Part shown: positions 1 to 64,000 of the stretch, one piece after another
How the letters are laid out: each line of letters opens with the position of its first letter
How positions within the stretch are numbered: the stretch's first letter is position 1
Origin: an uncultured delta proteobacterium
GTDB taxonomy: Bacteria; Desulfobacterota; Zymogenia; Zymogenales; Zymogenaceae
Direction: 5' to 3'
NCBI GenBank assembly: GCA_963735595.1
Contig: CAVTLK010000002.1
Span: 288,001-352,000, forward strand
DNA length: 64,000 nt
Notes under the pieces: model-generated
What the model was told of the DNA's origin: nothing
The model's input: only the letters and a program-made list of their open reading frames with translations
Database searches by the model: none
Program-made: the position numbers and the translations under genes

Positions 1-1926
1 CGTGTCGGGGTTATCGAACCATACGGAGTCCCCCCTGCTGATCATCCCCCGGAGGGCATTCATGACTATATAGCTGTTGCCGAGATACCGGACGTACAGC
101 TCCGTATCGAGTCGCTTCTTGAGTGTATTCTTGGCAAGCGTCTGGACCATCGCGTGAAAGACGGTCGGCGCCGTTGCCTCGGGCGCTGCCGTGTAGTCCC
201 ATTCTTTGAGCATCTCGAGGGCCGCCGCCTCGTTTTCGTTCAGTTTCTTATCTGAAAGGTGATCGATAAAGATAGGCACCCACTCCCGGGCCAGGACGAC
301 GACGAAATCGGCGTGCATCCGCTCGAAGTCCGCTACCGACAGCTTCTCCTTTTCCGTCAGCATCTCGGTAATGCGGAGGTAGCGGTCCGGCATGGCATAG
401 TAGTAGGAGATAGGATAGGCTGATCCCGAACCGGTATGCTTGTTGTTTGCCGAGGCGATCCATCCGCTATCGGGGTTCCTGAGGTGGGGCTGGTCTTCCG
501 TCGCCACGTACCCGTTCCACTCGTATTTTCCCTCCCATCCTGGGAGGAGCTCCATCCCGGAGAAGCCTTCCCGTTTGGGGATGCCGACGGCGGCCCAGTA
601 GCCGATGTTCCCCTGATCGTCGGCATAGACGATATTCTGTCCGGGGCACTTAAAATAGGCGATACCCTTTTCCATGTCGTCGATGGTTTCGGCCCGATTG
701 AACGCGTACAGGGCCAGAGGGACGGTGCCGAGCTCCGGGGCGGTCCAGCGCATCGCCAGCACGTTCCCCGCGGGTTCATCAAATCTGTCAACGTCGTCAA
801 CGACCGGGCCGTGGCGGGTGAGCCTGACGGTATACTTTACGTCTTTGCCCCCCTTAACCTTGATGACCTCCTCCCTGATGGTCATATCTTCCCAGACTCC
901 CTTATACTCGTACTGGTTTTCGTTCTCGGGGTTGATCTTCTCAAGGTAATAATCGGAGTCGTCGGCCATGGTGTTGGTAAATCCCCAGGCAACGTGATCG
1001 GTGGCCCCCACGATGATAAAGGGGATGCCGGGGGCCACCACGCCCGAGACGTTCATGGACGGGGTGGAAAGGTGCGTCTCATACCAGATTCCCGGGAGCC
1101 CGTGACCGAGGTGCATATCGGTGGCAAGTATCGGTTTTCCGGTCTCGGATTTCTTTCCCGAGATCACCCAGTTGTTGCTGACGCCGCCCCCCTCGGTCCC
1201 GAGGACCTCCCGCGCGCGGGTCATAACGGCAAGCATCCGCCCGGTGTTGACCGACGACAGCACCTCGGTTCCCGACATGATCGTCGGGTACCCGGCGGGG
1301 TAGTCGACGAAGAGCTCGCGGGCCTCTTCTTCGCCCACCTTTTGTTTGATCAGATCATAGAGTGGCTCTACGTCAAAGGAACTGTTGAGGTCCCAGGCCA
1401 TATAATAATAGACTGCGCCGCAGTCGCTGGGTTTCCACGGCTCGGGCTCATATCCTAAAAGCGTAAACTCGACCGGGAGCGGTCCCGTTCGCGTATCGAG
1501 GTAATAGTTAACGCCGGCGGCAAACGCCGTCATGCCGTCCACGATTTCGGGCGGGTAGTCCGCATAGAGGTCATCGACTGGCTTTGCCGCGGTAATAGTG
1601 CGGAAGAGCTTATCGACGCCGATCATGTCTTTGCCCAGAATCTCCGAGAGCCTGCCCCGGATGGCGCGCCTGAGCATATCCATCTGGAAGAGCCGGTCCT
1701 GAGCCATGCAGTAGCCGAGGGCGAAGTACGCGTCGTTGTCGTTATCGGCGTAGATGTGGGGCATACCGAAGGAATCCCGGATGATAGTAACGTTTCCGGT
1801 GATGCCCTCGACCGTTACCTCTCCCTTATAGCTGGGAAGGCCGGCCCTGAGCCAGCCGTACGCGACGACAAAAACCACGATAACGATGCCGAGAATAATC
1901 CAGAGAGACCATCTGAGGTATTTCAT
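1..1926 (-). CDS. Penicillin acylase family (Ntn-hydrolase) protein, 3' end outside window
   Basis: Not in the ORF track because there is no stop in the window. Manual translation from ATG 1926 (SD AGGAG) gives MKYLRWSLWIILGIVIVVFVVAYGWL (membrane anchor), IIRDSFGMPHIYA, ALGYCMAQDRLFQMD, the beta-chain start SNNWVISG (Ser codon 1177-1179) and NPDSGWIASANNK; all checked segments are in the same frame down to position 1. Confidence 0.93.
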   Translation of the reverse strand, partial: MKYLRWSLWIILGIVIVVFVVAYGWLRAGLPSYKGEVTVEGITGNVTIIRDSFGMPHIYADNDNDAYFALGYCMAQDRLFQMDMLRRAIRGRLSEILGKDMIGVDKLFRTITAAKPVDDLYADYPPEIVDGMTAFAAGVNYYLDTRTGPLPVEFTLLGYEPEPWKPSDCGAVYYYMAWDLNSSFDVEPLYDLIKQKVGEEEARELFVDYPAGYPTIMSGTEVLSSVNTGRMLAVMTRAREVLGTEGGGVSNNWVISGKKSETGKPILATDMHLGHGLPGIWYETHLSTPSMNVSGVVAPGIPFIIVGATDHVAWGFTNTMADDSDYYLEKINPENENQYEYKGVWEDMTIREEVIKVKGGKDVKYTVRLTRHGPVVDDVDRFDEPAGNVLAMRWTAPELGTVPLALYAFNRAETIDDMEKGIAYFKCPGQNIVYADDQGNIGYWAAVGIPKREGFSGMELLPGWEGKYEWNGYVATEDQPHLRNPDSGWIASANNKHTGSGSAYPISYYYAMPDRYLRITEMLTEKEKLSVADFERMHADFVVVLAREWVPIFIDHLSDKKLNENEAAALEMLKEWDYTAAPEATAPTVFHAMVQTLAKNTLKKRLDTELYVRYLGNSYIVMNALRGMISRGDSVWFDNPDT

Positions 1927-1968
1927 AACAATCTCCTGTTTAGATAGCGGTATAACAATGGATGATAA

Positions 1969-1997
1969 ATACTATTCATTTTAGTCCAGGAAGTCAA
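1969..1997 (-). promoter_or_regulatory. Sigma70-type promoter for the penicillin acylase gene
   Basis: Minus strand TTGACT-17 bp-TAGTAT, about 40 nt upstream of the start codon. Confidence 0.6.
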
Positions 1998-2076
1998 TCC
2001 AATTCATCACTGCGGTTCGATATCTTTCTCAGGAAACGACGAAGCCACATGCGATCCCCGGGGTTCCCCGATTTCC

Positions 2077-2105
2077 TTGACACACGCCTCATCACGGAGT
2101 ATAAT
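2077..2105 (+). promoter_or_regulatory. Consensus sigma70 promoter of the GH57/glycogen operon
   Basis: Perfect TTGACA (2077-2082)-17 bp-TATAAT (2100-2105), 40 nt before ATG 2146. Confidence 0.85.
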
Positions 2106-2145
2106 CACCGGATTCTCATAACCTGATGAAAAACGAAACCTGCTT

Positions 2146-4707
2146 ATGTCCGATCAGTACTACATCACCCTCTGCCTCCATTTTCACCAGCCGCACTTCC
2201 AATTGAAGAGCGTCAGGGACCAGGTCTTTGCCCGCTGCTATTACCCAATGCTCGAGATGCTTGAAGGAATCAAGGACCCCGACGGCGCGCTCAAGCTTAA
2301 CTTTCATGTTTCCGGCCCGCTTATCAACTATGCCTCCCGCCATGAAGAGGAATTCCTTAACCGGATGAAAGACCAGGTGGACCGGGGCGTCGTCAAGATC
2401 GTCGGCGGTCTCATTGACGAATCCTTCCCCCAGCTCTCTTCCCGCGGCGATGACGTCTATTTCCAGACGCTCAGGTACGGGATTGCCACCGAGCGTTTCT
2501 TCGGCGTCCCCGCCGCCGGCTGGGACGGGTTTCACATCGTTGAGCGGGAGGTCGGGGAGGGGCTCCTCCAGATGCTTTCCACGGGGCTCGGCGACCTGGG
2601 TGCCCTGCCCATCTACTACCTGGACGTGGAGACCTTTTTTACACCCTATTTCGACTCAGAGCAGGAAAACCTCTCCCTGAAGCATTTCGGGGTGATCGAC
2701 CCGGCGCTCAAGTCGACGATGCCCTATTTCACGCGGGACGCCCTCTTTTCGATCTACCGGGATGAGATCATGGGGCGGCCCTTCTATGTGGTCCCCATAC
2801 ACAGCGAATTACGTTATTTTTTACTGAAACGGCGTCCCATCTTCGGCCCTGACCCTACCTGCAGCCCCGAGCAGTACCTCGGGCTCATCCGCGAAAAGGC
2901 GAAGAACGCCGCGGACCTCATCTATAAAAAGTCCAACAAACGGACCCCACCGCTGATGTTTATCTTCAATGATGCCGAGCTCTTCGGCCAATGGAGCGGC
3001 GATCCCGCCGCGGACCGGGAGTGGCTGGAGGAGTTCTTTCGGCTCGTGGCGGCGGATACAGAGGCCTCGTTCATCTCGCTGCGCGAGTACTTCGAAAAAT
3101 ACGGTTATATCGATACCTACCCGATCAAGACAAGCACGAGCTATACCGAGTTTGAGAACTGGACGATGAAGCGGGGCATCCGGGGCGTTACCTTCGGAGA
3201 CCCGAAGCTGAGGAGGGTCATATCGTGCCTGAGGGACCTCGAAAAGGCCCAGGAGCTGGTAGAGCGGGCGGTCATGGACCGCGTCAAGTCCGAGGTTGAG
3301 ACTCTGTCTCCCCACATCCTACTCCATGAGGTCACCAAGCAGGTGCTCGTGTCACCCAATCGCTACGACCTTATCCGGGTATTCATGGCCCAGTACTATT
3401 CAAAAGAGGCCCTGGAGGCCTATGACCTGATCCAGACGATACGAAACATCGCCTACCAGGAGGACCCCCGGTGGGCCTCCCGGCACCCCAACTTCGGCTC
3501 GTGCACGTACTACGACCTGACGGGACTGGCCTATATCGCGGTGGCGCACCGCCTGGCGGATTATCTCCTGGCGGAGATATCCAAGACCTGGGGGCTCTTC
3601 CCGAAGACGACGCTTGAAGTCATCGATTGGGACTACGACGGCAACGACGAGGTCGTCATCAATACGGACCAGCAGTTCGTTGTCATCAGCAAGGTGGCGG
3701 GCACCGTCATCCACCACCAGATCCACTCCCCGTATTTCAAGGGGATGGATTTCGGTAAGATCCTGGCGGCCGCCGAGTCCCTCGTTACCGAGATGCCGAT
3801 GTTCCCGGCTACGGGCTTTTACAGCCAGTGCCTCATCCATACCGAGCCCGACAGCGAGCTCTGCGTGACCCTCGAGGAGGATTCCCGGGTCGAACACTGC
3901 CGGGACGCTTACCGGGCTAATTTCGTGGTCAAGGACGACGAGGGAAAGCTTACGGTGGTCGGCTCTTTTGACTACCGGATATTCGATCTCGCGGATTGGT
4001 CTATCGACGGGACGACCCTCATCGTCACGATGGAGGCGGCCCAGGAACTTACCGTAGAAGGGTGCGAGACCGTTTCCGTCTCCCTGAAGAAGGTCTTTAC
4101 CGTATCGGAGGACCGCTTCGACGTGAAGTTCGTCGTCACCAAGCTTTCCAAAGAAGAGGACCCCGTTTGGGACCGAATCCTGTTCGTCCCGGAGCTGGTC
4201 AACTCGGTCACCCCGGCAGACGACATCGACGGCAAGCTCGAGTCCTTTGTCAAGCTCATCCCCAATGGTAAGGCAAAAAAGATCGGCCTCACCTACCAGG
4301 TGACGACATTCTCTCCCGATTCGCCCCGGTTTATCCAGCACGAGGTGGCGGAGACGGTCTTCCAGCCCCGGGAGCTGCGCTACGGGTTGGTGATCAAGAC
4401 CCCGCTCTACGGCCGGTTTTACGATATCCACACCTACCGGTTCGGTCAATCAACGACGGACCTCCTCGAGGATATGGAGATATCGCCGGCCGTCCACCGC
4501 TTCTATCAGGGGTACGTCTTCGAGGATCATTCGCGTCTCGGCTACCACCAATCCGGGGCAAAGATATCGCCGATATTTGTCATCCCCCCGGGCAAGTCCG
4601 CCTCCTACGAAGTTTCCCTCACCCGCGAGATACGGGAGATCGGGACAGATCCAACCCTCTTTGACGGGGCGGTCTGTCTCATTCACGACAACCGGAGGAG
4701 GTCGTGA
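2146..4707 (+). CDS. Divergent GH57 family glycoside hydrolase (alpha-amylase/4-alpha-glucanotransferase-like architecture)
   Basis: 853 aa; LHFHQP, LNFHVSGPL, GFHIVERE (nucleophile region), FNDAELFGQW (acid/base region), TSYTEFENW, DWDYDGNDEV leading into a beta-rich C-terminal domain. Confidence 0.8.
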   Translation: MSDQYYITLCLHFHQPHFQLKSVRDQVFARCYYPMLEMLEGIKDPDGALKLNFHVSGPLINYASRHEEEFLNRMKDQVDRGVVKIVGGLIDESFPQLSSRGDDVYFQTLRYGIATERFFGVPAAGWDGFHIVEREVGEGLLQMLSTGLGDLGALPIYYLDVETFFTPYFDSEQENLSLKHFGVIDPALKSTMPYFTRDALFSIYRDEIMGRPFYVVPIHSELRYFLLKRRPIFGPDPTCSPEQYLGLIREKAKNAADLIYKKSNKRTPPLMFIFNDAELFGQWSGDPAADREWLEEFFRLVAADTEASFISLREYFEKYGYIDTYPIKTSTSYTEFENWTMKRGIRGVTFGDPKLRRVISCLRDLEKAQELVERAVMDRVKSEVETLSPHILLHEVTKQVLVSPNRYDLIRVFMAQYYSKEALEAYDLIQTIRNIAYQEDPRWASRHPNFGSCTYYDLTGLAYIAVAHRLADYLLAEISKTWGLFPKTTLEVIDWDYDGNDEVVINTDQQFVVISKVAGTVIHHQIHSPYFKGMDFGKILAAAESLVTEMPMFPATGFYSQCLIHTEPDSELCVTLEEDSRVEHCRDAYRANFVVKDDEGKLTVVGSFDYRIFDLADWSIDGTTLIVTMEAAQELTVEGCETVSVSLKKVFTVSEDRFDVKFVVTKLSKEEDPVWDRILFVPELVNSVTPADDIDGKLESFVKLIPNGKAKKIGLTYQVTTFSPDSPRFIQHEVAETVFQPRELRYGLVIKTPLYGRFYDIHTYRFGQSTTDLLEDMEISPAVHRFYQGYVFEDHSRLGYHQSGAKISPIFVIPPGKSASYEVSLTREIREIGTDPTLFDGAVCLIHDNRRRS

Positions 4708-6857
4708 CGGACGTTCGTGTCGCCTTCCTGTGGCACATGCATCAGCCCAGCTATAGGGACCCTGCCGGCGGCGGCTATATACTCCCATTTGTCAGGCTTC
4801 ACGGCACCAAGGGGTATTATGACATGGCGCGGCTGTCGGAGGAGTTTCCCGACATCCGGGTGACCGTGAATCTCGTCCCTTCCCTCATATCCCAGATCAA
4901 GGATTACGCAGACGGCGCGGCCCGCGACGTCTTTATCGACCTGACGCTCGCCCCGGCCGGGGACCTCACGCCGACGGAAAAGTTCTTCGTCATCAAGAAC
5001 TTTTTTATGAGCCGATGGGAGACCCATGTAACACCCTATACGCGCTATCGTGAGCTCCTTTTCATGCGGGGCACGGCGCCGGGGGCGGAAGACCCCCGGG
5101 AGGTCTGCTCTCGGTTTTCGGATCGAGACATCAGAGACCTGCAGCTCCTGTTCAACCTGACGTGGACAGGCCATTTCGTCAGACGCGACTTTCCCGAAAT
5201 CGACCGGCTCATAAAAAAGGGGAGGGATTTTACCGAGGAGGATAAGGGGACCGTCATCGAGGTGCACCGGGAGGTCATGGCCAGGCTCATCGGGCTCTAC
5301 CGGAAGCTTTCGGACGCCGGGAGGGTTGAGCTGTCGACCAGCCCCTTTTATCATCCGATCCTGCCGCTTCTGATCGACAACACCACGGCCCGGCGGGCGC
5401 TGCCGGGCCTTATCCTTCCCCGGAGGTTTGCGCACCCGGAGGACGCCCGGCGGCAGGTTGACGCCGGCATAGATCTCTTTGCCGAGACCTTCGGCCGCCG
5501 TCCGCGAGGGCTCTGGCCGTCGGAGGGTTCGGTATGCCCGGAGCTTATCGGGCCGTTGTCCGATGCGGGCATCCGGTGGATCGCCACCGACCAGGATATC
5601 CTCTTTAACTCGGGGCTCCGGGACGACTCCCCCGCCGACCTGTACACCCCCTATCGGGCGGTCCATGACGGCGCCGAGGTCTCGGTCGTCTTTCGTGACA
5701 AGAAGCTTTCCGACCTGATCAGCTTCTCCTATTCCCAGAATGTCCCCCAGGTAGCGGCGGCGGATTTCATGCGTCATATCCAGCGGATCGGTGAAGGACG
5801 AAACGGCCGATCCGCCCTCGTGACGGTGGTGCTGGACGGGGAAAACCCCTGGGAAGGGTACCCGGACGCCGGTGAGGGCTTCCTCAGGCACGTATACTCC
5901 GCCCTCTCGGAGGGGTCCGTCGCCCGCTCGACAACCATCGGGGACTACCTGGAAGAACATCGTCCCACCCGGACGGTCGACCCGCTCTTTTCGGGATCGT
6001 GGATCAACCACAACTTCGCGATATGGATCGGACACCCCGAGGATAACACCGCCTGGGATACGCTCTCGCTGGTGAGGGATTACCTGGCGAGGTTTGACGC
6101 CTCGTCGGTCCCCGGGGAAACGATAGAGAGGGCATGGGAGGAGATATATGCTGCGGAGGGGAGCGACTGGTTCTGGTGGTTCGGCGACGATTTTTCAACC
6201 GAGCAGGCCGAGGAGTTCGACTATCTCTTCCGCGAGCGGTTAAGAAACGTCTATCGAATCCTCGGCCAGGAACCGCCCCAGCTCTTGTCGGAGCCGATAA
6301 AGGGGGCGCGCCGGGTGCCCGAAACGCGCCCGCCTATCGGCTTTATCAGCCCGATAATCGATGGGACCATCAACGACTTCTACGAATGGGCCAATGCCGG
6401 GCATTACGAGGTAGATCTTTCCGCGGGCGTCATGTTCGGCGGCATCACCGACGTCGAGTCCCTTTATTTCGGTTTTTCCCCGAAGGACTTCTTCATCCGT
6501 ATCGACTACCGGCAGCCGCCCGACGGCGAGGAATACGTCGTCCATTTCTTTATTCGGGCCGGGCGCGACTACGAGATCGTGCTGCCGCTTGTCGCCGGGC
6601 AGCGGACCTACACCATGCTTGCCTCTTCGGGTACGGGCGCGTTTGAGCCAACCGGGCAATACGAGCGGGCGGGCGTCGGCAAGATCGCCGAGTTTTTCGT
6701 CCCGTTCGGCGAGCTTGGCCTCAGCCCGGGGCAGGCGTTCTCGTTTCTCGCGGAGATCAGGACGGACGGCGTATCGATCCTGCGCTGTCCCCGTCGGGGG
6801 AGCCTTGTTACGAAGGTACCCGATAAGAATTTTGAGCTGGAGAATTGGAGTGTGTAG
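4704..6857 (+). CDS. GH57 amylopullulanase-like glycoside hydrolase
   Basis: 717 aa; [47 protein letters not shown] overlap with the upstream gene. Confidence 0.9.
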
Positions 6858-6859
6858 CG

Positions 6860-8982
6860 ATGGGCGTTTATCTAATGATCGCGGTCCACAATCACCAGCC
6901 GGTAGGGAATTTCCCCTGGGTCTTCGAGGGTGCCTTCGATCGGTCGTATGGCCCCTTCCTCGATGTCCTCAAACGATACCCCGACATCAGGATCACCCTC
7001 CACAATTCGGGCCCGCTCATCGACTGGATGGAACAAAACCGGCCTGAGTACCTTAATACCGTTGGGGAGCTCGCGGATCGCGGGCAGATCGAGATCATGG
7101 GAGGGGGCTATTACGAGCCGATCCTCTCGATCATCCCCGAGACGAGATGCCGCGACCCAGATCGATCGCATGAGCGGCTATATCAAGGATCGGTTCGGGA
7201 AGGCGCCGGCGGGTATCTGGATGACCGAGCGGGTCTGGGAACCGACGCTTCCGGCTATCACCGACCGCTCGGGAATCAGGTATACGCTTCTGGACGATAC
7301 CCACTTTCGCTACGCGGGGACTGGCGACAGACGAGCTCTTCGGCTACTACGTCACCGAGTATTCGGGGCACACGCTTTCGGTCTTCCCGATCGACCGGGG
7401 CCTGCGGTACACGATCCCCTTTCGCGAGCCGCAGGAGACGATCGCCCGGCTCAAGGAGATCGCCCGGAACAGGCCGGGGGCGGGAGTCGTCTACGGCGAC
7501 GACGGGGAAAAATTCGGACTGTGGCCCGGCACCCACCGGTGGGTCTACGAGGAGGGCTGGCTCGTCCGGTTTTTCGAGACGATCCTCGAAAACAGGGACT
7601 GGATCGAGCTGGTGACCTTCTCCGAATACCTCGACCGGTTTCCCCCCACCGGCAGGGTATACCTGCCTACCGCCAGCTACGAGGAGATGGCGGAGTGGGC
7701 GCTCCCGGCCGACGCCGTTCTTAAAGTACCGGGAGGTCAGAAAAAGGCTCACGGACGCCGGGATGATGGAGGCGGCCGGGCCTTTTATCCGGGGCGGGTT
7801 TTTCGCCAATTTCCTCTCCAAATACCGCGAATCAAACAACATGCACAAGCGGATGCTGTTCGTGAGCGGAAGGGTCGCCGCGGCGCCGGACGACAGGCGG
7901 AAGGCGGCGGACGCCGTTTCTGCTGTCGGCCCAGTGCAACTGCGCCTACTGGCACGGCCTCTTCGGGGGGCTCTACCTCAACTACCTGCGCCACGCGGTC
8001 TACCAGAACCTCTGCGCGGCCCAGCGTATCGTGGAGCAGGGCGGCGGGCCGACCTTCGAGCGGCTCGATTATGACGCGGACGGGTATGAGGAAATCCTCG
8101 TGTCCACACCGGGGCTTCATGCCGGCATCTCGCCGGCGCTCGGCGGCTCGCTCTTTCACCTGGATATTGTCGATTTCGATTTCTGCCTGACCAATACGAT
8201 GTCCCGGGTGTTCGAGGCCTACCACGACGAGGCCCGGCGCGGCCTCGTCGGCAAAGGCCGACGGGCGGCAGCCCGAGTCGATCCACGACCGCATGGTCCT
8301 GAAGGAAGCCGGACTTATTGATATACTTACCTATGACCGCAATCCCCGATACAGCTTCATGGATCACCTGTTTAACGACGCCGTGACGGTCGACGATCTG
8401 ATCGCCGGGCGGTACGACGAGGCGGGGGATTTCGTGACGGGTGAATACGCGGTAAGCGAGGCATCCAGGACACAAGACGGGATCACAATTGAGCTTATTC
8501 GGGAGGGGTCGATAGTCGTCGATTCGAAAAGGGTTTGCCTCGGAATAAAAAAGAGATATACTATACGAAACGGGTCGCCCTCCGTAACCGTCGGCTATAC
8601 CCTCATTAATCGGGGACTGGAAACGTGCTCGTTCTCTTTTGGGATCGAGAGCAACTACACGTTGCTGGCGGGCGACGACCCCGCGCGGTACCTGCTGCTG
8701 TCCGGCGATACGCGATACCCGATGAATGCGCGGGGGCAGGACGAGGGCATCGACGCCTTTTCGATTGTCGATGAGTTTTCGGGTTTCCGCGTCTCGTTTC
8801 GACACTCCCGGCCGGCGCGGCTTTCCCGCTTTGGCGTAGAGACTGCGTCCAACTCCGAGGGGGGGTTGGAGCGGACATACCAGGGGACCTGTATCGTCTC
8901 ACAGTTTCCCGTAGTCCTTTCGGGCGGTGGGGAATACCAAGTCGAGACCACGATGACCGTATTGCCGGTCGGGGAGAAGTGA
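6860..8982 (+). CDS. GH57 alpha-amylase/4-alpha-glucanotransferase (DUF1925/DUF1926 type), several frameshifts
   Basis: Motifs spread over changing frames: [82 protein letters not shown]. Confidence 0.88.
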
Positions 8983-10710
8983 AGGCCATGGAAGGCATCG
9001 GCTGTTTTACCTTTGTGCTCCACTCCCACCTGCCGTACGTTCTTTCCCACGGGCGGTGGCCGCACGGCACCGACTGGCTCAATGAGGCCTCCGCGGAGAC
9101 CTACGTCCCCCTTATCTCCGTCATCAAACGCCTTGCGGCCGACGGCATTGCCTCGAAGATAACGCTCGGCGTCACGCCGATACTTGCCGAGCAGTTGTCG
9201 TCCCCGTTGTTCGCGGACGGGTTTATCTCCTACCTTAAGCAGAAGATCGAAGCATCGCGTGACGATATCAGGGAGTTTGAGCGGCACGGCCAGAGGGAGC
9301 TTGCGGGGCTTGCCGCCATGTGGGAATCATTCTACGTCGATATCTACGAGGGCTTCGTATCGGGCTGCCGCGGCGACATTATCGGCGAACTGAGACGGCT
9401 CCGGGAACAGGGGGCCGTAGAAATCATCACGTCGGCCGCGACCCACGGATACCTCCCGCTCCTCGGATACGACCAGGCCGTCCGGGCGCAGATCGAAACC
9501 GGCGCCCGAACCCACGTGCGGCATTTCGGGACGAGGCCCGCCGGCATCTGGCTTCCCGAGTGCGCCTACCGTCCCGGATACCTCTGGGAATTCCCCGTCG
9601 AGGGCGCGGGGGAGGGGTACCGGCGCCGGGGCATCGAGGAGTTTCTCTCGGACGCCTCGATTTCCTACTTTGTCGTGGACTCCCACCTCCTCGAGGGGGG
9701 CAAGGCCGTCGGCGCCTACCTCGACCGTTTCGAGGGCCTCAAGGAGATTTGGGACCGCTTTATATCCGAGTATCGGGAAACCGTCGTCGACGAGCCGCGG
9801 TCGCCCTACGAATCGTACGCGGTCTCGTCGGAGGGTGGGCCGAAGACCGCCTCGATCTTCACGCGCGATCCCAAGAGCGCGCTGGTGGTCTGGAGCGGGG
9901 AACACGGATATCCCGGCGACAGCAACTACCTTGACTTCCACAAGAAGCATTTTCCCGGCGGCAACCGCTACTGGAAGGTCACCGGGCCGAAGGTCGATCT
10001 CGGAGAGAAACAGATCTATGATCCCGGCATCATTCCGGAACGTATCAGGGAGAACGCCGCGCATTTTGCCGGGCTGGTGCGGCGAACACTGGCCGATTTC
10101 TCTGGCACCCATCACCGTCCCGGGATCGTGACGGCGCCCTACGACACGGAGCTCTTCGGCCACTGGTGGTTCGAGGGGCCCCGATTCATCTATCAGGTCA
10201 TCAGGGAATTCAGCCGACGAACCCGGGGGTGCGCCTGACCACGCTGACCGAACACCACGAGGCCTACCCGCCCCGGAGGGTCGTCACTATTCCCGAAGGC
10301 TCCTGGGGAGAGGGGGGGTTCCACTGGATCTGGTTCAACGACTGGACAAAGTGGACCTGGCGGCATATCTACGAGGCCGAGAAGACAATGGTAGACCTCG
10401 TGGACGCCTCCGCGCAAGAAGCGACGACCCGGGCCTCGAACGGGTGCTGGCCCAGACGGCGCGGGAGCTGCTGCTGTTGGAGAGCTCCGATTGGCAGTTC
10501 CTGATTTCCACCTGGAGCGCACGGGACTACGCGGAGATGCGCTTCTCCGAACACTTCAACGATTTCACGAGACTCGCCGGCATCGCGCGGCGCATCATCG
10601 ACAATACCGAGCCGAGCACGGGGGATTGGGAGTTTGTCGGGGACATGGAGATGAAAGACGGGCCGTTTGCCGACCTGGATATCGGCCTGTGGAGATCGGA
10701 CGCCCCGTGA
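8979..10710 (+). CDS. GH57 1,4-alpha-glucan branching enzyme (DUF1957 C-terminus), frameshifted
   Basis: LHSHLPYV, ATHGYLPLL, GIWLPECAYRP, PYDTELFGHWWFEG, then EGSWGEGG and RELLLLESSDWQF in following frames. Confidence 0.9.
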
Positions 10711-10724
10711 CAGGAGGAACTATC

Positions 10725-11738
10725 ATGCCGGAACTGAGGAAAGACCCGGTCATCGATCGATGGGTGATCATTTCGACGGAACGCGGCAAACGGCCGATGA
10801 CATTCGAGGAAAAGGAGGAAGAACGGAAAGGGGGGTTCTGCCCGTTTGACTGCCGGCAATGAAGACAAGACCCCCCGGGAGATCACGGCGATCCGCGAGC
10901 CCGGCACCGCCCCCAATTCTCCGGGATGGCAGTTGAGGGTCGTCCCCAATAAATTCCCCGCGTTGATGGTGGAGGGAGAACTGGACCGCCGCGGCGATGG
11001 GATGTACGACAAGATGAACGGCATCGGCGCCCATGAGGTAATTATCGAAACGCCGGACCATGCCATCGACCCTGGCCGATCTTCCGCTGTCGCGAATTAC
11101 CGACGTCATGATTGCCTACCGGGACCGAATGGCCGACCTCAGGAAAGATCGGGCGATTCCGGTTCGTGATGGTCTTCAAGAACCACGGGAGCATCGCCGG
11201 CGCTTCACTGGAGCACACCCACAGCCAGCTCATCGCGCTGCCGGAGGTTCCGATTGCCGTCCTCGAGGAGATCGAGGGAGCCCAGCGTTTCTACGCCTAC
11301 AAGGAGCGCTGTATATTCTGCGATATCATCTCGGAAGAGCTTTCCACGGCGGACCCGGCTTGTCTGCGAGAATCCGAAGTTCGTGGCGATAGCCCCGTAC
11401 GCCCCCCGGTTTCCCTTCGAGACGTGGATCTTTCCCAAGGCACACCTGTCCCGCTACGAGGAGGGACCGCGGGAGGTATACGAATCGCTGGCGCATATAC
11501 TCAGCGAGCTGCTGCTCCGGCTCAATAAGGCGCTGCGCAATCCCCCTATAACTATATTCTTCATACTTCTCCCTTTAACGATCCCCATTCGGGAGATACC
11601 AGCCACCTCTATCACTGGCACATCGAGGTGATGCCGAGGCTCACAAAGGTCGCCGGGTTCGAATGGGGCTCCGGTTTCTATATCAACCCGACCCCGCCGG
11701 AAGAAGCGGCCCAGTTCCTGCGGGAGGTGGAGTTATGA
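10725..11738 (+). CDS. galT: GalT-like (galactose-1-phosphate uridylyltransferase family) nucleotidyltransferase, frameshifted
   Basis: [63 protein letters not shown] (HxHxQ), [20 protein letters not shown]. The symbol denotes the family, not a proven function. Confidence 0.85.
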
Positions 11739-13197
11739 GGATCGCGATCGTCTCGCCGGAGGCCGTGCCGTTTGCCAAGACGGGAGGGCTGGCGGACGTG
11801 GCCGGCGCGCTCCCAAAGGAGCTTGCCCGGGCCGGGCACGAGGTCAAGCTGATCGTGCCCAAGTACAAGGTCGTCGATGCGGCGAAGTTCGGCCTTGTGA
11901 GGACCGGGGGCAGCGTCTCGGTACCGATCGGCGACAGGATCGTCTGGGGCGAGATCTTCACGTCTTCCCAGGACGATTTTACTGCCGTCTTTATTCAAAA
12001 CGACGAATACTTCCTGCGGGATGATCTCTACGGCAACAAGAGCGGCGATTTTCCCGATAATGCCTCCCGCTTCGTCTTTTTTTCCAGGGCCACGTTGGAC
12101 TGCCTCAGGGAGCTCGAGTTCGAGCCCGACGTCATTCACGTTAACGACTGGCAGTCGGCCCTGATCCCGCTCTATCTCCGAGTCGGTCTACAAACACGAT
12201 CCATACTTCAAAAAAACGGCGACGCTGTTGACCATCCATAATCTCGGCTATCAGGGTCTCTTCTGGCACCTGGATATGCCGCTTCTTGGGAGTCGGGTGG
12301 GACTATTTTACCCCGGAAGGGATCGAATTCTGGGGAAAGATCAACTTTCTCAAGGCCGGAATCGTCTACGCGGACCTCATCAATACCGTCAGCGCAAAAT
12401 ACGCCCAGGAGATTACCACCCCCGAGTTCGGGTTCGGACTGGATGGAGTGCTCAGGACGCGCAGGGACAATCTGTTCGGCATCGTCAACGGGATCGACAC
12501 CGACATCTGGAATCCCGGAAACGGACACCTTCATCACGAAACAGTACGGGCCCGAGACGCTCGGCGGATAAGGTCGAGAATAAGAAGGACGTTGCTCGAC
12601 GCATTCTACCTGCCCCAAAAGGAGGAAACGCCGTTGATCGGGATCATTTCCCGTCTTGCCGATCAGAAGGGGTTTCGACATCCTGGCAGAGGCAATGGAA
12701 GAGATCATGGCAATGGATCTGATGATAGTCGTGCTTGGGACCGGTGAGGCGCGCTACCACGAGCTGCTGACCCGGCTGGGGAAACGCTACCCGACCAAGC
12801 TTGGGGTCAAGCTTGCCTTTGACCCCGGCTTTCGCACCTGATCGAGGCGGGGGCCGATATGTTTCTCATGCCTTCCCGCTATGAGCCGTGCGGGCTCAAC
12901 CAGATGATGAGTATGCGCTACGGGACGGTGCCGGTGGTAAGGGATACGGGGGGGCTCTCGGATACGGTGAGCGGACTACCGGGAAAAGACGAAGGCCGGA
13001 ACCGGCGTTACGTTTGCCGATTACGATGCCCAGTCGCTGATTGCCGCGGTCAAGAGGGCGGTCTTTCTCTACGGTAAGAAGGCCCATTGGCGAGACGATG
13101 ATGAAAAACGACATGGCCGTGGACTTTCTCGTGGCGGGCGTCGGCGGAGAAATACGAGCGGCTCTACGGTGAGGCGATAAAAGAGAAGATCGAATGA
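11735..13197 (+). CDS. glgA: Glycogen synthase (GT5), frameshifted
   Basis: [60 protein letters not shown] overlaps at both ends. Confidence 0.93.
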
Positions 13198-15896
13198 CGG
13201 GTACCGTCGGAGGTGTTGGGACCGTCGCCGCCGTTTATTCAAAGCAGATGACAAAGCGATCAAAAAGAGAGACCACCGTCGGCGTCACCGCATCGCCTCA
13301 GCCGATCCTGGTTACCGATGCCGACGGGTTCGTCCTGTTCCTCAACGAGGCGGCGGAACGGCTGACCGGCTATCGGGCCGGGCAGGCTCTTGGCCTGCCG
13401 CTGGCCCGTTTCTTCGCCGAAGACCGGGTATCGGAAGTCCGGTGAGATTCTCACCGCGCTCGCCCAATCGACATCCGTTTTCTTGCCGGAGATCGAGCTT
13501 ATCAGAAAGGACGGGAACAGCCGTCTCGACGGGGCTTGCCGGCTACACGCTCGGCGGCCACGGACATTTCCCCTCCGTACGTCTCTTTATCATGAAAGAC
13601 CCGTTAAGCCTCCTCGGTGGGTCCGAGGAGGTTCGCTTTCTCGAAAAGGCCGTCGAGAGCATTCGAGAGGGAGTTGTCATTACGGATATATCCGGGACGA
13701 TCGTGTATGTCAACGAGGCGATTCGCTCGTTGTTCGGCTACGACGATCTCGACATGATCGGTCGAAATATCACGGCGCTTTTTGTCTCTCACGATCACGA
13801 TAGCCTCTCCCACGAGATCCTGGAAAATACCATCAATGGGAGCTGGGAGCGTGAGATGAGCGCCGTCGGAAACCAGGGGGCGCAATTCGTTGTCCGGCTC
13901 AAGACATCCCTCCTCTTTCCGGAAAATCGCCAACCGGCGCATATTGTCGGGATTATCCAGGACATCACCAAAGAGGTGGAGATGCGCGAGAAGCTCATTT
14001 CCACTAACCGCGAGCTCTCGGCGCTCTATGCCGTCTCGACTGCGCTGGCCGAAACCATCGAGCTGGACGAGCTGCTGTTCACTCAGCCTGGTTAAGGTCC
14101 TCGAAGTCATGGGTATGGACCTGGGTGATTATCAGGATCCTGAACGAGGAAGACAACCGAGCTGGTCCTGAAGACCCACGTTCGGGTCTCCCAGGGTTAT
14201 CTCGACAAATACCGCCGGATGCCGGTGGAAGCCAGCATATCCGGCAAGGTCGTCAAGACCGGTGTGCCCCAATCTTTCCAGCCGGGACATCCCGATCCCC
14301 CCGAGAAACAGGCGGCCCTTATGACGGAGGGGCTCTACCAGGTGATCGTAGTTCCTGTCCGGTCAAAGGATAAGACGCTGGGCACGCTGTCGGCGGGCGT
14401 TTACGAGCGCCGGGCGTCGATAACCCAGGACATGAAGCTCCTGGTCTCCATCGGTAATCTTATCGGCGTAGCGGTGGAAAACGCCCTGGTCTATGAGCGG
14501 GCGGATCGACTTGCCAGGCGAGAAGGACTTCAAGGTGGGGGAGCTGTCGCTGCTCATGGATCTGTCGGGAGCGCTGCTGACGACCATCGAGCTCAATAAG
14601 CTCCTTTATATCGTGCTGACGGCCGCGACCTTCGGGGAGACTTTCGGGTTTAACCGCGCCGCTATCTTCCTCGTGGATGAAGACGAAAAGACCATCGCGG
14701 GGACGATGGCCGTGGGGCCGATCAGCGCGGAGGAGGCCGGCAGGATATGGGGAGAGCTCGAGCGCCAGAAGCCTTCCATTTTCGAAATCGTCCAGGAAGG
14801 ACTTCGAAAATCACGGCTCCCCCGGTACCATACAGAACCGGACGGTACGGAGAATCTCGATTGACCTGGATCGCACAGACGATGTCGTCGTGCGCTCTAT
14901 CCTCGACAAGCGGCCGATTATCGTCACGGACGCCAGGACAAACCCGCATGTGGATGACGTCATGAAGCGGGTCCTTATGGGAGGAGACGAATTTGCCTGT
15001 ATCCCGATCGTCGCGCTGGATCGGCCCCTCGGCGCGATACTTGTCGATAACGTCTTTAACAGAAAACCGATTCGAGAAGAAGATATCGCGCTCTTGACGG
15101 CGTTTGCCAATCAGGCGGGGCTGGCTATCCAGAACTCGATCGTCTATTCCAACAAAGAGCGGATCAACCGGGAGCTTCGGGAGGCCCAGGCAAAGCTGCT
15201 GCAGCAGGCCAAGCTTGTCGGGCTGGGCGAGATGGCCGCCGAGATGGCCCACGAGATAAGGAATCCGCTTGTGTCTATCGGCGGCTTTGCGCGAAAGATC
15301 TCCGAGGCGGCCCGGGACGACCCCAAGCTCTCGCGGTACAGCCGGATCGTCGTCAAGGAGGTCATGAAGCTTGAGCATACCCTTCAGAATATCCTCTCGT
15401 TTCCGCGGGATATTCCGCCGGCTCGATCAGAACGATCGAGTTTAACGAGGTAATCCGGGATACGCTGGGGCTGGTGGTCGACGATCTTGCGGCAAAGAAG
15501 ATACGGCTCAAAACCGAGTTTCTCCAGGACATCCCGTCCATCGAGGCAGATTCGGATCAGCTGCGGCAGGTATTCCTCAACCTCTTCTATAACGCCGTGC
15601 AGGCGATGGAGGGAGGGGGTGAGATGACGGTTGTCACAACGGTCGAGCAGATCGGCGCCGTCCCCTACGTCAGGGCGGAGGTGCGGGATACGGGGCCCGG
15701 CGTCACCTCCGACGTTATCGGCAGTATCTTTAAGCCGTTCTTCACAACCAAGAAATCGGGAACAGGGCTGGGGCTCGCCATCACTCATAAGATTATCATC
15801 AATCACGGCGGTAATATTGATATCATCAATCGCCCCGAGGGGGGGGCATCCTTTATCGTGGAACTCCCGGTAACACAACCCAAACGCACCGAATGA
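13194..15896 (+). CDS. Cytoplasmic sensor histidine kinase PAS-PAS-GAF-GAF-HisKA-HATPase, frameshifted
   Basis: PAS signatures (ILVTDADGFVLFLNEAAERLTGY; VVITDISGTIVYVNEA), two GAF-like segments, H-box AHEIRNPL, N-box QVFLNLFYNAVQA, DTGPG, PFFTTK, GTGLGL. Confidence 0.88.
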
Positions 15897-15920
15897 CACG
15901 GTTTGTCGAAGGCGAGGATT

Positions 15921-16807
15921 ATGACGGACGAAAAACACTATACGGACAAAGAGATCACCGATTCCAATATCGTCTTCCACGACGAGTTCGACGCCAAGGT
16001 CTATGACTGGAAATGGGGAAAGCAATACTCCACCGCCGAGATGAACAAGATCGTCTCGGAATATGCCCATTACCTCGGCGGCCCGGTGGGCGCAATCGGG
16101 CGTTACCTGGACGTCGGATGCGGGACGGGCAGCGCCGTCGTCAACCTTTCCCTCTACCCGGACATGGGGGACGCCTCACGGCTCTGATATCTCCATCGGG
16201 ATGCTCCGGGTGTGCCGGGAAAACGCCCACGCGGTGGGGAGGGAGGTGACACTCTCGGTCTCGGACGCACAGAAGCTTCCGTATCAGGACAACAGTTTTG
16301 ATTTCATCACCTGCCACGCGGTTTTGCACCACGTCGCTCATCCGGAGGCGGTCCTCGGGGAGATTCATCGGCTGCTGCGCCCCGGGGGCAGGGCGCTGGT
16401 CTTTGAGCCCACCCGGTACGGGACGGCCCTCTGTTTCGGCCTGATGCGGTGGACCTGGGGGGTCGTCTGGGGAATCAGGGAGCGCATCAGCGGGAAAAAG
16501 CCGATCTGGGTCGTGGAGGAGGAGTTCGTGGACGGCCTCTCGGCCCCGCCGGACCTCACCACGTTTTACCCGAAAGAGCTCCGCGGGATGATCGGCAAGA
16601 TCCCGTTTGGGAAGGGAACCGTCACGACGTACGGATTTCTTGGCAATTTCGCCCGGTGGTTCTGCCATCCCCTGAGAAATATCCCCCTCTTCGGCCGTCT
16701 CACCGGCCGCGCTGGCCGATCTATTGACCCGGCTTGATGAAGGGCCGATGAGATGGATCGTTCCCGAAACCCTCTACTTTCAGGCGGTGATCACGCTCAG
16801 GAAATAA
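15921..16807 (+). CDS. Class I SAM-dependent methyltransferase, frameshifted
   Basis: YLDVGCGTG, DISIGML, DAQKLPYQDNSFD, AVLHHV, LLRPGGR across frames; the end is inferred at TAA 16805-16807. Confidence 0.75.
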
Positions 16808-16874
16808 GCGCGACGCGCCCGACGGAAAGGCCGGACGCCGTGTGCGCCCGCGGCCTTTCCCACGACAAACGCCT

Positions 16875-18020
16875 ATGGACTATCCTTTCGAGATACGCGA
16901 GATCCTTTCGGCCTACTTCACATGCCTCCCGGCAGAGGCGAGGCGGAAGTTTTCCCGTGACGGGGAGACGGACCCCAAAGCGCTGACACTCTTCTGGGAG
17001 CGGATACTCACCGGCCGGACGAGGGGCGACATCGAGCAATCGTTTGCCTACTATGAGGCCCTGATGGAAACGGGGCGCGACCGACGGTTCGTCCTTTCCT
17101 ACAACGAGCCGGCCGCCCTCATCTGGCCCTTTGTGATCGACCGGATCGTCTCGCTTTTTTCAGGCGAGACGCGCGCGGCGTTTCTCGCGGAGGCAGGCGT
17201 CCCCGACGGGGGGTCGCCGGCCACGGCCATGACGGCCTCTGTCCGCGCGAGAAACGCCTTCCGCCGGGCATTTCTGTCGGACATTAGCGGCCCGGTCCTG
17301 TCGTTTCTCTACTCCATGGTCTACCTCATGGGATTTTCCTCCGGGGGGGAGGCGTCGTTTCTCGACCGGGTCTTCGGGAGGGCCGGCCGGTGGGAGGGAC
17401 ATCTCCTGGACGCGGGGGGGGGGTCGGGTTTCGCGGGACTCGTGCTGTCGACAAGGGGGCCGGTGACCTACATCGATTTTTCTCCGTTTCGCGCCGCGCG
17501 CGCCGCGGCGATGTCCGAGGCGTGCCGCCGTGATCCCGGTTTCTTTTCGCGGGTGCTTGACCTCATCGATCGGGAATCGAGCGTCTTCGGGCTCTCGCTT
17601 GATCGTTCCCTGATCCCCCCGGTTACGGGCTCGGTGCCCCTGTGCGTATCGGGCGACCTCGTTGGTCTGCCGGCCGATATCGGCCCGTTTGACGGGGCCA
17701 TACTGACCGACGTGCTGGAGCATACGACGCGGCCGGAGACGGTGCTTGCGGCCGTCTCTCGAACGCTTAGACCCCGCGCCCCGCTCCTCATTACCGTCCC
17801 GACGGACGCCAACGGGATTACCGGGCGAATCCGGGAAGAGGAAGAGGGCTACGCGTTTCCGTTCCTGCTGCACATCTCTTTTTTTTCCGACGAGCGTATC
17901 CGGCAGATGGCCGCGGCGGCGGGACTTTCCGTCGAGGAGCTTTCATACTTTTCCTACGAGAAAACGACGTGCCTGGGCCCGGCGCCCATGGAGGTGCTGG
18001 CGGTACTGAGAAAGGAATAG
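16875..18020 (+). CDS. Methyltransferase-domain protein with unrecognised N-terminal region
   Basis: LLDAGGGSG (motif I), FDGAILTDVLEH, LRPRAPLLITVP in the C-terminal half. Confidence 0.7.
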   Translation: MDYPFEIREILSAYFTCLPAEARRKFSRDGETDPKALTLFWERILTGRTRGDIEQSFAYYEALMETGRDRRFVLSYNEPAALIWPFVIDRIVSLFSGETRAAFLAEAGVPDGGSPATAMTASVRARNAFRRAFLSDISGPVLSFLYSMVYLMGFSSGGEASFLDRVFGRAGRWEGHLLDAGGGSGFAGLVLSTRGPVTYIDFSPFRAARAAAMSEACRRDPGFFSRVLDLIDRESSVFGLSLDRSLIPPVTGSVPLCVSGDLVGLPADIGPFDGAILTDVLEHTTRPETVLAAVSRTLRPRAPLLITVPTDANGITGRIREEEEGYAFPFLLHISFFSDERIRQMAAAAGLSVEELSYFSYEKTTCLGPAPMEVLAVLRKE

Positions 18021-18232
18021 GAGAGCTAAATAAATAGGCGCCTCATCCGGGGTCGCCGGAGTGAGTGCCGAAAAGAACCGTACCGAGTGAAATGCCAAGT
18101 CCCGGAGGGTGCCGGGATCGAATAAGGGATTAGACCACGCGGCCCGCCGGGCCGCAATCGCGCCGCCGTTTACCAATTCCAATCCGTTCCATCTTTTACG
18201 GTCAGATATTTCATCCCACTGAGTCTTTTTTC

Positions 18233-18261
18233 TTGACACGGTTTGGCCGATATTTTATTAT
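18233..18261 (+). promoter_or_regulatory. Sigma70-type promoter of the Fe-S/FAD oxidoreductase operon
   Basis: TTGACA (18233-18238)-17 bp-TATTAT (18256-18261) in an AT-rich patch. Confidence 0.75.
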
Positions 18262-18278
18262 ATCAATCGAATGATATA
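18259..18278. promoter_or_regulatory. Palindromic operator, candidate TetR site
   Basis: TATATCA-ATCGAA-TGATATA (18/20 dyad symmetry) overlapping the -10/+1 region. Confidence 0.65.
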
Positions 18279-18463
18279 AAAACGGTGTGACCCGATGACC
18301 TTTTCGCCCCCGGTTGACGGCGACTGGCGACAGACGGTATGTGCGTGGCTGGCCAGGGCTCATAGGCATTAGCGGGAGACAGGGAACCGGGAAACCGTAA
18401 CGGCGAAGGCGCGACACGGCGTCACTGCGGGCGCGTTTCTACCGACACATAGAGGAACCAATC

Positions 18464-19759
18464 ATGGCCATAGAACGACTGCGGACATTCGAAGACGAGA
18501 TGAAGACGTGCTTCCGGTGTTCGCTGTGCAAGATGGTGCCGCTTCCGGTGATAACCGATTCGCGGTACGCGGAAGGGTGCCCGGCAAACCGCGAGTATCA
18601 CGTGCACGGGTACTCGGGATCGGGGAAGAGCATCATGGCGCTGAGCCTGCTGGAGGGCCGTATCACGGCCGACGAAGCCCTGGCCGAGGTCACGTTTGCC
18701 TGCACGACATGCGGGTTATGCGACGTCGCGTGCAAATTCATCATGGATTCCGAACGGCAGGTCGTGAACATTGCCCTCAGGGAGCACCTCGTTGACGAGG
18801 GCCTCGAGAGGCCCGCGCACCGCAAGGTCCTCGCAAGGCGGCAGCGTGAGGACCGGACGAACGGGACAGTTTCGCTCTACCGGGTGCGGACGGACGGATC
18901 GGGCCTGACGGTGTTGCCGGGAAAGAAGGCCGATGTCCTGCTCATCCCCGGGTCGGAAGAGGGGCGTGCCGCCGGGGTGATGGATGCCACTACAAAGCTC
19001 GCCCGCCTCTTGTCACATGCCGGGGTGGACGTAGGTGTCCTGGGGGACGGCCCCGTAGATACGGGGGTCTATGCATACTGGACCGGCCACCGGGACTTGT
19101 TTGTGGCAGGCGCGCGGCGGCTGGCGGAGACCATAGACGGCCTCGAGGTGCAGGCCGTTGTCGCGGTGTCCGGCGCTGACCTGGGGATGCTGCGCTCTAA
19201 ATATCCCGAGTACGGCGTCCGGTTGAAACCGGAGGTGTTGCATGCGACCGAATACCTCGAGCGGCTCATCACCAAGCGGAGGCTGAAGCTGCCCCGGGCC
19301 GTCCGGCATCTCGTTACCTACCATGATCCGTGTTACCTCGGCCGCCAGAGCGAGCCGCCCAACGAATGGCAGGGACAGCTCAAGATGACGCACGGGGTGA
19401 TGACCTACTACCAACCGCCCAAGCCGCTCAACCGGGGGGTAAACGGCGTCTTTGACGCGCCCAGGCGCGTCCTTGAATCCATCAAAGGGATCGATCTCGT
19501 GGAAATGCACCGAATCCGCGAATATGCCTTCTGCTGCGGAGGGGGTGGCGGCGTTCCGGAGGCGTACCCGAGGTTGGCCGCAAACGCGGCGCTGCACCGT
19601 ATTGACGAGGCCCGGTCGACGGGCGCCGAATACCTGGTTACGGCCTGCCAATCCTGCAGACGAAATCTTTCAGAGGCGCAATCCGAGTTATCCGGTACCT
19701 CCTTACCGGTTTTGGACGTCATCGACCTGGTCTACGAGGCCGCCGATATCGAGAGGTGA
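18464..19759 (+). CDS. Fe-S oxidoreductase, GlcF/HdrD-like (2x[4Fe-4S] plus CCG domain)
   Basis: CFRCSLC...CP, CTTCGLCDVAC, YHDPCYLGR, CCGGGGG, TACQSC. Confidence 0.88.
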   Translation: MAIERLRTFEDEMKTCFRCSLCKMVPLPVITDSRYAEGCPANREYHVHGYSGSGKSIMALSLLEGRITADEALAEVTFACTTCGLCDVACKFIMDSERQVVNIALREHLVDEGLERPAHRKVLARRQREDRTNGTVSLYRVRTDGSGLTVLPGKKADVLLIPGSEEGRAAGVMDATTKLARLLSHAGVDVGVLGDGPVDTGVYAYWTGHRDLFVAGARRLAETIDGLEVQAVVAVSGADLGMLRSKYPEYGVRLKPEVLHATEYLERLITKRRLKLPRAVRHLVTYHDPCYLGRQSEPPNEWQGQLKMTHGVMTYYQPPKPLNRGVNGVFDAPRRVLESIKGIDLVEMHRIREYAFCCGGGGGVPEAYPRLAANAALHRIDEARSTGAEYLVTACQSCRRNLSEAQSELSGTSLPVLDVIDLVYEAADIER

Positions 19760-19761
19760 TC

Positions 19762-21240
19762 ATGACCATGAATTCGAAACTGAATCAACGGCTTACCGCC
19801 GCTATTACGGGCGGCGATATCAGCCGGGACGCCGGCCAGATCGCGGGGTCGCTGACCGAAAACCCGCTGATCGAAAGAGGCGCCGCCCCGAATTGTATCG
19901 TCCGTCCGGGGACGGTTGAGGAACTGACCGAGCTGGTCAGGCTCTCGAACGAGACGGGGCTGAACCTGACGGTCACCTCATCAACGGGGCGCCACTCCAG
20001 GGGGGGGATTGCTGCGGATGAGGACAATACCCTCATCGACCTTTCGGCGTGGAAGGAAATCGAACACATCGAACGCCGAAACCGCGTCGCCCTGATCCAG
20101 CCGGGGGTCACCTATGGGGAGCTGTCAAAGGCCGCACGGGAACAGGGTATGGTCATCCCGATGCCGATGGCGCCGCGCAGCGGCAAGAGCGTCGTCGCGT
20201 CCGTAACGGATCGTGAGCCCACGACCTGGCCCAACAAGCAGTGGGATTGGGGCGATCCCGTGGGAAGCACCGAGGTGATCTTCGGCAACGGTTCGCTGTT
20301 CAGGACGGGGTCCGCCGGCGGGCCCGGCACGCTGGAAAGGCAGCGGAGCGCCGGGGGCGCGCAAAAATACTCGGGAGGCCCTTCCCAGACGGATCTCCAC
20401 CGCGTGGTGCAGGGATCCCAGGGTACAATGGGGATCGTCACCTGGATCACCATCCGCACTGAGTTAGCGCCTACCGTCCAGAAGCCGTTTCTGATCGGAA
20501 CCGACAGCCTTGATGCCCTGACCGGGTTTGTGTACGAGGTGCAGCGGCCCGGACTCGGGGAACACGTCTTTATACTGAACGACCGATCCCTCGGCATGCT
20601 CATGGCCGGGTCGGGCGGGGCGGCGCCGGGCGGCACATACGAAAACCTTCCCCGGTATAGCTGTCTTATCAACATCGCGGGGTTCGAGCGGCTCCCGAGG
20701 CAACGGGCCCGGTATCAGGAACGGGACATCCGTGAGATCGCCAAGAGGCACACGTTATCGCCGGTTGATGCCCTCGGCGCGGTATCGGCCGAAGACCTGC
20801 TCGATGCATCGACCCGGCCGTGCGGGGAGGTAGACTGGCGGCACGGGCTTACGGGAGACTGCCTCTCGGTATTTTTCCTGACGACGCTCGATAAAGCCCC
20901 GCCGCTCATACAGCTCTTTTCCGATACGGCAAAGGGGCACGGGGTGGAGGCCGGAGACGTCGGCATCTACGTCCAGCCGGTCGTGCAGAATCATTCGTGC
21001 CACGTCGAACTACTGGTGCCGTTCGAGCGGGACGAGCCGGGCGTAATTGAGCGCATGCGGGCGTTGGAGAAGGCGGCGGTCACGGGACTCATCGGCGCGG
21101 GAGCCTTTTTCAGCAGGCCGTACGGCGCCTCCCGGGATATCGTGTTTGCGCAAAACCCGGTCCAATACGAGCTCATGAAGAAGGTGAAGACGATTTTTGA
21201 TCCCGGCCGGGTGCTCAACAGGGGTAAGTGGGGCCTTTGA
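19762..21240 (+). CDS. FAD-binding oxidoreductase, VAO/PCMH family
   Basis: IVRPGTVEEL, IQPGVTYGEL, GSQGTMGIVT, C-terminal KTIFDPGRVLNRGK. Confidence 0.85.
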   Translation: MTMNSKLNQRLTAAITGGDISRDAGQIAGSLTENPLIERGAAPNCIVRPGTVEELTELVRLSNETGLNLTVTSSTGRHSRGGIAADEDNTLIDLSAWKEIEHIERRNRVALIQPGVTYGELSKAAREQGMVIPMPMAPRSGKSVVASVTDREPTTWPNKQWDWGDPVGSTEVIFGNGSLFRTGSAGGPGTLERQRSAGGAQKYSGGPSQTDLHRVVQGSQGTMGIVTWITIRTELAPTVQKPFLIGTDSLDALTGFVYEVQRPGLGEHVFILNDRSLGMLMAGSGGAAPGGTYENLPRYSCLINIAGFERLPRQRARYQERDIREIAKRHTLSPVDALGAVSAEDLLDASTRPCGEVDWRHGLTGDCLSVFFLTTLDKAPPLIQLFSDTAKGHGVEAGDVGIYVQPVVQNHSCHVELLVPFERDEPGVIERMRALEKAAVTGLIGAGAFFSRPYGASRDIVFAQNPVQYELMKKVKTIFDPGRVLNRGKWGL

Positions 21241-21311
21241 TCCGTCCGGCGAGGTCCGACCTCGGCCGGTCACAAGGGAGCGCTTGAGCGTTAGCGAGAC
21301 AGGAGTCATGA

Positions 21312-23042
21312 ATGATAACGGATAAAGAACGAAAAACCCTTCAGGACATCGTATCGCCCCGGTGGGTATTTACCTCGCCGTGCATGATGGATACCTACGC
21401 CATGTACATGAATCCGGAGACGCTCAACCGGGAAGGCGGCCGCTGGGCCCCCCGACCGGCAGCCGTTGTGTTGCCGGAATCGACCGGGCAGGTCCAGGAG
21501 ATCATGCGCTTCTGCAACAAGAGCGACCTCATGGCAAAGCCGCTTTCGACGGGGTTTCATACCGTTGCGGCGGCCTCGCGGGACCGGGTGATCATTCTTG
21601 ATCTGAAACGCATGAACCGGATCATCGATATCGATATAAAGAACCAGATCGCCGTGGTCGAGCCCTACGTGAAGGCGTATGAGCTTCAGACGGAACTCTT
21701 CAAACACGGCCTTAACGTGCACATCATATCGTCGGGCAGCAACCATTCGATCCTTGCGTCCCACGCGGCCGCATGGGGGTACGGTTTTTCCGGGCCGTGG
21801 ACGAGCCACAGCGGCAGGAACCTGTTGGGCGTGGAGTGGGTGCTGCCGACAGGCGAGGTATTCACGCTGGGAAGCGCGGGGGCGGGCGCCGGCTGGTTTA
21901 CCGCCGACGGCCCCGGGCCGTCCATGCGGGGGATCCTCCGCGGATTCTCCGGGACGTTCGGGGGACTGGGGGTCTTCACGAAGTGTGCGGTGAAACTCTA
22001 TGCGTGGGACGGCCCCGACAAGTGGGAGGTGCGCGGGAAGGCCCCGGTCTACCACCTGGCCGACTATCCCCGCAAGGTGTTCATGAACATCCTCTCGTTC
22101 CCCTCGGCCCAGGCCATGAAGGACGCGGGGTATAAGCTCGGGGAGGCCAACATCGAGTACGCCCAGTTTCGCACCCCCTCCTTTTTCGTTGCGCTGGGAC
22201 TCACCGAGAACAACGAGCAGCTCAAGACCGCGCTCGAGACCGGGATATTCGAGAAGATCGCGAAATATGTCCTGGTTAATGCGGTGGTCGGTTACTCCGA
22301 CCGGGAATGCCGGTGGAAGATGAAGGCCATGAGGCAGATACTCAAGGAGACCGGCGGCGTGTCGATCCCCATGTCCCTCAAACCCACCCCGAAGATGCTT
22401 GAGGCGCTTCACGCGATGAGGCGGTCCGCGCTTGCCGGATGGCTCATCGACGGGATCAAGGACCCGCTGGCTATACTGCGGCGATTTCCCTTTTTGCAGG
22501 AGATCGTCAACCGTCTTCCCGTCGGTAAGCAGGACCGCCTCGAAACGTACTCGCGGCTCTTCTGGCTGTTGATTCGAAACGCCGTGAACACGCAGGCGAC
22601 CTCGCGCCCCTCCCAGGGGATGAATACGATGATGGGGTCATTCGATACGTGGGACCTGGGCGTGGAGCAGTCCGAGTGGATAGCCCGGGCCAAGCGGAAG
22701 TACATCGAACGGGGCCATATCGTGGACGACGGGGGCGACCTGGGTTGCGGGGGCACGTACGAGGGGGGCCACCTCGGCTACGTGGAGGGGATCATACTCT
22801 ACAACACGAAGGATCGGCAGTCGATTATCGATACGGGAGACCTGATCAATGAAGGGATCGACGCCACGATAGACAAGGCGATGGGGATTCCCATCGCGGG
22901 CATGGGCAGCGTCATGAACGCCCGGCTCGGTCCGGCGTGCCGCAACTACCAAGTCTGGCAGAGCAAGATAAAGAAGGCCCTCGATCCGAACAACGCCTCG
23001 GATCCCTTTTTCTACGCCGAGCCGGAAGAGGGAGAGCCGTAA
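21312..23042 (+). CDS. FAD-binding oxidoreductase, VAO/PCMH family (second paralogue)
   Basis: PAAVVLPESTGQVQEI, LDLKRMNRI, RNLLGVEWVLPTGE, GGLGVFTK, KIKKALDPNN. Confidence 0.85.
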   Translation: MITDKERKTLQDIVSPRWVFTSPCMMDTYAMYMNPETLNREGGRWAPRPAAVVLPESTGQVQEIMRFCNKSDLMAKPLSTGFHTVAAASRDRVIILDLKRMNRIIDIDIKNQIAVVEPYVKAYELQTELFKHGLNVHIISSGSNHSILASHAAAWGYGFSGPWTSHSGRNLLGVEWVLPTGEVFTLGSAGAGAGWFTADGPGPSMRGILRGFSGTFGGLGVFTKCAVKLYAWDGPDKWEVRGKAPVYHLADYPRKVFMNILSFPSAQAMKDAGYKLGEANIEYAQFRTPSFFVALGLTENNEQLKTALETGIFEKIAKYVLVNAVVGYSDRECRWKMKAMRQILKETGGVSIPMSLKPTPKMLEALHAMRRSALAGWLIDGIKDPLAILRRFPFLQEIVNRLPVGKQDRLETYSRLFWLLIRNAVNTQATSRPSQGMNTMMGSFDTWDLGVEQSEWIARAKRKYIERGHIVDDGGDLGCGGTYEGGHLGYVEGIILYNTKDRQSIIDTGDLINEGIDATIDKAMGIPIAGMGSVMNARLGPACRNYQVWQSKIKKALDPNNASDPFFYAEPEEGEP

Positions 23043-23191
23043 CCGAGGGGAAATCCACGCGTAGAGGCGGATGCGGATGCGGGCAGGTTCGGACGGCGAC
23101 CGACCGGGCCGCGCGACGCATCGGGGCGCGGGTTCCCGTGCTCACATAACGGCCGAAGAGCCGGAGTATTACGTAATTGAGGAGACCCGTC

Positions 23192-24235
23192 ATGAGCAGA
23201 GATGTATTCGAGGCCTGGACCGGTCCCGGCAAGAGGGACAGGGAAATCCAGCTGATCGAGCCGAAAGAAAACGCGGTTCACGTAGTGGACGGCAGGACCT
23301 ACCTGGAGTGGTGGTATTTCGACGCCATCCTCGAGACCGGGCACGTGGTGATCGGCTTTTTACAGGCATCGGAGCTGTTGAGCCGCAAACCGGGCGTCGA
23401 GCTTCATGTCTATCTGCCCTCGGGCGAAAAGCTGTCTGAAATCAAACGCTATGACGTATCGGACGTGCGGATCTCGGAAGATATCTGCGACGTTCGGGTC
23501 GGGGACAACAGCGCGTCGGTTACGTACCCGCAGGGCGGGGCCCCGCCGGTCTATACGATCCACATTGCCGAGGGTAATCTCGAGGCGAAATTGACCTTCA
23601 CGGTTCAGGTCCCCGGCTGGAGGCCGGGCCTGGGTAAGACAACCTACGGCAAGAAAGGCTACTTTGCCTGGATCGTCCCGATCCCGAGGGCGCGTGTGGA
23701 AGGTACGATCAGGATCAACGATACGGTCATTGCCGCCCGGGGAATCGGGTACCATGACCACAACTGGGGAACGGCCGATATGAAACGGATCCTCACCCAC
23801 TGGTACTGGGGGAGGATTTACGCCGATGATTTCACCCTCATCTATGCCTATGTACGGACAAACCGCCGTTTCGGGAACGCATGCTCAAAGCCGCTGATGA
23901 TAGCCCATAAGGACCGGATAATTTATAGTACCGGGCAATGGGAGCTATCGGAGGGGCCGTCCGTCTTTAATGCCGTCGCCAACCGGCACTACCCGCGGTA
24001 CGTGACGATAGACGCGCCGGGGGAGTTTTCGCTGAGGCTGGACGTGAAAGAGATAATCGACGCCCATGATTTCCTCGAAGGCCTGAATCCTCTCCTCAGG
24101 TGGGGGATCAATACAACCTTCGGCCGGCCCGGCTATTTCAGGTTCAAGTCGGATTTCGACCTTACCGTCGTCGATAAAAAAGAAGCGTTTCACCGCACGG
24201 GGCAAACCCTCCACGAAATGGTGGCGCTGAAATAG
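23192..24235 (+). CDS. CrtC/AttH-like (hydroxyneurosporene synthase / lipocalin-like beta-barrel) protein
   Basis: YLEWWYFDA, ARVEGTI, GIGYHDHNWG, WYWGR; SD GAGGAG before ATG 23192. Confidence 0.75.
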   Translation: MSRDVFEAWTGPGKRDREIQLIEPKENAVHVVDGRTYLEWWYFDAILETGHVVIGFLQASELLSRKPGVELHVYLPSGEKLSEIKRYDVSDVRISEDICDVRVGDNSASVTYPQGGAPPVYTIHIAEGNLEAKLTFTVQVPGWRPGLGKTTYGKKGYFAWIVPIPRARVEGTIRINDTVIAARGIGYHDHNWGTADMKRILTHWYWGRIYADDFTLIYAYVRTNRRFGNACSKPLMIAHKDRIIYSTGQWELSEGPSVFNAVANRHYPRYVTIDAPGEFSLRLDVKEIIDAHDFLEGLNPLLRWGINTTFGRPGYFRFKSDFDLTVVDKKEAFHRTGQTLHEMVALK

Positions 24236-24302
24236 CGCCCGCACGGAGATGAGCGGAGTGGTCCGTCAGGGGCCCTATCCTTTGGACAAGTGCCGGCTTC
24301 TA

Positions 24303-24325
24303 TGATATATCAAAAACATGACCAG
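24303..24325. promoter_or_regulatory. Candidate TetR autoregulatory site
   Basis: Perfect palindrome TGATATATCA (24303-24312); also TATATCA-N6-TGA with the same half-site and spacing as the 18259 operator, overlapping the tetR start codon. Confidence 0.5.
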
Positions 24326-24971
24326 GCATAAACAATCGGACGATACGTGGCGGCGTATTCTTGATTCCGCCGAAACGCTGTTCGCGAAGGCGGGTTACGA
24401 CGGGGCCTCCACCCGCGAGATCGCCAAGGCGGCGGACGTCTCGATCAATACACTGCACTACCATTGCGGCGGCAAGAAAAACCTTTACGAAAAGGTGCTG
24501 GAGCGGGCCCTGGTCTCCGTTACGGCGCTGGTCAATCGGCACGTCGAGGGGATGCTCGGCAAAGACCTGGGCGACGCCGGGATGCTCGAGGAGTCCGTCA
24601 CCCGGCTTATCGATGAGCTGTTCGATATGCTGCATGCGCACCCCAACTACGCCCGGCTCTTTATTCGCCAGCTGCTGGTTACCGATCTTGACCTCAGGAA
24701 CGTGGAGGACGATACGTTGGTGCCGACACTCCGGGTCTGGTCGGAGCGGATAGAGTCTCAAATCGATACAAAACGCCTCGGGACGATGAACCTCTTTCTC
24801 TTCTTCCTCTCGGCAAGCCTCATGTACTGGGGCCTGTTTGTCCAGCCGAAGTTTATCGCGAGGTATTTTCGGATCGACCCTAATTCCGACGCGTATCTTT
24901 CAATCCTCAAGGGCCACGCCAGGGAGATGACGCTCAGGATGATTGAAGAGCGTCGACCGCAGTTGCCCTGA
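24318..24971 (+). CDS. TetR/AcrR family transcriptional regulator
   Basis: RILDSAETLFAKAGYDGASTREIAKAADVSINTLHYHCGGKKNLY helix-turn-helix. Confidence 0.93.
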   Translation: MTRHKQSDDTWRRILDSAETLFAKAGYDGASTREIAKAADVSINTLHYHCGGKKNLYEKVLERALVSVTALVNRHVEGMLGKDLGDAGMLEESVTRLIDELFDMLHAHPNYARLFIRQLLVTDLDLRNVEDDTLVPTLRVWSERIESQIDTKRLGTMNLFLFFLSASLMYWGLFVQPKFIARYFRIDPNSDAYLSILKGHAREMTLRMIEERRPQLP

Positions 24972-25005
24972 CACGCGCCTGGTACACAATCCCGCCCGCG
25001 CCCGA

Positions 25006-25938
25006 TTATCCCCTCGAAACGGTATCCGTTCGTCGTGAGTCGCGGATCACTTTAATTGCGCGTTTGGGGAACAGGAGGAAGACCGCGCAGTTAATGAGCC
25101 CCGGCAGGCGGTTCATGACGAAGAAATCCCTGACGGAACCGGCGGCGATCACGATTTTCTCGAACGGCGTGGTCTGATTGATATGTCCCGGGGGTGTGCG
25201 TCTTTTCGATGATGCTCTGCGCAGATACCGAAGCCGGGCGACCCACAGGAGCGGCACGTACCCGCAGTATCTTTTTACTATATCTATCGCCGTTTTCAGC
25301 GCCTGGTCGTATCGGCTGCGTGTCTTTGTTTCGGGGTGCTCCCGGTATTGGGCGACGACCTCGTTGACAAAGCCGATCTCCCCGATACGCGCAAGCTTCC
25401 ACCACAGGTCGTAGTCCATGCCGAAATGGAGGGCCTCGTCAAGCCCCCCAACGCGCTCCCACGCCTGCCGCCTGATCAATGACGCCGGCTGGCAGATGGT
25501 ATTGAACGAGGCGAATATGCGGGGAGAGAAGGGCCGGGAGTAGTGCGCACCGATGACGGTTCCGTTCTCGTCGATGATCTCCCCGTGCCCGTGCGCCGCA
25601 ACGCATTCTTCGTGCTCGTCCAGAAAGCGCGCAAGGTCCGTGAGCCTTTCCGGGAACACCACGTCGTCGGCATTTACCCAGCAGACGTATCGTTCGGTGT
25701 CGGCCATGCGCGCGCCTTCGTTGACGGCCGCCGATTGGCCCGCGTCGGGGCGGGACCTCCAGTACTTAAATCTCTCTCCATATTCCCTTATGATATCGAG
25801 CGAATTGTCGGCTGACCCCGCGTCCATGAGCACGACGGAGATATCCAAGCTCGGCTCCGCAAAGAGGCGCTCAAGGTTTCGTGCGAGATACCGCCCCTGA
25901 TTGAGGTTGGGTATTACTATCAGAATCCCGGTCATCAT
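25006..25938 (-). CDS. Glycosyltransferase family 2
   Basis: VIPNLNQGRYL, MDAGSADNS, GQSAAVNEG, WVNADD, MDYDLW. The start is approximate. Confidence 0.9.
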   Translation of the reverse strand: MMTGILIVIPNLNQGRYLARNLERLFAEPSLDISVVLMDAGSADNSLDIIREYGERFKYWRSRPDAGQSAAVNEGARMADTERYVCWVNADDVVFPERLTDLARFLDEHEECVAAHGHGEIIDENGTVIGAHYSRPFSPRIFASFNTICQPASLIRRQAWERVGGLDEALHFGMDYDLWWKLARIGEIGFVNEVVAQYREHPETKTRSRYDQALKTAIDIVKRYCGYVPLLWVARLRYLRRASSKRRTPPGHINQTTPFEKIVIAAGSVRDFFVMNRLPGLINCAVFLLFPKRAIKVIRDSRRTDTVSRG

Positions 25939-25966
25939 TTCATCGCAATAATGCGGATAATTGGGG

Positions 25967-27205
25967 TTACGTCCCACCTGTCCTATTCGGACGGGGGCCT
26001 TCTTGTGTTGTTCTTCGCGACGTTACCCGGCCTTTTATCCATGAAAGGAGCTTCATAGATTTATACACCGGGTCAACGAACGGGAGCGTGTAGTAGAAAT
26101 AGCGTTTTCGGTCGAAACAACCGGGGGTCTCTTCGAAGACCCTGAGATGATCCCCGGCCGTATTTTCGGGAGAGAAAAGCCGGGCCCGCCGCCTCCCTTT
26201 CCTCGAAAGCTCCGCCCTCAGCTGCCCGTCGGTGATGACGTTATGAACCGCCTGGGCGAGCCCGTGCGAATCCAGCGGATCTATCAGCAGGGCCGCATCG
26301 CCGACCACCTCCGGGATGGACGTCGTGTTCGAACAGATTACCGGGCAGCCGACGGCCATCGCCTCAACCAGCGGTATGCCGAATCCCTCAAACAACGACG
26401 GATAGCACAGGCATACCGCGTTCTTGTACAAGGATATGAGGTCGGGCTTGTCAACGAATCCGAGCGATATGACCCGGTCGGCGATGCCGAGCCTCCGGCT
26501 TTCCGCGAGGACATCAAAGCCGTCCCGGGGGTCCTCGCCCGTCAGGACGAGGGAGACATCGTCCCGGTACTGTTCGTTGAGTATCCGAATCATCTCGAGG
26601 AGCGTGCGGTGGTTCTTATGCTTCCAGCGGTTTGCCGGGTAAAAGACGTACTGCCGGGGAATCCCGTCCGGCCGCGGCGGCCCGGTCCGGCCGTAATCGG
26701 CGTAAAAGTCGCTTTCGGCGCCCAGGTATATCCGTACTACCTTACGGGGGTCGACGCCATAGCGTTCGATGAGGGCATTTCTCGAAAAATCCGATATGGT
26801 AATGACCCTGTCGGCCATTGTCACGGAGTTCTTATAGTGTATCCTTCTTGCCAGGAGGGACCGTCCGGTAAAGAACTGCGGAAAAAAGCTATCCTGAATA
26901 TCGGCCAGGGTGTAGACGCTGGGAATGGGCACCGGCCTCGGCTCCAATATCCCAACGGGGCAGAAATAGAGATCGAGCTTCCTGACATGCCCCAGGATCT
27001 CCGAAGGACGCGCAACCTGAATGCCCCGTTCAGCCCATCTATTACTTTTCAATGCACTGAGGAAGCGGAGGTTGTCTTCCGTAAAGAAGAAGGTGTAGTC
27101 ATTGCCGGTATCGTTCTCCAACAGGAAATCGAAGAGGTTGCTGAAATAGACTCTCAAGCCCCCGATCTTATCCTCGAGATTGATACAATTAACGCCGATT
27201 TTCAT
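25967..27205 (-). CDS. Glycosyltransferase family 4 (GT-B)
   Basis: [33 protein letters not shown]. Confidence 0.92.
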
Positions 27206-27295
27206 TATCTATTTCATTAAAGGTTGGCCGGCATATCAGACAGGATATATGCGCCTATCCCCGGGATGCAGAAATCATCCCGTGAACGGAGGCTG

Positions 27296-28384
27296 TCACT
27301 CTTTCGTGTCGGAAGAGTACTGTTTCCTGAACTTTGATAGGTCGTTGATGGGCCTCCATAAGGCTCGAAAGAATATCTTTTTCATCGTTCGCGCGGGATT
27401 GTCCCTTATCTGACTGAGGATATCCGGCGTCTTCTCGATGACGTCACTCAATGTCATGGGGTTTGCTTTAAACTCGGCCGATACGGCCTTTTCAAGGAAA
27501 TATTCGCGGATGCCGTCAACGGACGCCTTCAACGCCTTATTGTACTCATCATGAGGGCTGGTATCGTTAAGCCACGTAATTTTTGAGACAGTGCTTTCGT
27601 GTATGTTTCTATTGAAAAATATATCATTTGCCTGATCCGATATGAAATGGGACCCGGCATCCAAACCGATATTTCTTATAAATCCTTTTGTCGGGAGCAA
27701 ATGGACCTTATGGAAATAGAGCGTGAGGATAGCTATCTTAACGTCCCACGCCGGAGACGTATCCCAGATCTTCTTTCTTCTCCTCGAAAAATCCCGCGCG
27801 AACAATACGAGATCGTTTCCCGCGGTATTCGGGATGTCCCTGTAGGCCCGCAAATCCGCCCCGCCCCCGGAGAAATGGGAGGAGATCATATCCCAGCGGT
27901 CCTTCCATGTGGCCCATCCCCACCCCATAAACCGCGCGGAGCTCACAAAGCTGTACCGATACGACTTAAAAAAACTATCCTCTATTTGTTGATAGCCACC
28001 AATCGAGAAAACCCTGCTGTCCCTTTCGTAATGCTGCAATGCCCTTTTCACTACGGAATAGAAGCCGGGCATTGGGAGGCAGTCGTCTTCAAGAAAAATC
28101 GCTGAGCTATATGATCGAAATACCGAATATATGTTGTCAACGACCCCTGCTAATCCCTCGTTTTTATCCTTAAAAAAGTAATCGACACCGGCCCAGTCAA
28201 TTCCCTTGGCGACCCTCTTACACTCCTCGACGGGACCAACGGACGTTTCGTTTTTCGGCCCATCTATAAATACTATCACGTGATCGACATCCTGGGTTTT
28301 AACGGCGGACACTATCCGGGCGAACATATCCGGCCGGTTATAGGCAAACAGCACACAGGGCACTATGTTCTTCTTATGCGCCAT
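27296..28384 (-). CDS. GT-A fold glycosyltransferase (GT2-like)
   Basis: LFAYNRP, FIDGPK, IFLEDD, WGWATWKDRW, RNIGLD. Confidence 0.85.
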   Translation of the reverse strand: MAHKKNIVPCVLFAYNRPDMFARIVSAVKTQDVDHVIVFIDGPKNETSVGPVEECKRVAKGIDWAGVDYFFKDKNEGLAGVVDNIYSVFRSYSSAIFLEDDCLPMPGFYSVVKRALQHYERDSRVFSIGGYQQIEDSFFKSYRYSFVSSARFMGWGWATWKDRWDMISSHFSGGGADLRAYRDIPNTAGNDLVLFARDFSRRRKKIWDTSPAWDVKIAILTLYFHKVHLLPTKGFIRNIGLDAGSHFISDQANDIFFNRNIHESTVSKITWLNDTSPHDEYNKALKASVDGIREYFLEKAVSAEFKANPMTLSDVIEKTPDILSQIRDNPARTMKKIFFRALWRPINDLSKFRKQYSSDTKE

Positions 28385-28450
28385 CGATATACCCGTAGGC
28401 TAACATTACCGTACGATCAGCTCATTAGTATTAGGTGACGTTTCCAAGTC

Positions 28451-29401
28451 CTATGGTGTCTGATACTTCTCTTTAATTTTCTGGACAATCCTTTCGTAGC
28501 GAACGCCAAGGATATAAATATACTTTTCGGTATGCTCATTGATATAGTTGAATAAGAAAGGAAATTTTGTCCGGTTTCGAAAGATTAGCCCATATATGCA
28601 GTCGGCGAATATCACCGCCAGTAAACCGAAAATTTCCAACAGGTATAACAACTTATGGAAGACCGTTATATTCTGGGGAAGGAAGACGTAACTGGAATAA
28701 CGGCCCAAGACAAATGCGTTGTATATATTCCAAGATTTCTTCATTTTCTTCGGCTGCACGAGGTGGAATGTATACAGCTCCGGTACGTAGAGTGTCACGG
28801 CATCCGGTTTTCTATTTCTGATTTTCCGTATTAATGCGGCTTCTTCACCGTATCCCAGGGCATCACCATGATGTCCAAGTATGGGATCGAAACCACCGTG
28901 CTTGTTAATGAGACTCCTCCGAAAAAACATATTCGGACCGTGCACGTACTCAGTATGGGATAGTGTCCTCGTTTCAGGGCCGAGGTAAAGCGACTGGTAT
29001 CGGTCCTGAAACCAGGCCGGCTTTTTGCTCAAATAGAAAGGGTAATAAGGCCCGCCAAAAATATCCGGAGATTGATCCTCGATTATCTTGACAGCTACTT
29101 CCAGCCAGTTCTCCGGTACCCTACAATCATCGTCGGTGAAGCCCACGTATTCAGTCTGCGCCAGGCGCACGCCCGCATTACGCGCGTGAGACGGTCCCGG
29201 TTTCGTCTCAAAAACGTAGCGCACATTACCACGGCCGTTAAAACTCTCGACAACGGAACGGGTGTCGTCCGTGGAGTTGTTGTCAGAAATGATTACTTCG
29301 TATCGGGATTTATCGAGACTCTGGTTGCACAGGGTTCCCAGTAATGACCGGAGCCACTCGGCACGGTTATAGGTGCAAACGACAACCGATATTTCAGTCA
29401 T
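28451..29401 (-). CDS. Glycosyltransferase family 2
   Basis: ISVVVCTYNR, DNNSTDDT, ARNAG, FTDDD. Confidence 0.92.
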   Translation of the reverse strand: MTEISVVVCTYNRAEWLRSLLGTLCNQSLDKSRYEVIISDNNSTDDTRSVVESFNGRGNVRYVFETKPGPSHARNAGVRLAQTEYVGFTDDDCRVPENWLEVAVKIIEDQSPDIFGGPYYPFYLSKKPAWFQDRYQSLYLGPETRTLSHTEYVHGPNMFFRRSLINKHGGFDPILGHHGDALGYGEEAALIRKIRNRKPDAVTLYVPELYTFHLVQPKKMKKSWNIYNAFVLGRYSSYVFLPQNITVFHKLLYLLEIFGLLAVIFADCIYGLIFRNRTKFPFLFNYINEHTEKYIYILGVRYERIVQKIKEKYQTP

Positions 29402-29704
29402 TTTTTGACCGCGCTATTTATGAAGAAGCTTATCCATACTGTTTCGTTGGAAATCCGATATGTATCGGTATATTCACTATACCTGTACGTCGCGGGTTTC
29501 ACGCAATGTTCAACGGTATATATGGCGCCCATAAATCCCTCTCCGAGTCCGTCCTCTAATGAATCGTAACGCATAGAACGCACCTGTCAGCGAGGAGCAG
29601 GCCAGGAGACGCGAACATGAGCAAGAAGCATTAAGATAGCGCCTGGTCCTTGGCCCTGATACAAGACATCGATATCTTTTACGGAAGCGATCCTCGGTCT
29701 ACTA

Positions 29705-31033
29705 TTAAAGACTCAAGGCGCGATTTGCCAGTGTCCGTGCGGTTTTTGCCCACGTATAGACTCCATAATGTGAGCGAATCTCCGCCTCTCTATCGCGGAT
29801 GGCCTTTCTATGGTTAAAATGGTAGGCCAGGCGCTCAACCCATGCAGATAAATCCCGCGGGTCAAGATACTCGACGAATCTGCCCCCGACCTCGGGCAAC
29901 GAGGAAGAGGAAGAAGCGATGCAGAACTTACCATATACAAGGCTTTCGGCAACCGGCAACCCCCAACCTTCATAAAGGGACGGGTAAACCGTAAAGAGGG
30001 CGTGACGATACAGGTAAGAGAGCTCGAAGTCACTGACGTGGTTTAGCATGAGAATTAGACCATGTACCGATCGGTCGAGACGGAGATTAGAAAGGAAGGA
30101 ATCCGTCCCCCATCCCGTCCTGCCAACGAACACGAGTTTGGGTAAGTGTCGCAGATCCTCTCTCATTAGCTGTTTGTACGCACGGTAGAGGATCTCATGG
30201 TTTTTTCGCGGCTCGATATTGGCGACAAAGATAATGTAAGGTGTCCGGCAGATAACACGTACCTGCGGGCCGATGGGACCTTTTCGGATTCCTATGTCCG
30301 CCCCAAGCCGGATTACCCCCAGGTCCGGGCAACGTATTTTGGCCGTCGAAAGGAACAGCTCAAGGTCACGAAGGGTGTTTTGAGAAATGCAGAGGATCTT
30401 ATCGGCACAGGTAGCCATGCTTTCCGTGAATTGGGCAAAATTTTTTAGTTGATCGCTCTCAACAAAATGTGGAAATTTAACCGGAATGAGATCGTAGCAT
30501 ATCGCCATCACGCCGATTCCCGTCCTCTTCTTGATGGCATACAGGCCCGGGAATATATTGGCTTCGGAATTCAAACCCACGGTAACATAGACATCTCCCC
30601 GGCGAAGCTCCGGTTCTATACTCTGTTCTCTCTGTCTAAGAAGCGTGAAGATAAGCCTCACCGGGGCTTGCCGTATCTTTGCCATGATACGCCATTGTTT
30701 TAAGAGATATCGGATAAGCCCGTCCTGTAATCGTCGAGGCAGACGACGAATTGCTGCCTTGATGAAACCTTTTATGCTCCAACCCGATCCTTCTGGCTGA
30801 TGGGAACGCACCGCTTCGGCGTAACTATCCAATCGCCGGATGTGGGCCTCGACTTCTTTACAGCACACCTCGCGATGGTACCCCCTTACGCTGTCGTAGC
30901 GGCAAAAACGTGTTTGATTCTTGAATTCAATAAGAAGATGACGAGCACTTTCCAATTCTACTCGAACGAAACCGACTATGGGTCCGTTCCAGTTGTATAT
31001 TCTGGTTATATCAAACCAGATCGATTTAGCCAT
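29705..31033 (-). CDS. Glycosyltransferase family 4
   Basis: YDLIPVKFP, IEPRKNH, YPSLYEGWGLPVAESL. Confidence 0.9.
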   Translation of the reverse strand: MAKSIWFDITRIYNWNGPIVGFVRVELESARHLLIEFKNQTRFCRYDSVRGYHREVCCKEVEAHIRRLDSYAEAVRSHQPEGSGWSIKGFIKAAIRRLPRRLQDGLIRYLLKQWRIMAKIRQAPVRLIFTLLRQREQSIEPELRRGDVYVTVGLNSEANIFPGLYAIKKRTGIGVMAICYDLIPVKFPHFVESDQLKNFAQFTESMATCADKILCISQNTLRDLELFLSTAKIRCPDLGVIRLGADIGIRKGPIGPQVRVICRTPYIIFVANIEPRKNHEILYRAYKQLMREDLRHLPKLVFVGRTGWGTDSFLSNLRLDRSVHGLILMLNHVSDFELSYLYRHALFTVYPSLYEGWGLPVAESLVYGKFCIASSSSSLPEVGGRFVEYLDPRDLSAWVERLAYHFNHRKAIRDREAEIRSHYGVYTWAKTARTLANRALSL

Positions 31034-31136
31034 GGAAGTATCCTGTTTTACGAGGTACGGGTACCTTTATGATGTCCGGGTATTATGCATGCGGCTTCAG
31101 ACGTTGTCAATAATAGAAGAGGCCGCCTCACGGCCT

Positions 31137-32096
31137 TCAGGCGGCGTCTATTCTTAACCTGTGCTTTAGCGCCTGAGGCACCAGTCGCCGCACCGCTGCC
31201 GGCGAATGTAAAATCAATCCCCGCAGGATTGAACCCGCTATGCTCTTGGGTTTCCACAGAATATACCTGTACCAGTATTTCAGGGGCTCAGAGAATCTAT
31301 ATGGAGTCTTTCTTACGTAATGCCAGTACAATTCCTTGCGCGGGTGATCGCAAAGATAGTGCCACGGTTTGATTGCGCCCAGGTAATGAATAACGGCCGG
31401 TTGGGACACGGCGTCCTGGAATTCCGTATATAAAGATTGAGGCCTTGCCCTGTGCCTGGGAAACGGCAGTATCTGCAGATTCCATCGGGGGTGCAGTGAA
31501 AAACGCTTGTCATAGAGCACCGCGTTGAGCGGGTCCTGGTCGGCGCACTGTATCTTATCGGGGTGTGCGGATGCGTAGCGCATTACCTGAGTTGAGATGC
31601 GATGTTTTCTAAATTTTTCCATGTCGATCAACAGGACACCGCTGTTGAAATACCCGTATTTGGCGGGAATGTTCAGCGTGTTATACTTGTCGTCTCCCGA
31701 ATCCACGTCTTCCACCGCGCCGAAGTAGCAGTTTCCCAGATCCGTGTTATACAATTCCGCCAGGGAGGTCGTCACGATGATATCGGGGTCCAGATACAGG
31801 ACCCTCTTGACCGCTTTGGGCAGTAGATCGGTGGACAAAACCCTGAGGTAGGCCGCTTCCGTGAAATATTGGCCGGTTTTGAGCCCCTCGATTCGCCGGA
31901 AGTCGCATCTTATGAAGTTGACCGTTACATCATATTTATTGAAAAATCTCTTGAATTTATGGATCGAAGTATCGTCCAAATCATAATGGAAATAAAATAG
32001 ATTTATACGCTCATTACGATTATTTTCCAGCAGCGATACGAGCATTACGTACGCATGCTTCATGTAATTCTTGTCGGTAGTGACCAAGATATTCAA
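31137..32096 (-). CDS. Glycosyltransferase family 8
   Basis: VLYLDPDII, YFNSGVLLID, DQDPLN, IHYLGAIKPW. Confidence 0.9.
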   Translation of the reverse strand: MNILVTTDKNYMKHAYVMLVSLLENNRNERINLFYFHYDLDDTSIHKFKRFFNKYDVTVNFIRCDFRRIEGLKTGQYFTEAAYLRVLSTDLLPKAVKRVLYLDPDIIVTTSLAELYNTDLGNCYFGAVEDVDSGDDKYNTLNIPAKYGYFNSGVLLIDMEKFRKHRISTQVMRYASAHPDKIQCADQDPLNAVLYDKRFSLHPRWNLQILPFPRHRARPQSLYTEFQDAVSQPAVIHYLGAIKPWHYLCDHPRKELYWHYVRKTPYRFSEPLKYWYRYILWKPKSIAGSILRGLILHSPAAVRRLVPQALKHRLRIDAA

Positions 32097-32193
32097 AGTC
32101 CAGGTTCCTGCTCGATATCGTTAGTCGGTTGATCCAAATGACCCGCACAATAAGGCTGTTTCACCCTGATGCTGGTATATGCGACGCATTGGA

Positions 32194-34582
<2,389 letters not shown>

Positions 34583-34586
<4 letters not shown>

Positions 34587-36007
34587 AGGTATTCTTCCAG
34601 CCCGGATTCCTTGAGCTTCTCGATGATCATCTTCACGTCCTGACTTCGGTCCTTGTTGGCCACCAGGATGACATCATCGGTTTCGACGATGATGATGTTC
34701 TCGATCCCTATCGTTGCCGCGAGCTTCTTGGGGCTGTAGATGATGCAGTTCTTCGTGTCTATACTGATGTGTCTGGACCATGTGACGTTGTTGTCCTTGG
34801 TCTTTTTGCTGATGAGGGCATCGAGCGCGGCCCATCCGCCGATATCACTCCACCCGATGTCGGCCGGCAGCACCAGCATGTTATCGGCATGTTCCAGGAC
34901 GCCGTAGTCGATTGATATTGATTCCAGGCGCGGATACGTTTCGGCCAGGACGTCCTCGATTTTTTCTCCGTCGCCGATTCTCTCCCGGATTTCCATGAGA
35001 ATCGAGTAGTTATCCGGCAGATACTTCTGGATGGAATCGAGGATCACGCCGGCCTTCCAGATGAAGATGCCTCCGTTCCAGTAGTAACTGGCGGACTTCA
35101 GGAATTTCTCGGCCAGTTTTTTTTCGGGCTTTTCCTCGAAACGGTCGACGGCAAAAAAGTCATGGCCGTTGAACGACGTATATCGACGGCCCTTTTTTAT
35201 ATACCCATATCCGGTTTCGGGATAGGTGGCCTTCATCCCGAGGGTAATGAGACAATCCTTTTGAGCGGCCAGATCATAGCTGACTTCCATTGCCTTTGTA
35301 GAAACCGTCCTCGTCCAAAATAAGGTGGTCCGCGGGAAAGACGGCCATCACCCCGTGTGGATTTTTTTCGTTTATGAGGATGGCGGCCAGTCCGATACAG
35401 GAGGCGGTATTTTTTGCGATCGGCTCAAATATCAGATTCTCTGGTGGGAATTTCGGGGAGGAGTTTCTCGAGCTCGTGCCGGTGTTCTTCGTTTGCGATG
35501 ATATAGATATTGTCTGCGGAGATGACCTTGTTGATCCTTTTGATCGTTTCGCGGATCATCGGCTCGGAGCTGATTATATCGAGCAGCTGCTTGGGCATTT
35601 TTTTTCTGCTTCTGGGCCAAAAACGCGTTCCGTGGCCCCCGGCCATGATAACGGCGTAGTAGTTCTTTTTTATACGGCCGTACTTATCCTCGAGACGCAC
35701 GACATCGTCAAGCTGGGCCGTGGAAACCTCAAGGACGTCGCATTCCTCGATTGCGATAAATCTATGCCGTACCTTCGGCATGATCCTGTATGATTGTCCC
35801 GGTTTCATGAGGATGCTTATGAGCCTACCGTTTTCCTCGACCTGCTAATTCCATAGAGCCCTGAGAAAGCAAGATGGTCTCATCTTTGAAGTTGTGGAAT
35901 TGCAGGCTGCTGCACTCGCCTTTGTAAATATGGAGGATCTTGCCCGCGTAACTCTCGGATTGGGCGTAAAGGATTTCGTATCCCCACGGTTTATCTATTC
36001 TTTTCAT
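34583..36007 (-). CDS. manC: Mannose-1-phosphate guanylyltransferase with N-terminal cupin domain, frameshifted
   Basis: KPWGYE...SLQFH...KDET...RHRF...DDVVRLEDKYGR reads straight into YAVIMAGGHGTRFWPRSRKKMPKQ; later PADH, PETGYGYI, FEEKP, SIDYGVLE, WSDIGGW. Confidence 0.85.
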
Positions 36008-36022
36008 AACCCTCTCCGATGG

Positions 36023-36043
36023 AAAAGAGGGGGAAATCCCCTC
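36023..36043 (-). terminator. Intrinsic terminator-like hairpin between wzt and manC
   Basis: Minus strand GAGGGG-ATTTC-CCCCTC followed by TTTT. Confidence 0.45.
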
Positions 36044-36105
36044 AACGTGCCCGCGCCGGGTAAGACCGACGAATACCGATAGTAACGGTTTAGCTCTTTC
36101 GGATT

Positions 36106-36882
36106 TTACGACTTCAGATAGCGTTCGATCGCCCCGTCGGTTTTCCCGAAGTAGACGAGTTCTCCGTCGACAAAATACATGCAGGAGGGACAGATCTTTC
36201 GTACCAGCGTCATGTTATGACTCACAAAGAGGATCGTCCTTTCGTCGTTCTTGAAACTCTGGATTCTCTCAAAGCACTTGCGCTGAAACTCGGCGTCACC
36301 AACGGCCAGGACTTCATCTAGAATCAGTATCTCGCTTTCAATATGCGCCGCGATTGAAAAGCCGAGGCGCACATACATGCCGCTTGAGTAGAATTTTACC
36401 GGCGTGTCGAGAAACTTTTCGATCTCGGCAAAATGGACGATCCGGTCAAACTTCTTGTTTATTTCGGCCCTTCTCATTCCGAGTATTGCCGCGTTCAGAT
36501 AGATATTCTCCCGCCCCGTCAGGTCGGGATGAAACCCGGTTCCAATCTCCAGGAGGCTCGTCAGGCGTCCCCTGATTCGTGCGGTTCCGATCGTCGGCTC
36601 GGTAATTCTGCACAGGATCTTGAGTAGTGTCGATTTGCCCGCGCCGTTCTTTCCGATGATCCCGACGGTCTGGCCCCTTTCTATTTGGAAAGAGACGTTT
36701 TCCGAAGCGCCCAGAAATCCTCACACCTTTCTACAGCGTCCGGGCGTAAGTCTTTCCTGGCTCTTCTTAGAATGTCTTTGTAAGGTAGTTTATCTTTTCG
36801 GTGAGGGTGGAATAGCGATCCGTCGGCCGATGAGAGATCCTGTATTTTTTTCCGATATTTTCCGAAACGATGCAAACTCCAT
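36106..36882 (-). CDS. wzt: Polysaccharide ABC exporter ATPase (Wzt), frameshifted, no C-terminal carbohydrate-binding domain
   Basis: GIIGKNGAGKSTLLKIL, GFHPDLTGRENIYLN, PVKFYSSGMYVRLGF, ILDEVLAVGD, LFVSH. Confidence 0.88.
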
Positions 36883-36898
36883 GTAGTTCCCGTGACGG

Positions 36899-37768
36899 TC
36901 AAATTATGTCGGCGAAATATCTTTCCATTCTTTTGAAATAGTAGAGCCCCGAGACGAAGATAACAGACGAAACCGCCATTGATATTCCGAGGAGTTGCAG
37001 GTCCATATCCTTGTTGCCCAATATGCAGACACGGTGCGCGTCAATGACTCCCGACATCGGGTTCAGGTAGATAAGAAAGCGGTATTTCGTCGTAACAATG
37101 CTCGTCGGATAGACAACGGGTGTGATGAAGAGGAGCAACTGGATGAAAAAGGGAATAATATGCTGGATATCACGGAATCTTTACCGTTAGCGCGGAAAGC
37201 CATAACCCGAGTCCTATTGCCGTCAGCGTCGATGTGATCAGGATGACGGGAAGCATAAGAATATATATGCTGGGCGGGTACGAGTAGTAGAGCCATGATG
37301 CAGCGCCAGGAATAGAAGTGATATTAGGTAGTCGTAGATGCCCGAAAGACTATAGGAACAGGGAATAATTATTCGGGGGAAATATACTTTCGTTATGAGG
37401 GACTGGTTGCTTGACCAGACAGGCGCTCGAATTGAGAAGCGAATATGAGAAGTAATTCCAGAGCACCAGTCCGGAAAGACAGAACAAGGGATACGGTATA
37501 TCTTCAGACGGGACCTTTACGATTCCCCCGAAAACAACCGTGAGGATCACGATCGAGATGAACGGCTTGATGAAGGCCCACGCGAAACCGAGGACGGTTT
37601 GCTTGTAACGGGCCTTTATCTCTTTCCAGGCAAAAAAATAAAACAGCTCCCGATATACGATAAAGTCTCTCAGGTTAATCGGGATAAAGCCACTGGACGG
37701 CTTAATGACCAGCTCTTCGTCCGTGAGACGTCGCGTATTCGTCCAAATGGTCCTTTTTTCTGATTCAT
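36899..37768 (-). CDS. wzm: Polysaccharide ABC exporter permease (Wzm), frameshifted
   Basis: YRELFYFFAWKEIKARYKQTVLGFAWA, KVYFPR, FITPVVYP, LNPMSGVI, YFKRMERYFADII. The start is approximate. Confidence 0.88.
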
Positions 37769-37783
37769 TGAGGACCTTTGCCG

Positions 37784-38751
<968 letters not shown>

Positions 38752-39377
38752 CTAAACCGATACGGAATCTTGATCCAAAATAGACCATTCGTTTTCCCTG
38801 TTAATACTACGCACGGAAGAATGGATTTAGCGCCACACTATTTCAGATTGTGAGAAACAAGGATTATAGAGGTGATGTCCCTGTCTTGTCCGTCCGGGAA
38901 TACGCGAAAACCGCGTGTTTAGTATCACTCGAAACGGCCGTCAATTTAGTATAATTACTGAATATAAAGAACCGGCCCGTAAAGAGAGGAGCGTATATCC
39001 GGCGACCGGGCAACGTGGGCCGTGAGCGACGGTGAGACTGTTTCCCTCATATACGAGTTACCTGTCGATGCCAAAGAACCGGGTGATCTCCCTTTGGCAT
39101 AGATATACCGTAATCATTGATAAAAAGCAACTGTTTTCGGCGTTCACGGATATAGCCGGGTGTTTTCCGTATCTTTCGAAAAAAGGCACCATGCTCCCCG
39201 GGGACGCACGGACGCGTTTCCTGCGGGATGACAATGAGGAATCAGGGGGATTTTAGAAGTATCGGCGGAGCCTATATGAACAATCCCAAGGACAAGAAAA
39301 TAGTTGCATAATTTGCATGAATAGTATACAAATATAGTGAGTCTCAGGATTTTCTCAAAAGGGTCCCCTGGTGTAAT

Positions 39378-40517
39378 ATGACGATGACCGATATCCTTAC
39401 CACGCCCCACGCGTTGGGGACACACACCGCGCCCAACCGTCTCGTCGCCCAGGCGATGGAGACAAACTGCGCCGAAGGGGGCGGGATTACCCCCGGCATC
39501 ATCCGCAGGTATGAGGGGCTGGCCGAGGGTGGCTGGGGCATTGTTTTTATGGAGGCGGTTTCGATCACGGAACGGCACCTGGCGCGCAAACGCGGTCTGA
39601 TCATCACAAAGGACCGCCTGGACGGCTTCAAACGGCTGGTGGAAGCGTTCAGGAAGGCAAACGATCGGTCGCTCCTCCTGTTTCAGCTGAGCCACTCCGG
39701 GCGGCTGAGCGGCGCTTTTTCAAGGATGGTCAAGGCGTATGAGGACGACCTGACCGACGCGCCGGTGCTTTCGGAAGACGAGATCAATGAAGCGGTGGAT
39801 GACTGCGTAGCCGCGGCTTTATTGGCGCATGAGGCAGGGGCCGACGGGGTGGACATCAAGGCGTGCCACGGTTACCTGGGCGGAGAGCTGCTGCGCCCGG
39901 CCAACGGGCGGGCCGACCGGTACGGGGGCAGGCCCGAAAACCGCGCCCGGTACGTCGCCACCGTGATCAGTGAAATAAAGCGGCTCCATACCGGCTTTCT
40001 GGCGGGAAGCCGAGTATCATTGTTCGAAGGGATACGGGGCGGATGCGGCACCGCCGGCCCGGCGGAAGTGATCGAGGATCTTTCGGATATACTGGATGTC
40101 GTCTCGTCCATTGTTGCCGCCGGGGCCGACTTCATTAACGTTTCGGCGGGGATCCCCGCGCTGACCCCCGGCCTGACCCGTCCGACAGTCGCGAGCGACG
40201 TCAATCTCTACCACCATTTCCGTTACACGAAGGATGTCAAAGATCGTTTCCGGCGCACCGCCGTCATAGGTTCGGCCTATTCGGCGGGGCACGAACAAGC
40301 TGCCCGGTACGCCGGGGAAAACATCGAGAAGGGATATACGGATTTTGCGGGATTTGGACGGCAAAATCTGGCCGATCCCCTTTTCCCCCGAAAGCTCTTT
40401 TCCGGTTCCGACACGATAGACTACTGTACGTTGTGTGGGGGGTGTTCGCGCCTCCTCAAGAAACAGGAGACGGTCTTTTGCACGACATACGGGCCGAACC
40501 GGCGGGAGCGGACGTGA
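39378..40517 (+). CDS. NADH:flavin oxidoreductase (Old Yellow Enzyme family) with C-terminal Cys cluster
   Basis: NRLVAQAME, QLSHSGR, GADGVDIKACHGYL, YGGRPENRAR, GFGRQ, CTLCGGC...C. Confidence 0.88.
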   Translation: MTMTDILTTPHALGTHTAPNRLVAQAMETNCAEGGGITPGIIRRYEGLAEGGWGIVFMEAVSITERHLARKRGLIITKDRLDGFKRLVEAFRKANDRSLLLFQLSHSGRLSGAFSRMVKAYEDDLTDAPVLSEDEINEAVDDCVAAALLAHEAGADGVDIKACHGYLGGELLRPANGRADRYGGRPENRARYVATVISEIKRLHTGFLAGSRVSLFEGIRGGCGTAGPAEVIEDLSDILDVVSSIVAAGADFINVSAGIPALTPGLTRPTVASDVNLYHHFRYTKDVKDRFRRTAVIGSAYSAGHEQAARYAGENIEKGYTDFAGFGRQNLADPLFPRKLFSGSDTIDYCTLCGGCSRLLKKQETVFCTTYGPNRRERT

Positions 40518-40614
40518 TGTACGGTTCACGTCGGTTGCGGCCGATTCTACCCGAAACCGGCGTCGATTCCACGCGATATTCGCGCAGCCGCCCGAAGCCG
40601 AAAGGACTGTTACC

Positions 40615-41622
40615 ATGACGGAACCCGTAAAAAATCTCCAGGATATTGCGGCAATTTGCTCCGTCTCCGTCAGCACCGTGTCACGGGTGATCAACCACGA
40701 GCCGGGCATATCCAGAGAGACCGTACGGCGGGTCATGGAGGTAGTCCAGCGGTATAAATTTTCCCCGAGCAAGCGCAAGCGTCCGATCTCGCGCTCCCAA
40801 CTCAGGCTGCTCTTGATCGTTCCCGATGCGTCGGTTACCATGGACAATCCGTTTTTCGACATTGGCGAGCTTCTGAGATCGGTGGGCAGCGTCTTCTCCG
40901 GGGAAAAGAAGACCATTGAGACCTTTTCTTTTTCCCAGCTGTTTGACCCCGATCGGATCTCCCTTGAATCCGCCGACGGTGTCATATTCGCCTTCGGAGA
41001 CGTCGACCGCCGGGTTCTGGACTCGCTTCACACTGCGAGGATACCGTACATCTTTCTCAACCGCGTTCTGGATGACAATAACTACGTCTCCTGCAATCAT
41101 TATAAGGGGACGCTGCGGCTTGCCGAACACCTGGCGGCCCGAGGGTATAAACGTGTCGGGTACCTCGGCTGCGAGGCAATCCCGGTAAACGCGGATCGGA
41201 GGCGCGGGTATCTGACGGGGACGTTTGAGGCCGCGGGAAAAATCGACCCGTCACTGACTATCGAGGTTGCCTCGGTGGGAGAGGTAACGCAGGAGACGGC
41301 CCGTCATTTCGTAGGCCGGGGATGCGACGCCGTGATGTGTTTCAACGACAACTTCGCGATTCGGCTCATCATGGGGCTTTCGGATATGGGCAGGAAGGTT
41401 CCCAATGATATGGCGGTGACCGGTTTTGACGACTCCCCGCTCAGGAGGGTCTTTTTACCCTCGATCACGACGATCAGCCTTTCAACGTTCGAGATGGGTT
41501 TCTTCGCCGCGCGCTGGCTACGGGACAATATCCAGCACCGGGAGTCCCGGAGGATTCAGCTGGAGGTAAACGGCACCCTGATAGTCGGCGAATCGACCAC
41601 CCGAGGAGGGACCAATGGGTAA
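40615..41622 (+). CDS. LacI family transcriptional regulator
   Basis: NLQDIAAICSVSVSTVSRVIN HTH; CFNDNFA, VPNDMAVTGFDD, ITTI. Confidence 0.92.
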   Translation: MTEPVKNLQDIAAICSVSVSTVSRVINHEPGISRETVRRVMEVVQRYKFSPSKRKRPISRSQLRLLLIVPDASVTMDNPFFDIGELLRSVGSVFSGEKKTIETFSFSQLFDPDRISLESADGVIFAFGDVDRRVLDSLHTARIPYIFLNRVLDDNNYVSCNHYKGTLRLAEHLAARGYKRVGYLGCEAIPVNADRRRGYLTGTFEAAGKIDPSLTIEVASVGEVTQETARHFVGRGCDAVMCFNDNFAIRLIMGLSDMGRKVPNDMAVTGFDDSPLRRVFLPSITTISLSTFEMGFFAARWLRDNIQHRESRRIQLEVNGTLIVGESTTRGGTNG

Positions 41623-42395
41623 ACAACCAGGCGAGCCCCGGACCGCCCTGGTCACGGGCGGAAGCGCCGGTATCGGAAAGGCGGTCGCCCTGGCGCTGGC
41701 CTCCGAGGGATACACGGTCCTGATCTCCGGCCGGCGGCCCGACCGGGAGGCGGCCGAGCTCGTCGGGCGCCTCAACGAGGCCGCCGGGACCGACCGGTGC
41801 CGCTACGTTCGGGGAGATATCGCCGATGCGGCGTGCCGCGACCACCTGGTGAAGACAATCAGGGAAGAGTACAAAACGCTGACGGTCCTGGTAAACAATG
41901 CCGGCGTTACCACGCGGGACAGGAAGGACATGCTGGAGCTGACCGAGGACGATATAGTCGGTCTCCTTAAGGTTAACCTGATTGCCCCCTTCCTCCTCTC
42001 GGCCGCCCTAGCCGACCTCATGAACGGGAGACAAGAGCCGGCCTATATCATTAACGTATCTTCTATATCGGCCTATACCGCTTCCACGAACCGGGCCGAC
42101 TACTGCATCTCGAAGGCCGGTGTTTCGATGATGACTGCGCTTTTTGCCGACCGATTGGCGGCCGACAACATCCGCGTCTTCGAGGTGCGGCCCGGCATTA
42201 TCAGGACCGACATGACTGAACCGGCGGCCGAAAAATACGATCGTCTCATCGCGGAGGGGCTGCTTCCTATCGGACGCTGGGGAACGCCCGAGGACGTGGC
42301 CCGGGCCGTGCGTCGGGATCGTCCTGGGATACCATCCCTACAGCACCGGTTCCGCCGTCGACGTGGACGGCGGATTTCATATCAGGAGGCTCTAA
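41615..42395 (+). CDS. Short-chain dehydrogenase/reductase, one frameshift near 42315
   Basis: TGGSAGIG, VNNAG, YCISK (YxxxK), PGIIRTDM, RWGTPEDV, DVDGG. Confidence 0.9.
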
Positions 42396-42397
42396 CA

Positions 42398-44425
42398 ATG
42401 CGCCGGGGCGTCATTGCCGCAGGGGGGACCTCGCGTGCCGGTCATCGAGAGCCGGGTCTGTATCGTCGGCTCCGGGGCGGCGGCCCTCAATGCCGCGGTG
42501 CATCTTCGTCATCTGGGCGTCGATGACGTGATCATTGTGACCGAGCGCGTGGGAGGGGGCGTCTCGGCCAACGCCGGCTCGGACAAGCAGACCTATTATC
42601 GGACAAACCCGGCGGCGGCCGGCGGAGACGGGGTCCGGGAAACGGCCGAGAACGCTCTTTTCGGGCGGAGCGATGCACGGCGATATCGCCCTGGTGGAGG
42701 CGGCGCTGTCGGAGCGGGAATTCTATCATCTCGCGGAGCTGGGCGTGGATTTCCCTCACGACCGATACGGGGTCTACCCCGGCTACCGCACCGACCACGA
42801 CACGGCGGACCGGGGGACTTCGGCGGGGCCGGAGGACCTCGATCGAGATGGTCGCGCGGCTGGCCGATGAGGTCGAGCCGTCTCAAAATTCCTATCGTGG
42901 ACGGATTGACGGTCGTGGAGCTTATCACCGACTCGATGGACGGCGCCACGCGGGTGGCGGGGCTCGTGGGTTTGGAGCGGCCCCGCATCGGGCGGGACGA
43001 TACCTTCGGACTAACGGCGGTTATGGCAGATTACGTCGTATACGCTGTCGGCGGGCCCGGCGGGCTTTTCGGGACAGCGTCTACCCGCCCGACCAGGTCG
43101 GAGGATTGGGCGCGCCGCTGGCGGCGGGGGCGGTCGCCGTAAACCTCACGGAATCCCAGTTTGGTATCGCCTCGACGGGCTTTCGCTGGAATCTCTCCGG
43201 CAGTTACCAGCAGGTGCTGCCCCGATATATCTCTACCGACCCGGCCGGCGGCGATGCCCGGGAATTTCTCAACGCCGGGTTCCCCGACGCCGATCGCCTC
43301 TTCACCGCCCAGTTTCTGAAGGGCTACCAGTGGCCGTTTGACGTGCGCAAGCTCTCGGATTACGGCTCGTCCCTGATTGACCTTTTGGTCTTTGAAGAGA
43401 CCGTTATACGGGGGCGCCGGGCCTTTGCCGACTTTTCCCAAAATCCCGCCCACGGCGGCGTATCGTTCTCGATGGAGTCAGCCCCCGATGTCGTCAGGGA
43501 ATACCTCACGGCGTCCGGTGCTGCCGCCGATACCCCGGTGGGCCGGCTTCAAACCCTCAACCGGCCGGCCCGCGAGCATTTTCCTGGACAACGGCATCGA
43601 TCTCGCCACGGACAGGGTGCCGATCGCGGTCTCGTCATCAGCACACCAACGGCGGACTCGCCGGCTCGATCTGGTGGGAGACGACGATTCGCAACCTGTT
43701 TGCGGTCGGCGAATGCAACGGCAGCCACGGCATCTATCGGCCGGGCGGGGCCGCCCTGAACGCCGGCCAGGTCGGCTCGCTGAGGGCGGCCCAGATGATC
43801 GCCCATCGCAATGGCGGAAAGCGATCCTGGCGCGTCGGGAAGACGGGCCACGGCAACGGCCCTGGAGAGGCTCGTCCGAATCTATTCGGGACTTTCGTCC
43901 CGGCCTAACCGTATCGACACTGACAAGGAACGGAACCGTATCCAGCGGCGTATGTCGCGGGTTATGGGGATCGTCCGAAATGCCGAAGACGTTGCCCACG
44001 CCCTCGAGGAGAACCGGGAGATGATCGACGCCCACCGGTCGGGGGGGCTGAGCGGCCGGGAAGAGCTCCTTGCGTTCGTCAAGAACGAGGACCTCCTGAT
44101 AAGTGAGCGGGCGTGCCTTGCCTCGGCGAAGTTTCTCCTTGGTGTCCTCTCCGGGGCGCGAGGGTCGTTTCTGGTCGGGCGGCGCGATATGATCGAGGCC
44201 CTAACGAAGTGCCGAGCCGGCACGAGATCACCGGACGTGTTCCCGGACGAGTCGATGAACGACCGCGTTCTCGAATGTGTCCTGGATGGGGACCTTAGCC
44301 CGCACGTCCGGTTGGTCGGCGTTCGCCCGATCCCCAACGAGACCGCGCCGTTCGAGCGGACGTGGGCCGCGTACCGGGACGGCGCCTTTTATCGCGATAT
44401 TCCCTTTGACGGGGGCAAACCATGA
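42398..44425 (+). CDS. FAD-binding protein, succinate dehydrogenase/fumarate reductase flavoprotein-like, multiple frameshifts
   Basis: IVGSGAAALNAA, NAGSDKQTYY, FRWNLSGSYQQVLPR, QHTNGG, LFAVGECNGSHGIYRPGGAALN, RGS near the C-terminus. Confidence 0.8.
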
Positions 44426-45058
44426 AGAAGCGGGTACTGGTGGTCTCGGCGGGCCTGGTTCACCCGACGTCTTTCGGCGCGAAGGCATCTGGAGGGCATT
44501 ATCAGCGCATACGGGCTAATCGACCATACCACCGTCCGCGACGTCGAGGCCCTCACGCGCCTGGACCGGGATGAATTTTCCGGCGCGGTCCTCTATTTTC
44601 ATCGGCGGCACATCTCCGACAGGGCGCTTGGCGTCCTGGATCGGTTCGTGAAGGGGGGAGGGGGGCTGCTGGCGATCCACGGGGCATCGGCCTCCTTCAA
44701 GAAGACCCCACGGTATTTCGACATCCTCGGCGGGCGGTTCGTGGGCCACGGTAAAATAGAGGCGTATACGGTGTTCAGGATCGGGGGAGACGACCCCCTG
44801 TTTGCCGTTACCGAGCCATTCGCCGTCATCGACGAGCTCTATATCCACCGCTATGACAGCGACGTGACCGTTCACTACGCGACCGAGAGGACGGGCAGTA
44901 CCGAGCCGGTGGTCTGGACAAAGACGCACGGGAAGGGGCGGGTCTGCTATATCTCCCTGGGACACGTGAGCGAGGTTCTCAAGGGCAAGGAGGTAAGACA
45001 GATTATAACGGATGCCCTCTCATTTATCGTAGGAACCCGATCGGAAGGCAAGCAATGA
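44422..45058 (+). CDS. ThuA-like domain protein, one frameshift near 44470
   Basis: FVKGGGGLLAIHG, ILGGRFVGH, DELY, PVVWTKTHGKGRVCYISLGH. Confidence 0.82.
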
Positions 45059-46083
45059 AGAGGTTTAAACTGGCGATCGTCGGATGTGGCGATATTGCCC
45101 GGTACGTCGCGCTCGGATGCCTGATCAACCGAAAGATTACGGCGGTCGCCTGTATGGACAGCGACGAAGCAAAGGCCCGCGCGTTCGGGCGGCGTTTCCG
45201 GATCGGGCAGGTATTTGACGACTACGACCTGATGCTTGAGAGCGCCGGGGCCGACGCCATCTACCTGGCCGTACCCCACCACCTGCATCGGGCGATGATC
45301 GAGAAGGCCGTTGCCCGGGGGCTTCCGGTGTTGTGCGAAAAGCCTATCGCCACTGCTCTGGACGACGGGATGGCGATCTGCCGGCTTGCCCGGGAGACCG
45401 GGATCAAGATAGGGATCAACTATCAATACCGGTACGATACCGGGTGCTACCGGCTTTTCAGGGCCGCCCAGACCGGTGCGCTCGGCAGGCCCCTGTACGG
45501 CCGCTGCAATATCCCCTGGCACCGGGGACCGGACTACTTTTCCGGCGCCCCGTGGCACGCCGGCAAGGACGCGAGCGGCGGCGGCACGCTGATCACCCAG
45601 GCAAGCCATATCATCGATATCGCCATCCTGGCGCTTGGCGGGGAGCCGGTAACCGCCCGGGCAGATATAGCCCGGCGGGTGTTTTCCGACGTCGAGGTGG
45701 AGGACCTCGGCATGGGGATCGTGGGGCTGTCCAACGGCGCGCTGCTGTCGATAAGCAGCTCCATGATCGCCGTACCCGAACGGCCGGCGACAATCGAGGT
45801 ATACGGGAGCGCGGGCACGGGCATCTATACCGGATCGGCGTTTTCATCCGTGCGGTTTTTCGGGACGAAGCCCACGCGCCACCGCGTCCCGGTGGGGGGG
45901 TTGCACGCGTTGTTTCGGAGCGTCGAAGGCTTCCGGCGCTGGGTGCAGCACGACGTCGACTACCTGATCCCGGCCCCTTCCTCCCTTCGGGTCCTGGCGG
46001 TCGTGGAGGCGCTCTACCGCTCGGCGGCAAGCGGCAGGCGCGAGACCGTGGACGACCGCTACCTGCGCTTCACCACGACCTGA
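45055..46083 (+). CDS. Gfo/Idh/MocA family NAD(P)-dependent oxidoreductase
   Basis: AIVGCGDIA, VPHHLH, VLCEKP, GGGTLITQASHIID. Confidence 0.92.
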   Translation: MKRFKLAIVGCGDIARYVALGCLINRKITAVACMDSDEAKARAFGRRFRIGQVFDDYDLMLESAGADAIYLAVPHHLHRAMIEKAVARGLPVLCEKPIATALDDGMAICRLARETGIKIGINYQYRYDTGCYRLFRAAQTGALGRPLYGRCNIPWHRGPDYFSGAPWHAGKDASGGGTLITQASHIIDIAILALGGEPVTARADIARRVFSDVEVEDLGMGIVGLSNGALLSISSSMIAVPERPATIEVYGSAGTGIYTGSAFSSVRFFGTKPTRHRVPVGGLHALFRSVEGFRRWVQHDVDYLIPAPSSLRVLAVVEALYRSAASGRRETVDDRYLRFTTT

Positions 46084-46131
46084 GGCTGCCATCGTTATTT
46101 ATAAAGTTTATCACTATCATGTGAGGATGCC

Positions 46132-47571
46132 ATGAAAGAACTGACCAAAGGGAAACTCGGACTGTCGACCAAGATCGGCTTCGGTGTCGGCGACATCTAC
46201 GGCGGCGGTTCCATGATGATCATCGGGTTTTATTATCTCTATTTCCTTACCGACGTGGTGCTCCTGACGCCGGCGCTGGCGGGAGCCGTTATTCTGGTCA
46301 GCAAGGCGTGGGATGCGATAACCGACCCGATCATGGGCGTTATCTCCGACAGGACCAGGACCCGTTTCGGGAGGCGGCGCCCCTATTTTCTGGCCGGAAT
46401 CGTCCTTATTTTCCTGTCCTTTTTTGCCATGTGGTACCCCATTGACTTTTCACGGGAGATGCACCGGTTCATCTATGTCCTGGTGGCGTACGTCTTTTTC
46501 TCGAGCGTCATCACGATGGTGATGATTCCCTACAACGCGATGGTCCCGGAGCTTACCCCGGATTACAACGAGCGGACGTCCTTGACAAGCTTTCGGATCT
46601 TCTTTTCCGGGCTTTCCTCGCTGGTTTGCGCCGTGGTGCCCTGGGAGATCGTCAAGGCCTTTAAGCCGAACGTCGACACCGGATTCATCGTCATGGCTAC
46701 GGCCTTCGGCCTCTTTTTCGCCCTCCCGTTTATCGCTACGTTCCTGACGACGCGTGAGCGTCCCGAGTTTCAACAGGACGCGGTGCCGTTCAGTCTCAAG
46801 CGCACGTTTATCGAACCGTTCAAGACCCCGACGTTTATCAACGTATTGTTGATGTATTTGTTTGCCTTCGTGGCGATGGATATGGTCATGTCGGTTATTA
46901 TATACTTTATGACCTACTACGTGGGCAGGCAGGACGAAACCAACTACGTGCTCGGGGTATTACTGGTGGTGCAGCTGGCGGTCATACCCCTCTATTACCT
47001 CTTGAGCAAGCGCACCAGTAAGAAGGTCGCATACATCAGTGCGGTCGTCGTCTGGATCTGTTCCATGTCGCTCAGCTTCGCGGCCGGGCCCGATTCCCCA
47101 TCGTGGCTGATATACCTGTTCGGCGCCCTGGTGGGGGCCGGCACCGGCGGGGTCGTGATCATGATCTACTCGATCTTCCCCGATGTCCCGGACGTGGACG
47201 AGCTCTATTCGGGCGCCCGGCGCGAGGGGCTCTACTCCGGGATGTTCACCTTCATGCGCAAGCTCAGCTCTGCCGCGGGCCTCTTTATTGTCTCGGCGGT
47301 CATCGGGTGGGCCGGCTATCAGGCGCCCGTTGACGGTATCCAGCAGACCCAGACAGACCAGTTCATTCTCGTGCTCAGGGTCATCTTTGTGGCAGTGCCG
47401 GTGGTGCTCCTTGCCCTCTGCCTGGCAAGTGCGCTCTTTTTCTCGCTGTCGCCCTCGCTGCACAGGCGCATAAAGGAGCACCTCGAGCAGAGGAGGACCG
47501 TCGCCACGGCGACGGCAGCCATGCGGGAAGAAGAAAGGCAGCTTAAACAAATTCTCGAGAAACGGAAATGA
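46132..47571 (+). CDS. MFS glycoside-pentoside-hexuronide (MelB-like) symporter
   Basis: WDAITDPIMGVISDRTRTRFGRRRPY, ELTPDYNERTSL, RREGLYSG; about 12 hydrophobic segments. Confidence 0.92.
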   Translation: MKELTKGKLGLSTKIGFGVGDIYGGGSMMIIGFYYLYFLTDVVLLTPALAGAVILVSKAWDAITDPIMGVISDRTRTRFGRRRPYFLAGIVLIFLSFFAMWYPIDFSREMHRFIYVLVAYVFFSSVITMVMIPYNAMVPELTPDYNERTSLTSFRIFFSGLSSLVCAVVPWEIVKAFKPNVDTGFIVMATAFGLFFALPFIATFLTTRERPEFQQDAVPFSLKRTFIEPFKTPTFINVLLMYLFAFVAMDMVMSVIIYFMTYYVGRQDETNYVLGVLLVVQLAVIPLYYLLSKRTSKKVAYISAVVVWICSMSLSFAAGPDSPSWLIYLFGALVGAGTGGVVIMIYSIFPDVPDVDELYSGARREGLYSGMFTFMRKLSSAAGLFIVSAVIGWAGYQAPVDGIQQTQTDQFILVLRVIFVAVPVVLLALCLASALFFSLSPSLHRRIKEHLEQRRTVATATAAMREEERQLKQILEKRK

Positions 47572-49640
47572 TGACACGATCAAAGAAACACGCCGATCAG
47601 ACCGAAGCGGTATTCCAGCACGACTTTGCCGATACGGCCGGGATGGCCGATTTCACCTTCAGGAACGCCGGCTCGCCCCCCAGGGGCTATCCGGAGCCCG
47701 CGCCCGATACATACTCCCAGGAACCGTTTGCCGATTCGTATCGGCAGCGCAGGGATGCCCTGATCGACCACTGCCTGAAAAACCCGGCCGGTCCGAACAT
47801 CAAGGGTTACTATTACGAGCTGGTGCGTATCGCGTGCGACAAGGGGCCCGTTCACGAGTCGTTGATAGAGGCCGCGCTGGACTATATCGACGAGCGCCGG
47901 GACTGTTCCGATTTTGTCATGCTGGGGATCGTCCGCCTCCTCTATCAGCTCAAGGGCAAGCGGCTCGTTAGTCAACGGCTCCTGGATCATGCCGAGCGGA
48001 CGGTGCTTTCCTTCAAATACACGCCGGACGAGCCCGGTATCGACTCGATGTGCTACTGGACCGAGAACCACTACATCATGTTCGCCGCCAACCAGTACCT
48101 GGCCGGTCAGCTCTTTCCCGACCGGGTCTTCACCAACTCGAAAGAGACCGGCCGCCGGCGGAGCGCTCGCGCCGAGCCGCGCATACTGGAATGGCTGGAC
48201 CTGCGGTACCGGACCGGGTTTTCGGAGTGGCTCTCCCATATCTACTACGACGAGGACATCACGGCGCTGGCCAACCTCATTGATTTTGCCCGAGACCAGG
48301 TTATCGTCACGCGGGCCCAGATCGTGCTTGACCTCCTGTTTCTGGACATGGCCCTCAATTCGTATCGCGGCGCCTTCGGGTCTTCGCACGGGCGAAGCTA
48401 CGGGGAGGAAAAGCGCAACGCCACGATCGAGTCGACGACCGATACGGCAAAACTCATGTTCGGTACCGGGATATTCGCCGGCGCGGACAACATGGGGGCG
48501 GTGTCGCTGGCGCTGGGAAACAATTACCGGCTGCCACGCGTCATCTACGAGATCGCCAATGACCGTGAGAGCGCGCTCACGATAAACCGGCAGCGCATGG
48601 GAATCCGGCTCAGAGAGGCGGCGCGGTGGGGGCTCTCGTATGACGATATGGACTCCGGCGCCCATTTCCTGACCCTGGAGGCCTATCTCCACCCGAAGAC
48701 CGTCAACCTTGTCCTGCGGATGTTTGACGCCTACCGGTGGTGGGATAACCAGTTCTTCGCCCCTTTCAAATCCTACCGCGTGCTCATACGGGTCCTCAGG
48801 ACCCTCGGCCTGATGCCGGTGCTGGCCCGGGTGCTCGAAAAGGACCTCTGCCGCAACACCCGTGAGGAGGTAAACCTCTACACGTGCAGGACCCCCGACT
48901 ATATGCTTTGCAGCGCCCAGGACTACCGGGCAGGGTTCGGGGGGGACCAGCAGCATATCTGGCAGGCGACCCTTTCCCCGACGGCCGTTTGTTTCACGAC
49001 CCATCCGGGGCACTCAAAGAACACCAGCGCGGGTTACTGGGTCGGGTCGGGAACGCTGCCGCGCGTGGCGCAGATCGAAAACGTGGTCATTGCGTGCTAC
49101 AACGCCTCGCGGATGCCGGGCCTCTACATGACAAACGAGCTGTTCTGCACCCACGCATGGCTTCCGAGGGACGCCTTCGACGAGGTTTTGGAGCGGGATG
49201 GGTGGGTCTTCGCGAGGAAGGACGACGGCTACCTCGCCCTGCGCTCACGGAACGACTGCCGGTGGCAGACCGAGGGGCCCGAGGCGGGGCGCGAGCTCAT
49301 CGCCGAGGGAAATAAGAACATCTGGATTTGCGAGATGGGAAACAGGCAGAAGGACGGCGATTTCGGTGCGTTCACCCGGCGGATTGCCGAAGCGCCGCTT
49401 TCCTTCCGAGGGTTTTCAGTCATATATGACAGCCCATCGGTAGGCAGGGTTCGTTTTGGCTGGAGGGGCCCGCTGACGCAAAACGACGCGGAGGTTTTAC
49501 TGCGAGACTACCCGCGGTACGATAGCCCGTATATGCTCACACCGTTTCCCGCCGGGGAAGTTTCCGTCGCCAGGGGGCCGCATCGGCTTCGCCTCAACCT
49601 GAACGAGAACCTCCGGGAGGCGAGCACGCTCGTGGAATAG
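47568..49640 (+). CDS. Uncharacterised 690-aa protein, possible carbohydrate-active enzyme
   Basis: Long intact ORF with an ATGA overlap; aromatic-rich motifs YWTENH, AGQLFPD, GFSEWLSHIYY, QQHIWQATL; helical N-half and beta-rich C-half judged by eye. Confidence 0.7.
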   Translation: MMTRSKKHADQTEAVFQHDFADTAGMADFTFRNAGSPPRGYPEPAPDTYSQEPFADSYRQRRDALIDHCLKNPAGPNIKGYYYELVRIACDKGPVHESLIEAALDYIDERRDCSDFVMLGIVRLLYQLKGKRLVSQRLLDHAERTVLSFKYTPDEPGIDSMCYWTENHYIMFAANQYLAGQLFPDRVFTNSKETGRRRSARAEPRILEWLDLRYRTGFSEWLSHIYYDEDITALANLIDFARDQVIVTRAQIVLDLLFLDMALNSYRGAFGSSHGRSYGEEKRNATIESTTDTAKLMFGTGIFAGADNMGAVSLALGNNYRLPRVIYEIANDRESALTINRQRMGIRLREAARWGLSYDDMDSGAHFLTLEAYLHPKTVNLVLRMFDAYRWWDNQFFAPFKSYRVLIRVLRTLGLMPVLARVLEKDLCRNTREEVNLYTCRTPDYMLCSAQDYRAGFGGDQQHIWQATLSPTAVCFTTHPGHSKNTSAGYWVGSGTLPRVAQIENVVIACYNASRMPGLYMTNELFCTHAWLPRDAFDEVLERDGWVFARKDDGYLALRSRNDCRWQTEGPEAGRELIAEGNKNIWICEMGNRQKDGDFGAFTRRIAEAPLSFRGFSVIYDSPSVGRVRFGWRGPLTQNDAEVLLRDYPRYDSPYMLTPFPAGEVSVARGPHRLRLNLNENLREASTLVE

Positions 49641-49643
49641 ACT

Positions 49644-49680
49644 AAGCGGCCGGGGAAGCAATCATGCCCCCCGGCCGTTT
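49644..49680. terminator. Hairpin terminator between convergent genes
   Basis: AAGCGGCCGGGG-loop-CCCCGGCCGTTT directly after stop 49640. Confidence 0.65.
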
Positions 49681-49715
49681 GATTTTCGATCGAGCGGGTA
49701 TAGGAATAGTATTGC

Positions 49716-50255
49716 TTAGGCGGCTACCATTCTCATATCACGCTTGAGCGTTTCCATGCGGATACGCCCGCGCTCCCGCGTTTTTTTGATCCCGCCGTCT
49801 ATCTTTTTTAGTTCGCTGAGGAGCTGCGCATCGCGCTGGTCGTGGCCGACGATCCACCGATGGAGGAGATCGCTTTCGAGACTGAGATGCTGTCTGAGGA
49901 TGTGGATGTATTGTGTAGCGTAATGAGGAAAGACCGCCCGCGCACCCTGATAGCCGAGGTCATAGGCCTCGATGACCTTGAGGAGAAACCGCTCGTATTT
50001 CCACAGGCTTGCGTGGGTTTCTTCACATTCCTGTCTGAGAGTTTCCACCCCGGGGCTTCCGAGGAGCGATAGAAGGAATTCCTCCCGTTTCATGTGGGAG
50101 ACATCGATATACATCTGCAGGAGTTCGATGATCTCCTTGAGCATATAAGGTGGAACCTCCTTATTCTGTTCCATCCGCCGGGCGGAGTGATCGAGCATCT
50201 CGAGCAGGGATTCTATGACCCGTTCTTCTTTCTTGACATATTCAATCGATTTCAT
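49716..50255 (-). CDS. Hemerythrin-like (HHE) domain protein
   Basis: SD GGAGGT before ATG 50255; YIDVSHMKREE, ETH, LRQHLSLE in a four-helix pattern. Confidence 0.75.
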   Translation of the reverse strand: MKSIEYVKKEERVIESLLEMLDHSARRMEQNKEVPPYMLKEIIELLQMYIDVSHMKREEFLLSLLGSPGVETLRQECEETHASLWKYERFLLKVIEAYDLGYQGARAVFPHYATQYIHILRQHLSLESDLLHRWIVGHDQRDAQLLSELKKIDGGIKKTRERGRIRMETLKRDMRMVAA

Positions 50256-50456
50256 ACTACCCACCTCCAAGACGTCATGTATCTGTGGGATTTTTGTTCG
50301 AAGCACCATCAAGGAGAGCCATTTACTATAAATTAGTCATGATACATCAGGTTTCAAGGCGTTATAGATCGCCTCGGAAAATAACAGAACTTCTTTTCAT
50401 GTGACGTAACAGAAAGGGGATATCCTCCTCTCATTGATCCTTCGCTTGTCCTTCCT

Positions 50457-51221
50457 TCATACCTTTTCCAGGATCTCTTTGGCCAGGTTCAGATAGGCCC
50501 GCGCCCCAACCGAGCTGACATCAAACAGGACCGCCGGATTGCCCCTCTTGGGGACTTCCGCCAGACGGGAGTTACGGGGAACGATCGTCTCAAATACCTT
50601 GGTCTTGAGGTCGCGTCTGAGGTCATAGGCCACCTCCTTTGATGTTGTAGTCCTTCCGTCCACCATAGTCAGGAGAAATCCGAGGAGCTTAAGATCCGGG
50701 TTATATCTTCCCCCCACGACGCGGGCCATCCTCATCAGACGTCCGATAGTCTTGAGTGCGAAGTATTCGCTCTGTACGGGAACCAGCAGGTAGTCGGCCG
50801 CGGCGATACCGGCCATCGTTACTGCGCCCAGCGAAGGGGGACAGTCTACGATGATGAACTCGTATTCCGCCTTGAGCACGTCGAGGATTCGCTTTATGAT
50901 GAGCAGGTCGTCGTTGATTGTGGAAAGGTAGAGCGTCTCCTCGTCATTTGTCCAGATGTTTGAGGGGATGAAACTAAGATACTCGATTTCGGTTCCGTGA
51001 ATGAGACGCTTCGGTTCGGCCTTATCGATAACGGCGTTGTACATCCCGCCGCGAAGCTGCTCCCGATCCCGTCCGAAGCTGATCCAGAGCCCGCACTGGG
51101 GATCAATGCCCACCACGAGGGTATTGCGCTCATACACGCCCAGGGAAGCGCCAAGATTAACCGCCGTGGTGGTTTTCCCAACCCCACCTTTTTGACTGGC
51201 TATCGTTATGACAATGCCCAT
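50457..51221 (-). CDS. ParA-family ATPase (ParC/PpfA-like, chemosensory-associated)
   Basis: SQKGGVGKTT, IDPQ, DCPPSLG, VPVQSEYFAL, LLTMVDGR, VPRNSRLAE; last gene of the che cluster, no parB nearby. Confidence 0.9.
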   Translation of the reverse strand: MGIVITIASQKGGVGKTTTAVNLGASLGVYERNTLVVGIDPQCGLWISFGRDREQLRGGMYNAVIDKAEPKRLIHGTEIEYLSFIPSNIWTNDEETLYLSTINDDLLIIKRILDVLKAEYEFIIVDCPPSLGAVTMAGIAAADYLLVPVQSEYFALKTIGRLMRMARVVGGRYNPDLKLLGFLLTMVDGRTTTSKEVAYDLRRDLKTKVFETIVPRNSRLAEVPKRGNPAVLFDVSSVGARAYLNLAKEILEKV

Positions 51222-51245
51222 ACGACCGCACCTCTCATAAACGGC

Positions 51246-52364
51246 TCAATGTCCGTTGGTGACCATAAGGTCGATCATCGCCGGGATCTGCTGGAGGGAA
51301 AGGACCGTATCGACAACGCCGTCTGCGATGGCCGATTTCGGCATTCCGAAGACGAGAGACGTCTTCTCGTCCTGGGCAATGGTCCTGCCTCCCATGATCT
51401 TGATCGCCTTGAAACCCCGCGAACCGTCCTTGCCCATCCCCGTGAGGATAACCCCGATCGTCTTTTGGCCGAAAATCGCCGCGGCCGAATAGAATAGGGT
51501 GTCGATCGAGGGAGTCGGTTTCGCTTGATCAGTACCCGCCTGCTGAAGCCCTATTTGCGGCGCCAGAAAAGACTTCTTGATCGTTATATCGTAATCGCCG
51601 GGGGCTACCAGAACCTTCCCGCCCTCCACGATTTCGCCATCCTGGGCCTCCACGACCGGCAGATGGCAAACCCGGTTAAGCCTTTCCGCGAAGAAGCGCG
51701 TAAAGAAACGGGGCATATGCTGAACGACGACGATGCCGACCGGGAAATTATCCCTGATTTTGCTCAGGATAAACTCGACGGCCTTTGGCCCTCCCGTCGA
51801 GGCGCCGATGACGACTACCTTGTTGTCGGACAGCTGCATCAGCTCCTGTCTGGTGTACCCTGACAGCGGCCTCTTGGGTGCTTCATCATGCAGCCGCGCG
51901 TCCATAGCCGCATCTTCTGCCCCCTTGATAGACAGGTAATACTCCATGTTGATAGCCGCGGCCGCCCTTATCTTAGCGATGAGCTCCTCCTTCAGGAACT
52001 GAAAGTTGAGCAGCATCGATCCTTTCTGAGGCTTCGTGATAAAATCGACGGCGCCGAGGTTAATAGCCCGAATCGTGATATTGGCCCCTTCCTTTGTGAG
52101 TCCGGAAAGCATGATGACGGGCGCCTGGTATTGTTCGACGAGCTCCCGTAATGCCGACAAACCGTCCATAGTGGGCATGATCACGTCCATGGTCACGACA
52201 TCGGGCTTGAATTCAATGTACTTCTTGATCGCCTCTTTACCGTCGGCCGCCAGCGCCGCGATCTCGATATCGGGTGTTTCTTCGACGACCTGGGTAATAG
52301 CCCGCCTGATAATCGCGGAATCGTCTACGACCAGGACCCTTATCTTCTTGCTATCCATTTTCAA
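51246..52364 (-). CDS. cheB: Chemotaxis response regulator methylesterase CheB
   Basis: REC domain (VVDDS, TMDVIMP, ITKP) plus the triad motifs GASTGGP, VQHMP, LTGMGKDG. The start may be ATG 52358. Confidence 0.95.
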   Translation of the reverse strand: MKMDSKKIRVLVVDDSAIIRRAITQVVEETPDIEIAALAADGKEAIKKYIEFKPDVVTMDVIMPTMDGLSALRELVEQYQAPVIMLSGLTKEGANITIRAINLGAVDFITKPQKGSMLLNFQFLKEELIAKIRAAAAINMEYYLSIKGAEDAAMDARLHDEAPKRPLSGYTRQELMQLSDNKVVVIGASTGGPKAVEFILSKIRDNFPVGIVVVQHMPRFFTRFFAERLNRVCHLPVVEAQDGEIVEGGKVLVAPGDYDITIKKSFLAPQIGLQQAGTDQAKPTPSIDTLFYSAAAIFGQKTIGVILTGMGKDGSRGFKAIKIMGGRTIAQDEKTSLVFGMPKSAIADGVVDTVLSLQQIPAMIDLMVTNGH

Positions 52365-52384
52365 CTCGATCCAGCGTTACCCGT

Positions 52385-55300
52385 CTATAGTTCTTCTTCC
52401 GGTTGATCCGGCGCCGGTGTTCGTTTGGGTTTGTAGCGTTCAAGCGTCTGATGCTTACGTATTGCCTTTTCCCGTTCTATGGCCAGATTTACCAATTCCA
52501 CTACGTCAAGTATCAGCGAGATAGAACCATCCCCCATGATTGAGGCGCCGGAAACTCCCTTGGTGTTGGCAAAATTCTTTTCAAGTGACTTGATGACGAT
52601 ATTGTCTTCCCCGACCAGCCGGTCGACCATCAGTCCAACCTCTCTGCCCTCGGCGGAAAGAATAACGATAAATAGATGCGTCGGCGGACTCGCGTCACCG
52701 GTTTGCCAGCCCATATTGGCCTTGAAGATTTCGCTGAGCTTGATAAGGGGCAGCACCTTGTCCCGTATCCTCAGGACCTGGTGGCTCTCGATCGTCTCTA
52801 TCTCTTCGATACCGATGCGGACAGTCTCAATGATAGACACCAGAGGGATCGCGTACACACGATCGGATATCCCCACAATCAGGGCCTGAATAATCGCCAG
52901 CGTCAGCGGCAGCTTGATCATAAAAGAGGTTCCGTTGTCCTTCACCGTCATGACTTCGACGGTTCCTTTCAGCTTTTCAATGTTTCTTTTAACAATGTCA
53001 AGCCCAACTCCCCTGCCGGAGACCTTACTGACCTTCCTGGCCATTGAGACCCCCGGCTTGAAGAGGTAGTCAAGGGCCTCACGGTCGGACACGCGGGAAA
53101 GCTCCTGGGCGGCAACCTCACCGTCGGCTACCATTCGCTTCTTCACGTCTTCCAGGTCGATTCCCTTTCCGTCGTCCTTTATATCTATGATGACCTGGTT
53201 ACCTTGATGGTACGCCGAGATTGAAAGCGTGCCTTCCTCCGGTTTTCCTTTCTTCTTTCGTTCTTCCCGGGACTCAATGCCGTGGTCTATCGAGTTGCGG
53301 ATGATGTGGATGAGGGGATCTCCGATTTCCTCGATGACCGACTTATCCAGTTCGGTCTCTTTGCCGGTAATCACGAGTTTGATATCCTTGTCCATGGCGT
53401 CGGCGAGATCGCGCACGAGCCGGGGAAAACGGGAGAAAAGCTGATTGATTCCGACCATCCTGACCCGCATGACTCCCTCCTGCAGGTCGTTGCTGATCCG
53501 TCCCAACTCCATTGCCGATGACTCGAGATCGAGGGCGAGCTGCCGAAGCAGGGAAAGCTCCCGCTTATTGAGTTTATCAAGATCATACATCTCCCGATAT
53601 ACGTCTCTGAAAACCCCGGTCAGCTGGGAGAATGTCGCCCTGTTTACGGCGAGCTCTCCTACAAGATTCATGATCGTATCAACACGCTCTGTTTCGACAC
53701 GCAGTGTCTGTCGCGAGTATGGAGCATCTGCGGGAAGCTCTCCGTCGTCTCCGGTCGGCTCACCGCCATCGGCGCCTCCCGGCCCGGCGCCCGCGTGGGT
53801 TTGCTCAGCGGAATCGATGGATACCGATTCCGACATACCGCTCAGGTCCATACGATCGCCGCCGATGTGTTCGGGGGACGGCTCGTCGGCGGCATCAACC
53901 GCGTCTTGCAGACCCTCGGCATCGGGGCGGGTTTTACCGGATACCGGGAGGGATTGGGAGCCCGTCAGCGAACCGATTTCTTCCTTCAATTTCGCATAAG
54001 ACTCCTCAAGGGCGGGGAGAATCGTTAACCCATCGTCAGTAACCGCCGATCCGTTGTTCAGGATCGTAAGCTGCTTATCGACGATATCAATCATCGAATA
54101 GTATCCCATGAATTTTGCCGAGGATTTGAGGCTCTCGAGGGCCTTCTTGCATACCTCGATACTTTCGGGAACGTCGGCCTTCTGTTTGATATGGGAGATA
54201 CAGGTATTGATCGTATCCAGGTGCTGGCCGGCTGCAGAAACGAAGATATCAAGGAGCTCCTCGTCCTCCGTGGTCTCCTGTTCCGAAGGCTCAGTAACGT
54301 CCACTGTCTCGGCCTTAACTACGGATTTCCTGAGCCCGCTCTTGAGATCGATGAGCCCGTTTATCAAAAGGTCCAAATCGGCCTGCTTAAGGCCCTCCTT
54401 GTCTGCCATGTATGTATCGATGAGCGTACGAATCGAGTCAAGGCGCTCTACGATGGTGTCGTATTCCATGTAGTGGGCCGATCTCCTGAGCTTCTGGAGG
54501 ACATCGAGCACCTCGGAGAGCGACTCCCGGTCGGCCGTCCTCTCCCGGATCTTCTGTTGATGTTTATCTATTATCGAGAAGAGATCGACGGTCGCCGACA
54601 GGAAGATGTCGATCAGCTCTTCGTCGTGACCGGCTGTCAGATCTTCAACAACTTCTTTGTTTGCCTGAGGGCCGCGCGCTGCAGGCGAGCCGCTGCGCCG
54701 CGGCTGACTCGGTTGAATCGGCTGAGTTACGCGCGCGGTATGGTCGTCCTTGAAGAATGACACGATGTCCTTGGCGAGCTTGAGGCTGATGCCGTTGACC
54801 GACTCCAGCTCTTCAATACGCGCATTTCTGAGCGACCCTATGGAACGAAAGCCGGCCTTATAGAGGAGTTTCACCTTGGAGCCGCCCACCCCCGGTATGA
54901 TGGTAAACTCCTTTATGGCCTGGTCGAGGGAGAGATCGCCGCCCGTATCTTTTGAGCTTTGTTCAGCTATCCCTCCCTGCCCGGATTTGTGTTTCCTGAC
55001 AAAGTCCTTAATATGGTCTAATGCCTTGTAGAAACTCAGGAGCTCGGTGCTGTTTATGTTTTCGCCTTCCTCTAAGAGCGCCAGAGCAGAATTCCTCATC
55101 CCCGCCAGTACGTTCTTGAGCTCATCGTAGCCAAAATACTCTATCGAGGAGGAAAAGCTGCTCACCAGATCCAGGAAGCGGTTCAGCTCCTCGATGGTCA
55201 TGTTGCCTTCAAGAGTCCCGAGCCCCCGCTCAAGGTCCTTTATGTGATGGGCAACGATCTCCCCGATACCCTCGTCGAAGATATCCGTCTGGCCCGTGCC

Positions 55301-55801
55301 GCCGCCCGCGCGATCGTCCGGTATGTCCTGATTCTTCCGCTCGTCACGTGTGGGAGGCGTCATCTCCGGCTCAGGACTCCGGTCAACAGGGCCTGCGGGA
55401 CTTATAAGGTCTTTTTCGCCCATAGATTCGAACGCGCCCCTGATCTTCGTTATGATCCGGTCGGTATCGGTCAACTCTTCGCCGGTTGTCGAGAGGTCAT
55501 TGAGAAGAGAATCGATACCGTCCTTTCCGTAAAACAGGACGTCGATGATTTCCCGGTTTATCTCGATCTTGCCCTGGCGAACCCGCTCGAGACACCCCTC
55601 CAATACGTGGAGGAAATCACCGAGTTTTACCAGGCCGATATAGTTTGCCGAGCCTTTGATGGTGTGTATGGACCGGAAGATCTGATTGAGGACCTCCTTG
55701 TTTTGGGGTTCCTCGAGGATCCGGTTGAGCGATTCTTCCAATTCCGCCAGGTGCTCGTTGCTCTCTATAATGAATTCCTTGAGCAATTCTTCGTCATACA
55801 T
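52385..55801 (-). CDS. cheA: Chemotaxis histidine kinase CheA, 1138 aa, expanded N-terminal region
   Basis: Hpt FRSIHTIKG (His46), dimerisation domain TLRVETERVDTIMNLVGEL, HIIRNSIDHGIE, DDGKGID, SGRGVGLDIV, LPLTLAI and a C-terminal CheW domain. Confidence 0.96.
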   Translation of the reverse strand: MYDEELLKEFIIESNEHLAELEESLNRILEEPQNKEVLNQIFRSIHTIKGSANYIGLVKLGDFLHVLEGCLERVRQGKIEINREIIDVLFYGKDGIDSLLNDLSTTGEELTDTDRIITKIRGAFESMGEKDLISPAGPVDRSPEPEMTPPTRDERKNQDIPDDRAGGGTGQTDIFDEGIGEIVAHHIKDLERGLGTLEGNMTIEELNRFLDLVSSFSSSIEYFGYDELKNVLAGMRNSALALLEEGENINSTELLSFYKALDHIKDFVRKHKSGQGGIAEQSSKDTGGDLSLDQAIKEFTIIPGVGGSKVKLLYKAGFRSIGSLRNARIEELESVNGISLKLAKDIVSFFKDDHTARVTQPIQPSQPRRSGSPAARGPQANKEVVEDLTAGHDEELIDIFLSATVDLFSIIDKHQQKIRERTADRESLSEVLDVLQKLRRSAHYMEYDTIVERLDSIRTLIDTYMADKEGLKQADLDLLINGLIDLKSGLRKSVVKAETVDVTEPSEQETTEDEELLDIFVSAAGQHLDTINTCISHIKQKADVPESIEVCKKALESLKSSAKFMGYYSMIDIVDKQLTILNNGSAVTDDGLTILPALEESYAKLKEEIGSLTGSQSLPVSGKTRPDAEGLQDAVDAADEPSPEHIGGDRMDLSGMSESVSIDSAEQTHAGAGPGGADGGEPTGDDGELPADAPYSRQTLRVETERVDTIMNLVGELAVNRATFSQLTGVFRDVYREMYDLDKLNKRELSLLRQLALDLESSAMELGRISNDLQEGVMRVRMVGINQLFSRFPRLVRDLADAMDKDIKLVITGKETELDKSVIEEIGDPLIHIIRNSIDHGIESREERKKKGKPEEGTLSISAYHQGNQVIIDIKDDGKGIDLEDVKKRMVADGEVAAQELSRVSDREALDYLFKPGVSMARKVSKVSGRGVGLDIVKRNIEKLKGTVEVMTVKDNGTSFMIKLPLTLAIIQALIVGISDRVYAIPLVSIIETVRIGIEEIETIESHQVLRIRDKVLPLIKLSEIFKANMGWQTGDASPPTHLFIVILSAEGREVGLMVDRLVGEDNIVIKSLEKNFANTKGVSGASIMGDGSISLILDVVELVNLAIEREKAIRKHQTLERYKPKRTPAPDQPEEEL

Positions 55802-55892
55802 GACGCCACCTTTATAGTGCTGAGGTTATCAATACCCACGGGTTATCGTTTTTGACGGGGCATCCTACTATCCTTCCCCGTTTCTAATTCGG

Positions 55893-56654
55893 TTATATGC
55901 TCGTATACAGTATATGGATTCCGACAAATAACATTACGAAAATAAAGAACTCCCTGAGCGAGTCTGTGCGCATACGCCGCGATATCTGAGAGCCGAGATA
56001 CGATCCGATAATTACGCCCGGCAGCCCCCACGCAACCGCCATAGGAGACAGGCTCCCGCCGAGCGACAGATGGGCGGTCAGGCCCATAACGACAACGATG
56101 AACATAACCGCAAGGGCCGTGCCGACGGCCACTTCCATACTGTAGTTGAGCCTTTTGACCATGGACGGCACAATAAAATCGCCGACGCCGATGGACAAGA
56201 GACCGCTCAGGAACGAAAAGAAGAACGGGATATACCCGACACGGGCGGCCTGTCTTACGCCTACGCGTCGGAGCTCGTTGTCCATATACCAATCCCGGCC
56301 GGAAAGGAAGAAGATGGCCAAACCGACGGCCGCCGTTCCCAGTCCCAGCCTCAGCACGTTATCGGGGAGGTACGTGCCCACGACGGAGCCGGCTATTACC
56401 ATCGGCAGCGCCAGGCCTGCGTAAAAGAGAGCCACTTTGATGTCTACCCTCCCGGACCGCCAGTATGCGATGGTCCCGACCCCCATCCCCCCTACCTGGA
56501 TAGCCAGCGCAGTGGTGATGGCCTCCGGTGGCTGAATGCGGTACAGGAGGATTAGCACGGGCGACCACAAGATCCCCCCTCCAATGCCGAGCATAACGGC
56601 TACCGTGGAAATGGCAATCCCAAAAAGGAAGATCGTAAACGGAAACTGCTCCAT
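55893..56654 (-). CDS. TSUP family (TauE/SafE) membrane transporter
   Basis: 253 aa, about 8 TM; LGIGGGILWSP and LSIGVGDFIVP repeats, AVGTAL, IGSYLGSQI. Confidence 0.88.
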   Translation of the reverse strand: MEQFPFTIFLFGIAISTVAVMLGIGGGILWSPVLILLYRIQPPEAITTALAIQVGGMGVGTIAYWRSGRVDIKVALFYAGLALPMVIAGSVVGTYLPDNVLRLGLGTAAVGLAIFFLSGRDWYMDNELRRVGVRQAARVGYIPFFFSFLSGLLSIGVGDFIVPSMVKRLNYSMEVAVGTALAVMFIVVVMGLTAHLSLGGSLSPMAVAWGLPGVIIGSYLGSQISRRMRTDSLREFFIFVMLFVGIHILYTSI

Positions 56655-56660
56655 AGGGTT

Positions 56661-57284
56661 TTATCTCTTCAACCGGGATAAATCAGCCCTGGCGAGGTTG
56701 AAATCCCTTGTCATCTCATCGAGTTGTTCCATCTCTTCAGAGATACGCTCCATATCGGCCAGTACGACCTCGTGGTCGCCTTTCTCATACGCCGCCTTCA
56801 TGGACCGGACCCGCTCACGGCACCTGTTGCCCGTAATACGCACCACTCCAATAACCTCACCGAAATCGGAGACGACGTCGTTGATAAACCGTCCCAGTCT
56901 CCCGATTTCATCGTTCACATAGACCGGGATCGGATTCCCGAAATCACCCTGTGCCATATTCGCCGTAACGGCAAACATACGCCGGAGGGGTATGGTAATC
57001 TTTTTAACGAACAGAATCAGTACAACGCCCGTTACGAAGGACTGGATCGCGATCAGGAAAATCACCTTTCTCTTTATCTGATCGATGGGGGCCGTAGCCG
57101 GGCCGCTACCCATTTGCGCCTGATACTGACCCTGGGAACCGGGTCCCAAACCCCGATTCGGCTCCTGAGCGTTGATGTCAATGAGAAACTCAAATCCGAG
57201 CACTAACGAGGAAAAGACGATGATACAGACGTATATCATCATCCTCCTGGTCAGCGTGACGGTTCTTGTATTCGTTGGTTTCAT
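56661..57284 (-). CDS. 2-TM HAMP protein with no signalling domain (tip-less chemoreceptor-like)
   Basis: TM1, short loop, TM2, HAMP ITIPLRRM...GDF...PVYVNDEIGRLGRFIND, then about 60 aa of coiled coil and a stop. Confidence 0.82.
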   Translation of the reverse strand: MKPTNTRTVTLTRRMMIYVCIIVFSSLVLGFEFLIDINAQEPNRGLGPGSQGQYQAQMGSGPATAPIDQIKRKVIFLIAIQSFVTGVVLILFVKKITIPLRRMFAVTANMAQGDFGNPIPVYVNDEIGRLGRFINDVVSDFGEVIGVVRITGNRCRERVRSMKAAYEKGDHEVVLADMERISEEMEQLDEMTRDFNLARADLSRLKR

Positions 57285-57286
57285 CG

Positions 57287-58099
57287 TTATATAAATATAC
57301 CCAACACGACGTTTCTATTGTCCCAGATCATCTTGATGCCGGTCAGAAAGACGAAGAGCGAAAAGAACGTCTTCAAAAGAGATCCCTTGGCGAGCCTGTT
57401 GATGATCGGACCCAGCTGGCCTCCGATCAAGACGCCGCCCATCGTGAAGATCGCAACCTCCCACCGGATCTGGCCCTCCCAGATATTGATGGATGTTGCC
57501 ACCCATCCGGCCAGCCCTTCCACGACCACGGTCGTGGCAATAGCCCGATGGACGTTCATCTTGTATACCCGCTCCAGGAGGGGAAACGAGGTCTCGGCGG
57601 TACCGATGGAGGAAAGACCGCTCGAAATACCCCCGATGAACGGAACCCACGCGAAGGGGTAGATTTCCTCAGTCAAAAAACCTTCGCGGTCTCCGTATCG
57701 TTTTTCCGCCATAGATGCGAAAGTCCAGACGGCGCAACACGTTACGACGAGTCCGAAAAAGATCTTAAGGATCGCCTCATCGAGCACCATCACCAGGTGC
57801 AGGCCGATAACGACGCCGGGTATGGTCAGCAGTACCATCGGGAACGCCATGGAAAACTCGATCTGCCTTTGCCTGGTGTACGCGACCATGCCTGACGTCA
57901 TGCCGCAGAGCTCCGTGACCATGCCGGTCCCTATCGCCTCCGGCACGCTCATCTTGAGTGCGTAGACGAAAATGGGGAAAAAGATAATGGCGCCCCCGAA
58001 CCCGCTGCTGGTGGCCATCGATGCCGCCAGGATAGCCACCGGAAACATAAACCAGTAGTGAGTCGTCGCAGACCAGATGTAGTGACCAACGGCTTCCAT
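57287..58099 (-). CDS. TSUP family (TauE/SafE) membrane transporter
   Basis: 270 aa, about 8 TM; SGFGGAIIFFP, AIGTG, SSIGTAE, AIATTV, GVLIGGQLGP. Confidence 0.88.
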   Translation of the reverse strand: MEAVGHYIWSATTHYWFMFPVAILAASMATSSGFGGAIIFFPIFVYALKMSVPEAIGTGMVTELCGMTSGMVAYTRQRQIEFSMAFPMVLLTIPGVVIGLHLVMVLDEAILKIFFGLVVTCCAVWTFASMAEKRYGDREGFLTEEIYPFAWVPFIGGISSGLSSIGTAETSFPLLERVYKMNVHRAIATTVVVEGLAGWVATSINIWEGQIRWEVAIFTMGGVLIGGQLGPIINRLAKGSLLKTFFSLFVFLTGIKMIWDNRNVVLGIFI

Positions 58100-58112
58100 G
58101 TGATCCTTCCCT

Positions 58113-58841
58113 TTACACTTTCGTTAGATCGACCTGATAGAACTTGAATGATTCCACCAGGGACTTCAGCTCGCCGATATTGGAGTAAAGTGTGTTCAAC
58201 TCCCGTCGAATATCTTCGGTAATTTCCTTTTCCTTAAGGACCTCAACGCTGTTATAGACGCTGTCGACCGACCGGACGGCCGAATTATTGATCTTACCCA
58301 CCATGAGCAGTACTTCCTGAAAATCGGCGGTTATATCGTTAATGATAGAGCCAAGCTGGCCGATCTCGTCCTTCGTGTAGACCGGCATCGTCGTGGAGAG
58401 GTTTCCCCGTGATATCTCCCGGGCGGCGTGTACCATTTCGTCCAGCGGCCCGGCCACCTCCTTGATGAAGAACCAGAGCGCCACGCCGACGCAAAAGATG
58501 GTGATGGCCAGGATAATGAGCATCCGTTTCTGGAGATGGTAGAGGGGGGCGAAAACCTGCTCGTAATCAAGGTCTTCTACGGACCCCTCGATATTCTGGG
58601 CCCGGGCCTCGGCGACGAAATTGCCCTGCATCTTGTTGGTAAGCCTGGCTTCCCCGATCTCCCAGATCAATTCAAGGCTCATGGAGATCGAGACAGCCAC
58701 GATCAACAGAAAATAGATGAGCAGCTTTTTCTTCAGGTTGGTGAAGACCGCGCGTTTTCTCCGCAGCAAAAGGCTGCTTCTGCGTTCTGTTTTTCTCCGA
58801 TCAGTTCCATCCCAATCGGGACTCCCGTTTTTATACGTCAT
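58113..58841 (-). CDS. 2-TM HAMP protein with no signalling domain (tip-less chemoreceptor-like)
   Basis: TM1, about 45-aa loop, TM2, HAMP AGPLDEM...GNL...PVYTKDEIGQLGSIIND, then coiled coil ending LKSLVESFKF. Confidence 0.82.
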   Translation of the reverse strand: MTYKNGSPDWDGTDRRKTERRSSLLLRRKRAVFTNLKKKLLIYFLLIVAVSISMSLELIWEIGEARLTNKMQGNFVAEARAQNIEGSVEDLDYEQVFAPLYHLQKRMLIILAITIFCVGVALWFFIKEVAGPLDEMVHAAREISRGNLSTTMPVYTKDEIGQLGSIINDITADFQEVLLMVGKINNSAVRSVDSVYNSVEVLKEKEITEDIRRELNTLYSNIGELKSLVESFKFYQVDLTKV

Positions 58842-58922
58842 TTGCTCTATCCATGTCCGTCGGTAGTGTTATATTTTGCCCGGTAAAGGGCGCGGCCCCT
58901 TTTGTGGAGAGCGCCCCAGCCA

Positions 58923-59297
58923 TTAATCTTCCAGAATTTTAACGATCCGCTCCCTGAGCTCTTCCGGTTTGAATGGCTTGAGGATGACCGCCTTGATCCC
59001 CATCTTGAGGGCCGCTTCTTCAAGGAAGTGCTTTTCTTCCTCCTGCCGCAACGTCAGGAGTACCAGCCTGGCCGTCGGGTCTTCCTTCAGGATCTGTTCT
59101 GCCGCAGCAAAACCGTCGGTGTTTCTCATGGTGACGTCCAGGGTTACCAGATCGGGCTTGAGCTCGCGAAATAGCGCGACCGCCTCGTCGCCATCCTTTG
59201 CCTCTCCGATCACCTTCAGTTCACCGCCGTCCAACGCTTCCTTGATCCGGTTCCTCATGAACGACGAATCATCCACCACCAATAACCTCTTAGCCAT
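58923..59297 (-). CDS. cheY: Single-domain response regulator, CheY-like
   Basis: LVVDDSSFMR, LVTLDVTM, ILKPF; 124 aa. Confidence 0.88.
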   Translation of the reverse strand: MAKRLLVVDDSSFMRNRIKEALDGGELKVIGEAKDGDEAVALFRELKPDLVTLDVTMRNTDGFAAAEQILKEDPTARLVLLTLRQEEEKHFLEEAALKMGIKAVILKPFKPEELRERIVKILED

Positions 59298-59469
59298 AGT
59301 GCACTCCTCACTCTCGGTAACGTGTGGGTTGTCGACAACGCCACACCCGGTGTCGGCCGGCCCCGTCCCTCTGACGCGCCGCCTCGTTTTGCGAGGCGAC
59401 GCTCGTCGGTATCCGTTACGTTAACACGTATCTCAAACACGAGAACGGGACAAGCCCGGTCCGGACGTC

Positions 59470-61845
59470 TTACTGCCCGGCTGCCTTGATCGCTTCTTCC
59501 TTCTCTATTTCCTCGGTGGTGCGGTATTTGAACTGCTGCATCAAGCCGACGTTGGCGCCCGATGATTCCACGATGTTCCGCTGGAATTCGGACACCTGTG
59601 ATGCCTGTGCGGCAACGCGCTCCGCGTTCCTGGATTCGTCTGCGACCGACTTGTTGACGGTATCGGCGATACTAACGACCGACTCGATGTTCTTTTCCAC
59701 GGTCGTAGTGGCGCGTCCCGACTCGCCGGTCATCTCCACGATTTCCTGCGCAAGAGACGCCAGGTCGTCCATCGACCTGAGGACTTCTTCGATACTCCTC
59801 AGCTGCTGGGCCATGGCGTCGGCAACGATCTGGTTGATCTTGACGGCCTCGTTACCACCATCCACACCGATCTGCAGGAACTCGGCAGCCTGCTTGGCAA
59901 GTCCGGAGTTTGTCCTGGTAACTTCGCGGTTGGTCTCGACGTTCTTCAGAATGGTGGAAAGGGTCTGGGCGATGTCGCCGGCGGCCTTTGATCCCTGCTC
60001 AACTGCCTTGTTGGCGTTCTTAATAAGATCGGAGATCTCCTTGGTTGCGTCGGCGCTGCGCTCGGCCAGCTTCCGCACCTCGTCGGCGACGACCGCAAAG
60101 CCCTTGCCGTGTTCCCCGGCACGGGCCGCCTCGATGGCGGCGTTAAGCGCCAGGAGGTTGGTCTGCTCGGCGATGTCGTTGATGACCTCGACGATCTCAA
60201 ACACCTGCTCGGTCGACTCCGTAATGGCCTTCATGCCTTCCTCGTTCAGCCGCACACCCTCCTGGCCCTTCTGCACGATACCCATGACCTCCTCGGCGCG
60301 GTCGGACGCTTTGGCCGCCTCCTGGGACACGGTGTTAGCGATATTCAGGGCGTCGTTAAGCTTCTTGACCGCCTCGACGCTGCCTATACGAACCCGCTCG
60401 GCCTCCCGGGCAACCTCGGTAAGCGACGCTGCCATCTCGTTGACCGCCGATGATGTCTGGGCCGCGTTGGTGGCCTGGGCGTTGGCGCGCTCCTGAACCT
60501 GCCGTGAGGCCTTGGCCACCTCGCCCGCCAGAGACAGCGACTCGTGAGAACTGCGCGCGGCCTCGTCGGTGACGTTCGTGATCCGCTCAAGCGATCCCCT
60601 GAGCGCGCCCATCAGGCCCGCGTTGTCTGCAGACAGCGGCGCAGCCGACTCGCTGTAGCTACGCACGAGGCCGGCGTTCCTGGCGACCCTGGCCACGATG
60701 CCTTCGAGCCTGAAGACAAACTCGTTAAATCCCCGGGCAAGCATCCCGATCTCGTCATCGCCCGCGGCGGGAAGCCGCCTGGTCAGGTCGGCGCCGGCGC
60801 CCGCCAGGGCGGTCATCTCGTTTGCGATCCTGATGATCGGCTGGGCAATGGCGCGGGCAAGCAGATAGCCGACGCCGGCCGCTATGAACAGGATAAGGAT
60901 GGTCATCAGGGTTGCGTAGTTCCGTGTCGCATTCAATGACGCGAGGACCTCGTCTTCACCCTGCTCAGCGACCAGGATCCAGTTGTAATCCGCAAGGTAA
61001 TCAACAACCCCGAAGACGTCGTTGCCCAGATAGTTCTTCCACCGCCCAACGGTGAGGTCTTCCCCGCCTCCCTCCTCTTTGCCGGAGATCACGTCGGGGA
61101 GGGACTTAGCTTTGAGGAAGGCGTCGCTTTTGCTCAAATCGAGCTCGAGGATGGAGCTCTCCTTGATCATGCCCTCTTTCTTCAGCTCGTCGACAAAACG
61201 TGACTCCGAAATCATCAATCCCGTACTCGCGTCGATCAGATACACCTCACCGGTCTCTCCCAGGGACATAGATTCTCTGAGGAGGTTGCTGAGGTACTTC
61301 ATGTTGACCTGCTCAACAAAGACGCCGACTGTCGTATTGCCCCTCTTAACGGCAGAGGCGAGTACGAGAATCGGGTTTTTGGTACGGTTACTGAAAACCA
61401 TTTCGTATTGTCGTTCGGCCTTTCCGCTCATTATGTCCTTGTAATATTGGCGCTCTTTGATCGTAATTGTCCCGATATACCTCGGTTCGCTGTCCGCCAC
61501 TATATAACCGCCGCCCCCCTCGCAGTAGCTGATACCTTCAAGGTAGTCGGCCCTGCTTTTAACCAATGCCCCGAAAAAGATATTTGCCAGCGCATAATCT
61601 CCTGATTCAAGCGACGACGTAAACTCGAGGTCCGTCGGAAAGTCGTTAAGATCATGTCCTCTTTCTGACATGAAAGAACGCACCAAACCGTCCGCTGAAT
61701 CAACCAAAGACGTTAGACGTTCCCGGGTAAGATTTTCCGTGTCGGACTTGATCCGGTAATATGCCAGGACCGAGATCGTCAGCGCCGGTACGAGGGCCAT
61801 AAGGACGATCGCGATGATCAGCCTGGTTCGCAGTGTAAACTTCAT
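59470..61845 (-). CDS. Methyl-accepting chemotaxis protein (dCache-like sensor, HAMP, MA domain)
   Basis: 2 TM flanking a large extracytoplasmic domain, HAMP DLTRRL...DEIG, tip [40 protein letters not shown]. Confidence 0.96.
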
Positions 61846-61889
61846 TTGTTGCCTCCTTTATCCTTTCTTGCTTTTTCCTTGTTAATAGG

Positions 61890-62378
61890 TCACAGGGTGG
61901 AGAGCTGCCGCTGCTCGCCGGCCGTCAATATTTTCGAGAAATCCAGGAGAATAACCAGACGGTCGTCGATTCTGCTTACACCGGTGATATACTCGCCCTC
62001 CACCCCGCTCATGATCATATCCGGGGCGCCCTGCACGGACCCCGCGGGCACGGTTATGACCTTCGATACCGAATCGACCACAAAACCGGTAACCCGTTTT
62101 TCCAGCTCGATAATGATGATACGCGTTGCCTTATCGGCATCAATCGTGGGAATGTTGAGCCGTTTCCTGAGGTCGATAACCGGGACTACCTTTCCGCGCA
62201 GGTTGATGACCCCCTCGACGAACCGCGGGGTATTGGGGACTTCGGTTACCGGTGCCGGCCGTATGATCTCCTGCACCAGGAGGATATCGACTCCGAACTC
62301 TTCCTGGCCTAAGAAGAAGGTCACTATCTGGAAATCGCCGGTCGGCGTTGTCTTTGGTTTTCGCGATATTTCGGACAT
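61890..62378 (-). CDS. cheW: Chemotaxis coupling protein CheW
   Basis: FFLGQEEFGVDILLVQEI, VEGVINLRGKVVPVIDLR, GFVVDSV; SD GGAGGT. Confidence 0.95.
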   Translation of the reverse strand: MSEISRKPKTTPTGDFQIVTFFLGQEEFGVDILLVQEIIRPAPVTEVPNTPRFVEGVINLRGKVVPVIDLRKRLNIPTIDADKATRIIIIELEKRVTGFVVDSVSKVITVPAGSVQGAPDMIMSGVEGEYITGVSRIDDRLVILLDFSKILTAGEQRQLSTL

Positions 62379-62402
62379 AACTGTCACCTCCACGTATCTT
62401 CG

Positions 62403-63236
62403 CTACTGTTTCTTATATATAAAGACGTCATTGACGCGCTCCTGCATGAACCGGTCGGTATGGCGGAGGACCGATTCGGTAGAGGCGGTAAAAAGGAAAC
62501 CGCCCGGATTCAATACATCGGAAAGCCCATTCACGAGGGTGCGCGCACGATCGTTCGAAAAATACATTAAGACGTTACGGCAGAAGACGGCGTCGAACGA
62601 GAAAGCGGGTCGACGCACCCACGACCGGGTGTCGTTGAGGTTGACAGGGTAAAACTCGACTAACCGTTTAACCCGGTCATCGACCTGCCAGTATCCGCCG
62701 TCTTCGATCATATACTTCACCCGATACTCCTCCGGGAGATGACGGACCGACCAATCTTCATACCGCGCGGTCCGCGCATGGCGCAGGGACTTCGTATTGA
62801 TGTCACAGCCCACGATCTTCACTTTAAGGTCGCCGGCTTCCAGTATCTTTCCGAATCGCTCCAGAACGATCATCGCCACGGTGTAAGGCTCTTCACCGGT
62901 GGAACAGCCTGCTGAAAGTATATTGATTCTTCGGTCGAGCGCGGTCCCCGATTCAAAGAGCCGACCCAACACTTCTTCCTGGAATACGATACATTGGTCT
63001 TCCTCCCGGTAGAAGTAGGTCTCGCTGACCGCCAGCCTGTCAAGGAGCTCAACGACTTCGGTGTCGGGCGCCCGGTGCTTTACGTAAAGGAAGTAGCTGA
63101 AGGGATTCTCAATTTCGAGCTCCCTCTGACGCTCGGCGACCTTCTTCTTAAAGACCTTGGCCCTTCCGTTGAGTATTGTCACTCCCGTGACCTCCTGGAC
63201 GTAGTCCATGACCATGTCGACTCCGTCCCTATTCAC
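62403..63236 (-). CDS. cheR: Chemotaxis methyltransferase CheR
   Basis: SETYFYRE, SAGCSTGEEPYT, FCRNVLMYF, LNPGGFL. Confidence 0.95.
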   Translation of the reverse strand: MNRDGVDMVMDYVQEVTGVTILNGRAKVFKKKVAERQRELEIENPFSYFLYVKHRAPDTEVVELLDRLAVSETYFYREEDQCIVFQEEVLGRLFESGTALDRRINILSAGCSTGEEPYTVAMIVLERFGKILEAGDLKVKIVGCDINTKSLRHARTARYEDWSVRHLPEEYRVKYMIEDGGYWQVDDRVKRLVEFYPVNLNDTRSWVRRPAFSFDAVFCRNVLMYFSNDRARTLVNGLSDVLNPGGFLFTASTESVLRHTDRFMQERVNDVFIYKKQ

Positions 63237-63609
63237 CTTCTCCTCCCAACAGCATCTTCATATGCGTAACGAGCCTTTTGGGTTCAGTCGGCTTTATGAG
63301 GTATATGTTTGCCCCGGCCGACAATCCCCGCTCTCTGTGACGCGCCGCCTCTTCCTCAACGGTGATGATAATGATCGGGACCGACTGATACCCGTCAAAT
63401 GTCCTGATTTGTTTGATGAATTCATACCCATCCATAACGGGCATGAATACGTCGGTGATGATCCCGTCGTAACACCTGGAGCGGGCCAACGAAAGGCCTT
63501 CGGCGCCGTTTTCGGCGGTATCGACGGCAAATCCCTCCGTCTTGAAGATTACCCGGATCGAATCTCGAATTACCTTTGAGTCATCAACGACCAACAAGTG
63601 TGGAGACAT
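63229..63609 (-). CDS. cheY: Single-domain response regulator, CheY-like
   Basis: LLVVDDS, IITDVFMPVMDG, IIIT, YLIKP; 126 aa from ATG 63609. Confidence 0.9.
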   Translation of the reverse strand: MSPHLLVVDDSKVIRDSIRVIFKTEGFAVDTAENGAEGLSLARSRCYDGIITDVFMPVMDGYEFIKQIRTFDGYQSVPIIIITVEEEAARHRERGLSAGANIYLIKPTEPKRLVTHMKMLLGGEGE

Positions 63610-63626
63610 ATTCTCCCCGCTCCTAC

Positions 63627-64000
63627 CTATGACTTGACCATGAGCGCCCGGGCAATCTCTTGGGCCAGGAGATAATCCGGGACAATTCTGTCTGCCAATC
63701 CTTTTTGTATGACCTGTCCGGCCATTTCGGGTGAAAGGCACGTATCCGTCTGTTGAACGATGATGGTCCCGCCCACCCGCTTGAGCTCCTGGGCGCCCTC
63801 GAGCCCGTCAACACCTTCCCCCGTCAGGACCACGCCGATCGCCCTCTCACCGAACGCTTCGGCCAGGGACATCAGAAGCATGTTGAATGAATTGCGGTGC
63901 TCAAAATCAAACGGCCGATCGTTGAGCCTGATACTACTGGCGGCTCCTTCCCGAAGGACCGTCATGTAGCGGCTGTCGGAGCATAAGTAACAGACGCCGT
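63627..64000 (-). CDS. Divergent CheB-type methylesterase domain, 5' part outside window
   Basis: SLAEAFGERAIGVVLTGEGVDGLEGAQELKRVGG, frame open to the window edge. Confidence 0.85.
   Translation of the reverse strand, partial: GVCYLCSDSRYMTVLREGAASSIRLNDRPFDFEHRNSFNMLLMSLAEAFGERAIGVVLTGEGVDGLEGAQELKRVGGTIIVQQTDTCLSPEMAGQVIQKGLADRIVPDYLLAQEIARALMVKS

Follow-up and report, generated by a model that had tools for sequence, protein, structure and literature searches.

A conserved helix-hairpin-helix domain marks a ParA-linked subclass of CheA with a kinase-free paralogue

The chemosensory operon in the window (the whole stretch of 64,000 nucleotides analysed here) encodes a CheA kinase with a helix-hairpin-helix (HhH) domain, and the same operon carries a gene for a ParA-family ATPase. 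What does a domain of this kind do in a signalling kinase, and is it connected with the ATPase? To our knowledge, ParA-like positioning of chemosensory arrays is understood in two systems only, which rely on either a distinct adaptor protein or the tail of a receptor. A DNA-grip-type domain inside CheA, beside one ParA clade and duplicated without the kinase, would be a concrete third design. We find that this accessory domain is conserved and characterises a CheA subclass, hitherto undescribed, that is linked to ParA and has a paralogue lacking the kinase. Its role is treated below as a choice between a nucleoid tether and several alternatives. All coordinates are window positions, and all features given with coordinates lie on the reverse strand.

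An (HhH)2 domain in CheA

Translation of 54761-54907 gave exactly the 49 residues in which the original prediction had recognized an HhH domain; they are residues 299-347 of CheA. An HHH_5-like match had been expected at residues about 295-350, and HHH_5 (PF14520) matched residues 299-347, the core of the domain, with 36.3 bits in the whole CheA (E 8e-9) and 40.7 bits in the domain alone, compared with a Pfam cut-off of 27 bits. HHH_2 (35.2 bits) and HHH (26.2 bits) also exceeded their Pfam cut-offs in CheA. The nearest PDB sequences to the segment were the N-terminal HhH of archaeal eL32, Hjm, FAAP24, RadA and UvrC.

The (HhH)2 fold, likewise predicted, was recovered in an AlphaFold2 model of CheA residues 173-493 (pTM 0.34), in which three domains are folded separately with disordered linkers between them. 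The HhH domain (120-183 in model numbering) consists of five helices (120-127, 135-143, 149-153, 157-161 and 168-183) with pLDDT of about 76-86, that is, two HhH motifs and a connector helix, as in (HhH)2 domains. It superposed on the (HhH)2 domain of Hef (1X2I; Z 10.5, rmsd 1.8 Å, 65 aligned) and on FAAP24 (4BXO_B; Z 10.1, rmsd 1.4 Å, 60 aligned, 40% identity). A Foldseek search with the three-domain model gave no match at E<=0.001. The profile match, the modelled helices and the two structural matches place the domain at residues ~291-355 (54737..54931). CheA residues 299-347 are thus a genuine HHH_5 domain, an (HhH)2 bead that folds on its own and is held by flexible linkers.

The two hairpins differ. 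Hairpin 1 (54875..54892) has G304-V305-G306 and K309, a GhG (h, hydrophobic) with a basic residue, which is a DNA-binding-type signature. Hairpin 2 (54785..54793) reads G337-I338-S339, with a non-canonical third position, so that of the two motifs proposed only the first has the canonical GhG. The sequence at hairpin 2 is G-I-S/N in the CheAs of the family, Ca. Zymogenaceae, and RadA/eL32-type matches also show G-I-S in the second hairpin in PDB sequence alignments.

An assembly artefact was ruled out by an independently assembled 7.3-kb contig (run X1), which spans cheA without an internal gap; compared with window 50424-56000, it has 168 substitutions and one gap, which is outside cheA. A chance profile match was ruled out by the above-cut-off Pfam scores and by HHH_5 in the homologues.

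Domain architecture of CheA

The cheA gene (52385..55801) encodes 1138 amino acids with the order Hpt, pseudo-Hpt, (HhH)2, pseudo-Hpt, pseudo-Hpt, long P3, P4 and P5. The P1 Hpt domain (55487..55801; Pfam Hpt at residues 5-101) carries the phospho-accepting H46, which is nearly invariant. The kinase core of P3 (lengthened, residues 698-780), P4 and P5 is at 52478..53719. With the Hpt histidine and the dimerisation, HATPase_c and CheW domains found by Pfam, the protein is a CheA kinase.

Histidine-less Hpt-like domains, absent from the original prediction, are present on both sides of the HhH domain. Pseudo-Hpt 2 (residues 173-270, 54992..55285) has Ser214 at the histidine position; its hhalign probability to P1 is 62%, and its model superposed on the CheA P1 structure 1TQG (Z 15.7, rmsd 1.6 Å). 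Pseudo-Hpt 3 (residues 391-492, 54326..54631; Gln436) matches P1 at 83% and is a four-helix bundle in the AlphaFold2 model. Pseudo-Hpt 4 (residues 512-610, 53972..54268; Glu556) matches P1 at 88% and pseudo-Hpt 3 at 98%. A P2/CheY-binding domain was not found in CheA by the Pfam scan, which departs from the classical five-domain layout; the region where P2 normally sits holds the three pseudo-Hpt domains and the HhH domain. In place of P2, it is probably the pseudo-Hpt domains that dock the receivers of CheY and the pseudo-CheBs.

Extra Hpt domains, some without histidine, and the lack of P2 are shared with other multi-Hpt CheAs, such as Pseudomonas aeruginosa ChpA (Tfp), those of class F4 and Cereibacter sphaeroides CheA3. 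ChpA has a C-terminal receiver, whereas the Pfam scan found none in the window CheA, which sets it apart from the Tfp/ACF class. In the accessible part of a survey of 13,673 CheAs, a C-terminal receiver is reported in over 90% of multi-Hpt CheAs, and the auxiliary domains named are P2, the receiver and CheC/CheX (PMC10782961). In its supplements, neither 'HHH' nor 'helix-hairpin' occurs, and no HhH is listed in any CheA. The window P3 is longer than that of most F4 rows in Table S2 of the survey (63-66 aa). The same table has 'cheaF1, Hpt x3' CheAs of 1140-1191 aa with a 78-79-aa P3 from Desulfomonile tiedjei and Desulfatitalea tepidiphila, and these Desulfobacterota rows fit the window subclass as judged by length, architecture and long P3. 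The HhH domain, which is missing from this current survey of CheA architectures as far as its accessible part goes, marks a chemosensory subclass of Desulfobacterota that has no name yet and is probably non-flagellar. A literature search that covered few subscription journals gave nothing relevant on HhH in CheA or on CheA-PATAN-CheB in 'Desulfo-' taxa.

The operon and the genome

The operon order is REC, pseudo-CheB, REC-PATAN-REC-pseudo-CheB, cheY, cheR, cheW, MCP, cheY, HAMP, TSUP, HAMP, TSUP, cheA, cheB and parA. The first two genes, for REC and for a pseudo-CheB, are just outside the window. The stretch 58923..64000 holds cheY, a dCache-HAMP transmembrane MCP, cheW, cheR, another cheY and the 3′ end of the gene for REC-PATAN(DUF4388)-REC-pseudo-CheB. 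Directly upstream of cheA, two TauE/TSUP transporters alternate with two short HAMP membrane proteins (55893..58841), an order identical in all four relatives whose contigs extend that far. On the other side of cheA are cheB (51246..52364), with the catalytic motifs GASTGG, QHMP and GMGKDG intact, and a Soj-like parA (50457..51221) with KGGVGKT, DPQCG, R190 and R219. No parB adjoins this parA; a chromosomal soj is elsewhere, near a trmE-like gene on contig C4.

The MCP, with its dCache sensor domain, is the sole receptor of the operon and looks transmembrane. The operon showed no DNA-binding response regulator, no ParP-like gene and no TlpT-like receptor of the cytoplasmic kind. Two CheAs, two MCPs and PilT homologues are encoded in the genome (93% complete). 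The operon output is probably non-flagellar, because neither flagellin nor FliG had a match in this genome. In an RNA run, scattered parts of the operon were covered, and the HhH region was among the uncovered parts.

Conservation and distribution of the domain

A CheA of this type was found in six of the ten genomes of Ca. Zymogenaceae, with the HhH domain in all six and with conserved gene order wherever the contigs extend. A search with the middle region gave 12 homologues, and HHH_5 is present in 11 of them, in agreement with the expectation that orthologous CheAs would carry the domain. An apparently HhH-less homologue, P0008 (761 aa), proved to be the downstream half of a frameshifted gene in genome G217, whose upstream half has the HhH domain. 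Across seven distant orthologues, identity was 54% in the HhH domain, 46-51% in the pseudo-Hpt domains, 65-72% in the core and 17-21% in the linkers. Compared with G217, the HhH domain has a dN of 0.038 and a dS of 0.32 (dN/dS about 0.12), and it is under purifying selection.

Outside this family, a HMMER search of 1.84 billion representatives returned eight distant CheAs with HhH among the best 150 of 3967 matches, six of them above the Pfam cut-off. In a 401-genome sample of the phylum, in which the CheAs nearest in P3-P4 were examined, HhH was also found in the CheA of genome G049 and in those of a sister family, f57. In f57, 40 of 70 genomes have a CheA of the subclass; at the best 30 loci, HhH was clear in 27, decayed in one and absent in two. 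As a control, none of the 66 full-length CheAs from 80 general CheA loci, taken from a metagenome scan with the G049 CheA, has HhH. A metagenome scan with P0083 gave no matches, and P0049 was the sole match in a search with P0044. In a full-length profile search, the 120 matches listed of 195 included the 11 known HhH-CheAs and no further one; this search is insensitive, since it missed the distant HhH-CheAs. Atlas searches led to Myxococcota HHH_5 proteins, in each case with a score below 0.9.

The history of the domain was traced on a quick tree of P3-P5 with 45 of 66 rows: 15 close relatives were thinned, and six rows were left out (four long branches, one partial sequence and one CheA outside the subclass). 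The subclass is a single clade (SH-aLRT 97). HhH is present in four deep branches of it besides Ca. Zymogenaceae; its deepest branches include HhH-bearing lineages, and HhH-less clades, several branches in all, are nested among them. The HhH state changes four times on the tree. An arrangement of the HhH-bearing CheAs as one recent clade was rejected (AU p 0.014 on the same quick tree of 45 of 66 rows). The simplest reading is one early gain followed by several losses. The original description of a domain "inserted" in CheA is therefore misleading: HhH is most simply an ancestral feature of the subclass that several lineages lost.

A kinase-free copy of the domain

A stand-alone protein with the same domain was found in all ten family genomes (the window's own and nine of nine relatives). 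It consists of a pseudo-Hpt, an (HhH)2, a second pseudo-Hpt and a helical tail, without a kinase. Its HhH matches that of CheA with an hhalign probability of 99.5%, and its second bundle matches pseudo-Hpt 3 with 96%. The gene is flanked by that of a CheB-like protein whose catalytic motifs are broken and by a sister parA. The full trio is present in the own genome and in seven of the nine relatives; in the other two, the contigs end early. The stand-alone copies have extra hydrophobic residues in the second HhH motif. The idea that the C-terminal helices are a P3 remnant dimerising with CheA was unsupported (hhalign 0.9%).

Linkage of the domain to ParA

Wherever the DNA downstream of an HhH-bearing cheA extends far enough, parA directly follows cheA or cheB. 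These loci are the window, four family relatives, G049, G267 and all 28 HhH-bearing loci of f57; at G187 and G148 (the latter outside the 30 f57 loci), the contigs end too early to be scored. The comparison set consisted of 18 HhH-less loci of the subclass, with about 4 kb or more on each side: 13 had no parA in the stretch, three had a ParA of another clade and two had one of the same clade. These loci are related to each other, and a parA missing at the locus may still be present elsewhere in the genome.

Without HhH, the same ParA clade is kept at four loci (G239, G087, G447 and G448), the two f57 deletions included; G368 keeps it beside a decayed HhH. HhH thus implies ParA, and ParA does not need HhH. 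This rules out HhH as an obligatory ParA adaptor, and retention of ParA where HhH is deleted means that HhH is not the sole dock for ParA. The linkage to ParA was only guessed at in the original prediction and is stronger than that guess, because it recurs in the kinase-free trio and in distant lineages.

The ParAs of the operon, the stand-alone trio, f57 and f9 group in a single clade (SH-aLRT 95) and share a DPQCG motif; the G049 ParA has no firm placement. On this tree, which was built without ParC or PpfA, the operon ParA groups with Soj-like sequences. It is an orphan with a deviant Walker A (KGGVGKT) in a che operon, as are ATPases of the ParC/PpfA type. In the clade, Arg or Lys is present at position 219 in 25 of 25 sequences and at 190 in 22 of 25; the three exceptions, which carry His at 190, are stand-alone ParAs. 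By motif, positions 190 and 219 are equivalent to R189 and R218 of Soj, with Bacillus subtilis Soj itself outside the alignment. The two arginines are needed for non-specific DNA binding by Soj, according to the accessible text of PMC3778016. A suspected lack of DNA-binding residues in f60-type ParAs was not upheld (basic in 7/12 and 11/12).

DNA-type and protein-type versions of the domain

The GhG of hairpin 1 with Lys three residues on is present in 12 of 12 family CheAs. GhG is also present in six of six CheAs of other deep lineages, where the mean net charge of the domain is +4.7. Of the 12 stand-alone copies, all have Lys or Arg and nine have GhG. In the window, the charge of the 49-residue core is +4, and that of the protein as a whole is -5.5 per 100 aa. 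Within the family, the net charge of the domain ranges from -5 to +4, four members being negative (-1 to -5); these values are sequence charges and not surface charges.

The f57 versions have neither feature. At the 28 of 30 loci that keep the domain, GhG and Lys are both 0/28, and the mean charge is -3.1. The NusA-AR type of pattern, acidic and without GhG..K, is absent in the window HhH and present in 28 of 28 f57 homologues; the f57 pattern resembles the protein-binding NusA repeats. Since f57 keeps the domain without GhG or Lys, retention of HhH does not require the DNA signature.

A GhG contacts DNA through backbone amides, according to the part of PMC3783174 consulted, and FAAP24 G168-V169-G170 with K171/K173 is a proposed DNA site (PMC3905867, in part). 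Hairpin 1 of the window shares GVG and the +3 spacing of Lys with the FAAP24 hairpin. Conservation of the GhG can also be purely structural.

Possible roles of the domain

As an old feature of a CheA subgroup that is always beside a positioning ATPase, the HhH domain probably helps to place the signalling complex. Our main reading, to which we give a probability of roughly 40%, is that it is a weak nucleoid tether that would aid ParA-driven positioning. In the window lineage, the GVG..K of hairpin 1 and a basic face would bind the DNA backbone weakly and without sequence preference. With many CheA dimers per array, such weak contacts could sum and keep the complex at the surface of the nucleoid, the site of ParA dimers in their ATP-bound form. 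ParA would then move or space the complex by a diffusion-ratchet, as proposed for PpfA-positioned clusters and carboxysomes; PpfA coats the nucleoid and positions clusters, in parallel with McdA, as described in the accessible parts of PMC11407121 and PMC9178275. HhH would be an accessory grip and not an essential ParA-activating adaptor, and in lineages with an acidified HhH the domain may have become either a dock for proteins or a mere relic.

The tether is favoured by the DNA-type hairpin kept, the basic core in an acidic protein, the FAAP24-like predicted fold and the linkage to ParA. Several observations count against it. Shared inheritance may be all that joins HhH to ParA, there being few independent losses (four changes on the tree). 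Hairpin 2 is non-canonical, f57 keeps HhH without the signature, and the same ParA clade persists without HhH. The only operon receptor, with its dCache domain, looks transmembrane, and three stand-alone ParAs have His at 190. Vibrio ParC has basic residues and yet, by the accessible text of PMC11407121, has not been observed on the nucleoid.

Nearly as likely is a protein dock like the NusA acidic repeats, in which DNA would be irrelevant and the partner would be a ParA dimer, a pseudo-CheB, a pseudo-Hpt or the domain itself. Persistence of the domain in f57 after total loss of GhG and the basic residue is what this explanation would lead one to expect, and the NusA HhH repeats are a protein-interaction and oligomerisation region (PMC3731644, in part). 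The domain sits at the P2 position among probable docking domains. The stand-alone trio offers few candidate partners for its ParA, and extra hydrophobic residues in the second motif of the stand-alone copies also agree with a dock. However, the window and other deep lineages keep the DNA-type hairpin and a basic charge in very acidic proteins, and ParA stays where HhH is deleted.

Much less probable is a regulatory role of nucleic-acid binding, on the input or the output side, that has nothing to do with positioning, with the adjacency of parA an operon legacy. For example, DNA or RNA might tune kinase activity, or phosphotransfer might be localised to DNA-bound regulators. The same sequence signs of nucleic-acid binding, the ribosomal-protein HhH among the nearest PDB sequences and the probably non-flagellar output agree with this explanation, but kinase tuning does not explain why the kinase-free copy keeps HhH beside a sister ParA, and the operon showed no DNA-binding response regulator. 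The least probable alternative is a folded spacer or fading relic without a specific ligand, kept only by virtue of its place inside an essential protein: it could account for the repeated loss or decay (whole clades, G239, G447 and G448, and a half-decayed HhH at G368), but the domain is better conserved than the flanking pseudo-Hpt domains and far better than the linkers, has a low dN/dS and is kept in two paralogous proteins family-wide.

An extension of the tether reading is doubtful but would go further. The CheA subclass might contact the chromosome directly through its own (HhH)2 and so do for itself, towards a dedicated Soj-like ParA, what a ParB-like cargo adaptor does, and the module might later have been spun off as the kinase-free trio (dead CheB, pseudo-Hpt-HhH scaffold and ParA) that would position other cargo over the nucleoid. 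If true, DNA binding would then be a property of a chemosensory kinase. What the analysis establishes is the accessory domain itself, with its fold, the selection on it and the linkage of its gene.

Comparison with known systems

The window HhH shares profile and fold with the (HhH)2 domains of FAAP24, Hef, UvrC and RadA-Rad51. Those are DNA-repair proteins, whereas the window HhH is in a signalling kinase and has G-I-S in its second hairpin. NusA AR1/AR2 belong to the same structural family and are likewise small beads on flexible linkers. The f57 HhH is acidic and GhG-less as they are; in contrast, the window HhH is net basic and keeps GhG..K.

With PpfA-TlpT of C. sphaeroides and ParC-ParP of Vibrio, the operon shares an orphan ParA-like ATPase in a chemosensory operon. 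It differs from both in having no ParP-like or TlpT-like gene and a candidate nucleoid contact inside CheA itself, in the second, kinase-free trio, and in a genome in which flagellin and FliG were not found. The basic GVG..K versions, the acidic hairpin-less versions and the natural deletions form a natural comparison set. Automatic Pfam annotation of the HhH-CheA proteins already shows HHH_5.

A kinase-free gene trio and CheB look-alikes

A trio of genes without a kinase was found on contig C4 of the same genome, on the minus strand (G000:C4:137019-140204; L042:9020-12205 in the fetched locus). It encodes a catalytically dead CheB (354 aa), an HhH protein of ~415 aa and a Soj-like ParA. The HhH protein has the layout pseudo-Hpt-(HhH)2-pseudo-Hpt-helical, where pseudo-Hpt is an Hpt-like domain lacking the histidine. 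This kinase-free protein was present in all 10 genomes of Ca. Zymogenaceae, and HhH-CheA was not found in 4 of these.

In this genome, three CheB-like proteins have disrupted catalytic motifs, and the trio's CheB is one of them. The chemosensory operon begins just past the right end of the window with REC-PATAN-REC-pseudo-CheB and a second pseudo-CheB (locus L001:628-3489).

Genes in and beside the operon

By cheA, two TauE/TSUP transporter genes alternate with two genes for short HAMP membrane proteins, both without a signalling domain (window 55893-58841). These genes are kept across the family and again adjoin the subclass cheA in genome G049 and in family f60; therefore, they may couple transport to sensing. 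The operon ParA of f60 (L079:11656-12621) belongs to a different clade, with an N-terminal zinc-ribbon-like domain.

After the window parA lies a hemerythrin-like gene (49716-50312), with two further paralogues elsewhere in the genome. Among the relatives, such a gene adjoined the operon only in G217, of the same genus.

Second cluster and frameshifts

Contig C5 carries a second chemosensory cluster (L043:4137-10863), which includes MglA/MglB-like genes. In this cluster, the long cheA frame is preceded by the match to CheA P1, which suggests either a bipartite CheA or a frameshift.

Overlapping partial ORFs (window 6845-10238) suggested frameshifts in several window genes, and cheA was frameshifted in genomes G217 and G091 (L053, L057). 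These apparent frameshifts may be assembly indels.

Follow-up and report, generated by a model that had tools for sequence, protein, structure and literature searches.

The conserved unit at this locus is a gene pair, a HAMP protein with a TauE/SafE (TSUP) permease, which exists in two ancient types and travels as HAMP-A plus TSUP-A and HAMP-B plus TSUP-B in three phyla. Both types lie between cheY and cheA in the window, the 64,000-nt stretch of DNA analyzed here; the tie to chemosensory genes is genuine but less strict than the pairing of HAMP with TSUP. We did not find the tip-less HAMP–TSUP arrangement described in the literature. HAMP proteins without an output domain have long been puzzling. 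TSUP permeases are described as ubiquitous and almost uncharacterized (PMC5840216), and here a single TSUP clade is linked with a single HAMP family. The link comes with a prediction at the level of residues (Y-F...E on TM1), and both groups are placed at an unstudied non-flagellar chemosensory class.

Two HAMP–TSUP gene pairs between cheY and cheA

The block and the two TM1 segments discussed below are as follows.

58113..58841, minus strand: HAMP-A, 242 aa, A-type output-less transducer, HAMP domain at residues 125-169
58662..58727, minus strand: TM1 of HAMP-A, residues 39-60, carrying Y43-F44...E57, the motif that goes with a neighboring TSUP
57287..58099, minus strand: TSUP-A, 270 aa, TauE/SafE permease of clade A, partner of HAMP-A
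56661..57284, minus strand: HAMP-B, 207 aa, B-type output-less transducer
57183..57248, minus strand: TM1 of HAMP-B, residues 13-34, with Y18...E32
55893..56654, minus strand: TSUP-B, 253 aa, TauE/SafE permease of clade B, partner of HAMP-B

The order is cheY–HAMP-A–TSUP-A–HAMP-B–TSUP-B–cheA, and, just as the sequence-only reading had it, the four ORFs are intact and co-oriented (all on the minus strand), with gaps of 13, 2, and 6 nt, which cannot house a STAC-sized gene of 60-90 aa; 81 nt separate the block from cheY and 91 nt from cheA. A promoter and terminator scan of the region was at chance level (9 versus 8.4; 14 versus 13.0). One RNA run held 0.06 of the words, in contigs mostly less than 90% alike, and left TSUP-A and HAMP-B without cover.

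Pfam places a HAMP domain above cut-off in HAMP-A and HAMP-B, and the permeases score 135 and 144 bits against TauE (PF01925; cut-off, 32.6). The same scan of the HAMP proteins returned no MCPsignal, kinase, or HATPase domain, and their scores against NCBIfam kinase models were far below cut-off. Each has two hydrophobic segments; HAMP-A consists of an Arg-rich N-terminus, TM1, a short loop, TM2, HAMP, and a helical tail of ~60 aa. The predicted HAMP-B model (pLDDT 84; helices 11-39, 65-111, 126-167, and 171-193) forms a TM hairpin, a HAMP domain, and a short terminal hairpin, so that with two helices beyond HAMP (144-167 and 171-193) HAMP is not the sole cytosolic part. A Foldseek search with this model gave no match at E ≤ 0.001 (the top rows were WalK, McpB, Tsr, and Af1503 fragments), an atlas search matched HAMP-B to unnamed HAMP clusters only, and sequence search found no solved-structure relative of the TSUP pair. 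Invariant in TSUP-B are G-GGG-LW-P, Q53, and H247.

The HAMP motif that had been reported as shared is present (PVYTKDEIGQLGSIINDITADFQEV in one form, PVYVNDEIGRLGRFINDVVSDFGEV in the other), but the proteins, described as otherwise very divergent, are 26% identical over 210 aligned residues (E 8e-25) and have a second motif in common, in TM1. TSUP-A and TSUP-B are 25% identical over 253 aligned residues (E 8e-18). That the duplication is old and both copies were retained is backed by the TSUP and HAMP trees.

HAMP and TSUP genes are paired across three phyla

The four-gene order recurs far beyond chance: it is found in G003, G006, G007, and G008, in G009 split over two contigs, in G057 from another family, and at 5 Spirochaetota loci. 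Among 80 TSUP-B loci gathered by a motif from TSUP only, HAMP-B lies directly upstream in 72 (Desulfobacterota and Gammaproteobacteria) and is missing from the adjacent position in 8. In Spirochaetota (36 loci minus two known Zymogenaceae loci), TSUP-A is directly downstream of HAMP-A at 33/34, the 34th locus being cut, and HAMP-A precedes TSUP-A at 6/6 informative metagenome loci. The expectation that homologous HAMP and TSUP genes are linked elsewhere is supported by the TSUP-B and Spirochaetota loci alike. No such HAMP neighbor occurs at 28 other TSUP loci. Across 401 genomes surveyed, all 20 with the HAMP family fall within the 22 with TSUP-B.

In the tree, each type forms a group (SH-aLRT 99 for TSUP-A, 94 for TSUP-B), and a common clade supported at 99 sets the two off from 25 other TSUPs; the che-linked TSUPs do form a clade, a point the earlier reading had left to phylogeny. 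Mirror-tree correlations over 19 loci (rho 0.81 for HAMP-B/TSUP-B versus 0.62 for TSUP-B/CheA) show joint inheritance only. The HAMP family comprises about 140 representatives of 190-280 aa with E below 1e-21. No HAMP–TSUP fusion of ~460 aa was present among the best 150 representatives, and a search of longer proteins (486-2000 aa) returned only generic poly-HAMP kinases and MCPs. Frames from G195 (1070 aa), G271 (652 aa), and G144 (591 aa) were dropped as false family matches.

A TM1 motif follows the permease

The Y-F...E motif of TM1 is present in 30/30 HAMP-A copies with an adjoining TSUP and in 2/13 without one, the 13 stemming from few lineages and the counts including kin that are not independent. 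In HAMP-B it is present in 120/121 copies (Y18 in 120, E32 in 121). TM1 identity between phyla is 55%, versus 43% for the HAMP domain, and is 22% in TSUP-less HAMP-A copies; TM1/TM2 identity is 51/45% in HAMP-B versus 28/18% in cluster MCPs. This correlation suggests, at the level of sequence, an intramembrane contact between HAMP protein and permease, although the conserved face could instead be the dimer core. The loop between the TMs is 30-40 residues long and unconserved (11-14% identity), and in HAMP-B the HAMP domain is 50% and the tail 18% identical.

The TM1-TM2-HAMP front end matches the MCP layout, and hhalign matches TM2-HAMP, with about 20 residues beyond it, to the cluster MCP (probability 97%). 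The signaling-tip motif is in 0/70 A-type and 0/121 B-type rows; lacking a tip, the HAMP protein cannot feed an array by the canonical CheW/CheA contact. Nor is there a conserved His, any tail column having at most 14/70 (A-type) or 10/121 (B-type). HAMP-A copies located in che operons end in a hairpin with conserved N-x-Q-E-x-L-L and terminal F-x-F-Y. Comparison of the tail with the MCP C-terminus gave hhalign E values of 0.005-0.012, with no preference for the C-terminus in a sliding control, and profile scores of -16/-15 versus -23.5 for shuffled sequence, -11.5 for interior MCP windows, and +23.5 for self; interior MCP coiled coil is at least as similar to MCP C-termini as the tail is. N-terminal W-x-G-x-D-R-R repeats, found in 8/70 A rows only, are similar to the c-di-GMP motif [Y/F]xGP[D/E][R/K]R (PMC5677366) without matching it and are not part of the family core.

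The link to chemosensory genes is real but looser

The cluster around the block contains the following genes, all on the minus strand.

61890..62393, minus strand: CheW (Pfam)
62403..63236, minus strand: CheR (Pfam)
59470..61845, minus strand: dCache-HAMP chemoreceptor with very long signaling arms, about 200 aa each
58923..59297, minus strand: CheY, cluster member
52385..55801, minus strand: CheA, 1138 aa, with Hpt, HhH insert, dimerization, ATPase, and CheW domains
51246..52364, minus strand: CheB (Pfam)
50457..51221, minus strand: ParA-family ATPase (Pfam)

Besides this chemoreceptor, the genome yielded just one other MCP with a tip. The arms of the cluster chemoreceptor are, by length comparison alone, nearest to the 58H class of PMC6943060. 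The CheA belongs to one CheA clade with DUF4388-CheB clusters; such clusters hold CheB-type proteins in twos or threes, loci of the Zymogenaceae type were the only ones in which cheR was seen, and a NitT/TauT-type ABC transporter accompanies 32/37 che loci. FliG was not found in this genome, so the pathway is not one of flagellar taxis; it was likewise not found in 7/9 carrier genomes, and PilT is present in 5/5 examined.

Co-occurrence with che genes, as anticipated from the sequence, holds in part. This CheA class is present in 21/22 TSUP-B genomes, and che genes are in 22/35 long TSUP-B loci, but 13/35 have no che core, cheA/cheW was found at none of the 34 Spirochaetota loci, and the class also occurs without the pair. 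Cassette and che cluster are both missing from four close relatives, and genomes with standalone pairs still hold the che class elsewhere. The class lacks HAMP-B in G391, G174, G144, G312, and G367; G088 has the cluster and HAMP-A without HAMP-B or TSUP-B; and 13 HAMP-A copies lie inside che operons without an adjacent TSUP. In Spirochaetota, whose long CheA forms a separate clade, 21/34 pairs directly adjoin an MCP-domain gene, which in 16 cases is a 7-TM MCP without its own HAMP; an atlas search for the 7-TM domain gave nothing above 0.8. A "core versus sister" split of CheA, drawn from a score gap, was abandoned, since the lower-scoring CheAs nest in the same clade; a 17/18 link between pair and CheA is therefore inflated by query choice. 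The wider class, including 6 lower-scoring genomes checked by gene content, covers about 35 genomes, with the pair in 21.

Relation to known systems

Af1503 of Archaeoglobus fulgidus is an output-less HAMP receptor with an extracellular sensor and a coupled STAC protein (PMC4834066). Like it, HAMP-A and HAMP-B are transmembrane HAMP proteins without an effector whose gene neighborhoods abound in transporters (MgtE-type in the Af1503 operon, TSUP here). As that system is described, HAMP is the sole cytosolic part of the archaeal protein, whereas the bacterial proteins carry a hairpin of ~60 aa beyond HAMP, have an unconserved loop, pair one-to-one with a TSUP clade, and sit in a chemosensory context.

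HtrII is a two-TM transducer with a full signaling tip that packs against rhodopsin. The A-type profile matches sensory rhodopsin II–HtrII structures (PDB 2F95, 4GYC, 5JJN; E 1e-4 to 1e-3), and the likeness extends to two TMs, no ligand-binding loop, HAMP below the membrane, and a partner derived from a transporter family; unlike HtrII, our proteins have no tip, and the putative partner is a TSUP rather than a rhodopsin.

Transporter-family proteins in signal transduction, as proposed here, are described in CbrA, an SLC5-STAC-histidine kinase transceptor (10.64898/2026.03.10.710862), and in SoxT1B of Hyphomicrobium, which is transporter-like and signals to a repressor (PMC11582611); SoxT1A/B are a paralog pair in sulfur handling, and our block likewise has paralog permeases. 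As those accounts present them, both differ in transporter fold and have neither a separate HAMP protein nor a Che context, and CbrA is a kinase fusion whereas permease and HAMP are separate genes here. MAC proteins join a chemoreceptor-like coiled coil to a kinase domain, with CheB/CheR (10.1101/2022.05.07.491037); by Pfam, HAMP-A and HAMP-B have no such domain. They differ from MCPs in lacking the MCPsignal tip, while sharing the front end, and from sensor histidine kinases in lacking a conserved phospho-His (DHp) and an ATPase domain. TauE/SafE proteins are sulfite/organosulfonate exporters (PMC5840216); both permeases belong by Pfam but fall in a separate clade linked with HAMP genes.

The permease as a candidate sensor

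Since the pair arrangement has been kept in three phyla, the permease probably serves as a sensor. We propose a HAMP–TSUP membrane complex in which the permease would sense and the HAMP protein, itself without a tip, would act as transducer for a non-flagellar chemosensory pathway, a reading to which we give an even chance. Judged from the sequences, physical pairing of the two proteins is likely; that their signal flows into the chemosensory pathway is about equally balanced for and against. The sequence-only reading had assigned the same roles, and linkage, TSUP clade, and TM1 signature favor it; the loose che tie does so only in part. TM1, through its Y-F...E face, would pack against the permease as the rhodopsin transducer does on its receptor. 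Substrate binding or flux would shift the permease, and the shift would pass through TM2 to the HAMP four-helix bundle and the terminal hairpin. In the weakest step, because a tip is missing, the hairpin would act laterally, on either a complete chemoreceptor or a soluble Che protein docked to it, and not on CheW/CheA directly. The output probably goes to type IV pili or serves some other non-flagellar function. If a signal does enter the array without a tip, this would be a novel form of chemoreceptor wiring.

That the substrate might be a small anion is guessed from the family name alone. TSUP substrates are not readable from sequence (PMC5840216), and the suggestion of a sulfur-oxyanion flux as the signal is not upheld: dsrA is in 1/5 carrier genomes examined and was not found in the other four, this one included.

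A more tentative, rather doubtful extension is that the whole TSUP subfamily has turned sensory, with the permease sensing, the tip-less HAMP converting, and a separate chemoreceptor supplying the tip, a split chemoreceptor; if true, chemosensory arrays in three phyla would have an input route of a new kind. The tip donor would be the long MCP in Desulfobacterota and the HAMP-less 7-TM MCP in Spirochaetota.

The same complex might run in reverse, with HAMP as a regulatory subunit gating the permease on a cytoplasmic signal, for example CheR/CheB methylation of the conserved QE pair or docking of a Che protein; we consider this unlikely. Q175/E176 are invariant in 70/70 A-type rows and E143 in 121/121 B-type rows, and clusters have their two or three CheB-type proteins. 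The MCP methylation consensus is small-small-x-x-[EQ][EQ]-x-x-small-small; residues before QE/E are small in 67-96%, but the downstream half is small in 0-4% (A-type) and 57/5% (B-type). STAC/Af1503 systems have been proposed as transport regulators (PMC4834066). Yet E is mostly D in Spirochaetota copies (E in 8/30 TSUP-linked A copies), cheR was seen at Zymogenaceae-type loci alone, and A copies are also retained in che operons where there is no permease for them to regulate.

It is also unlikely, and somewhat more so, that HAMP serves the transporter as a structural or assembly subunit, with che proximity reflecting co-regulation or cargo only. Standalone pairs are indeed common (the 13/35 long loci without che core; G112, G343, G183, G241, G268), the HAMP-B tail is poorly conserved, and the ABC transporter accompanies che loci too. 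However, the HAMP domain itself is strongly conserved, genomes with standalone pairs have the che class elsewhere, A copies keep the same position between cheY and cheA, and Spirochaetota show an independent MCP-gene linkage.

Improbable as well is that the HAMP proteins modulate the array alone, for instance as tip-less partners of the long MCP, the TSUP link being operonic only. The TSUP-less A copies in che operons (QE in 13/13) and G088 fit this, and Tar dimers with one cytoplasmic domain reportedly can signal; against it, the TM1 motif is lost exactly in TSUP-less copies, the linked TSUPs form a dedicated clade, and the pair is retained without nearby che genes. That the HAMP genes are what is left of decayed chemoreceptors or kinases, to which the alignment with the cluster MCP might point, is refuted by conservation: a family of that size and narrow length range, with invariant residues and a confident model, is retained in three phyla.

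Carriers of the pairs are anaerobic sediment and sludge bacteria, sulfur-cycling Gammaproteobacteria, and Spirochaetota; the cultured ones include Desulfosarcina alkanivorans PL12 (locus L165) and D. variabilis (L135).

A duplicated HAMP-TSUP cassette in a chemosensory cluster

Four intact, co-oriented genes lie between cheY and cheA, separated by 13, 2, and 6 nt, as the sequence-only reading had described:

58113-58841, minus strand, HAMP-A, tip-less two-TM HAMP protein of 242 aa
57287-58099, minus strand, TSUP-A, TauE/SafE-type permease
56661-57284, minus strand, HAMP-B, tip-less two-TM HAMP protein of 207 aa
55893-56654, minus strand, TSUP-B, TauE/SafE-type permease

Two hydrophobic segments occur in each HAMP protein, and HAMP is the one domain that a Pfam search found in either; both permeases were identified by Pfam as TauE/SafE proteins. 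Whole-length identity between paralogs is 26% for the HAMP proteins and 25% for the TSUPs. The cluster runs cheB, a CheB variant bearing additional receiver and DUF4388 domains, a cheY-like gene, cheR, cheW, an MCP gene, cheY, HAMP-A, TSUP-A, HAMP-B, TSUP-B, cheA, cheB, and parA. The genome (93% complete) has two che clusters, two tip-bearing MCPs, PilT, and several MglA; FliG and dsrA are both absent from it.

CheA (window 52385-55801) contains a helix-hairpin-helix domain at residues 300 to 352 and repeated Hpt-like helical blocks, sited between the Hpt and dimerization domains. The signaling arms of the MCP (window 59470-61845) are ∼200 residues each (56 to 60 heptads), a feature common to all MCPs of this che class. 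A hemerythrin-like gene (window 49716-50312) follows parA, a position not retained in other genera; paralogs of it occur at two other sites in the genome (81% and 56%). In locus L018 of a close relative (G003), frameshifts split each of HAMP-B, TSUP-B, cheA, and MCP, most likely through assembly errors.

The HAMP-TSUP pair is a conserved unit

A TSUP-B-only motif retrieved 133 relatives in GTDB contigs; among the best 80 loci, HAMP-B lies immediately upstream of TSUP-B in 72, from Desulfobacterota (Desulfosarcina, Desulfatitalea, Desulfonema, and Desulfomonile) and Gammaproteobacteria. Three of the eight exceptions have less than 900 nt of upstream sequence, and in the one whose genome was checked (L166), HAMP-B is found elsewhere. 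Across 401 genomes of the phylum, the HAMP family occurs in 20 and TSUP-B in 22, the 20 all falling within the 22, an overlap that is partly circular because the TSUP-B profile was made from 13 HAMP neighbors. An A-type HAMP motif identified 34 Spirochaetota loci, with TSUP-A next in 33 and the remaining locus cut; in 5 of the 34, HAMP-B and TSUP-B follow, completing the four-gene cassette. HAMP family members were found in 7 of 131 sampled Spirochaetota genomes, each with TSUP-A adjoining (7/7), and HAMP-A is upstream in all six of nine metagenome TSUP-A loci that have upstream DNA. One metagenome locus reads cheY-HAMP-A-TSUP-A-cheA, the B pair being absent. The predicted linkage thus recurs in other genomes, and the conserved unit is the HAMP-TSUP pair.

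In a quick tree, TSUP-A (support, 99) and TSUP-B (94) formed a single clade (99) that left out 25 other TSUPs from the same phylum; no such HAMP gene was present inside 1.5 kb at any of 28 other TSUP loci. It follows that the duplication is an old one, both copies having been kept, as first proposed, and that the permeases make up a dedicated subfamily. A HAMP family profile search covering 1.84 billion representatives gave, among the best 150 matches, ∼140 proteins of 190 to 280 aa (E < 1e-21). In the HAMP tree, two modestly supported clades, A and B, were recovered (SH-aLRT 81 and 88); labeled copies from the cheY-cheA slot are all in A, and labeled TSUP-B neighbors are all in B.

In G368 (L078:613-4524), HAMP-B follows a molybdopterin oxidoreductase/NrfD operon and TSUP-B is on a different contig; in G127 (L083:7164-8937), HAMP-B is upstream of a third, divergent member of the TSUP-A/B clade.

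A putative contact within the membrane

The predicted fold of HAMP-B consists of a TM hairpin, whose loop is of low confidence, followed by HAMP and a short terminal hairpin (AlphaFold2 model from an alignment of 121 sequences; pLDDT 84; helices 11-39, 65-111, 126-167, and 171-193). Neither a chemoreceptor tip nor a conserved His was found among 70 A-type and 121 B-type sequences. The loop joining the TM helices is unconserved (11 to 14% identity), so ligand binding by it is unlikely. The N terminus of HAMP-A (window 58740-58841) carries W-x-G-x-D-R-R / E-R-R repeats, present in 8 of 70 A-type sequences and longer in relatives, which resemble Arg-rich c-di-GMP-binding motifs.

Pairwise identity in HAMP-B is 51% for TM1, 45% for TM2, and 50% for HAMP, with conserved TM positions grouped on a single helical face; in the cluster MCPs, the TM helices reach 28 and 18%, versus 37% for HAMP. 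A TM1 motif, Y43-F44 with E/Q57, is present in 30/30 TSUP-adjoining HAMP-A copies versus 2/13 TSUP-less copies, the 13 being drawn from few lineages; the two belong to one genus, whose genomes hold TSUP-B without a HAMP neighbor. HAMP-B has the same Y in 120/121 sequences and the same E in 121/121, at a spacing of 14. Between phyla, HAMP-A identity is 55% in TM1 versus 43% in HAMP; among TSUP-less copies, TM1 falls to 22%. This conservation and correlation may be taken as a sign of HAMP-TSUP contact within the membrane, although the conserved face could instead be the dimer core.

With moderate confidence, we favor as most likely a reading in which the permease does the sensing, with the HAMP protein as its transducer. 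The pairing, the TSUP clade, the TM1 motif correlation, and the absence of a tip are observed; a complex, a direction of signaling, and contact with the che pathway are inferred. The tip-less HAMP protein would relay the permease signal and, because it has no tip, would pass it sideways, to a full-length chemoreceptor or a docked soluble protein. Candidate contact surfaces are an invariant QE after HAMP and a terminal F-x-F-Y in che-located A copies. The reverse direction, in which the HAMP protein acts on its paired permease, is unlikely, as are, to a similar degree, a structural role for the HAMP protein with incidental linkage and HAMP modulation independent of TSUP.

Such a pair would act in the manner of HtrII and its rhodopsin; profile matches to HtrII are weak. 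The same principle would be shared with the transceptors CbrA (10.64898/2026.03.10.710862) and SoxT1B (PMC11582611), and Af1503 (PMC4834066), output-less and transport-linked, resembles the HAMP proteins. The pairs are full members of none of these four systems. TSUP function cannot be predicted from sequence, according to PMC5840216. Full-text literature searches, with subscription journals (the original class paper included) and supplementary tables outside their scope, found no paper on the pair; the pairs are real and conserved, have apparently not been described, and would be a form of transporter-coupled sensing.

Link to the che pathway

The expected co-occurrence with che genes held in part. 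cheA, cheW, or MCP is present in 37 of 80 TSUP-B loci and in 22 of the 35 of at least 15 kb, in several gene orders, one of them head-to-head in Gammaproteobacteria. The CheAs of this class form one clade (94), and the class was found by score, tree, or locus in 21 of 22 TSUP-B genomes, the other being 67% complete; four close relatives (88 to 94% complete) have neither the cassette nor this che cluster, and HAMP-A keeps its place behind cheY in 13 loci even where TSUP is missing. However, 13 of the 35 long loci are without the che core, the class also occurs without HAMP-B (G391, G174, G144, G312, and G367) or with HAMP-A only (G088), and the 34 Spirochaetota loci contain no cheA or cheW. Together, these counts make the pair an optional module of the pathway.

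Further support for the link comes from Spirochaetota: a 7-TM MCP without HAMP is next after TSUP-A in 16/34 loci (though these are orthologs from related genomes), a soluble MCP-domain protein follows in 3/34, and an MCP is just upstream in 2/34. The long Spirochaetota CheA forms a clade of its own, apart from the TSUP-B-linked class. The 7-TM MCP (L315:11598-13289 and 15 orthologs) has ∼7 TM helices and no known N-terminal family, and is missing from all five loci that continue into HAMP-B/TSUP-B.

FliG is missing in 7/9 carriers tested and PilT was found in 5/5, so the output is probably not the flagellum. For the suggested sulfur oxyanion signal, the family name is the sole support: dsrA is absent in 4/5 carriers tested.

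A NitT/TauT-type ABC transporter with an NMT1-like binding protein, present in 32 of 37 che-containing loci (L093, L101, L106, L125, L135, L165, and others; also L258), is a second transporter tied to the che pathway; its genes remain beside cheA where HAMP-B/TSUP-B is flipped or missing. The class also occurs with REC-DUF4388-CheB proteins, a zinc-ribbon ParA, and often MglA/MglB; cheR was found only in Zymogenaceae-type loci.
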